A DNA stretch of 64,000 bases from Scyliorhinus canicula (GCF_902713615.1 NC_052171.1:16961952-17025951), one strand, 5' to 3'; counted from the first letter of the stretch, positions 1 to 64,000 are shown. The notes: generated by a model not told the origin, from the sequence alone. Numbers and translations: made by a program.

Positions 1-381
1 CTTCACAAACATGTTGAACACAGCAACCACTCCAAAGCAAAGCTTCCTTTTTAAACTACGGAACCGGTCTCTCGCAAGCAATTTACTGCAAGTCAGTTTT
101 TCCACTAAATGCAGTTCCCAAAGCCCAGCATTAAGGAAGCTGGGTACCTGTATTGAATCACTGAATGTGTGCTCAAAGGTAGCCTGGTTTGTGAGCAATA
201 TGTTCCTTCAATTTGAAAATTTCCCACTGGAAACAAAATGGTTTTCTCTTCCGAATGAACAACAGCTATGACACAGTCAGGAATAAATTAAAAACCTATT
301 ATCTTTTGCCAGGAAACCAAATAGTTATTTACACTGCAATTGTAAGAATGATTACCAATTATTAAATATTCCTTCAATAAT

Positions 382-387
382 TTTATT
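382..387 (-). terminator. Candidate ACTR1B polyadenylation signal AATAAA
   Basis: TTTATT on + at 382-387, about 660 nt past the stop, with U-rich sequence downstream on the minus strand. Confidence 0.55.
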
Positions 388-1042
388 CAGTGCCAGCCTA
401 GATCTGTAGCTATCGTCGAGTGGTCCTCGACAGCCAACTCCTTCCCTCCTCCCCAACAACTGCAAATTAAATGCTTCTTCCTGTGTGTAACATGTTAACC
501 ATTTGTTGCACGCAGCATGTGACATTTGTAGCGCTGTCTAGGACCGCAAAATATTTAGCCGGGCCTTCTCTGCAGGCGGGAATGCCCAGGGACACAGTAC
601 TCTGGTCCCGGCAGCTTTCCATTTCCTGCTCACATTCCCAGCCCAGCTGGACAGGAGAAGACAGCAAACTTCTCACGCCCCTGCGCATTTACGAAGTGGG
701 GAGTCAGGGAGGAAAGGGTTGGAGCGGGGATCAAACACATGACATTACATAATTTCAGTCAGTGAACAAGTGCATTTCGCTTCCTTTGTAAATGGCAAGG
801 TTGAAAGCAATGCCAGCCATTAACCTAAAGTTGCCCCCCCACAGCAGTCAAATCAAATCTCATTCAATATACACAAACCCTGAAGGGGGCAGATAGAGGA
901 AGATTGTTTCGAAAAGTGGTATCAAACCTTTTCTTCTTATACATCGATAAATCTCATATTACTTGTCCATTACTCATTCTGCATGGCTATTTTGTACAGA
1001 CAGGAGACGAGGCTTACACAGCGGTACGTTCACTTCACAACG

Positions 1043-16376
<15,334 letters not shown>

Positions 16377-16761
16377 CGGTGAAACCGGTTTTGATGCTGT
16401 TTCCCCTCTGTCCCCCCCCCGACTTCGACACTGCAATCACTGACAGCCGGCAGCTCCCGCCGCGCCTGCGCAAACCGACCCGCCGCGCCTGCGCACGCCC
16501 CCTCACTACCCCACACTGCGCCTGCCCGGCCCGCGGGTCCCGATTGGCCCAAGCGGCACGACGATTGTCGGACAGCACCGACCAATAGGATCCACGTTCG
16601 GCCGCCTTGCACCAATCCACGACGGGAACGAGCCTGATTGGACGGTCGCTCTGCCCCGGCCCAACCAATCGGTTCGCCGATCCTCCAAGTCGGGCCTTGC
16701 GGAGTCAGGCCCGAAGCCTGGGCCTGGATTTTCGCCGGCGGCCAGACCGGCGTTGGCGAGC
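16377..16761. promoter_or_regulatory. Bidirectional CpG-rich promoter and 5' UTRs shared by ACTR1B and MARCHF5-like
   Basis: 385 bp between divergent ATGs. NRF1-type GCGCCTGCGCA at 16462 and 16485. Five CCAAT/ATTGG boxes at 16543, 16582, 16612, 16637 and 16665. High CpG density. Confidence 0.85.
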
Positions 16762-16796
16762 ATGGCCGTGGGAGGGACCTACTCCGGCATGGAGCG
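16762..16796 (+). CDS. marchf5l: MARCHF5-like exon 1 (MAVGGTYSGME-R)
   Basis: gagcATGg Kozak context, 35 nt, GTGAGT donor; phase 2 joins exon 2 to give R-N-C-W. Confidence 0.85.
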
Positions 16797-19700
16797 GTGA
16801 GTGCGGTCGGAAGGGGAGGCTTCCAGGTTGGGGATGACGTCCGCCCCACCCGGATCCGCGGCAGATCTCATCAGCCAGTAATCCGCCACCGACAGGCCCA
16901 GAAGGCCTGGACCCCCCCTCCCGAATCCCCCCCCCCCCCCCCCCTCCTCCCCCCCCCNNNNNNNNNNNNNNNNNNNNNNNNNNNNNNNNNNNNNNNNNNN
17001 NNNNNNNNNNNNNNNNNNNNNNNNNNNNNNNNNNNNNNNNNNNNNNNNNNNNNNNNNACTCCCCCCCACCCCTCTCACTCCCCCACCCTCATCCTCCACC
17101 CCCCACCCTCATCCTCCTCACGCCCCCACCCTCATCCTCACCCCTGCACCCTCATCCTCACCCCCCCCGCCTCATCCTCCTCACCCCCCCTCATCCTCCT
17201 CACCCCCTCACTGGTTTAGCTCACTCGGCTAAATCGCTGGCTTTTAAAGCAGACCAAGGCAGGCCAGCAGCACGGTTCAATTCCCATACCAGCCTCCCCA
17301 AACAGGTGCCGGAATGTGGCGACTAGGGGCTTTTCACAGTAACTTAATTGAAGCCTACTCGTGACAATAAGCAATTTTCATTTCATTTCATCTCACCCCC
17401 CCTCATCCTCCTCACCCCTTCCATCAAGTGACTAAAGACTGATCGGGCAGTCATTTGAAGGGTTGAATTTGTCCTGCTTTTTGTGTACAGGACACACCCA
17501 GGCAATTATCCACATTGCTGGGTAGATGCCAGAGTTCTGGAGCACAGGTCTTCAGTACTATTGCCAGAATCTATCAGGACCCATAACCCTCGCAATATCT
17601 TGATGTCACGTGGAGAGAATCAACTTGGCTGCAGACTGACATCTGTGACGCTGGTACCTCTGGAGGAGGCCGAGATGGATCATCCACTCGGCACTTCTGG
17701 CTGAACATTTTTGCCAGAATTGGCAACCCTACCCCAATTCCCTTGAAAATGTTGATTTTTATTTGCAATTATTTACACATTTAAGAAGCTATTATGGGTC
17801 GGGCTACTCTGAGTGAGATACAATATTTCCTTGTGTTTGTCAGTATTGTCCTTGATTGCTTTCTGCAGGAATTGTTGGGTTTGCTTTGCTACCGACCTTG
17901 ATGATCGCTCAGCAGAATGGGTAAGCCCGTGTCGATGTAAAGGATCCACAAAATGGATCCACCAGGCATGCCTACAACGGTGGCTGGATGAGAAACAGAA
18001 GGGAAACAGCACAGGCCGGGTGGCATGCCCACAGTGCAACACTGAGTACTTGATAGTCTTCCCAAAGTTAGGTACGTCTGAGAATTTTGTCTTTTCCCCG
18101 TAGGTTGTAAAGTCAGAAAATAGATACCTTCCAATAATATGTATTTATGCACCGTTCTTGTCATGATTTGCCTTTTGATTATGTTTAAAGTAATTCAAAA
18201 CCTCGAGTTTGGCTTCAAGTTTGGTCGATCGTGAATTTGCCTCGCAACAGCAGTAAAACACATTTGCCAAAACACAACACGATGTCCAACAACAGGCAGA
18301 GAGATCTGTCTGGAGACAGCAGTAACCAGGATTCAAAAGGTCCCAATGAGATGTGTCCCTCCCAATAACGAGATTAGAAGACAGTTTAGGTAAGAATCAG
18401 CTGTGTCTGGCTTGTGAAGAGAAAGAGATCACATAAATAATTGGGAATGGTCAATGTGATATTAATGTCCAGAATCAAGGAAGTTGATAGGGGAAGACAG
18501 CCAAATACACGGAGCACATAATCAAGAGGAACAAAGGTATAATTGGCCGGACCCTCAGAAACAAGGGAGGCCAGTTAACACCGAGCAGGCTCAAGAAACG
18601 GATCTGCTAGTTTTCCAGCCACCAAGCCTGAAGGCCACGTTTACATCCAACAGTCCCCAAATCCTAGAGCTAAGTAGTGCAGAAAACCTTCGGGAAGGCA
18701 GTTTATAAGTATCTTCTAAATAAAAGCAAATTACTGCAGATGCTGGAATCTGAAACCAAAGAGAAAATGCTGGAAAATCTCAGCAGGTCTGGCAGCATCT
18801 GGAGGGATAGAAAAGAGCTGACGTTTCGAGTCCAGATGACCCATTGTCAAAGCTTTGACAAAGAGTCACCTGGACTCGAAACGTTAGCTCTTTTCTCTTC
18901 ATACAGATGCTGCCAGAACGGCTGAGATTTTCCAGCATTTTCTTTTTGGTTAGAAGTATCTTCGCTGTACCAGGACAGGACGTTTCCCAGACTTTGAAAA
19001 ATAATTTAGAGTACTCAATTATTTTTCTCCAATTAACCTGCACATAGAACAGTACAGCACAGAACAGGCCCTTCGGCCCTCAATGTTGTGCCGAGCCATG
19101 ATCACCCTACTCAAACCCACGTATCCACCCTATACCCGTAACCCAACAACCCCCCCCCCTTAACCTTACTTTTATTAGGACACTACGGGCAATTTAGCAT
19201 GGCCAATCCACCTAGCCCGCACATCTTTGGACTGTGGGAGGAAACCGGAGCACCCGGAGGAAACCCACGCACACAGGGGGAGGACGTGCAGACTCCACAC
19301 AGACAGTGACCCAGCCGGGAATCGAACCTGGGACCCTGGAGCTGTGAAGCATTTATGCTAACCACCATGCTACCCTGCTGCCCCTCACAATCTTTGGGTT
19401 GTGAGTGTTGTGGGGCTGAAACGCAGGCAGACACGGGGAGAATGCGTAAACTCCACACAGTCAGTGACCCACGGGGCCCAGACGTAATTATTATCCTTGT
19501 ATGGTATGGTAACTATTTGCAAGTTTTACCTTTGTTGATTTATTTACTTTCAATGTTGTCTGGGGAAACAAGAAAGTCTGAAGGAGTTCAAAGATCCAAA
19601 GAATTTGAAAGGAGTTCTACATAAACTGTAGGTGTGGTTAGTAATTCATATAGCTTTGTTGTTATGGAATGGAATAGTCCTGTTCATGTGTATTGGTCTT

Positions 19701-22700
19701 TACTTTCATAGTCTTTAATAATTGTTACACGATGACTGGGCAGCTTATTCTCACTGGGGTTCACTTGAATCCTCACAGCAAAACAAAACTACACACCCCC
19801 ACCAACTGGTGTTCCAAGTTGGGATATCCTTCAGATAGCATTAACGTGCTTCGTGACAGATCTAAACTAACACACTGGTGCCCTACTGAAGTTAGCCGAC
19901 CGTTACGGGCAACCACATTAAATAGATGGATTGTACTTATTTCAGTGATTCGACAGCAGCTGACATAACCTGCTCTTTTTTTTTTAATGGACAAAAACGT
20001 CCCTAGACTCTTCATGGTGAACTGGACACTGAGCCAAAGGAAGAAATATTAATAGCAGTGATCTTGGTTTCAGAGCTGGGTGTTAATGCAAGCATTGAAG
20101 CTGGAGAGGCAGAGTGGTTCAGGGAGGGCTTCCAGTGTGGGAATGAATGAGTTTGGCACTGAGACTCTGGAATTGTGAGTCTTGTTTTCACCGTGTTAAA
20201 TGTTGAGGAAAAAGATATGTTGAGGTTTGCAAGATTGAGACACGCGAGGTACCAGGTTGTGTCAATGAACTAGAGATGCCAAAAAGACCAAGAGAGAATG
20301 GCCGGCCATTCTGTCCAAGCTCTGGGAGAGGTTTAAGCCTCCTAAAGAAGTTTTTAGAATCAGCACGACCAGCGATGCTTTCAAAGCAACAATGATATAT
20401 GTCGAAAGAGAAACGAGTGTGGTGTGGGTTTGCCATGTGCGTTTCTGAAAGTTCTTTCTGATGTTTGTTTTATGCATCTTTTCTTCAGGTCCAGTTGTGT
20501 ACTCCTTGCATCAGGTTGACCGCATTCTGTCCAAAGCCAGCCCCTTTGCAGCAGCCAGCATCGTGGTCGGCACAGTATACTGGTCAGCAGTGACATACGG
20601 AGCAGTGACAGTAATGCAGGTTGGCATCATACCCCCTCGACCTAGCGTTCTATCAAATGTATCACTCCTTGTTCTCTGGAGCCAAGAATTAGCTTACCAT
20701 CCACTTCAAATCAGTAAATGTTAAGAGCTGGCCTTTCCCACATGGAAGCCTTGTTCCCCGATAGGTCAGTTGGTAAGTGTGCTGATTGTGTGGATGAGGA
20801 GGTCCCTATTGTGTTCTCTGATTGCAGTTGGCAATTGCGGTTCATCTCAATGTCTCTAGGTTGAGGAACAATCTGCAGTGACAATTGCAGTTGGATGGGA
20901 ATGGGATGGATCTTCGGATTGTGATGCCAAAGGGCAGCACGGTGGCGCAGTGGGTTAGCACTGCTGCCTCACGCCGCCGAGGTCCCAGATTCGATCCTGG
21001 CTCTGGGTCACTGTCCGTGTGGAGTTTGCACATTCAACCCGTGTTTGCGTGGGTTTCACCCCACAACCCAAAGATATGCAGGCTAGGTGGATTGGCCACG
21101 CTAAATTGCTCCTTAATTGGGAAAAAATGAATTGGGTACTCTAAATTTATAAAAAAAAAGCTTGTGATGTCAGTGTTATTGGTTAAGGTTTTGCAGCACC
21201 GGGTCCATGTCCCATTTGAATACATAGTTTGCATGTCCTGTAATTGGACAGTGTCCTTTCAGCAGGTTGCCATGATCAATGGCCACGGTGATAAGGTGGG
21301 AGCATCGGGCCTGGAGAGAGTGCTCTTTTGGAGAGTTGGTGCAGACTCGATGGGCCAAATGGCCTCCTTCTGCACTGTCGGGATTCTATGTAGGTAAGGT
21401 GAGAGTTCGAGGTAGGAAGAATCAAGGCCACAAAGGAAGTGAAATAGAAGAACGGGAAATTTTAAAACAGGTTGCTGGAGAGAATGGAATCGATGGATGT
21501 GGTGGTGGACTTGGGTAAGGAAAGATGGCTTAAACACCATTATGGGGTTGGGCTAAATGATTTGTTTCTGTGCTGCACATCTAATGTAATCCGATTTGAA
21601 ACAGGGAGTGCAGAAGACTATTCAGTAACTTGGCTCTGTCTTGAATTCTCTGCAGGTTGTTGGGCACAAGAAAGGTCTGGACCTCATGGAACGAGCAGAC
21701 CCACTCTTCCTACTCATGGGGTTGCCCACCATTCCAGTGATGCTTATTCTGGCCAAGATGATCCGGTGGGAGGACTTTGTGCTTCGCATGTGGCGCAGGT
21801 ACTCCAGCAAGCTGCAGGTTCTCAGCAACATATTTCCAGGTGAGACCCCAGCCCCTTCCCATGTCACACTGCCCACAATAAGCCGTCACCAAGGACTGCA
21901 TAGCGAAAGATTTCAGCTTCTCCTTTCTTATGATCCATCCATAGATACATAAGCCTGTTGCCGTCCCGAAGCCGGGTTTTGACCTTTCCAAGTCAGATTG
22001 CCAAATCTCTTCCTCCTTTTTTATATATCTCTACTGCCTTGCCCTCTCTGTCACTGTAACCTCCAACTCATTCCATCATTGATGGATGTGTCTTGAGCTG
22101 TCAGGGCCCTATCATTACCTCTCTGTACCTTGTTTCCCTCTTGAAGAGGCTCCATAAAAATCAACATATTTTGTCAATCTACTTTCATATCTGCTGAAGT
22201 GGCTTTATGTCAAATGAAGTGGCTTGTACTTTTTTTTTATCTTGGTGGTGCTATATACATATAGATTTTTGTTGTCTTGTGTTGTTGATCTGTCTTCTCT
22301 CACTGTCTTGGTTTTTCACCCACACTTCCAATCTTGCAAACACTGTCTCTCACCTTCTCTATTTGTTAATGGCAATTGAAACTGCCTCAATTTTCTAACC
22401 ATTGACTGTGAATCCACCTTCTGCTGACAGCATTCATTTTTTGTCTTGCCAAAGCACTGAAGCTCAAGGTGTCAGCTTGGCCTGGAAATGCTAGATCAGT
22501 AAACACCACAAAGGAGCGGTCAGATTTAATACTGAGTTATTTCAAATTACATTACGAACCAAGCCATACAACCACCCCCTCGAACGTACAGTGTGGGTGG
22601 GTGTGTGTTTGCATCTCCTGCATTTTTGTGCACCATTCAGACTGTGTTAAGGCAGCATAGTGGCTAGCACCGGTGCTTCTCAGTTCCAGGGACCCGGATT

Positions 22701-25700
22701 CGATTCCCGGCTTGGGTCACTGTCTGTGGTGTCTGCACGCTTCCCCCGTGTCTGCGTGGGTTTCCTCCGGGTGCTCCGGTTTCCTCCCACAAGACCCGAA
22801 AGACGTGCTTGTTAGGTGAATTGGACATTCTGAATTCTCCCTCAGTGTACCTAAACAGGTGCCGGAATGTGGCGACTGGGGGATTTTCACAGTAACTTCA
22901 TTGCAGTGTTAATGTAAGTCTACTTGTGACCTACTTACTTAAGCCTACTTACAGTACCCAATTCATTTTTTCCAGTTAACGGGCAATTTAGCGTGGCCAA
23001 TCCACCGAGCCTGCACATCTTTTGGGTTGTGGGGGCGCAACCCACGCAAACATGGGGAGAATGTGTGAGGTAGCAGTGCTAACCACTGTGCCACCATGCT
23101 GCCTGGATTTGTGACACTAATAAAGATGATTATTATTCCATTGTACAGGTTTTGGATGCCCTGTTCCCCGTGTACCAGCTGAGACCAGCTATCAGACTGA
23201 TCACATGTCCGTATCCCGCATTCTGTGTGGTGCACTCATCTTTCCCACAATCTCCAGCATGGTGGGCAAGCTCATATTCAGCGGTGTCAACTCCAACCTG
23301 CAGCGGACCATCTTGGTGAGTACGTCTGCACATTGCCTCTGATTTATTTTCCCCCTTCCTCTCCCGGAGACACTGGCTCACGCTGAGCACAGCTACTGTG
23401 CATCATTCTGCGATCATCAGCAAACATCCCCACTTGTGACCTGATGATGGACAGCAGGCCATTGACGAAGAAGCTAAGGATAGTTTGGCCTGAAGGAATT
23501 TCTGCTACCGTCTTGGGATGATTGAGATCCGACAACCACAACCAGTCTGTGCAAATGCAGCTATATCTGGACAACGTTCAAGCTTTGGCTGATAAGTAGC
23601 ACACAGGGAATGACCATCTCCAACAAGAGAGAATAGAACCATCTCCGCATGATATTCAGAGGCATTACCATCGCTGAATCGCCCAACATCCTGGGGGGGG
23701 GGGGGGGGGGGGGGGGGTTCCATTGATCAGGCATATCAATATTGTGGCCACAAGAGCAAGTCAGAGTCTAGGAATCCTGCGGCATGTTACTCATTTCCTG
23801 ACTCCCGAAGCCTATCTACCGTCTACAAGGCAGGAGTGTGATGGAACACTCTTCACTTGCCTGGATGAGGGCAGCTCTAACAATACTCAAGAAGCTCAAC
23901 ACTATCCAGGACAAAGCAGCCCACTGGGTTGGCATCCCATCCACCATCTTAAACATTCACTCCCTCCACCACTGATGCACAGTGGTGTTAGTATCTGTTT
24001 ATGGATCTTAGTTGTATCAGGTAATATGGTTAACAGATTACTGAATTATACTCAAATGTGTACATAGAGAAGGCTCATCCAGCGCTGGGTAGAGGGAGTA
24101 AGCTCTACAATAAACAGTCTGGCTCAAAAGTATCCTCGTCTCGGTGTCTTCTTCCTATCTCAGCTTGGGAATTTTTCTTACAAGTAGCAGCGGTCTGGAC
24201 AATCCACAAGAGGCACTGCAGCAACTCACCAAAGCACAGCATCTTCCAAACCCGCTTCCGTTTTACCATCGGGAAGGACAAGGGCAGAGAAATGCTTGGG
24301 AACACCGCCACCTGCAAGTTCCCCTCCAAGCCGCACACCATCCTGACTTGGAAATACTTCGCTGTTCCTTCACTGTCGCTGGATCAGAATCCTGGAACTC
24401 TCTCCCTCAGAGCACTGTGGGTGGATCTGCACAATGCGGTCTGTCGAGGTTCAAGAAGGCGATTCACCACTACTTTCCCGACAACAATTACGAATGGGCA
24501 ATAAATGCTGGCCTAGCCGGCGACACCCACATCCCTTAAATAAATCAATTTGCAAAACAATCACCCGTGGCATCAACCTGAGGCCTCATAGACACATAGA
24601 AGATAGGAGCAGGAGGAGGCCTTTTGGCCCTTCGAGCCTGCTCCATCATTCATCACGATCATGGCTGATCATCCAACTCAATAGCTTAATCCTGCTTTCT
24701 CCCCATAGCCTTTGATCCCATTCTCCCCAAGTGCTATATCTAGCCACCTCTTGAATATATTTCCTCTCCGCCAACCAGTTTTCTATCCTCCACAATACAT
24801 TTCCCCCAATCCCATGCGCTTTAATTTTGCACAATAATTTCTTATGCGGGACTTTGTCAAATGCCTTCTGAAAGTCCAAATATACCACATCGACTGGCTC
24901 CCCCTTGGCGACTGTACTGGTTACATCTTCAAAGAATTCCAACAGATTTGTCAAGCATGATTTTCCCTTCACAAATCCATGCTGACTTTGACTGATCCTG
25001 CCACTGCTTTCTAAATGTTCCGCTATAAAGTCCTTGATAATGGATTCAAGCATTTTCCCCACTACCGATGTTCGGCTTACTGGTCTATAATTCCCGGCTT
25101 TCTCTCTACCTCCCTTTTTGAATATAGGAGTGACGTGAGTTCCCCTCCAATCTGCAGGGACAGTTCCAGAGTCTATAGAATCCCGGAAGATGACCACCAA
25201 TGCATCCACTATTTCCAGAGCCACCTCCTTAAGCATTCTGGGATGCAGATTCTCAGGCCCTGGGGATTTATCCACCTTCAATCCCATCAGTTTTCCCAGC
25301 ACCATTTCTCTACTAATGTTGATCTCCCCTCTCACTGAACCTTTCATTCTCCAACATTTCTGGGATCTGATTTGTGTCCTCATTTGTGAAGACAGAACCA
25401 AAGTATGTATTCAATTGCTCAGCCATTTCTTTGTCCCTTATTATGCATTCCCCTGTTTCTGTCTGGAGTCGGCCTACATTTCTCTTCACCAATCTCTTTC
25501 TCTTCACAGATCTGTAGAAACTCTTAGTGTCAGTCTTTATGTTCCCTGCAAGCTTTCTTTCGTACTGTACTTTCCCATTCTTAATCAATCCCTTCGACCT
25601 TCTTTGCTGAATTCTAAACTGCTCCCAATCCTCAGACCTCTTATTTTTCTTGGCCAATCTGTTTGCTTCTTCCTTGTATCGGATACTATTTCTAATTTCC

Positions 25701-28700
25701 TTTGTAAGCCATGGATTGGCCCGCTGATCCCCTTTGCTTTTGTGCCAGACAGGAATGAACAGTTGCTGTAGTTCCTCCATGCGTTCCTTGAATGTTTGCC
25801 ATTGTCTATCCACTGTCATCCCTTTAAGTTACTCTCCCCAATCTATCAAGGCCAACTCACGCCTCATATCCTCATAGTTCCCTTTGTTAAGGTTCAGCAC
25901 CCAAGTCTCCGAATCAACTACTTCACTCTCCATCTTGATAAAAAATTCTACCATGTTATGGTCGCTCGTCCCAAAGGGGTCTCGTACAGCCAGATTGGCA
26001 ATGACCCCCTTCTCATTACACAGTACCCAGTCTAAGATGGCCAGCTCTCTAGTTGGTTCCTCCACATATTGGTCAAGAAAACCATCCCGTATACATTCCA
26101 GGAATTCCTCCTCTACGCATTGTGGCTAATTTGATTTGCCCAATCTATGTGAAAATTAAAATCACCCAAGGGCAGCACGGTGGCACAGTGGTTAGCATTA
26201 CTGCCTACGGCGCTGAGGACCTGGGTTCGAATCCCGGCCCTGGGTCACTGTCCGTGTGGAGTTTGCACATTCTCCCCGTGTTTGCGTGGGTTTCATCCCC
26301 ACAACCCAAAGATGTGCAGGGTAGGTGGATTGGCCACGCTAAATTGCCCCTTAATTGGAAAAAAATAATTGGGTACTCTAAATTTATAAAAAACAAAAAG
26401 TTTGTCTTTTTCACAATGCTTGTCTTTGCTCCCAATATTTTTCTCTCCTGCCCTGTTTGAATTTTGTCCTTGGTTTCTCCACCTATCACTTTTCTACCTT
26501 TTGCTTTTGTCCATGCTCCCTCTTTCTCTGACTCCTTGCATAGGTTCCCTCTCCCTGGCATATTAGGGGCTGGTTTAGCTCACCAGGCTAAATCGCTGGC
26601 TTTTAAAGCAGACCAAGCAGGCCAGCAGCACGGTTCGATTCCCGTACCAGCCTCCCCGGACAGGTGCCGGAATGTGGCGACTAGGGGCTTTTCACAGTAA
26701 CTTCATTGAAGCCTACTCGTGACAATAAGCGATTTTCATTTCATTTCATTTCATTATTAGTTTAAACTCTCCCTAACCGTTCTAGCAAATAGCTCCCCTA
26801 GGACATCAGTTCCAGTCCTGCCCAGGTGTAACCCGTCCAGTTTGTACAGGTCCCACCTCTCCCAGAACCGGTCCCAATGCCCCAGGAATCTGAAACCCTC
26901 CCCCTGACATCATCTCTTCAGCCACATATTCATCCTATATATCCTGTCATTTCTATTCTGACTAGCACATGGCACCAGTAGTAATCCTGAGATCATTACC
27001 TTTGAGGTCTGATTTCTTAACTTCCTTCCTAGCTCCCTGTATTCTGGACCTCATCTCTTTTTTTAAACCTATGTTGTTTGTACCGATGTGTACCACGACC
27101 ACTGGCTGTTCACCCTCCCCCTCCAGAATGTCCTTTATCCGCTCCAAGACATCCTTGACCCTCGGCACCAGGGAGTTAACATACCATCCTGGAGTCTCGT
27201 TTGCGGCCACAGAAACGCCTGTCTAGCCCCTTACAATTGAATCTCCTATAACTATTGCACTATCACACTCATTACCCCTCCCCTCTGCAGCAGAGTTTGC
27301 CACGAGTTTGCCTCAACTGAAGCTGATAAGACTTTGCAATTGTAAAGTGTGATTGGACTTGCGTTGGTCGCATCCTTCCAGTTGGTGTGAATCATCCAAG
27401 CCCAATGTGGGCATGTTATCAAAGCGAGCTGCAGAAACCTGTTCAGGTTAAAACCTGAGACCGTGGCTTCAACTGAATTTCCCGCTGTAGCGATCGCGTA
27501 GTGTTTACTGGAAGGAGAGCACATGATTCTCTCAATTGCTGTCCAATATTCCTTCCAGGACGGACGCCACCAGAAGCAGATGAGCTGCCCATTCACCTTT
27601 CTTGCTTCTGCTTTTGCTGACAAAGCAATACATTCCCCGTGAATGTTCTTCTTATTGATCCTGAAGAATGCGAAACGGAGCCAAATGAATGCAATGATTG
27701 TGGATTGCACGTTGACGAAAAAAAGTTGAATGTTTGAAGTTTAAAGAAAGAAACATCAGGCCCATGAAGAAAGCTGTAACCATTGCAGGAATCCACTGGT
27801 TAGCCTCAATTGTTGTCCAGTTCTCACCACCCCACTTGAGGAAGGATGTGAGGGGGTGCAGGAAAGGTTCACTGAAATGTTTCCAGGGTGAGACATCAAA
27901 GGGTAGCTTGAGCACTTTCAAATTCTTCCAATGGGTTATGGGTTTTGCTGGCAAGAACAGCATTTATTGCCAGTCCCTAATTGCCCTCCAACTGAGTGGT
28001 TTGCTAGGCCACTTGAGGCAGTTAAAAGTCAACCACGTTATTGTGGATCTGGAATGACATGTCGGGAAGGGTGACACATTTCCTTCCCCAAAGGATATTT
28101 GTGAAGCAGATGGCTTTTCAAGACCATTGTTTCACAGTAGCCAGATTGTTCATTGAATGTAAATTCCACCAGCTCCGTGGTGGGATTTGAACCCATGTCC
28201 CCAGAGGATTAGCCTGCTCCTCTGCATTACTGGCCCAGTGACATTACCACACAATCACATTCTTGAGGTGTGACTTCAACTTTTAAAACGAGGACACTTC
28301 AAACCAGCAATGATGCTGAAGATCACAATCCACTTATCCCTGCTGAAAGGTGTTCTCAAATTTCACAGCCAGCTTGGACTGTGATGTGGTCTTTGGTTAA
28401 CTCGGCTGTCCATCCTCCTGATTCAGACAAGTACCAGAAACTGGGGAGAACAAGTGGTCGCTGGAGCAGCTGAGCCATTCTATTACAAGAGTTTGTGACT
28501 AAGAATCAAGCTATGCCAGCAGTGTGCCTCAAATGCCTCGGAAGTCAGACTGGGAAGGCATCCAGGCAGTGCGTCAGCACCTAAAATTTCCTTCAAGCTG
28601 TAGCCCAGCACGTGGAAATGGAAACTGAATCCCTACTTTATTGGCTCATTCAGATCTCAACCTGAGAGTACAAAGGTTAGGCTTATGACCAGAAGCATAA

Positions 28701-31700
28701 AGTACAAGAGCAGGGATGTTGTGCTGTCACTGTATAAATAGTTGGTTAGGGTACGACTGGACTACTGTGTGCAGTTCCGGTCACCACATTATAGGAAGGA
28801 TGTGATTGCACTGGAGAGGGTGCAGAGCACATTTGCCAGGTTGCTGTCTGGGCTGCCAGGAGAGATGGGATAGACTGGGGCGCTTTCCTTGCGCCAAAGG
28901 TTGAAAGAGAACCTTACAGAGATGTATAAGATTATGGGGCCATAGATTGGTTTGACAGGAAAGCACGTAATCCATCAGCAGAGGGTCAATAGCCTGGGGC
29001 ATAGATTTAAGAGAAGAGATAGAAGGTGAAGAGAAGGGAAGAAACATCTTCACCCTCAGAGTCTGAAACTGGCTGCCTGAAAAGGTGGTTAATTCAGGAA
29101 CTCCGGCATCATTGAAGAAGTATTTAGGTACTCTCTTGCGCCGCCATAATTTCCAGGTCAATGGGCCAAGCATTGGAAAATGGGATTCGTGCAATCAAAT
29201 CTTTGTTGACTGGCGTGGGAGCGATGGGCTGAATGGCCTCCTGTGCTGTAAACATCCATGAATCTGAGTGGGGGACAGGGCACAGGATCTCTGGAGAACC
29301 AGCCCACAAGCAATCGGCGCATAAAGAGGATATACAACCCCTCCACATGCTCCGTCATTGAATACAACCATGGCTGCTTGGATCTTGGCCCCAACTCCAC
29401 TTTCCTGTGTGCCCATAACCCTTGACTCCCCTGTATTTCATCATCTAGACTTTCCAACCTGTCCCCGTATCCCTTAATTCCTCTTTTTTTCAGTGTCCAA
29501 AAGGTTATCAGTCTTCATCTTGAGTCTCTTTAGTGATTGAGCAGCAAAATTCAAATATTAGGGTGGCACGGTGGTGCAGTGTCCGTGTGGAGTTTGCACA
29601 TTCTCCCCGTGTCTCCAAACGTCTCAAACCCAGAAGATGTGCAGGGTAGGTCGACTGGCCATGCTCAATTGCCCCTTAATTGAAAAAATTATATATTTTT
29701 AAAAACACAAAATATTCACATATGTGTGAGTTTGGAAATCTTTCCTTCCCATCCAACTCCTGATCCTGAGACTATGCCTCCAACATCTGGACTTTGCAAC
29801 CAGGGACAACGGCCTCTCACAACCAAATCCTGCCGCGTGCTGCATGCATATCAGTGAGATCACTAAACTGAAGAGAATTTTCCTTAAAGTACTGCTCCTT
29901 CATCCCAGAAATTAATCCTGTGAGCCTTGGGTTCAGTCCCTCGAAGGACATCAGGATATGTTCCAACCAAAGCCTGGCATAATAGCAGCTAGACTTCATA
30001 TTCTGAGACTCTAACCCGTTGATTGTTGCAAAGCGGGAAGGTAAAGCAAGGTTTGGGTTCCCACAGTGAAATATCCTGCAGACCGTGCATTCCATTCTCC
30101 ATGAATGGCCACTTGGATCGAAGCAGTGTTGGGAAGTTTGTGCCTGTGGAACCTGTATCCCATTCAGAGATTTTAAAAAAATTTTCAAGTGCCCAAGTGC
30201 CTTTTTATTCCCAATTAAGGGGCAATTTAGCATTGGCCAACCCACCTACCCTGCACATCTTTGGGTTGTGGGGGTGAAACCCACGCAGACACGGGGAGAA
30301 TGAGCAAACTCCACACGGACAGCGACCCAGAGGCGGAATCGAACCTGGGGCCTCGGCGCAGTGAGTTAGCAGTGCTAACCACTGCGCCGCCATGCCGCCC
30401 AGATTCAGAGCTAACATTTGCAAGGGAGGGGCGGCACGGTGGAACAGTGGTTAGCACTGCTGCCTCACGGCATTGAGGACCCAAGTTCGATCCCGGCCCC
30501 GGGTCACTGCCCGTGTGGAGGTTGCTCACTCTGCCCGTGTCTGCGTGGGTTTCGCCCCCACAACACAAAGGTGTGCATGTTAGGTGGATTGGCCACGCTA
30601 AATTGTCCCTTCATTGGAAAAAAAACAAATGGGTACTCTAATTTAAGAATTTAAAAAATTTCCATGGGAGGACTTGGGGGGGGGTAAGAGAGAAGAGGAA
30701 AAGGCAAACTTGTTGAATTTTATTTGACAGTGGAATTAGCCAGCATAAACCTGTGCCAGTCCATCTGCGGTTAGTTTGGAAGTGGCCTCACTGACGAGCA
30801 GCTCCAAGGGCCAATGGCATATTTCTTCAGTTATGGAATAAAAATAACTTTACAGCAGCTTAAATATATATTGAAGGGACAACCTCAAATGCAGAATATC
30901 AGGATGAAAGGGATTTTGAATTCTCGGCTGCTTTTGATGAGGTAAGTGGAGCGGGTGAGAGAAAGTGTTGCCCCTGATCAATGAGCTGGGAAGTCGGAGG
31001 CCATCAGCAGCCTGATGAAGGGAGAAGTCGGGTGAAAATTGTCTGGCTCTTGGATTCCTGGCTACTAATTGCACAGGAAGCAGAACCCCGTCAGCTCAGT
31101 TGGCTGGACGCCTGGTCTGTGACGTGGAGCCACGGCAACAGCCCGGGTTCAGTTCCCCATACCGCCTGAGGTTATCCATGGAGGCCCTGCTTTCTCAACC
31201 TTGTCCCTTGCCTGAAATGTGGTGACCCTCGGGTTAAGTCACCACCAGTCAGCTCTCTCAAAGAGGGGTTGAGCAGCCTCTGGTCCTCAGGGCGTTGTGG
31301 CGACTCTCATTCCAGGGGGTGGGGAAAAGGATTTGAAGAAGAAAAATGAGCCAAACTGTGGGACGGCACGACTCCGGCACGGAAGACTGACATGCGGAGA
31401 GATGGTTCACAGTTGACATCAGGATAATGGGCTGAATAACCTCCTTCTGTGTTGTGAAAAGCTCCAATTCTAAATGAGTATATTGGTTGAGATAGTGGAG
31501 GGTCCTGAGAATATCTCCAGGAGCCATACAAGAAGGTTACAGAAAGCGTAATTGTGGTATCTTTCAATTTCCAGTTGCCTTGCTGTGCATTTCTGTTTCT
31601 CAATATGTCTCTCTTCCCCCTTTTAGGGAGGGATTGCCTTTGTTGCTATCAAAGGGGCTTTAAAGGTTTACTTCAGACAACAGCAATATCTGATGCAGGC

Positions 31701-31785
31701 AAATCGCCGGATTCTGAACTACCCTGAGCGGGAAGATGAGCAGGAAGAGCTGCAGGCAGGCTATGAGGACTCTGGCAGTGACTGA
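16762..31785 (+). CDS. marchf5l: MARCHF5/MITOL-like RING-CH E3 ubiquitin ligase; complete 6-exon CDS, 292 aa
   Basis: Exons 16762-16796, 17869-18071, 20489-20619, 21656-21839, 23149-23315 and 31627-31785 are all GT-AG and sum to 879 nt. RING-CH domain CWVC...CRCKGSTKWIHQAC...CPQC plus TM segments. The paralogue (5-like) label is inferred from divergence, the acidic C-terminal extension and the ACTR1B neighbour. Confidence 0.9.
16958..17057. other. Assembly gap (100 N) flanked by C-rich low-complexity sequence
   Basis: N run; poly-C on the left and CCTCAT/CCCC repeats on the right. Confidence 0.99.
17211..17390 (+). mobile_element. tRNA SINE, (TTTCA)n-tailed family
   Basis: CTGGTTTAGCTCAC..GGTTCAATTCCC..GGGGCTTTTCACAGTAAC. 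Confidence 0.8.
17869..18071 (+). CDS. marchf5l: MARCHF5-like exon 2 (RING-CH domain)
   Basis: 203 nt, NCWVCFATDLDDRSAEWVSPCRCKGSTKWIHQACLQRW...FPKL. Confidence 0.95.
18816..18854 (-). ncRNA. Minimal type I hammerhead ribozyme motif (U3-A8 variant, GUC triplet)
   Basis: AGCU-UUGACAA-U-GGGUC-AUCUG-GACUC-GAAAC-GUC-AGCU. Confidence 0.55.
18851..18889 (+). ncRNA. Minimal type I hammerhead ribozyme motif (U3-A8 variant, GUU triplet)
   Basis: AGCU-UUGACAA-A-GAGUC-ACCUG-GACUC-GAAAC-GUU-AGCU. Confidence 0.5.
19043..19383 (-). mobile_element. HE1-type V-SINE nested in an older short SINE
   Basis: Near-identical to 7267-7612; host halves at ~19000-19042 and ~19385-19480. Confidence 0.85.
20489..20619 (+). 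CDS. marchf5l: MARCHF5-like exon 3 (PVVYSLHQVDR...GAVTVMQ)
   Basis: 131 nt, TCAG acceptor, GT donor. Confidence 0.95.
20932..21160 (+). mobile_element. Short V-domain SINE, poly-A tail
   Basis: Same family as 5743-5968. Confidence 0.85.
21656..21839 (+). CDS. marchf5l: MARCHF5-like exon 4 (VVGHKKGLDLMERADP...SNIFP)
   Basis: 184 nt, GCAG acceptor, GTGAGA donor. Confidence 0.95.
22651..23137. mobile_element. (ATT)n-tailed SINE (+) with a nested short SINE (-, 22955-23103)
   Basis: Host tail resumes at ~23108-23137. Confidence 0.75.
23149..23315 (+). CDS. marchf5l: MARCHF5-like exon 5 (FGCPVPRVPAE...NSNLQRTIL)
   Basis: 167 nt, ACAG acceptor, GTGAGT donor; absent from the ORF track. Confidence 0.95.
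23400..24545. mobile_element. CR1-group LINE 3' portion with a short inverted 5' segment
   Basis: Minus 23542->23400 encodes ...SIIRSQVGMFADD; plus from ~23543 continues VQMQLYLDNVQALADK to the tail. Confidence 0.7.
23986..24182 (+). mobile_element. Short solo LTR (197 bp) inserted into a LINE
   Basis: TGTTAG...CTTACA termini, 5-bp TSD AGTGG/AGTAG, internal AATAAA; the host LINE resumes after it. Confidence 0.6.
26170..26398 (+). mobile_element. Short V-domain SINE inside CR1
   Basis: Family consensus match. Confidence 0.85.
26565..26755 (+). mobile_element. tRNA SINE, (TTTCA)n-tailed family, inside CR1
   Basis: Family match; short TATTAG direct repeat at the ends. Confidence 0.8.
28690..29260 (+). 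mobile_element. CR1 3' fragment
   Basis: YCVQFRSPHYRKDV.ALERVQ motif and tail. Confidence 0.7.
30170..30660. mobile_element. Head-to-head inverted pair of short V-domain SINEs
   Basis: Minus ~30170-30400 and plus ~30428-30660. Confidence 0.85.
31085..31310 (+). mobile_element. Further tRNA-head SINE-like element
   Basis: AGCTCAGTTGG (A box) ... GGGTTCAGTTCC (B box) followed by an unrelated body. Confidence 0.5.
31627..31785 (+). CDS. marchf5l: MARCHF5-like exon 6 (GGIAFVAIKG...NYPEREDEQEELQAGYEDSGSD*)
   Basis: Long pyrimidine tract and TTAG acceptor; TGA at 31783-31785. Confidence 0.95.
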   Translation, partial: GGIAFVAIKGALKVYFRQQQYLMQANRRILNYPEREDEQEELQAGYEDSGSD

Positions 31786-32907
31786 AGCAGCGATGGAGGG
31801 CATGAACGGCTGAGATATGAGCAGGTGCTGTGCTAAGATGGACTGTTTCCTCTTCCTCCTCTCCAGCCCACCGGAACTGGCACCGGACATAATCCCACTC
31901 GGGATTGTCATGACATTCGCAGACAGCCAAGCGCCGGGTGGGAATCCAGCCACAGATGTGCTGATCCAGCTCCCATCAGTTTTTTTTTTTGTTGAAACCT
32001 TGACTTAACATGTCTCGTCCTAATCAGTTGCTCTTCAATTATTTTTGCTGTTTTGTTCATCTCATTTATTTTTTTCATGTTTGAAACTACTGCCACTCAG
32101 TACATCCCTGCCAAGAGGCCTCCATCCTGAGCAGTACCTTGGGAGTGCTGCACCATGTCATGGCAGGATATGGCTCGGCAGATGCCACACTCCTGCCGCT
32201 TCCAGGCAGAGACTGGGCGTGCCCTCACCACAGGTGATGAACTATTACGGGACGCAGTGCTCTGCTGAATTTGCGTCCCGTTGTGGCTGTATCAAAGCTG
32301 GGACATCCGGTATTCCCGACAACATTCTCGTGCTTATTTTTCTGAGGAGGAGACAGCACTCGATCTCGGCTCAGCCAATCGCCCACTGCTGAGCATCCGA
32401 AGAAGAGATGCAAGAGGAGCAGCAGATTTGCCAACAGTGAAGTGCACGTGGGGGGGGTCTGCTGCGATTTCCCCAGCCCTTGTCATTGGATCAAACCCGC
32501 GGAGATTTTTCCGTTCACTAATAATCCTTTTGCCACAACCTGCGATCGGGCCATAAGGAGGCACAGAAATGTAGTGACAAGTTAAAGTCGAGGTTTAACT
32601 AGAGCTTCACCAGCTTTTAGCCTGAGCAGAGTTTTCTGTGCCCATTGCATGTGACTAAAATAGGCACATCCAAATAAGGTGACTTGATTTTATAAATATA
32701 TATTTAAAATTAGGATATTTTAGATCACATTTTTTTTTCTACCCACAGGAAATAATTTATTTTTAATGGATCTTGTTTTTCTCTCTGCGGTGGGTGGTAG
32801 CCATCATAATTGCGTTTAAATTTGCATTTTGCTTTCTAATTTATGCACAGCTATTTGGAATAATTAAACTGGAAGAAAAAGACAGGGATTCTCGATAAAT
32901 GTAACTG

Positions 32908-32913
32908 AATAAA
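32908..32913 (+). terminator. MARCHF5-like polyadenylation signal AATAAA
   Basis: End of an AU-rich 3' UTR, followed by GU-rich sequence. Confidence 0.7.
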
Positions 32914-35120
32914 GATGCCAGCTCCGAATTGTTGCTGCCTTCTCATTCTGGTAAATGCCAGTCAGCCACAGGGAGCATTGCTGAACCCTCCGGTTTTTTG
33001 GTGTGTTTTATTTCTGTGTGAATTTCAAAACCTCCACTCACTCTGCCATGCACGTACACCGGTTATTTTACGGTAACTGTGCCAGCCTGACTGGTCTCGA
33101 GTGACTTGGAGTGCTTGTTGTCTGATAGGGCTGTTGTGTTCCCTGCAGCCTGTCATTCTGCTCCCAAACCAGCTAATTGTCGGGACACCACTAGAAGGAC
33201 ACAACCATGCAGACGTGAGACATGTGCCACCAACAACCCTCTGTTCTTCTCCCAATTCTAGCTTGCATATTCCTTTGGAGACTGTGCTTTCAGCTGCCGA
33301 GGCCCTGAGCTCTGGAATTCACTCCCTGAACCCCTCCGGCTCTCCCACCTCTCCTTTAAGAGAGGCTCCTTGAACCCTCCCTCTTTTACCAAGCTAATGT
33401 TCATCTGCCATCACATCATCTTCTGGGTTTGGTGTCGGATTTTGTTTAGTGTTACTGTGTCGTGCCTTGGGACGTTTTACTACGTTAAGAGGTGCTTTCT
33501 GAAAGCAAGTTGCTGTTGTTGTACGTCAATGGGGCACTTTGCTTTCCCTGTAGCTGTAATAACTTCTGACTATTAAACTTTGGAAACTGCACGTCAGCAG
33601 GGCTATCATTTGATGGGATTGCCTATCCCACAGTCCTTAATGTTAAATATGATGGTGACCTTTGGTTTGAGTATTGGTTTCCAAACCTTGGGACACTGAA
33701 ATATTCCATCAGTTTCTTTTAGTTTAATGCTCACCATTACCAAGACATTTGTGGACCCTTCAGTCCAGAGTTGGAAACCCGCAGAACGAATGATGTGTCT
33801 GAACTTTGTTGGAAACTGAGCATGGGTGGATGTTGTTCAGTGAAAATATTGAGCTTGGATATGATTCACTGTGACCAGATACCTTCCGCGCTGTCAAGGT
33901 GTGCAAGTCAAGTGTGGTCATTGTCGCTGAACGTACTGGATGCCTGAGCAAGGAGATGAAACCGAAAAACTCACCAAGGTTTTCACCAGTCCTCTGACCT
34001 AACTGTTTCCTCCTTCCGGATATGAATTTGATGGGGGTGCTTCTGAGCTCCTGAGATTAACTTGAGCTCCATTTCTATCCATGCCGAGGGGGCTTAATTT
34101 GACATGTGGTACTTTGCCAGCCTCTGTCCTTCCAAACCACCACCATTGAAATGCGTGTTGCATCATTGTTGCAGAGCAGAAGGAGGCCATTCGGCCCACT
34201 GTCTCCACACCAGCCCCCTGAATGAACAGTTCACAGTGCCATTCTCCAGCCTTGTCCCCATGGTTCAGCATATTGTTTCTTTTCAGAAAACAGTCTGATT
34301 CCCCTTTTAATGCTTCAATTGAACCTCCTTCCACCACACTCCGTGCGGCTGAGCATTCAGACCGTTACAGCTTGCTGCGGGGAAATCTTTTTCCTCATCG
34401 CTTTTGCCACTCATCAGTTGCTTTAAATCCGTGCCTTGTCCTTCTCGATCCTTGCACGAGTAGCAACAATTTCTCACTATCTGCACTGTCCAGACCCCTC
34501 ATCATTTTGAATACCTCATTATTTATCTTTTTGTTCTCTTTTTGTTCATCTCCTCTCTGACTCCCTAATCTCCCCTCTCCACAACCAGCAGCTCACCCAG
34601 GGATTCACTGCCTGTGTTGTACTACAGAATAAGTCTCTCTAGCTCAAACCTCACCTTGCTGAACCTCTTGCACTCGACTTGATTTCCCCCAAATTCTGTT
34701 GTACTTAAAATCCCCACCTGCTCGGCCATCACTCCGACTGTTGTTCATCTTCTTTGGCTTCTGGTCTCCAAACAAAATGAACAATTTAAAGTTCTCATTA
34801 TTTGACTCTCAGATCACTCCACGGGCTTGCTTCTTGTAATTCTGCAACCCTCTCAGTATTGGCTCCTTCCCCACCCAAAAGAACAGACTATTTATCTCTG
34901 ATTCTGGCTTCTCACTGCACCCCCCCCCCCCGCATCACTGCACAATTAGCAACCAGCCCCTCAAGCAGTCGATGCTCCAGGCTCTGGAATTTCTTCTATA
35001 AACCCTCTGCTACTGTCACCTTTCAGTTGAAAAAAATAATTGCTTCTTTTATCAAACTTCCAGTTGTGCATACTTTGGCATGATGTCCATTTTGACTGTG
35101 TCAAGTGCCTTGTGCATTTT

Positions 35121-35412
35121 TGGTAGCACAGTGGTTATCACTATTGCTTCACAGCACCAGGGTCCCAGGTTCGATTCTAGGCTTGTGTCACTGTCTGCAC
35201 GTTTTCCCCGTATTTGCGTGGGATTCCTCCGGGCGCTCCAGTTTCCTCCCACAAGCCCCGAAAGACGTGCTGTTAGGTGAATTGGACATTCTGAATTCTC
35301 CCTCTGTGTACCCGAACAGGCGCCAGAATGTGGCGACTTGGGGCTTTCCACAGTAACTTCATTGCAGTGTTAATCTAAACCTACTTGTGACAATTATAAA
35401 GATTATTATTAT
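35121..35412 (+). mobile_element. (ATT)n-tailed SINE
   Basis: Same family as 4384-4650. Confidence 0.8.
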
Positions 35413-35929
35413 AGGAGAGATGGTGAGCTCCTGGTAATGTCACTGGACCTGGAAATCAGGAGGATCATTCTCTGGGGACTTGGGATCAAATCCCATCAAA
35501 GCAGCTGGTGGGATTTTCAACGAATCAACCTGGAATATAAATTTGGCTCAGTTACGGTGACCATTAAACTGTCATTCGATTGTTGGAAAAAAAAACATCT
35601 GGTTCACTAAAGTCCTTTGGGGAAGGAAATCTGCCATCCTTACCGGGTCTGGCCTACATGTGTGATGACATGTCACACAGCAGTGTGGCTGTCTTCTACG
35701 TGCCCTCTGAAACGCCCTCTGAGCCGCTCAGCTCAAGGGCAACAAATGCTGGCCCTCCCAGTGACGCCCGTATCCAGTGAAAGAATAAAGACAAAAAAAA
35801 AGACCGACGAGAAAAGCATTTAGTATATCATTAGTCACTCCCCGTCCGAACTCAGTGTCCGTTTAGCCCTTTGCATTGAGCTGTAAGCTGAAGGAATAGG
35901 GGAGACACTGAGATTGGCGAGAGATCGAA

Positions 35930-36530
35930 CGATGATGCAATTGTATAAGGTGTTAGTGTGGCCACACCTGGAGTATTGTGTTCAGTTTTGGTCTCCTTAC
36001 TTGAGAAAGGACGTACTGGCGCTGGAGGGTGTGCAGAGGAGATTCACTTAGGTTAATCCCAGAGCTGAAGGGGTTGGATTATGAGGAGAGGTTGAGTAGA
36101 CTGGGACTGTACTCGTTGGAATTTAGAAGGATGAGGGGGGATCTTATAGAAACATTTAAAATTATGAAGGGAATAGATAAGATAGATGCGGGCAGGTTGT
36201 TTCCACTGGCGGGTGACAGCAGAACTAGGGGGACATAGCCTCAAAATAAGGGGAAGTAGATTTAGGACTGAGTTTAGGAGGAGCTTCTTCACCCAAAGGG
36301 TTGTGAATCTATGGAATTCCTTGCCCAGTAAAGCAGTTGAGGCTCCTTCATTGCATGTTTTTAAGGTAAAGATAGATAGTTTTTTGAAGAATAAAGGGAT
36401 TAAGGGTTATGGTGTTCGGGCCGGAAAGTGGAGCTGAGTCCACAAAAGATCAGCCATGATCCAATTGAATGGCGGAGCAGGCTCGAGGGGCCAGATGGCC
36501 TACTCCTGCTCCTAGTTCTTATGTTCTTAT
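35930..36530 (+). mobile_element. CR1 3' fragment
   Basis: YEERLSRLGLYSLEFRRMRGDLIETFK, FFTQRVVNLWNSLP. Confidence 0.85.
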
Positions 36531-37315
36531 TATGAGAAATCCCTCAGAGCAGGAGGAACGGGAGGACAATGCAAATTTCACGTAAATAACTGGAAAGCAT
36601 GTCACAAGTCACATCGACAGCTCGGTTTCAGTATTACGTGTCACAGATTGACGGATGTGTAGTTGTAGTGAGACTCTCATTGTACCCACTGACACTATAT
36701 TTAAAACTTGTGGCATTTTGTGGGTAGAGAAGGTTTTTTTTCTGGCTCCTCTTTGGCCACACCTGCTGTCAAGTTTCAGCATCTCTCATTTGTCATCACT
36801 ATCCTCCCCCCCCTCCCCCCCCCCCTCCCCCCCTGTGTAATGGGTTCACTGTTGCTGCTGTCTGCATCCCTCACAGCAAAGATATTTTATTGCAGTGAGT
36901 CACCCACAATTGAGCATCATTGACAATTTTGTGGAGGAAAATGTCCCGGGTCTGATTCCTGGAAGTTTTGCTCTGATTCTGGTTCCGTGTGCTGTTATTC
37001 TTTGTGCTTGGTTAATTGCTTCTCCATCTAAGGTCTGATCTTGTGAGTAAATTGGCAGCGTGTGAAATGGTGCATGCTTTCGTGAATGTGCCAATCTGTC
37101 AGCAAGTTCCCAGGGATCGAGTGATACACCCTGATCACCTTTACAATTATTCTTCACTTTTCATCTGTCGTTTTTTTGCTTTCCCTGAATCCGATCTTTC
37201 TTTCCCCCACTATTTCTGTTTCATGCTCCTCAATCATGCCTCGGTTTCCCCCTCGTAATCCTTCAGTCCCGTTGCTTCATTTGCCGGCTGTTGTTGGGCA
37301 GAAAGATTGAAAGAT

Positions 37316-37658
37316 CATAGAACATAGAACAGTACAGCACAGAACAGGCCCTTCGGCCCTCAATGTTGTGCCGAGCAATGATCACCCTACTCAAACTCAC
37401 GTATCCACCCTATACCCGTAACCCAACAACCCCCCCCTTAACCTTACCTTTTAGGACACTACGGGCAATTTATCACGGCCAATCCACCTAACCTGCACAT
37501 CTTTGGACTGTGGGACGAAACCGGAGCACCCGGAGGAAACCCACGCAGACACGGGGAGGACATGCAGACTCCGCACAGACAGTGACCCAGCCGGGAATCG
37601 AACCTGGGACCCTGGAGCTGTGAAGCATTTATGCTAACCACCATGCTACCGTGCTGCC
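37316..37658 (-). mobile_element. HE1-type V-SINE
   Basis: Near-identical to 7267-7612. Confidence 0.85.
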
Positions 37659-38009
37659 AGGATAGGTACAGAGAAAATGTTTTCATGGTCGCAGGTATGA
37701 AATAGTCACTGATAGATTCAACAGGGGGTTGAGAGAAACTTGCTTACCCTGAGAGGAGGCGGAAGGTGGAACTCACTACCACAGGGAATTGTTGAGAAGG
37801 TAGTATGTGTGTATTTAAAGGATACACAGAATAGAAACCTCAGGGAGAAAGGAGTAGAGAGATATGCTGACTGGGTGAGATGAAGTAGGATGGCGGAGTT
37901 AAATGATCAGCTCCTGGACAGAATTGCTTGTTGTTGTGCTGTACCATTAGAAGTAATTCACCATGGAGATCATGGGTCTGCATGTGTTCACTGAAGAATG
38001 GTGAAATAT

Positions 38010-38430
38010 AACCTTGGAATCAATCTCGTGAACCTCCTCTTCAGATGCCGCCAATGCAACTATATCCCTCCTCAAATAAGGGGACCAAAGCTGCACAGAG
38101 GACTTCAGGTGCAGTCTCACCAGTACCTCGTACAGTTGCAGCAACCCTTCCCTTCTTTTATACTCTATTCCTTCAGCCAGAAATGCCAGAATTCCATCTG
38201 CCTTATTACCTGTATGCTAGTTCTCTGAGATTCATGCACGAGGACATCCAGATCCCTTTGAACCAAAGCACTCGAATGTTTCTCTCTATTTAGATTCTCA
38301 GTTGCCTTTCTTTTTCCTGACCAAAGTGGATCACCTCATACTTATCCACGATAAACCCCAATAATTCAAATTTTGGCCCACTCACCTAACTCTATTAGTA
38401 TTTGACTCACCTAACCCATCCATATCCATG
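38010..38430 (-). mobile_element. CR1 fragment
   Basis: LQLYEVLVRLHLKSSVQLWSPYLRRD. Confidence 0.65.
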
Positions 38431-38529
38431 ACATCCCGCTGCTAATTACAAACCTGTCCATCTCCTGCATAAATTTGTTTCGTGTTCGAGTGTGCACTGC
38501 ACGTTGAGGGAGAGAATTGCACACAATCA

Positions 38530-38727
38530 TTTTAAAAAAAAATTCCAATTAAGGGGCAATTTAGCATGGTCCAATCCACCTACCCTGCAGGTTTTGGGGG
38601 TGAAACCCATGCAAACAAGGGGAGAAATTGCAAACTCCGCACGGACAGTGACCCAGAGCCAGGGTCGAACCTGGGACCTCGGCACCGTGAGGTACTAGTG
38701 CTAACCACTACACCACCGGGCTGCCCT
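38530..38727 (-). mobile_element. Short V-domain SINE
   Basis: Family match. Confidence 0.8.
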
Positions 38728-38890
38728 GAATTACACACATTCGTGACCCTTTGCATGAAATCATTCCTTTGTATTTGTGTTTTAAATCTGGCACCCCTTA
38801 TCCTAAAACAATGGCCTCTCATTCTCCAATATCCAACAAAGGGAAACACCCAGAGTACTTGTACTATCACCTTGCTATTAGTAGGAGCTT

Positions 38891-41800
38891 AACCTGTTTA
38901 ATGGTGGCTTTGACTTTGTCCACGCTTGGTGGGAAAACAAGATCATCTTTGATTGGGACTTGGGGGATTTCCTCAAGCACGTCCTCATCTATAATAGTGA
39001 TATGATTTAGGAGTTCTTTGAAGTGTGCTCTACATTGCAGGCAGATGTTTTCTCTGTCTCTCAAAGAGGTTCCGTCCTTACTCCGCACCGTTTTGAGGCC
39101 CAGGGTGTTGGGTCCATTGGCCTTGGTGAAGCCCTGGGTGTTGTGCTTGTCAATGAGTTGCAGCTTCTTTGCTTTCTGAGTCCACCATCAGTTCTTGATT
39201 TCCCGAACTCTTTGTACCTCTGCCGTGGCTGATTGATGAGCTCTCCAGTTTGCCTTGCTGATTATGTTGTTTTTCCAGGCACGGAGAGCTTTCCTCCTCT
39301 TGTCAATGAGGTCTTGGATGGTGTGGTCATTCTCGTTGAACCTGTCTTGGTGTTTCCTGGTCTTGTAGCTGATGGTTTCTTCATAGTTTGAGATGATGGC
39401 TGTCTTCACCTCTTTCTAGTTTTCCTCCATTCCATGAGAATGAACACTTTGTAGATTTTGGAGAAGATATTGTTGGCAGTTCCCTAATATGCTTGGGTTT
39501 TGAAGTTGCACAACATTGATCTTTTTTCTGTGCTGTTTCTTCATCTTCCACTTCTGGTAGAATTTGACGGACATAGAGGAGTCGATGAACCAGAGATCTA
39601 TCCAGCAGTCATCTGCACTGGTCGTCGCTTTGGTGATGTGGGCATCCTTTGGTCTCCAGGTAGGACGATGTCGAAGTCAATCATGTGCCAGTGCTTTGAT
39701 CGTGGATGTCTCCAGGAAGTCTTGAGCTTGTCTTTTTGGCGGAACAGTGCGTTAGTGATGACAAGTTGGTGTTCCACACATTTGGTGAGCAAGAGAACCC
39801 CTTTGAAGTTGCAATTCCCAACTCCTTCCTGATGGTTTATTTCTCGAGTCGGGAGTTCTTTTCAACCCTCATGTTGAAGTCCCCAAGGAGGATGATTTTA
39901 TCTTCTTCAGGAATGTTGGAGCGTATGGCATCCAGGGTGGAGTAGAAGCCTCTTTGGACTCATCATTGGCATCAAGGGCTGGGGCGTAGGCACTCACAAC
40001 GACCGATGCCTGCTGGTCCATGGCAAGTTGTACATTGAAGGTCATGAGAGTTTGGCCTTGATGGCTGATCCTCGTGTTTTCCTCTCTTTAGGTGGAACAA
40101 GCACCATCTTCCCTCAGCTGCCCATCGTCTGCTCTTCAGGGCTCTTGCAGGGCAGCAAAGTCAGTGTTGGCGCCTGAGTTCACAGCAATAAGGTCCATTC
40201 TTTTTCCAGTCGATTGTTTTGTTCATTATCCATGAGGGTTTGTACATTCCAGGTTCCAAAATTGAGTTTAAATATGGTGAAGAATGGAAAAGCTGGAGGA
40301 GTGGACGGGATTCCAGTGGAGATTTTCAAACTTGGAGGAGGGATCACTGTCATCTCCATCAGCTGTTCCTGAAAACCTGGGATACAGAAGAAATTCCTGC
40401 CGACCTCTGGGATGCCGTCATCGCCACCATCTTCAAAGCAGACTGGGAACGACCGCAGAATCTCCCGACTTTCCATCGGCAAGAGGATCATCGCCCAAAT
40501 TCTGGCAAGCCGCCTTCTCCCAGTATCTGAGGAAAACCTTCTGGAAAGCCAATGTGCCTTCAGCCCAGAACGGGGAACAGCGGACATGATTTTCACTGCT
40601 CGGAACTTCAACACACATGTCAGGAGCAACACCAACCACTCTACAAATTGTCTTCATCGATCTCACCAAGGCTTTTAACTCCATTAATCGAGAAGTGCTA
40701 TGAAAACCCTGTCTGAGGCCAGCTGTCCAGAGAAATTCCTCAGCATCCTCTGCTCCTCCATGACAAGTTGTCGACAACAGTCCTCACTGATCAAAAGAAG
40801 TCAGAAACCTTCACGGTCAAGACTGGAGTCAAGCAGGGATGTGTCATTGCCTCACCCTTTATCCCCATCTTCATTGCCACCATCTTTCACCTTGTCGGGA
40901 ACAAGCTTCCCAGTAGAGTGGACATCATTTACACGATAGATAGAAAATATTTCAACCTCAACCGGTTGAAACCCAAGAAGAAAGCAACACTGACATCGCT
41001 TGTGGAACTTCAGTGTACAGATGATATCGCCACCTCCACTCTCCTAGAAGAGAATCTCCAAGCCATGCTTGACACCTTCATGGAAGCATACCAAACAATC
41101 GGTCTCAGCCTCACCCTCAAAACAACTGCAGTCCTTTACCAACCCGCCCTGGGGCAAGATCCGTTCTATACCTCCATCAAGATCAATGGATCAACCCTCC
41201 CAAATGTTGAACATTTCCCCTACCTGGGAAGCTACCCCTTATCGAAGGCTGATATTCAATTCGCAAGCATCTTTGGTCACCGAAAGACGTGAGTCTGTGA
41301 CGACCGTGACATTGGTGCTGACATTAAGATCCTTGTGTGCAAGGCGACTGTCCTCCCAACTCTTCCATACAGTTCAGAAATTTGGACTGCATACAGACGT
41401 CACCTCAAGGCCCTGGATTGCCACTATCAAAGCTGTCTGATACTGATTCTCCGATTCAGTTGGGAGGACAGGCGTACTAACATCAGGGTCCTTGAAGGAG
41501 CCAAGAGCACCAGCATCGAGGCCATGATCATCTGAAACCATCTTTCAATGGGCTGGCTATGTGCTCAGGAGGTCAGGTGATCTTCTTTGCCCAGCTCATG
41601 GAATGATCCCGAACAAGAGGAGGACAATGGAAGCGTTTCAAAGGCTCACCTCAAGAAATGCAACATAGGTGTCAAAGCCTGGGAGACCCTTGCTCAGAAT
41701 AAATATATTTGGAGAAACCTCTTGACTGAAGAGACACCATTCTTTGAGGACACCCGACTTCACGAGGAGGCCCGGGAAAGCAACCTGAGAATGGAACACC

Positions 41801-41969
41801 AACGATTGAGAGTCCATGGACTGATTTCCACCTCTCGGAAACACCTGCCAAGTGTGTGGCTCTAGGATTGGGCTCGTCAGCCAAACAAGGACCCACAGAA
41901 CCCATGACCAGTCACACAATGCTGTTAGATGGATAATCCTACTCGTTAGCGAGTGATCACCGAAGAAGC
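38891..41969. mobile_element. Decayed, near full-length RTE-clade LINE with an inverted 5' half
   Basis: Minus strand ~40272->38891: NFGTWNV (APE start) through KATIKQ. Plus strand ~40273-41969: KNGKA..DGIP, GVKQGC, degenerate YADD (CTDD), SRIGL zinc-knuckle region and GAAGAAG tail. TSD GTAGGAGCTT / ATGGGAGCTT. Confidence 0.85.
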
Positions 41970-44900
41970 ATGGGAGCTTGCTATGTGTAAATTGGTTGTC
42001 ATGTTTCCTGCATTACAACTGTGACTGCACTTAAAAAAAGAATTTAATTGGCTGTGAAGTACTTGGGGGGGGGGGGAGATGCGAGATGCCACACAAGTAC
42101 AAGTCATTGTTTTGTTCTTTGTAATTCTGCACAAACATAGAGTGACTGTTCTGATAAATTTCTGTAAAATTGTTTTACTGTTGTGTTTCCTCGTAGCCTC
42201 CATTGTGCTGTTCTTTGGGGTACAGTTCTCCGGGTGTTGGCTAATCGCCAGGACCTCACCGTGGGGCCATTATTCAGGCGTGAGTGTCCACATGGCTGGG
42301 TAGATGGGAGACGACAAATGTCGCCAATAGGCTAACTAGGGCAGTCGGTCTTTGGCTGTCTATGATTTTTCACACTATTACAACCACTGACCGTTTATAA
42401 AGTGCTTTTAACACAATAACAACACAAACATTTGACAGGCACCACAAACAGAATGCAGACTTCTCAGGGTGCAGAGTCCTGGAGAACTGGATGTAAAGAT
42501 GAGATTTTAGAGGCATTACATTGAAGATTGCAAGTGGCGGGGAAGTCTTAAGAGATCAGAAATAGGAGCTGGTGAAGGCATTCAGTCCTGCAAACCTTTA
42601 CGACCCTTCAATATGATCTATCTCAACACTATGGCAGCTGTGTCAATCTTTGTGTTGAATATGCCCAAACACTCGCCTTCCACAGCCTTCTGCAGTCGTG
42701 AATTCCAGATTACAAATCTTTCAAAATGTACTCAATTTCATTGCCATCTGAAATATTCTATGAAACTTGCACACTGCCAACTTTTGCTAACTATTTTGTC
42801 AACATTTGTATGCTCATACAAATGTAATGTTTCTGCAATAAGTATTCTGTACTTTTCTTATTCAAAGTTTGACACGTGTGGTGAATATTAAGCAGTTAAG
42901 CGTGGGCACTGGTGCAATGAATGTTTGAGGAATTCCATTCTGAAGTGGCACCAACTCTTTTTGTGGACCTTCATCCAGAATATCTCCCATAACCACCAGG
43001 GTGCAAGGCACAATGAGAGAAAGACAATATTTGGGTTTAGTATATGAACCCATTCAAACCCCCACACTCTCCTCGTGTTATGTCTGCTTGCTTGTGCTTT
43101 TCACGGGTTTCCTGGCTAACCTTTCTTTCCCTCCCCACTGAGGTGTGATGGACATAACTGTAACAATGGTAGGACCACAGTGGAGAGGGAGCCTGCTTGA
43201 TACCACGCACCATTTACCAATGGTGCTCTAGGCATCAAGGCAATTCCTCAGCCTGTCGATTCTCGATCACTGCCAGCTCTCAAAAGGATGTGTGGGGAGA
43301 GAATTTGCTTGCAGTGTTTCTCAGTGCAAAGAAAGACAATTAAATTAACTTGAGTATGTCACCCTCTCTTCACACATTACAGAAACCCACACAAGGATAA
43401 CCTCAGGACTCAAAACGTGCACACCCACACAAACAGCTGCAAAGCTTGGAATCTTTCTGTACAGGAATGACTCACTGCACAGCATAGATTGTGGACAAAA
43501 GGTGGGATCCTTCAAGAAATTACAGTGCAGCTGAAAATCATGCATGTCAGGGTTAGCCAATTCATTTATGTACCATAAGACAAACACTAAGTATTTTTCA
43601 AGGGTGGTATCAGTAGCATTGGAAAGATTGCTGTGTATAATCACAGAATGTTTCCTTTTACCAGGCACTAGACACCCTGAAGTCCCATCCTCTGCTGAAG
43701 ACGGACTCTGCAAGAGTGTGGCCCCATTTGTGCTGGTACCTTGCCCACCTGCCGGCTCTCCATCAGCAAGTATCAGCAGACTATTCAGCCACAGTGGGCA
43801 TCTCAGCTGAGGTTGATCCAGTTTTGACCCAACATGCAGGACATTGCAATTTTACTGGACAGTAATTGGGAGTAGTGATCATTAGAGAACTTAATGTAAC
43901 CACCAAGCCCATGATGATAAATGTTGATGTCTCGAACACAGCGGACAACCTCAGGACTGAACAATGCAGTTGGGTTCAGCTCGGATGGCAAATTGTGTTG
44001 GCATAGGCTACGGAGAATCAAATTCATTAAGGTTCCTGCTTCCAGCTTGCTAGTCAACGAGCAATGCTGGAAAATGCATGTGTTGATTTTGGGTGAAGGT
44101 AGGATAGGTTTATCATATGCGATGCCTTCCATTGGCAATGAGGTTACTGACGCTCAACATAGATTGAGAGATGCAGGATGCTGGCGGAGTTGGGTTCAAC
44201 ACTGAGACCTTTGTTCAAATCTGTCCTAGACTGAAGGTGTAGGCTTTGAAGGCTTTCCTGGAATCACAAATTGTGAAAGTGCAGAAGGAGGCCTTTGAAA
44301 GAGCAAACCAATTGCACCCTCACTGCTGCTCTTTCTCCACAGCCCTGTGCTCGAAGTTCAAGTGTTTAGCCAAATACCCCATGATAGCTGCTGTTGTATC
44401 TGTTCCCGTCACCCATTCAAGGAGTGCATTCCAGGTCACATGGCATTATCTCCACGTGGACTCTCAGTGAATATCTGAAACCTGTGCCCGATGTTGTAAT
44501 TCGCTTGCGACCTCTGTTCAGTTTTAGTGAGTCTGGGCCGAAAAGTGCAAAATTGTTCAATTAAATTGGAAATCTTACTCTGATGTACCCCCGGATGCTG
44601 GGTGTAAGTAAAATGTCATGCCTTTTGCAAAGTGTTGAAGTACGAGGTGGGTAGAAGGAGCTTTACTCTGGACTCGGATGCACCGGACTTGAGCATGTTG
44701 AAATTGAAAAATGTGCAGGCCATGCAAAATAAAAAATTGACAAAGATGTGCGGATTGATCATACCCCTTGGTGTCCTGGAAGTACAGGTTTAGTCGGCTG
44801 GCCATGATCAGTGCTCGGCGGGGATAGGACAGGGGAGTGGGTCTGGATGGAGTGCTCTTTTGGAGGGTCAGTGCAGACTCGATGGGCCAAATGGCCTCCA

Positions 44901-45004
44901 TCTGCACTGTAGGGATTCCATGAACTTTGGTTAATATGGCACCTTTAATGTAGTGAAACTGCCTGAGGTGTTCAGTTGGACTCAACTGACACAGCCATCA
45001 AAGG

Positions 45005-45600
45005 AGATGCAAGGAAAGGCGATGTGCTACTGAGCCTTTATAAGGCTCTGGCTAGGCCCCATTTGGAGTACTGTGTCCAGTTTTGGGCCCCACATCTCAG
45101 GAAGGACATACTGGCACTGGAGCGTGTCCAGCGGAGATTCACACGGATGATCCCTGGAATGGCGGGTCTAACATAAGATGAACGGCTGAGGATCCTGGGA
45201 TTGTATTCATTGGAGTTTAGAAGGTTAAGGGGAGATCTAATAGAAACTTACAAGATAATACATGGCTTAGAAAGGGTGGACGCAAAGAAACTGTTTCCGT
45301 TAGGCGAGGAGACGAGGACCCGTGGGCACAGCCTTAGAATTAGAGGGGGTAAATGCGGAGACATTTCTTCAGCCAGAGAGTGGTGGGCCTGTGGAATTCA
45401 TTGCCGCGGAGTGCAGTGGAGGCCGGGACGCTAAATGGCTTCAAGGCAGAGATAGATAAATTCTTGATGTCGCGAGGAATTAAGGGCTACGGGGAGAATG
45501 CTGGTAGGTGGAGTTGAAATGCCCATCAGCCATGATTGAATGGCGGAGTGGACTCGATGGGCCGAATGGCCTTACTTCCACTCCTATGTCTTATGGTCTT
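45005..45600 (+). mobile_element. CR1 3' fragment
   Basis: LYKALARPHLEYCVQFWAPHLRKD...RRLRGDLIETYK. Confidence 0.85.
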
Positions 45601-46559
45601 AAGTGCTAATGGCTGAAAGCTTGGTCAGAGAGGTGGGCTTTGAGGTGAATTTTAAATCAGGGGGGTGGGGTAAAAGAGTGAAGATACTTAAGGAGGGAAT
45701 GCCACAGCTCAGGGTCTTGGAGCTGAAAGCATGACTGCTCACAGAGTGATTAAAATTGTTGACACTCGAGGCCATGATTAGAGGAGTGCTGAAATCCTGG
45801 GAGGGTAGGGGTGGAGGAAATTATAGGGATAGGTCGCGGAGGATTTGAAAACCAAGGGCAAGAATTTTTGCCTCGGGAAGTTGCTGAACCGAGAGTGACT
45901 GTCGGTCAGTGAGGGAAGTGGCGGGTGCACGGGCCCTGGAGTGAGGTTGGGGGGGCAAACCTTGGATGCCAATGGGCTTTTGGAGGGTTGAGATGAGGAG
46001 AAATTTCTTCACCCAGACGGAGGTCAGCCTGTGGAATTCATAGGTACAAGAAGCAGTTTGGGTGAAGGGAATCAAAGGATATGGGGGGAGGGGGAAGAGG
46101 TGGGATCAAAGGATATGGAAGGGGGAGGATGAAGAAGTGGGGTCAGGCTATTGAGTTGGATGATCAGCCATTATTATGATGAATGGCGGAGCAGGCTCGA
46201 AGGGCTTCCTCCTGTGTCTATGATGGACCCCCAGATGTGGAGGAAGATGTCTTGAAGCAAAGAGGGTTCAGTAGATAGTATTAAAGGGACAATGAGCTGT
46301 GAGCAAGTGTCAGCTTCCTCGGCAAAGGCCACAATGAGGGAGGGAAGAAAGGTCTGTGTTCCCCCAGTGAGCAGGTTGTCTTTTCTCTGCTTCTCGTTTT
46401 CCACGCAGGCTCTCAGACTGAACGGGGGACGGGACGGGGTGGTGTTTTTTTTTGTGAAGTTGTTCTATGAGGCCCTTTAAAAGCCAGGGTGCCTAGAGAA
46501 GGTGTGGGCTGGAAATGATTACGTAAGGTGGATTTTTCAGGAAGTGCACGGTGACCCTG

Positions 46560-46660
46560 CTGTCACACAGCCGCCGCTGGGAGCTGTAGTTTGCAGCAAG
46601 TTCCTGCTGCTTCCTCCCGGCTGCAACACTGCATCTCCCAGAAGCCGGCAGGAGCCCAGG
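46560..46660. promoter_or_regulatory. Candidate promoter of the CPEB-like gene with two ZNF143/SBS-type motifs
   Basis: ACTACAGCTCCCAGC on minus (46576-46590) and ACTGCATCTCCCAGAAGCC on plus (46628-46646), in a GC-rich, repeat-free segment upstream of the first coding exon. Confidence 0.5.
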
Positions 46661-48043
46661 CCAGGCTGGGCTGGCTGCAGAGGGCAGGAGGTGGGCAGCT
46701 CAGGGGCAAACACCTCCCAACCTCAGGGGTTTGCCCAGCTGGGAGGGAGGGAGTGAGCTGCAGCCAGCAGAGTGTGCAATGGGGGTGACCATCGTGCCAA
46801 CATGGGCAAGGGCTGGCTGGCTGCCCCTCCACAGCTACCCACTTACCACCACCACAAGAGGCATCTTGCAGACACCCCAGTGGGGCGGGCTGGGAGCCGG
46901 GGGGGATCTTTGCAACTGGCACAGCATGTAGCCCGACAGAGCCCAATGCCCAATCCACAGGGCGAGCATGAACCACCCGGCTGGCTCTTCAACCACGTGG
47001 GCCCTCACACCCAACCACGCATTCTCAGCAAGGGGGAAACCATTGAGGGGCAACATGAAGACATGTTTGGGCACACATCCCGAGCATCCCCTGCTTTACA
47101 TTGCAGATTTCCAGACACCCCCCCCCAAGGATGAGGGATGCTGAGGGGATGAGATTCAGCCTAACAAAGGGCAGCACGGAGCCGAGGGGCCGAATGGGCT
47201 GCGCCGTGACTAGTCTGCAGGCTGACGTGTTTGGGAACTCTCTGACCTCCACATTTACAACAAACTTTCATTCAAGAAGAAGCTGTTTTGCTGCCCCCAC
47301 CCCCAGTTTGTTGAGGGGTGTGTGTTGAGGGGGTGTATGGACAAAAGAGGATTTATTAATTTAATAAAGACATGATTAGCCATTGATGATCCCTGTTCAC
47401 AAAGAGCTGGGAAGTAGCAGTGGGAGGGGGAGAGGGAGGTCCAGGGGGAAGGACACACACACACACACACAGAGGGAGGGGGTTTAATACGCAATCTGCA
47501 AACCGGAGCCAGATTCCCTGCGCAAGTCAGGTGCAGGAATGGAAAAAAAAAATAGAGAGAGAGAGAAAAAAAAATGTGGAGCAACCAGAATGCTTCGGAG
47601 TGTCAGAGCTTCAGTTCCGGAGTAAAGCGGCGATGAGCAGGTCATTAAACAGCATCTTGTGATCTTGTTCCATTTTGATGTGATCGATCAGGAGCTGAGG
47701 AGGAGGCAGACAGGGAAGCACACACACCACACACACACACCACCCAGAAAGGGGGGGGTTTAGTCTGGGACCTCCGAGCTTGTGTTGTTGCTGCTTTGGT
47801 TGGAAGGGACGTGTTTTGTGTGCAGCTGGGCTGTGCAGAGTTGGGGCGTCTCAGCTACTCTCTCCCTGCCTCACATTCGCTGCGCTGGCTTAGACAGGGC
47901 TGGGCTGGGCTGGGCTATCGCCAACCCAAGCCGCCACATCTCTTCTTTTTTTTTATTTTTATTTTTCCGTCTCCTGTGGATTGTAATCCCCCCCCCCCCC
48001 CCCCCCCCCCAAAAAAAAATCCCTCCCCTTTGCTAATCCAGTC

Positions 48044-48772
48044 ATGCTCCAGAATGACACGAAAAGGCAATCAGTTTGCTGCCCCTATCTGGAGCAGAAC
48101 CTGGAGTCCTTGAAAAGTCCTGAGGTCAGCACTGGGGATGGGACTTCCCAGCTGGACTGCCCACCTGCCCCCCCCACCGGCTTGGTTCTGCAAGATCAAG
48201 GGGGCAGCACCTCGACGCTGAGCGCCCTAGGGTGGTCGACCGGCCAGACCAGTGACGAAAGCCTTCTGCAACAGGGGGTCCTGCCGACTGCGATGTTGTT
48301 ACCAAAGATGGTCCACCTGGGGCCTCTCTTTGGAGGGACATTCCCCTCGGTGCAGCAGATGGGGTTGTCGCAGCAGCAGCAGCAACAGCAGCACAGGAGG
48401 TCACCGCTCAGCCACCATCCTCACCAGGGGACCTTCTCTCAGAGGAACAACTTCAGTCCACAGCAGCAAACCTTCAGGGCCCTCAACTGGGGCAGCCATC
48501 AGCACCAGAGTGGTGGAGGGGGTGGTGGTGGTGGCGGCGGCGGCGGCTGGGGCAGCGTCACCAATAACTGCGGCAGGGGATTGAGAAGATCGGCTGGAGT
48601 AATGGGCGTCTCGAACTCAATTCCTACCTGCTCCTCCAAGAGGTCCTACTCCAGTCACATGATGGTGCCCCCTAAACTAAATCGAGGCCGGCCAGCATTA
48701 GCTCCAAAATCCTGGATGGAGGAGAATCCGTTGAGGACGGACGGGAACAGCAATTGGCTGCCTCATCAACAG
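48044..48772 (+). CDS. CPEB2/3/4-subfamily (CPEB3-like) first coding exon: low-complexity N-terminus with polyQ and polyG
   Basis: 243 codons. Motifs PLFGGTFP, RRSP and PPK...KSWMEENPLRTDGNSNWLP match the CPEB3 N-terminal exon (PVFGGTFSP, RRSP, PPK...KSWMEDNAFRTDNGNNLLP). Phase-0 donor CAG|GTAAGC. Confidence 0.85.
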
Positions 48773-51700
48773 GTAAGCCACTTTGTAATTATGGAAATTT
48801 AACAATGTGGTGGAAAATACTTGTGTTATTACTCTTTTAGAACAAGAAATCAGGGCAGGAGTAAGTGTTCCAGCCTACTGATCTCCTTTCATTCCAAATC
48901 CTTACAATTTCCGCGTACCCCTTAATTTCCCCATCTTGGCTCAGTCTGTTCAAGATTTGAGATCATTGGAGTGTTGGGCAGTAAACAAGCGGAGCCCTCT
49001 GAGGTAGAGAATTCCCAAGGTTCACAACCTTCTGAGTGAAGACATTTTCTCTTCATTTCAGTCTCAGATGGCCAGTCTTGTATCTTGACATCTAGAAGCC
49101 TATTTCTTGATTCCCTGGCCAGAGGGAAATATCATCCCCGCCATCTACCCTCTGAAGGCCCCAAAGATATTTTGTGATTGACTGAGGTGACCTTGTTGTT
49201 TTAAAGTTCTGGGAATGCAGGCCCAATCTGTCCTGTCTCTCCTTATCGGCCAATGGCCCTCACAGAATCAGGATTGTTACAGCGCTGAGGGTGACCAGCC
49301 AGCCCATCGTATCTGCACCAGCTCTCTGAATGAGCATTTCACTGAGTGCTGCTTATCCCACGAGCAAGTCCAGTGAACCTTCATTGCATTCGCTCCAGTC
49401 CTTACCTAAGGTCTCTGCTCCATGCACATTCGCCTCATGACCTAGTCAGAACTTAATTACTCAGCACTGTGGGGTGGGGGGTTGGGGCAGCTTTGGGTTC
49501 TATCTCATGAGCAGGATTTGGGGAGCACAGTGGATGTGAGGGAAGGGGGGATGGTCGGTAGGGGAGAGAGTTGTCAGCACCACTTCCTACTTTAGCCACG
49601 TCTGGTCCCCTGCTCTGCTTGGAAAATGCAACAGCGGACATTTACAGTGAAGGCAGGATGGGGGGTGGGCTCAGATGTCATTTCTGCTCACCCCCTTCTC
49701 AAATGTAAATATGCATTTCAGCACGCCAACTTAATTCCGGGGTGTATTTATATTATTACATGGAGTGCAGCAAATATTTACCCAGTCTGCTTTTTTAAAA
49801 TTCACATCATACCTCTCCAGAGTTTATTGTCATGTTGCCCCAGAACCTTCCACGATCTCTGGCATCCTGCACATCCCTGATTTTTAACTGCTCCACCACC
49901 AGCAGCCATGCCTCCAGAGGCCTTGCCTGAACCTGTGATTTCCTCCCTAAACCTCTCTGCCTCTCTCTCTCTCTACTGTTTGAACATTGCTTAAAACCTG
50001 CCTCTTTGGCCTAGTTGCTGATCACCTGCCCTGATATCTCCCTTTCTGCCTTGCTATCAAAATTCTGTTTGCTCACCCTCCAGCAAGGTGGTGTGGGGGG
50101 GGGGGGGGGGGGACATTCTGCTGCTTTCAAGGTGCTATAGAAATGCAAGTTGTTGTTGTTTCCATAAATGAAAAGAAAGGTAGACTGAGTGAATAGAAGT
50201 GGAGCAGCAGCTTCAGCACAGCCTGTCTGGTTTCTATCTGAAGCACTAACCTGTCCTAGCTCTGTTCAGCTGTTGGTGGATCTGCAGCCTGTCAAGCATT
50301 TTCTGGGGTTCTTACAGATTTTGCAGGGTTCTGTATTTTTAAAAAAAATTGTAAGTGTGTGGAAGAGAGTTCTGAGCTGTCTGTTTTAGCTGGCTCTCAT
50401 TCCCTGAAGTAAAGGGATGGATTGATATTATTGTATTTTGTTTTTGAAGGCCTTAAACCTGGACTAAGATATCACTCTGGCTTGCGATGCTGGGGAACAA
50501 ATTGGAGGGCTGCAGATTGTTTATCCTTGTAAACCTCGTTGAACTGGTGGGCAAAGCAGGCTGAAATTAGCAGAAGGACATTTGCAGAAGTGGCACGGTT
50601 TTGGGAGCTGTGACCTTTTTTTGAGGTCCAGGGTAACTGTGCACAGACCATGTGGGGAAAATGGAGGAAGTACTGGTGAAGGATCAGCTAAGAGGCTGGA
50701 CCCCAATCGGGTTCAGCCCCCCCCATTAACGGGGGAGGAGGTGGTTCACTGGGAGCAACCAGAATCTCCGGATGTAGAGAAGGTTGCTGAGATATGAACA
50801 TAGAAAAATACAGCACAGAACAGGCCCTTTGGCCCACGATGTTGTGCCGAACTTCTGTCCTCGATTAAGAACAAAGTAATCCACATCCCCTCATTCTACC
50901 GTAATCCATGTACCTACATGGGTATAATCTGACTGTGATCATCTACCCTTCTCATTCCTTCTGGCACAAGATGCCCTCCCACGTTGTTGAAAATGGGCAG
51001 CTTGTGTTATAACTTGCAGATTTGGCCTCGCAGAAACATTTTCAGCAATGTCTGCTTCGTAAATGAAAACAGAAAACCTGTTTCTCTCTCCGCTGATGCT
51101 GCCTTGCCCGTGTATTTCCAGCACTTTCTGGGGTTTTTTTTTTGTTCTCCATTTCTGGCATTATGCTTTTCGATTAGTGCCTTTTTACGAATTGGTTCCA
51201 GGTCAGCCGGCCGCCTTGAAAGGGGAGTGGGGGGGTGTCTTGGAATGCTGGCAATCTGACATACATTTACTTTGTCGTTTCCTTTCCTTGCATCTTGCTG
51301 AGTTGATTGGAAGGTGCTGCGGGTGATTCATGGGGACAGGTAGCTAAATGTCCTGTGGCTCGGCCACACATTCCCTTTTGCAAACTGTGAGCGGACTGGA
51401 TGCAGGGTTGTTGTTTCCCTGGCTGGGGCAGGGGGAGGGAGGTCTAGGACAAGGCCAGTCACTGTCTCGGGGCGTAGGCCATTTGGGACTGAGATAAGGA
51501 GAAACCTCTTTACTCAGAGGGTTGGTGAACCTGTGGAATTCTCTACCTCAGAAGGCTGTGGGGGCCAAGTCATTCAATACATTTGAGAAGGTTACAGATT
51601 CGTAGACTCTGAAAGGGACAGGGGGAGAGCGCGGGAGTGTGGGTGTTGAGATCGAGGATCTGCCGTGATCATGTTGAATGGCGGAGCAGACCCAAAGGGA

Positions 51701-53637
51701 CAAATGATCTGCTCCTGCTCTCGAAGTTTCTTTATTGTAATCTGGACAGCGACTTGAGGGGGCTGGGGTGGGAGGGCATAGGAACTGAACCCAGTGCACT
51801 CCAGAGCGCAGGTCACTGGATAAGGATTTGGGAACATGAATCTTGGCTTCCTCTACCCAACTCCTGTGAGCAAAGACATTATTTATTAACTCCACTGATT
51901 GTTGCTCCCTAATTGGAGGAGTCTTGACCGAGTCCAGAGGGTTGAACAAGCCACTTGACATGCGTGTGGAGTTTGGAGGCAAAGTCTTTTTTTCTGGCAA
52001 CAAAATTCTGAAGAAAGGCAATTTGCATCAATGGTTTGATTGCTGCTGGCGGCCATTCCTTCAGCTGCCTTGGCTTAGCTCTGGAATCTCCTTCGTCAAT
52101 CCTTGGGGCACCTCCACCTCTCCTCCTTTTTAAGATGTTGCTAAAAGTCCAAGTTTCTGGTCACTTCATGTCTTCTCATATGGCCAGGTGTGCAGGTTTG
52201 CTTGATAATGTTCCTCTGAAACGCCCTGGGGATGTTTCAGTGTGTCAAAGGTGTCCCGTGAAGACATGTTGTCGTTGCTTTTAGAATCTGCCGTTTGATC
52301 TTGGTTTTGCTGTATTTTGTGGGAGGGAGTGGGCCTCAAACCCACGATCTCATTGGGATATTTGTGGGTCCGGGTTGAGGCAGCCTCCATAGCACCTTTC
52401 CTGACCTTTGCATGTCTAATCAGTACTTTACGGCCAATTGAGTATTTCCGTTTTAAAGTAAGTGTGAAATGTGAGAGCCAATTTGCTCTCAGCAAGCTCC
52501 CACAAACAGCCATGAGGTAGTGACCGGAGAGTCTGTTCTTGAATTGGAGCCCAGGGTGACCTCCTCAAATCCTCTTCAAAATAGGACAGTGGCATCTTTT
52601 GTTCACGCCCGAGAGGGAAGACGGGGGTCTCAGTTTAATGCCTCATCTGGAAGATAACGCCCTTGGATTTTGGTAGGGCTGGGGGAAAAAATGAAGATCC
52701 CTGTGCACCGGTCGTGCTGTGGCACGTGCCAGCCAAGGGCAGAGCAGACTGGTAAAACATTCAGATGTCGATGGTGACATCATGACGGTTTGAGGAGGTA
52801 CAGCGGGAAATTGAGCTTCTCTGCCAACATACCTTGAAGGTAAAATTGGTGCTTCTGGTGTTAAATTAAGGGCAAGTGCAGGGAAGCAGAAAATAAATCA
52901 TTCCAAAAAAAATCGGAGGGTTGCGTGTTTATTGTATGCAGTATCTCGCCAGAAATCTGAAGGTCAGAGGAAATTTTCTCCAGCTCCGTCTACCAGAACC
53001 CGGGGAGTAGGAAACACAGGTGTTTCAAGGTGAGGGAGGGCTGCTTCACTGCAAAGTGAATTACGTGGCCCAGAAAGATCATAGCTTGTCCCCCTCCCCC
53101 ACCCTGTCTGAGCCGAACATCGCTACCTGCTGCTGAATGAGTTAGTTCCAGAGTGATGATGCGTGGGGCCCCTGGGCTAGTGAGGGGGCCACTCCGCTTT
53201 GCTTCTGATCCCTGCCCATGATTCCTGGCATGAGTGAGCATTGGCGAGGGCAGCTCTGGGCTTCGCCGTGATGCCCCTTGCTGGGCAAATTACCAGCTGC
53301 TGCTGATTGCCTTGGCTCCTGTGTCAAAATGGCCCACTTGGATCAGCTGTTGTCCAGGGACTAGATTCTTTGTCACCACCGTCCCCCCGTCCCAGCCACT
53401 TCAGAACTCTTATCCATGTGGTCAAACCCCTCCTTAGCCTCTGCCCTCCGTTTAGGCCACCTCCTTCAGATCTCTCAAACTCCCAAGAGCATTTCCCTCT
53501 TCCATCTCTGGCCTCTTTTGAGTAAACCCCAATTTCTCTGACCCAGTGTTGGTGGCTGTGCTTTCAGCTTCTCGCCCCTAAGATCTGGGATTCTTACCCG
53601 TCAGGCCCTCTGTCCCTTCCCCAAACATCTCTTTAAA

Positions 53638-53985
53638 GGGCAGCGCGGTAGCATGCTGGTTAGCATCAATGCTTCACAGCTCCAGGGTCCCAGGTTCGAT
53701 TCCCGGCTGGGTCACTGTCTGTGTGGAGTCTGCACGTCCTCCCCGTGTGTGCGTGGGTTTCCTCCGGGTGCTCCGGTTTCCTCCCACATTCCAAAGATGT
53801 GCGGGTTAGGTGGATTGGTCATGCTAAATTGCCCGTAGTGTCCTAAAAAAGTAAGGTTAGGGGGGGGGGGGTTGTTGGGTTACGGGTATAGGGTGGATAC
53901 GTGAGTTTGAGGAGGGTGATCATTGCTCGGCACAACATCGAGGGCCGAAGGGCCTGTTCTGTGCTGTTGTATGTTCTATGTTCTA
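53638..53985 (+). mobile_element. HE1-type V-SINE
   Basis: Near-identical to 7267-7612. Confidence 0.85.
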
Positions 53986-54002
53986 AAACTCGGCTGAACA
54001 GC

Positions 54003-54155
54003 TGGCTTAGCACAGTGGGCTAGAACAAGGCCAGCAGCGCGGGTTCAATTCCTGTACCGGCCTCTCCGAGCAGGTGCCGGAATGTGTCGACTAGGGGCTT
54101 TTCACAGTAACTTCATTGAAACCTACTTGTGACAATAAGCTATTATTATTATTAT
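54003..54155 (+). mobile_element. tRNA SINE, family of 26565-26755
   Basis: Shared GGAATGTG.CGACTAGGGGCTTTTCACAGTAAC tail. Confidence 0.75.
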
Positions 54156-56454
54156 ATTTATTAACTCCTGTAAAGCACCTCTGGATGCTTCACTACAAGG
54201 TGCTCGATAAATATAAATTACTGACAGATCTCCTCTGCTTGAATAATTTTGACACCATCCAGTGCAGTTTCCCCACTCAGCCACTGAGCGAGGTTATAAC
54301 AACACCTACTCAATCGTAAACCATTTCCATCGATTAGACCTGGAATACTGGGCCCAGAGGTCCCAGTCCCTAACTCCTCTGGATTGGACTACGGACTACG
54401 TTCCATCTGCTCGGGTACAAATAACCTAGTTATCTCAAATGAAGCAACGGGGAGCTCTTGCAACAGAAGTAATCAGCGTTTGACATCACAGCCAAGGTCA
54501 TGCAGCCTAAATTTAGGGCCTTAAAATGAAGGTTTGGTAGTGTTTACAATAAAACATAGAACTTCCTGTGCTAAAGTTGCTGAAAATGCCTGCATTATAC
54601 TGAGCTGCCAGCACTGGATAAATTCTTGGTGTGAGATTTTCACTTGTCAGCAAACCGCTCGAGACATACATCGGAGCCAAAAACCTTTTAATAGCAGCAA
54701 ATGTGGCAGCCACATGAGATTTAAAAGGGAGTCGGTGCTTATTTAGAATGGAAGAGTTAATCAGATAAAGGCAAGTTGTGTTTCAGGATTTTTTACGACA
54801 TGTTGTTGGAAGATTTGCCTGTTTAGGTTGATGAGGGGTCTATAATAAACCAAAGAAGGTGTTTGAAAAGGTGTCCCACAGAAGGCTTCTTGCAAAAGCT
54901 CAGGCATATGGCATGAGGGCAAATGTAACAGCACGGAGAGAAAGTTGGCTGGCACACAGGAAACCCAATCCCAGTAAATGGGTATTGTGCGGAACAGTTG
55001 AAAGAAAGGAAGGACGAACGAACTTGCATTTGTATAGCGCCTTTCACAACTTCTTTTGCTTTGCAGCCACTAAAATACTTTTTCAAGTGTACTTTACTGC
55101 TGTACTGTAGTAAGTGCGGTAGCAAGTTTGCACACAGGAAGCTCCCACAGACACCTGTGTGGTAAAAGGGTGAAACGGTGGCAAAGTCACAGTATCACGG
55201 GACTGGTAATCCAGAGGCCCGGGCGATGGTCTGAGCAAATGGGTTCAAAGCCACTGCATTTCGACTCGTGGAATTTGAATTCCGTCCATAAAAACTAGTA
55301 ATTCCGAGCTGGCCTGGGTGAGAGCAACCACCGTTGTCGTCCGAGTTAAACACCCACCTGCTTGACCAGAGCCATTTGGGGAAGGGAATCTGCCATCCTT
55401 GCTTGGTCTGGCCTACCTTCTGTGACCTGTTTGGGTCGGTCCACTTGTGTTGGCAACTTCCAGAGGTGGAGACAATTCCACCAGAGGGGTGGCAGGGACG
55501 AGGCCGAAGCTGTTCGCACCTGATGCCAAGAGGACCCGGAGTGAAATAGTCAGATAGGTAACGCATCCTAATTCAGCTTTGAGAAGTGTCACGGTTCAGT
55601 GCATAGGGAGGAAATGAGCAGGAAGACCAAGAGGTTTAAATACAAATTCCCTGCCATTCGAAAGCAACACAAATTGCACGTGGATGAACAGGCAAATGTT
55701 ACTTCAAATACAAAGGTAAATTTCACTTTCAACAGTCACTGCAACAGATTCATTTTACTTAACCACGAGCGTTTGCGTCATTTCCCACACAATTGTGGCA
55801 TTACATTGCTGCACAGTTCCACAAAATGCTGTTCTTTATTCATGCAGAGGGTAGGTCAGGAGTCCTCTCTGTCAGCCTCTGAATTTCACAGGTACAATTC
55901 TCATCAGCGCAATTGCATGAAGCCTTTCTCCCTCAAGTCACATCAGTCCTGGTGATGTGGATTCCCAGAGTTCATTTTCAACTCATCAACCAGTAATGTC
56001 CCAGTTCTCCGTTTAGCCACTTCCGCGAAAACACCCAGCTCTTCAGTGTCTTCAACCTATTCACACAGTGTACCAGGTTTTAAACCTATTTAGCCAGCTC
56101 AAGAGCTCCTGGGTCCCGTTCTGCTGAACAGAAAAACTGAATGATTGGGTTCTTTTCCTGACAAGAATTCTCTGTTCTTCCTGTGCCTTTCTGCGTTCTG
56201 TTGTGTCTGTATCTGCGCACTGATCACCTTCTGCTTATATCTGCAGCTCTCGTTTGTGTTTGCGAGGTTTTACGTATTTGGATAATGACACTCTGGAACA
56301 CTTGTTAAGTGAATTCTGGTGTGTTCTCTCTCTCATCCCTGCTGGTTCACTGTTTCTCCCTCTATCTTGCATTACATCTCTTCCTTGCATACATTACTAC
56401 AGCAGAGCTCCAGGAGAGTCAAAGGAGCAAATATATAACGCAAGCCACACAGCT

Positions 56455-57235
56455 TTTAGAACATAGAACAGCACAGTACAGGCCTTTCGGCCCATTTGCA
56501 TGAAGCCTTTCTCCCTCAAGTTATATCAGTCCTGATGATTCGGCCCATTTATCCTAATCTAAGATCAACCTAACCTACACCCCTTCAATTTACTGCTGTC
56601 CATGTGCCTGTCCAAGACTCGCTTAAAAGTCCCCAATGACTCTGACTCCACCACCTCTGCTGACAGTGCATTCCACACACCCACCACTCTCTGGGTAAAT
56701 AACCTACCTCTGACAGCTCCTCTATACCTTCCTCCAATCACCTTTAAATTATGTCCCCTTGTGACAGCCATTTCCACTCTGGGGAAAAGTCTCTGGCTAT
56801 CCACTCTATCCATGCTTCTTATTACCTTGTACTCCTCAATCAAGTCACCTCTCTTCCTTCTTCGCTCCAGTGAGAAAAGCCCTGGCTCCCTCAACCTTTC
56901 TTCATAAGACATGCCCTCCATTCCAGGCAGCATCTTGGTAAATCCCCTCTGTACCCTCTCCAAAGCATCCACATCCTTCCTATAATGAGGCGACCAGAAC
57001 TGGACACAATATTCCAAGTGTGGTCTAACTTGGGTTTTGTAAAGCAGCAGCAAAACCTCGCGGCTCTTAAACTCAATCCCCCGTTAATGAAAGCCAACAT
57101 ACCATACGCCTTAACTACCCTATCAACCTGGGTGGCAACTTTGAGGGATCTATGTACGTGGACCCCAAGATCCCTCTGTTTCTCCACACTTCCAAGAATC
57201 CTGCCTTTAACCCTGTATTCAGCATTCAAATTTGA
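56455..57235 (-). mobile_element. CR1 3' fragment
   Basis: ORF 56565-57053 RPHLEYCVQFWSPHYRKDVDALERVQ. Confidence 0.88.
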
Positions 57236-58779
57236 CTTTCTCAGCTGTTTTTCTGTTGGTACTGTTTCCAGGTCACGTGGACCAGTATTTCTTCTGACCC
57301 AAGAAAGGTTCCAGTGATGACTTTAGAACTGATGCACAATTGAAGTAATTTTCAAATATTCGTAAAAATAATTACAGATTCCACAAGACCTTTCAAAATG
57401 ACCTATTTTCTGAGTCACAACAAAGTATTCTTGAAGTGTAGTTACTGTTGTGACATGGGAAATGCAGCAGCCAGTTTCCGCACAGCATGATCCCACAAAC
57501 AGCAATGTGATAATGACCAGATGATACCATTTTAGTGATGTTGGTTGAGGGGATGGTTCTTGGTCACAGGCAATTGGGTCTTTAAACTGCTCAGGGGCTC
57601 AGCACCTCTGCCTCCCTCAGTTCATGCTCCAATTCTAATTCCTCCCAATACTTCCAAAGCAATAATAGTAAAATTGTACAAGGATGTTCATTGTTGGGAG
57701 ACCCCGCTATCGGCAGGCTAGGGAGGTTGTAGAACGCGTAAAGCTTGGGTTCAAAGTGTTGCTCAAGATAGTGCTTAGTTACGAGTGGAGATGTGAGGTG
57801 CAGGGACCTGGAGGTTTATATAATTGGTTCTGGGTTTTGGGAAGTTGAATCGGCAAGGACGATTCTTTAGTTTATGACTCAAATGAGGGGTCACTAACGC
57901 TAGAAAGGCATTGAGGAGAGTGGTTCTTGGCCATCTGCTTAGCAACAATGGACCCCTGTGATGTATCAATCTCTGATCTGCCCTGCATGTCTCTCTCCAT
58001 AGCCTTGTCTCTCACTTGCTTCAAATATACTTCTACCCATTCTATTTTAAATAGAACGATGCAATTTGGTTTGATTTTATTTTGTTGCAACAAATTGCCG
58101 GTAAAGGCACAATGTGTCGAGTAGGCTGCTTTTGGTGTTTGGCTTCCTTCGCGAGCAAGCCACGTGTGCTGTTGGATTCCTGCATTGGTTCTCACTTCCA
58201 GGGGAGTTAGTCAGGCAAAGCTATGGAGGCACAGTGGTTTGTTCCGGTGTGAAAGAGTCAACTGCAGGATCAGTCAGGGCTAAGACCCCAATAGGTGAAT
58301 GCCCCACTCCCATCGTGATGGCTTTCCTTTTTGCCTCTTCAGGTAGAGCTGACAAAGCGAAGCACTGCATCCCGTTGCCACTAATACTTGGCTATTTCCT
58401 GGACCTGCAGGCAGGCTGCACGGCATTCAGGCCAGAATCGAGCTTGGACTGGATTGAGCATAATCTTCGGAACTGGGCCTAACATTTCTGGCCTAACATT
58501 TCTGCAAGACAGTATGGGAAATGTGTCCTGTGACTAGTCACAGGAAGGAGTGAGGGTTAGACTCCCACATGGGAGGAAGCCATTAAATCCCTCAAACTTC
58601 TACCACCTTTTGCCTTTCTAAGGATTTCCTAATTTTATTTCAGGAAGGCGGACTCGGCCTGATTTTTATACCGTACCCCTTGCGTTCAACGCGATCCCCG
58701 AGCAGGGAAATGATTGCTTTCAATCTACCCCATTGGTTCCTCTGTTGAGAAAACGCCGAGAGATCAGGCCATCCGAGAC

Positions 58780-59150
58780 TGGGGACTGTGCGATGAGAAA
58801 GAAATCATTGGCAATCTAGTTGTGTTGCATGTGGCTGAGCGGGCAGAACATGGTGGAATTTTTCATCAAGGTGGAGAGTGGTATAGCTGATTCTGAGGCC
58901 AGGGTCCTGAATCTTAATAAAGGAAACTACGACAATATGAGGCGCAAGTGGGCTGTGATAGGTTTGGAAACGTTACTGAAAGGAATGATGGTGGACAGAC
59001 AATGCCAAACATTCAAGGAGTGCATGAATGTCTAGAGCAGAAGTAAAACTGCAAAGTTTACCGTGTGATGGTTTCCAAGGGAAATTAGAGATAGTATCAG
59101 ATCCATGGAAGAAGCATACAGGTTGACCAAGTGATTTTGGCCAGGATAAA
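58780..59150 (+). mobile_element. CR1 APE-linker fragment
   Basis: NMVEFFIKVES..VLNLNKGNYDNMRR, homologous to 25829-26065. Confidence 0.75.
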
Positions 59151-59400
59151 CCACAAGAGAAAATACTGGACAATCTCAGCAGGCCTGAACTGTGGAGAGA
59201 TCTATCACTGGCCCTCTATCCAGCCCCCTCTCCTCAACATTATCAATCTGACCCTGTTTTCAGTTCTCCAGCTTTGACAGAGTTTCCAGACTGGAAACGT
59301 CAGCTCCCTTCTCTCTCCACAGATGCTGTCAGACCTGCTGAGATTGTCCAGTATTTTCTGTTTTCGTTTCAGATTCCAGCATCCGGAGACATTTGCTCTT
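59150..59400 (+). mobile_element. Penelope-derived element with partial inverted arms and a degenerate hammerhead (59270-59305)
   Basis: GAAAATACTGGACAATCTCAGCAGG ... CCTGCTGAGATTGTCCAGTATTTTC inverted pair. Confidence 0.6.
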
Positions 59401-59619
59401 ATGATTATGGCTGGGATGAACATTGCCCAGGAGATATCCTTGCTCTGCTCAGATTCAAACTTGCCCTGAGATCTTTATTATTCACCCCCGAGCGGACTGT
59501 TCTCTCGTTTAACGCCTCGCGTGAAACATCCACTCCCTCAGTGTTGCACTGGAGTATTAATCTGGATTCTTTGCCCAAGTGTCTGGAGTAGGTTTCGGGA
59601 TCATGTCTCACTTGAATGA

Positions 59620-60348
59620 GAGTGATTAAGTTGCAAGAGGATACAATTCGCTCAACCAGGTGCATACTGCCTCTCTGCAGAGTGACCCAGTCCGTCCTGT
59701 TTCGTCCTGCTCTATCTCCATAGCCTGATAAGTTTATTTCCCTGAAGCACCCATCCAATTTCCTTTTGAAATCACTGATTTTTCACCAACTTGGTAGGCA
59801 GTGAGTCCCAGGCCATTGTCTCGCACTGCAAGAACAAGTGCTCCCTCACATCCCGCCAATGCCTTAAATCTGTGCCCCTGAACCCTCGCACCTGCAACGA
59901 ATTGGAACAACTTTTCTTTGTCGACCTTCTGTAAATCTGCCACAATCTTGGACGCTACCAAAAGTCTTTTCCAAGGGGAATAACTCCAGCTTCTCCAACC
60001 TAACCTTGTGCTTCAGATCACTCATCAGCGGAATGATTCTAGTGAATCTCCTCTCGAGGACCACTTACGGCGAGGCCACAGCTGGGGTACTGTGTTCAGT
60101 TCTGGTCACTGCACTAACTATGTGAAGGAGAGGAGGGTGCAGAGGAGATTTACCAGAATGTTGCCCAGGATGGAACATTTTCGCTGTGAAGAGAGGCTGG
60201 ATAAATTCAAGTTGTTTTCTTTGGAGCTGAGAGGGCACCTGATAGATGTGTATAAGGTTATGAGAGGCAATGGGTACAGGGTGGATCAAAACAGCTGTTC
60301 CCCAAGGGTCAATAATCAAGGGGGCATAATTTTACGATGAAAGGAAAT

Positions 60349-60384
<36 letters not shown>

Positions 60385-60600
60385 CCCTCCCCAGAGGGTG
60401 CTGGGAATGTGGAATGCACTGCCCTGGGAGGGTCGTTGAGGCACAACCTTTAACAAGTCCTTAGATAAGCATTTGATGTCAGAACATTCAAGGCTATGGG
60501 CCATGTGCTGGGCAATGGGATTAATGTAGATTTAGTCATTTTTTGCCGGTGTAGATGATGGGCTGAAGGGCCTCTTCTGTTCGGTATGATTCTGTGTATG
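59620..60600. mobile_element. Two divergent CR1 3' fragments (minus 59620-60060, plus 60065-60600)
   Basis: Both encode RRFTR..P..RL..L.LF.LE. Confidence 0.7.
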
Positions 60601-61960
60601 ATTCACTTTGGAAAGTGGGGCAACCCATACTGGACACGCTGCTCCAGCTGTGGCCTCATCAGGGCTTCATGATGAGAGCGCTGCCACGTTGAGTCACGTT
60701 GCTCCTGTGGAGTCGTTGCCTCCCTGAGCAGACGTTAAGGTCAGCCCTTGTCCAGCGTCACCCTGGAAGTAGAATTTATTGCCTTTTCATCTGAGTATCT
60801 TGTTCCCAATGACTGCAGTCTCTATTAGCTCTGTCACTCCTGGCTTGCTTCAAAGATATGTCTTCAGAGGTTTGAAAGTTAAATTAGTGGTTAGGAAGCT
60901 GAAACAGGGTGGGGGTGGGGGGGGGTTACCATTGGCCTGGGCAAAGGCCCTGTTTGGGTGGGGGCAGGAGGTAAATAAAGCAGGATATTTGGCAGGTTCT
61001 GTGTTTCTGATCAGAATTATATCAGTTCCTGACCACCTCACCCCCTTCCCCCTTTACAAAAAGCTGTTCATAATCCGCACTATCCCTCTGGCCATGGTAA
61101 AACAGCCCGTTGATAATCACAGAATATACTTGTACGTCAAGAATGGGTGAGGTATCAGATCATGCTGGCTGCTTGTGTAACCATAACATAAGGATAAGGT
61201 TACAGCACAGAGGAGGTCAGTTCAGCTCATCCCACTCTGGCGTCCTCTCCCCAGGTGCTTAATTCCCGTTGCCCAGATTCAACCTGCCTCCGCCACACAC
61301 TCTCCACTGTTACCCAGGCAATTAAAAGACGAAAAGAAAATAGTGTGCACCTTCGGCAAGTGTACAAGGGTGGAATCTGCAGAAGAGGCTGCGTGAGAAG
61401 TGCTGGAGTCATTGCTCCTGTTGGAAGAGAGCTGGCCGGTGTTGGGTTCTTTTTCTTCATGCTCTGTAACCTCTTCACAAACTCTGCCAGATTCTATTCT
61501 TCACCAGTGACTCAGCCACTTTGCTCTGTGTCAGAGGGTGCATTTCACAGTGTGCTGTATGATGCTCCCTTTCCATTCATTTCCCACCGTCTGCGCATCG
61601 CATCATTCAGGTGGTGGCATAGTGGTATTGTCCCTGGGCTAGTAATGCAGACACCTAAGCTACTTCCCTGAGCACCGAGGTTCGAATCCCAACATGGCAA
61701 ATGGTGCAGTTTGAGTTCAACAATAATCTGGAACTAAAATTCTGATGATGGCCATTGATGTCGTAAAAAAACTTAGCATGTCTTTCAGGGAAGGAAATGC
61801 CGTCCTTATCTAGTCTGGCCCTAATGTGATTCTAGATCCACAGCAGTATGGCCCTGTGAAATGATCCAGCAAGCCACTCAATTCGAGGGCAATTAGGGAT
61901 GGAAATTAAAATGCTGGCCCAGCCAGTGATGCCCACAATCCCGTGGATGAATACAAAAAA

Positions 61961-62320
61961 GGGCGGCACGGTAGCGCAGTGGCCAGAACTGTTTCCTCAC
62001 AGCGCCAGGGTCCCGGGTTCCGTTCCAGCCTCGGGTCACTGTGTGGAGTTTGCACATTCTTCCCAGGTCTCACCCCCCCACAACCCAAAAATGTGCAAGG
62101 CAGGTGGATTGGCCGCACTAAATTCGCTGTGTCTGCTTGGGCTTCCTCCGGGTGCTCCGGTTTCCTCCCACAGTCCAAAGATGTGCAGGCTGGTTGCAGT
62201 TACGCCCTGGTGTCCAGAGACGTGAAGGTTAGGTGGGGTTGTGGGGACAGAGTGGGCCTCGATCGGGTGCTCTTTTGGAGGGTCGGTGCAGAGCCAAATG
62301 GCCTCTTCCTGCGCTTCAGA
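61961..62320 (+). mobile_element. Composite V-domain SINE
   Basis: Short-form head fused to a long-form V core and tail. Confidence 0.7.
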
Positions 62321-63135
62321 ATGGTTAACTTGTGTTCTCTCTCTCTCTAAGAGCAGCTCGTAGTTCCCCTTCCTCATCTTTCAGGCCTGCAATTTTACTC
62401 CATTATCAGATAATGATCTAGTTCTCTTTTTGAAGGCCATAATACTACCTTTGACAATCACGCTCTGAGGCAGCGCATTACAGATCCAAACCACTTGGTG
62501 TGTATCTTTTAAGAAAGCTTTTCCTCGTGTTGCAGCTGATTCTTTTCATTCACACGAAGGTGTCCTCTGGTTCGCAGTTTGGCAGCAGTTTCCCACTCTG
62601 CCTCGACCCCTTGTTATTTTGAACACGCAGACACTGAAAGGTGACCTGATGTGTGTCCTCGTGATGCTGACAGGGGTAGATGTGAGGAAGATGTTCCCGC
62701 TTGCAGGCGAGACCAGAGTTAAAGGCTGCAAATGGACGACCGCTCATCAATCTGACCGAGAATTTGGGATGAAGCTGATTGTCCACAGGTTGGGTTCTGT
62801 TATTGAGGAAAGTAAAAGTAACTGCGCACCCAGGAATTGACTCTTGCCATCCAGGCTCCCACGGGAGAAAAGGCCCATTTGCTGGACACATTGGGGAGCT
62901 TCAAGCATCCATGGACCTTGACCCCAAAAGTCAGCAATCCCAAGGGAGGAGAGGAAATAAAGAAAGTTTCCACCAAGAACGGTTTTGCTGTACACACTCC
63001 CCTTCAGGAATGTGATATCAGCGCTGCTTGGTTACATCTCAGTGAGTGGATTGTAACTTTTCTTGTGACCTCTGAATTGTTCCCATCTCCTTCCTCACTT
63101 TAATAGTTTCTTTTTTTCATGTTTTTCCTTTGCAG

Positions 63136-63226
63136 GAATGGACACACCCGTACGATACATTCAACATGCACTCATTGGAGAATTCCCTGATTGATATCTT
63201 ACAGAATGAACAGGAACCACTCAAAG
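63136..63226 (+). CDS. CPEB-like second coding exon (EWTHPYDTFNMHSLENSLIDILQNEQEPLK-G); gene continues beyond the window
   Basis: 91 nt, strong pyrimidine tract with GCAG acceptor, GTGAGT donor. HSLENSL motif is conserved in CPEB2/3/4. Confidence 0.9.
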
Positions 63227-63943
63227 GTGAGTTTCATGACCATCTTGCCTTGTGTATTCCTCCCGACCTGCATTTCCCCCCCCCCCTTAAAAAAAAAAGA
63301 AAGCTTGGTTGGACTGGATCTTCCTGGATGCTGGCCACTAATGGTTTGCCGGCTCTGTGTTCACACACGCCTTCCGATACCCATTTCACTGCAAGGTGAT
63401 GTACTGAACACGCAGGAAAGCTGAAGAAAGAGTTGCGCCCACATAGGGAGAAATGACTTGCATTCACGTAGCACCTTTCACATCCCCGTCATGTCCCCGA
63501 GAGATTTACAGCCGACCATGAAGCATGGCCATTTGTGCGCAGCAAGATCCCACCCTCAGCCAGTTAACCAGCTGTATTTCAGACTTTACCTCGTGGATTT
63601 GGCCTTGTGAAGTGTGGCGAGGTGGTGGCCGAGGGGAGCATTGTGGATCAGCAGTGTGAAACACTCATTTACAGCCAATGCCCGCACAGCCGCGCCACAA
63701 CTGAAAGCAAGGTGGCAGCTCGTAAAGCGAGGGTCAGCAATGGGGCTCGTGGTGGGGGTTTAATCCACAATTTTCTGACTTGACAGAGGAAGGTGGCAGC
63801 AGTCGGGCACAGTTGATTCCCCGTGGAGAAACCAAGTTGGAATGCAAACCGGATGTTGATGTTGCCTGCACGGACCTAGACCTTGCAAGAGAAGACCATT
63901 AGGTTTTCTGAAAAACAAAAGCCTGTCAAAGATTGTCTATTTA

Positions 63944-64000
63944 GGGCAGCAGGGTGGCGCAGTGGGTTAGCCCTGCTGCCTCACGGCGCCGAGGTCCCAG
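63944..64000 (+). mobile_element. SINE head, truncated by the window edge
   Basis: GGGCAGCAGGGTGGCGCAGTGGGTTAGC. Confidence 0.75.

Follow-up and report, generated by a model that had tools for sequence, protein, structure and literature searches.

The locus described here raises the question whether two CPEB-like exons of the catshark Scyliorhinus canicula belong to one of the known CPEBs or to a further gene. Four CPEBs have been reported for vertebrates, explicitly including the Chondrichthyes (PMC11965684). The exons lie in a stretch of 64,000 nucleotides (NC_052171.1:16961952-17025951), which was analysed as a whole and is called the window below, and an earlier note had assigned them to a diverged gene of the CPEB2 subfamily, probably a fourth copy, here referred to as CPEB-X. 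Our data indicate that with these exons probably begins the coding region of a fifth, functional CPEB of vertebrates, i.e. a fourth CPEB2/3/4 member, which goes back to an old duplication of the CPEB3-MARCHF5 block and was kept in elasmobranchs and lost elsewhere.

Both exons could be read directly in the window and the observation is confirmed: as claimed, they have the architecture of CPEB3, with a large low-complexity first coding exon that ends in phase 0, followed by a short PYDTFN-HSLENSL exon (Table 1). Exon 1 opens at an ATG with the protein start MLQNDTKRQ, encodes a Q/G-rich low-complexity N-terminal domain and has the 3' boundary ...CATCAACAG/GTAAGC. Exon 2 is preceded by ...TTTGCAG, ends at ...CTCAAAG/GTGAGT and encodes the peptide EWTHPYDTFNMHSLENSLIDILQNEQEPLK(G), exactly as quoted before. 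The splice sites of both exons are canonical, and pieces of LINEs and SINEs are scattered through the intron between them, among them a reverse-transcriptase tail ORF on the minus strand (56565-57053). Exon 1 matches the whale-shark (Rhincodon) orthologue with E=1e-118, the N-terminus of shark CPEB3 with E=2e-17 and that of CPEB2 with E=2e-11; judged by such similarity scores, the exon matches are not due to chance. The sole Pfam match of exons 1 and 2 was a sub-threshold chance match to YxzE, as expected for a low-complexity N-terminus. A search of the whole window with Rfam gave nothing at the gathering threshold; as far as introns 1 and 2 lie inside the window, they contain neither a ribozyme of the CPEB3 type nor another known RNA.

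Table 1. Features of the window, numbered from its first nucleotide
Feature	Position	Strand	Details
CPEB-X coding exon 1	48044..48772	+	243 codons; ORF; GTAAGC donor; phase 0
CPEB-X intron 1	48773..63135	+	14.4 kb; GT...AG boundaries
CPEB-X coding exon 2	63136..63226	+	91 nt; PYDTFN-HSLENSL motif (CPEB2 subfamily); ends in phase 1
MARCHF5-like RING-CH gene, upstream of CPEB-X	17869..31785	+	six-frame scan; exons 17869-18072, ~20489-20619, 21656-21841, ~23148-23315, 31627-31785
ACTR1 (centractin), judged B-type, complete	1046..16385	-	11 coding exons; exon ORFs

In at least 20 sharks and rays we found full-length CPEB-X orthologues, which measure 560-576 aa and have RRM1, RRM2 and ZZ intact. 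NCBI models already name them "CPEB2-like" or "CPEB3-like", so CPEB-X is catalogued and not an unannotated gene. The identity of exon 1 to 19 elasmobranch models ranges from 67 to 99%, Scyliorhinus torazame XP_072341756 matches exons 1 and 2 together at 98.9% identity, and the exon 2 peptide recurs unchanged in the Chiloscyllium plagiosum model XP_043537208. Skate transcripts of ~2 kb code for the full 564-566 aa. The exon junction 48772^63136, for which a check against RNA-seq data had been proposed, has its equivalent at the predicted sites in three assembled skate RNA-seq contigs (L001-L003); contig L001 reads ...CATCAGCAG/GAATGGACC... where the window has ...CATCAACAG/GAATGGACA..., and the orthologous intron 1 measures ~17.6 kb in Leucoraja and ~17.7 kb in Pristis. 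Over exons 1 and 2, dN/dS between catshark and skate is 0.14, between skates the CPEB-X value is 0.018, and the RNA-binding regions (RBD) of sharks and rays are 95-98% identical. CPEB-X is a real, conserved, transcribed and constrained gene, with the transcripts coming from skate.

Could the exons nevertheless be the only CPEB3 of the species, or a decaying pseudogene copy? The name "CPEB3-like" given to some orthologues and the Amblyraja model, which has only 414 aa and lacks the HSLENSL and RRM1 exons, would fit such a reading. The Amblyraja model looks like an annotation gap, since the close relative Leucoraja has all eight coding exons. Moreover, we found a canonical CPEB3 in the same catshark assembly, a gene for 645 aa spanning 138 kb and standing head-to-head with its own 282-aa RINGv (RING-CH) gene, and canonical CPEB3 is present in every elasmobranch checked. 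Together with intact reading frames in about 20 species, complete transcripts and the low dN/dS values, this makes both variants hardly credible.

The RRM and ZZ exons of the catshark gene lie outside the window. They are intact and not pseudogenised in orthologues that are ~99% identical over exons 1 and 2; tandem CPEB-type RRMs followed by ZZ are present in the orthologues, S. torazame included, and Pfam recognises RRM_7 (PF16367) and CEBP_ZZ (PF16366). Against the solved CPEB4 RRM12 structure an orthologue gives a 396-bit match, and a by-eye comparison of the ZZ region with canonical CPEB2-4 showed all nine compared Cys/His positions to be kept. The residues that contact or position the RNA in UUUUA recognition by CPEB4 have been listed by Afroz et al. 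2014 (PMC4083092). In CPEB-X, 21 of these 23 are identical and the other two are conservative replacements (E131D and I144V). The UUUUA-contact residues are conserved, and RNA binding is predicted from them. Because CPEB-X has the domain set of CPEB2-4, it is expected to recognise U-rich elements of the CPE type in 3' UTRs and, like these proteins, to regulate poly(A) length and translation.

Other parts of the protein have changed. Clade-specific substitutions occupy about 15-18% of the RNA-binding region, which is about 82-84% identical to that of CPEB3, whereas the canonical CPEB2-4 regions, read by eye, are almost frozen and differ from each other at few positions. Unlike CPEB3, CPEB-X does not have the linker exons KHYPPSGPPM..., RLGLNFPHPGTDN... 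and ...FGRRRG: the alternatively spliced linker exons which in CPEB3 stand between the HSLENSL exon and RRM1 and carry the ...GRRRG-RSS basic phospho-site occur in no CPEB-X model or skate transcript, and a search of intron 2 in Leucoraja and Pristis gave no credible match. One tblastn match in the Pristis intron 2, a candidate relic linker exon, was rejected as a poly-C tract. Since the linker exons are absent and the RNA-binding region carries clade-specific substitutions, the regulation and the partners of CPEB-X probably differ from those of CPEB2-4. A bolder and rather doubtful proposal is that CPEB-X forms a functionally distinct fifth class of vertebrate CPEBs, in which the CPE-binding surface was kept, the phospho- and microexon-regulated linker was lost and the non-RNA face of RRM1 was remodelled (e.g. 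ITASFRRFGPL to IIATFCCFGQL). Such a protein would be constitutive or differently regulated, have its own partners and have been strongly constrained since the shark-ray split.

Maximum-likelihood trees place CPEB-X outside CPEB3. The crown gnathostome CPEB3 clade excludes it with support values of 93/87 (RBD), 99/96 (N-terminus) and 99/97 (full length), so that the nesting within gnathostome CPEB3 which had been named as fatal to the idea of a separate copy is not seen. CPEB-X is thus neither the only CPEB3 locus nor nested in CPEB3, as a member of the CPEB3 orthologue group would be. With the full-length data, the AU test rejected a grouping of CPEB-X with chondrichthyan CPEB3 (p=0.009) as well as with elasmobranch CPEB3 (p=0.0009); the grouping with chondrichthyan CPEB3 was marginally rejected with the N-terminus alone (p=0.042) and stays acceptable with the RBD alone (p=0.10). 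All trees were calculated without cyclostome or amphioxus sequences, and the CPEB-X stem branch is very long, with 0.25 substitutions per site for the RBD and about 1 for the full length. Long-branch attraction towards CPEB2/4 could have drawn CPEB-X out of CPEB3.

Which of the paralogues is closest to CPEB-X? The earlier note had called it the sister of CPEB3. A position outside crown CPEB3 is borne out and the pairing with CPEB3 is seen, but its support is moderate, 80/77 in the rooted RBD tree and 91/80 with full-length sequences without outgroups; on these sequence comparisons, a sister relationship to CPEB3 rather than to CPEB2+CPEB4 has moderate support. The N-terminal exon points in the same direction, being colinear with the CPEB3 N-terminus and scoring 74-90 bits against it, compared with 58-66 bits for CPEB2 and 32-39 bits for CPEB4. 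The domain has about 240 aa in CPEB-X and about 252 aa in shark CPEB3, with 33-37% identity, whereas CPEB2 and CPEB4 have far longer N-terminal domains of 318-517 aa with weak similarity to that of CPEB-X (32-66 bits).

It is improbable, in our estimation, that CPEB-X is a paralogue of the same age, that of the early vertebrate genome duplications (2R), which belongs with CPEB2+CPEB4 or with one of these. CPEB-X does share with CPEB2 and CPEB4 (the latter "cpeb4b" in chondrichthyan annotations) the subfamily, the domain set, the RNA-contact residues and the motif NMHSLE.SLIDI, and the residues NMHS...LIDI of its HSLENSL exon are common to both. In addition, AU tests of the RBD allow CPEB-X with CPEB2+CPEB4 (p=0.24) or with CPEB4 (p=0.245), and the full-length tree with arthropod outgroups joins CPEB-X to CPEB2+CPEB4 at 99/96. 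However, this tree places its root, implausibly, inside bony-vertebrate CPEB3; we did not rely on it for placing the root, and unrooted it is compatible with a split of CPEB-X and CPEB3 from CPEB2 and CPEB4. In the better-behaved trees CPEB2 and CPEB4 pair with each other and not with CPEB-X. Colinearity and length of the N-terminus, the support for pairing with CPEB3 and the MARCHF5 paralogues adjoining the two loci compared for neighbours, CPEB3 and CPEB-X, also speak against the CPEB2/4 placement.

The arthropod outgroup is Orb2, the arthropod member of the CPEB2 subfamily, which resembles CPEB-X in its RRM1-RRM2-ZZ region (about 80% identity over the aligned part); it is unlike CPEB-X in being a pre-duplication single-copy gene with an unrelated N-terminal domain. 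The barnacle Orb2 model lacks the HSLENSL motif and the mosquito model is N-terminally incomplete.

The neighbouring genes bear on the origin of CPEB-X. Both neighbours claimed for it, a MARCHF5-like and an ACTR1 gene, are present in the window and stand head-to-head with each other (Table 1). In a six-frame scan the former showed a RING-CH exon (CWVC...WIHQACLQRW) and exons for transmembrane regions; its first coding exon was not located in the window, which has an N gap at 16958-17057. A search of the ESM Atlas with one of its exons yielded meaningless transporter fragments only. Compared with solved mammalian ACTR1A, one ACTR1 exon shows six differences in 61 positions, and several of these six are presumably the B-type residues of human ACTR1B. 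Judged by their residues, the two genes are the putative counterparts of marchf5l and ACTR1B of bony vertebrates. In humans, CPEB3 and MARCHF5 lie at 10q23.3 and ACTR1A on the same chromosome arm at 10q24.3, while ACTR1B is located at 2q11. In the catshark, a second MARCHF5-type gene adjoins canonical CPEB3, and CPEB-X adjoins a MARCHF5-like gene and a non-A-type ACTR1. Like CPEB3, CPEB-X thus combines RRM1-RRM2-ZZ with a MARCHF5-family gene as immediate neighbour; the pair is arranged in tandem and not head-to-head as at catshark CPEB3, which weighs against an old duplication of the block. No MARCHF5-like exon was found in the 10 kb flanking CPEB-X in Leucoraja and in Pristis. Overall, the neighbourhood is consistent with CPEB-X having arisen in the genome duplications of early vertebrates.

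Another explanation is a later segmental duplication of the CPEB3-MARCHF5 block on the elasmobranch or chondrichthyan stem, followed by a burst of divergence, with the tree position as a long-branch artefact. We regard this as unlikely, and several observations have to be weighed. Unlike CPEB3, the CPEB-X clade came to light in elasmobranchs only. Bony vertebrates showed no member, and neither did Callorhinchus, where the RBD search returned CPEB3 and CPEB4 only; the extra gene suggested for cartilaginous fish is present throughout the elasmobranchs, but its presence does not extend to all chondrichthyans. In that search, only two arthropod models scored between the CPEB-X clade (742-780 bits) and CPEB3 (650 bits); the one that we inspected contains an internal duplication. 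Because of this restricted distribution an old duplication needs at least two losses, and a later one needs none. The very long stem with slow evolution afterwards, the RBD result of p=0.10 and an N-terminus closest to CPEB3 would suit a later duplication as well, and so would the apparent sharing of a scaffold in Carcharodon, where the scaffolds of CPEB-X and CPEB3 both measure 122,117,421 bp and their accession numbers differ by 153. A shared chromosome is also suggested in Scyliorhinus by nearly equal sizes, 143.7 Mb for the one with CPEB-X in S. torazame and 145.0 Mb for the one with CPEB3 in S. canicula.

On the other hand, the AU test rejects the grouping of CPEB-X with chondrichthyan or elasmobranch CPEB3 on the full length, and with marginal significance (p=0.036 and 0.042) for other partitions. 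CPEB-X lies on a small chromosome of 15-28 Mb (e.g. CM054041 in Leucoraja and CM019883 in Pristis, and likewise in Chiloscyllium and Stegostoma), or on a chromosome other than that of CPEB3, in most sharks and in all rays checked, and within the same species canonical CPEB3 and CPEB4 were found on other chromosomes than CPEB-X. Moreover, one would not expect a randomly inserted segment to end up next to ACTR1B, the known ancient paralogue of ACTR1A, to which human CPEB3 is linked.

Taken together, we favour an old duplication. CPEB-X and CPEB3-MARCHF5 most likely go back to one ancestral gene block, which would have been duplicated before cartilaginous and bony vertebrates diverged; of the early vertebrate genome duplications, the second round is the most plausible occasion. 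The copy beside the MARCHF5-like gene and ACTR1B would then have survived in elasmobranchs, with losses in chimaeras and in bony vertebrates. Its protein combines a low-complexity N-terminal domain similar to that of CPEB3 with the HSLENSL exon, two RRMs and the ZZ zinc domain. The evidence for an origin by genome duplication consists of synteny and of the tree position with its long stem branch. The proposal of a fourth copy from the two vertebrate genome duplications thus draws support from the full-length AU test, the tree position and the neighbours, and is weakened by the RBD-only result and the long stem. The first interpretation, a divergent fourth ohnologue of the CPEB2 subfamily, is supported, with the caveats of the long stem and of a putative neighbour orthology judged by residues.

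The literature on CPEBs in sharks or as ohnologues, and on marchf5l/march5l, yielded nothing about CPEB-X in our search. Our data add a fifth CPEB to sharks and rays, beside their ordinary CPEB3. If the duplicate is indeed old, the ancestor of jawed vertebrates had four CPEB2-type genes and two CPEB-MARCHF5 pairs. CPEB-X would otherwise be another ancient duplicate that mammals lost; it offers, however, a natural experiment, in which the RNA-contact residues were kept, the rest of the RNA-binding region diverged and the regulated linker exons are missing. Since this region has diverged here and is almost frozen in CPEB2-4, CPEB-X could help to separate RNA binding from regulation in the CPEB family.

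Two coding exons of CPEB-X, an extra CPEB3-like gene of sharks and rays, could be read directly in the window, confirming the earlier note's observation of a large exon followed by a small HSLENSL exon (see table). Exon 1 ends in ...CATCAACAG, followed by the donor GTAAGC at 48772, and exon 2 encodes the peptide EWTHPYDTFNMHSLENSLIDILQNEQEPLK(G). Neither exon had a significant match in Pfam, as expected for a low-complexity N-terminus. When exon 1 was scanned with HMMER against 1.8 billion representative proteins, the best match was a whale-shark ORF (E=1e-118). The next matches were only N-termini of CPEB2-subfamily proteins, with CPEB3 of the shark Mustelus in the lead (E=2e-17), followed by tetrapod CPEB2.

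Features located in the window, in window positions
Feature	Position	Strand	Details
ACTR1	16.4 kb down to 1.0 kb	-	complete, 11 exons
Tandem or minisatellite repeat	9995-12609	- (frames)	~2.5 kb, inside ACTR1 intron
Assembly gap	16958-17057		100 N
MARCHF5-like gene, exons	17869-18072, ~20489-20619, 21656-21841, ~23148-23315, 31627-31785	+
LINE reverse-transcriptase ORF fragment	24646-25819	-
LINE reverse-transcriptase ORF fragment	40180-41292
LINE reverse-transcriptase ORF fragment	56565-57053	-
CPEB-X coding exon 1	48044-48772	+	ATG, 243 codons, phase 0 end
CPEB-X intron 1	between 48772 and 63136	+	14.4 kb
CPEB-X coding exon 2	63136-63226	+	91 nt, ...TTTGCAG/GAATGG to ...CTCAAAG/GTGAGT

Word-indexed searches brought up complete proteins of 560-576 aa that share the opening MLQNDTKRQ exon and the exon 2 peptide and then run on through RRM1, RRM2 and ZZ; in these orthologues, the downstream RRM/ZZ exons are intact. 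They come from at least ten sharks (two Chiloscyllium species, Hemiscyllium, Stegostoma, Rhincodon, Carcharodon, Scyliorhinus torazame, Mustelus, Heterodontus and Heptranchias) and at least eight rays (Leucoraja, Amblyraja, Hypanus, Hemitrygon, Narcine, Pristis and two Mobula species). The S. torazame protein is 98.9% identical to window exons 1 and 2. The genomic loci of Leucoraja and Pristis have eight coding exons and an intron 1 of ~17.6-17.7 kb. The Amblyraja model is short, lacking exon 2 and RRM1, and this most likely reflects a gap in annotation.

Public RNA-seq runs SRR5172150-52 yielded three contigs of ~2 kb with complete ORFs of 564-566 aa for the skate orthologue, which can only be spliced mRNAs. 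The junction of exons 1 and 2 in these contigs coincides exactly with the one predicted from the window, the sequence on its two sides being ...CATCAGCAG and GAATGGACC versus ...CATCAACAG and GAATGGACA in the window. According to the Nei-Gojobori method, dN/dS was 0.14, with dS near 1, between window exons 1 and 2 and the skate cDNA, and 0.018 when the complete CDS of the two types of skate contig was compared. Moreover, sharks and rays share 95-98% identity in the RNA-binding region (RBD).

In a search with this region, the CPEB-X clade scored 742-780 bits, followed by two arthropod Orb2 models (713-740) and CPEB3 (~650). The CPEB2-like model of the barnacle Pollicipes pollicipes carries an internal duplication of ~130 aa across RRM1, probably an assembly or annotation artefact, which inflates its score; that of the Anopheles (mosquito) model is likewise unusually high. 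Callorhinchus returned CPEB3 and CPEB4 only. The proposed retention in cartilaginous fish was seen in sharks and rays but not in this chimaera, and an old origin requires losses in chimaeras and bony vertebrates.

Could CPEB-X simply be CPEB3? This was ruled out by a separate canonical CPEB3 in the same species. The catshark assembly GCA_902713615.2 holds a CPEB3 of 645 aa, spanning 138 kb, head-to-head with its own RINGv neighbour, a 282-aa gene. Human CPEB3 and MARCHF5 are also arranged head-to-head. Canonical CPEB3 and CPEB4 lie on other chromosomes in species carrying CPEB-X, and in Rhincodon a CPEB2-type N-terminal exon was found at a further locus. The single chondrichthyan CPEB4 gene is labelled "cpeb4b" by NCBI, which could pass for an extra paralogue; the name is that of a zebrafish duplicate, and chondrichthyans stand outside the teleost duplication.

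Among the species checked, all rays and most sharks have CPEB-X on a small chromosome of 15-28 Mb or otherwise not on that of CPEB3. In Carcharodon carcharias (GCA_017639515.1), the scaffolds recorded for CPEB3 (XP_041065516) and CPEB-X (XP_041065669) have the same length (122,117,421 bp), and the two accession numbers are just 153 apart. Scyliorhinus may be a second exception, the chromosomes being similar in size (143.7 Mb for CPEB-X in S. torazame, 145.0 Mb for CPEB3 in S. canicula). We read these co-locations as putative later fusions.

Maximum-likelihood trees (IQ-TREE, LG+C20+F+G4) covered 12 CPEB-X, 23 CPEB3 (11 chondrichthyan, 12 bony), 4 CPEB4 and 2 CPEB2 proteins, both alone and together with two Orb2 from arthropods; after the first run, two poorly predicted CPEB2 fragments from teleosts were dropped. 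A separate clade was recovered in all three partitions: CPEB3 formed one group without CPEB-X in the Orb2-rooted partition of HSLENSL exon, linker and RBD (345 columns; 93/87), in the full-length tree without outgroup (99/97) and in the N-terminal exon tree (L-INS-i; 99/96). The proposed sister relationship to CPEB3 received 80/77 and 91/80 in the first two, and the N-terminal exon did not resolve it. In AU tests, grouping CPEB-X with chondrichthyan CPEB3 gave p=0.10 (RBD partition), p=0.009 (full length) and p=0.042 (N-terminal exon), and with elasmobranch CPEB3 p=0.036 (RBD partition) and p=0.0009 (full length). Pairwise N-terminal scores agree with the pairing: the CPEB-X N-terminus (~240 aa) is colinear with that of CPEB3 (~252 aa) and closest to it (74-90 bits, versus 58-66 for CPEB2 and 32-39 for CPEB4). 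Adding arthropod outgroups to the full-length tree placed the root inside bony-vertebrate CPEB3 and CPEB-X with CPEB2 and CPEB4 (99/96). We set this rooting aside as an artefact of very slow CPEB3 and unalignable outgroup N-termini; unrooted, the tree still fits a split of CPEB-X and CPEB3 from CPEB2 and CPEB4. With 0.25 substitutions per site for the RBD and ~1 for full length, the stem of CPEB-X is a long branch, and long-branch effects may therefore influence its position.

Both neighbours claimed for the gene were found. In one ACTR1 exon, 6 of 61 residues depart from those of solved mammalian ACTR1A; several of these we take to be B-type, from human ACTR1B, and on this sequence comparison we read the gene as a putative ACTR1B. 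Head-to-head with it lies the MARCHF5-like gene, 16 kb upstream of the CPEB-X start codon on the same strand. We could not locate its first coding exon, which may be in or close to the assembly gap; this gap interrupts the GC-rich, bidirectional promoter region that separates the MARCHF5-like gene from ACTR1 exon 1. The encoded protein has an acidic C-terminal extension (...NYPEREDEQEELQAGYEDSGSD), which to our knowledge canonical MARCHF5 lacks.

The repeat in the ACTR1 intron is open in several frames and shows extreme strand skew in the composition profile (GC skew 0.58, AT skew 0.67). Intergenic space and intron 1 are filled with the LINE fragments and numerous copies of a short interspersed repeat. 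At the gathering threshold, Rfam matched no family anywhere in the window.

With the RINGv gene beside CPEB3, the genome therefore holds two CPEB-MARCHF5 pairs. In human, CPEB3-MARCHF5 (10q23.3) and ACTR1A (10q24.3) share one chromosome arm, and ACTR1B is at 2q11, a region long considered paralogous to 10q24. Whole-block duplication would predict just such a second pair next to ACTR1B, and CPEB-X probably originated in such an ancient event. The separate CPEB3 locus, a crown CPEB3 without CPEB-X and the second pair beside ACTR1 support the interpretation as a probable fourth CPEB2-subfamily ohnologue.

Afroz et al. list 23 CPEB4 residues that contact the UUUUA element or position the two RRMs (PMC4083092). 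CPEB-X is identical at 21 of them, with conservative changes at the other two (E131D, I144V), and keeps the RNP motifs and the Cys/His positions compared in the ZZ region. Judging from these kept residues, it should recognise U-rich elements of the CPE type and act, as CPEB2-4 do, on poly(A) tails and translation. Some 30 clade-specific substitutions lie off the RNA face, e.g. ITASFRRFGPL to IIATFCCFGQL near the RRM1 start. Moreover, CPEB2-4 have three small linker exons, including the ...GRRRG-RSS basic site, whereas none was found in any CPEB-X model, in the skate transcripts or in intron 2 of two ray loci. Because of these differences, CPEB-X would be expected to be regulated in another way and perhaps to have other partners.

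A 2025 survey of vertebrate CPEB evolution describes four paralogues from Chondrichthyes upward (PMC11965684), and the literature searched made no mention of a fifth vertebrate CPEB. The gene is already in public annotation; its pipeline names at NCBI, "CPEB2-like" or "CPEB3-like", mean that it has been catalogued without being classified. CPEB-X is an addition to the known CPEB family, notable for its loss of regulatory exons.
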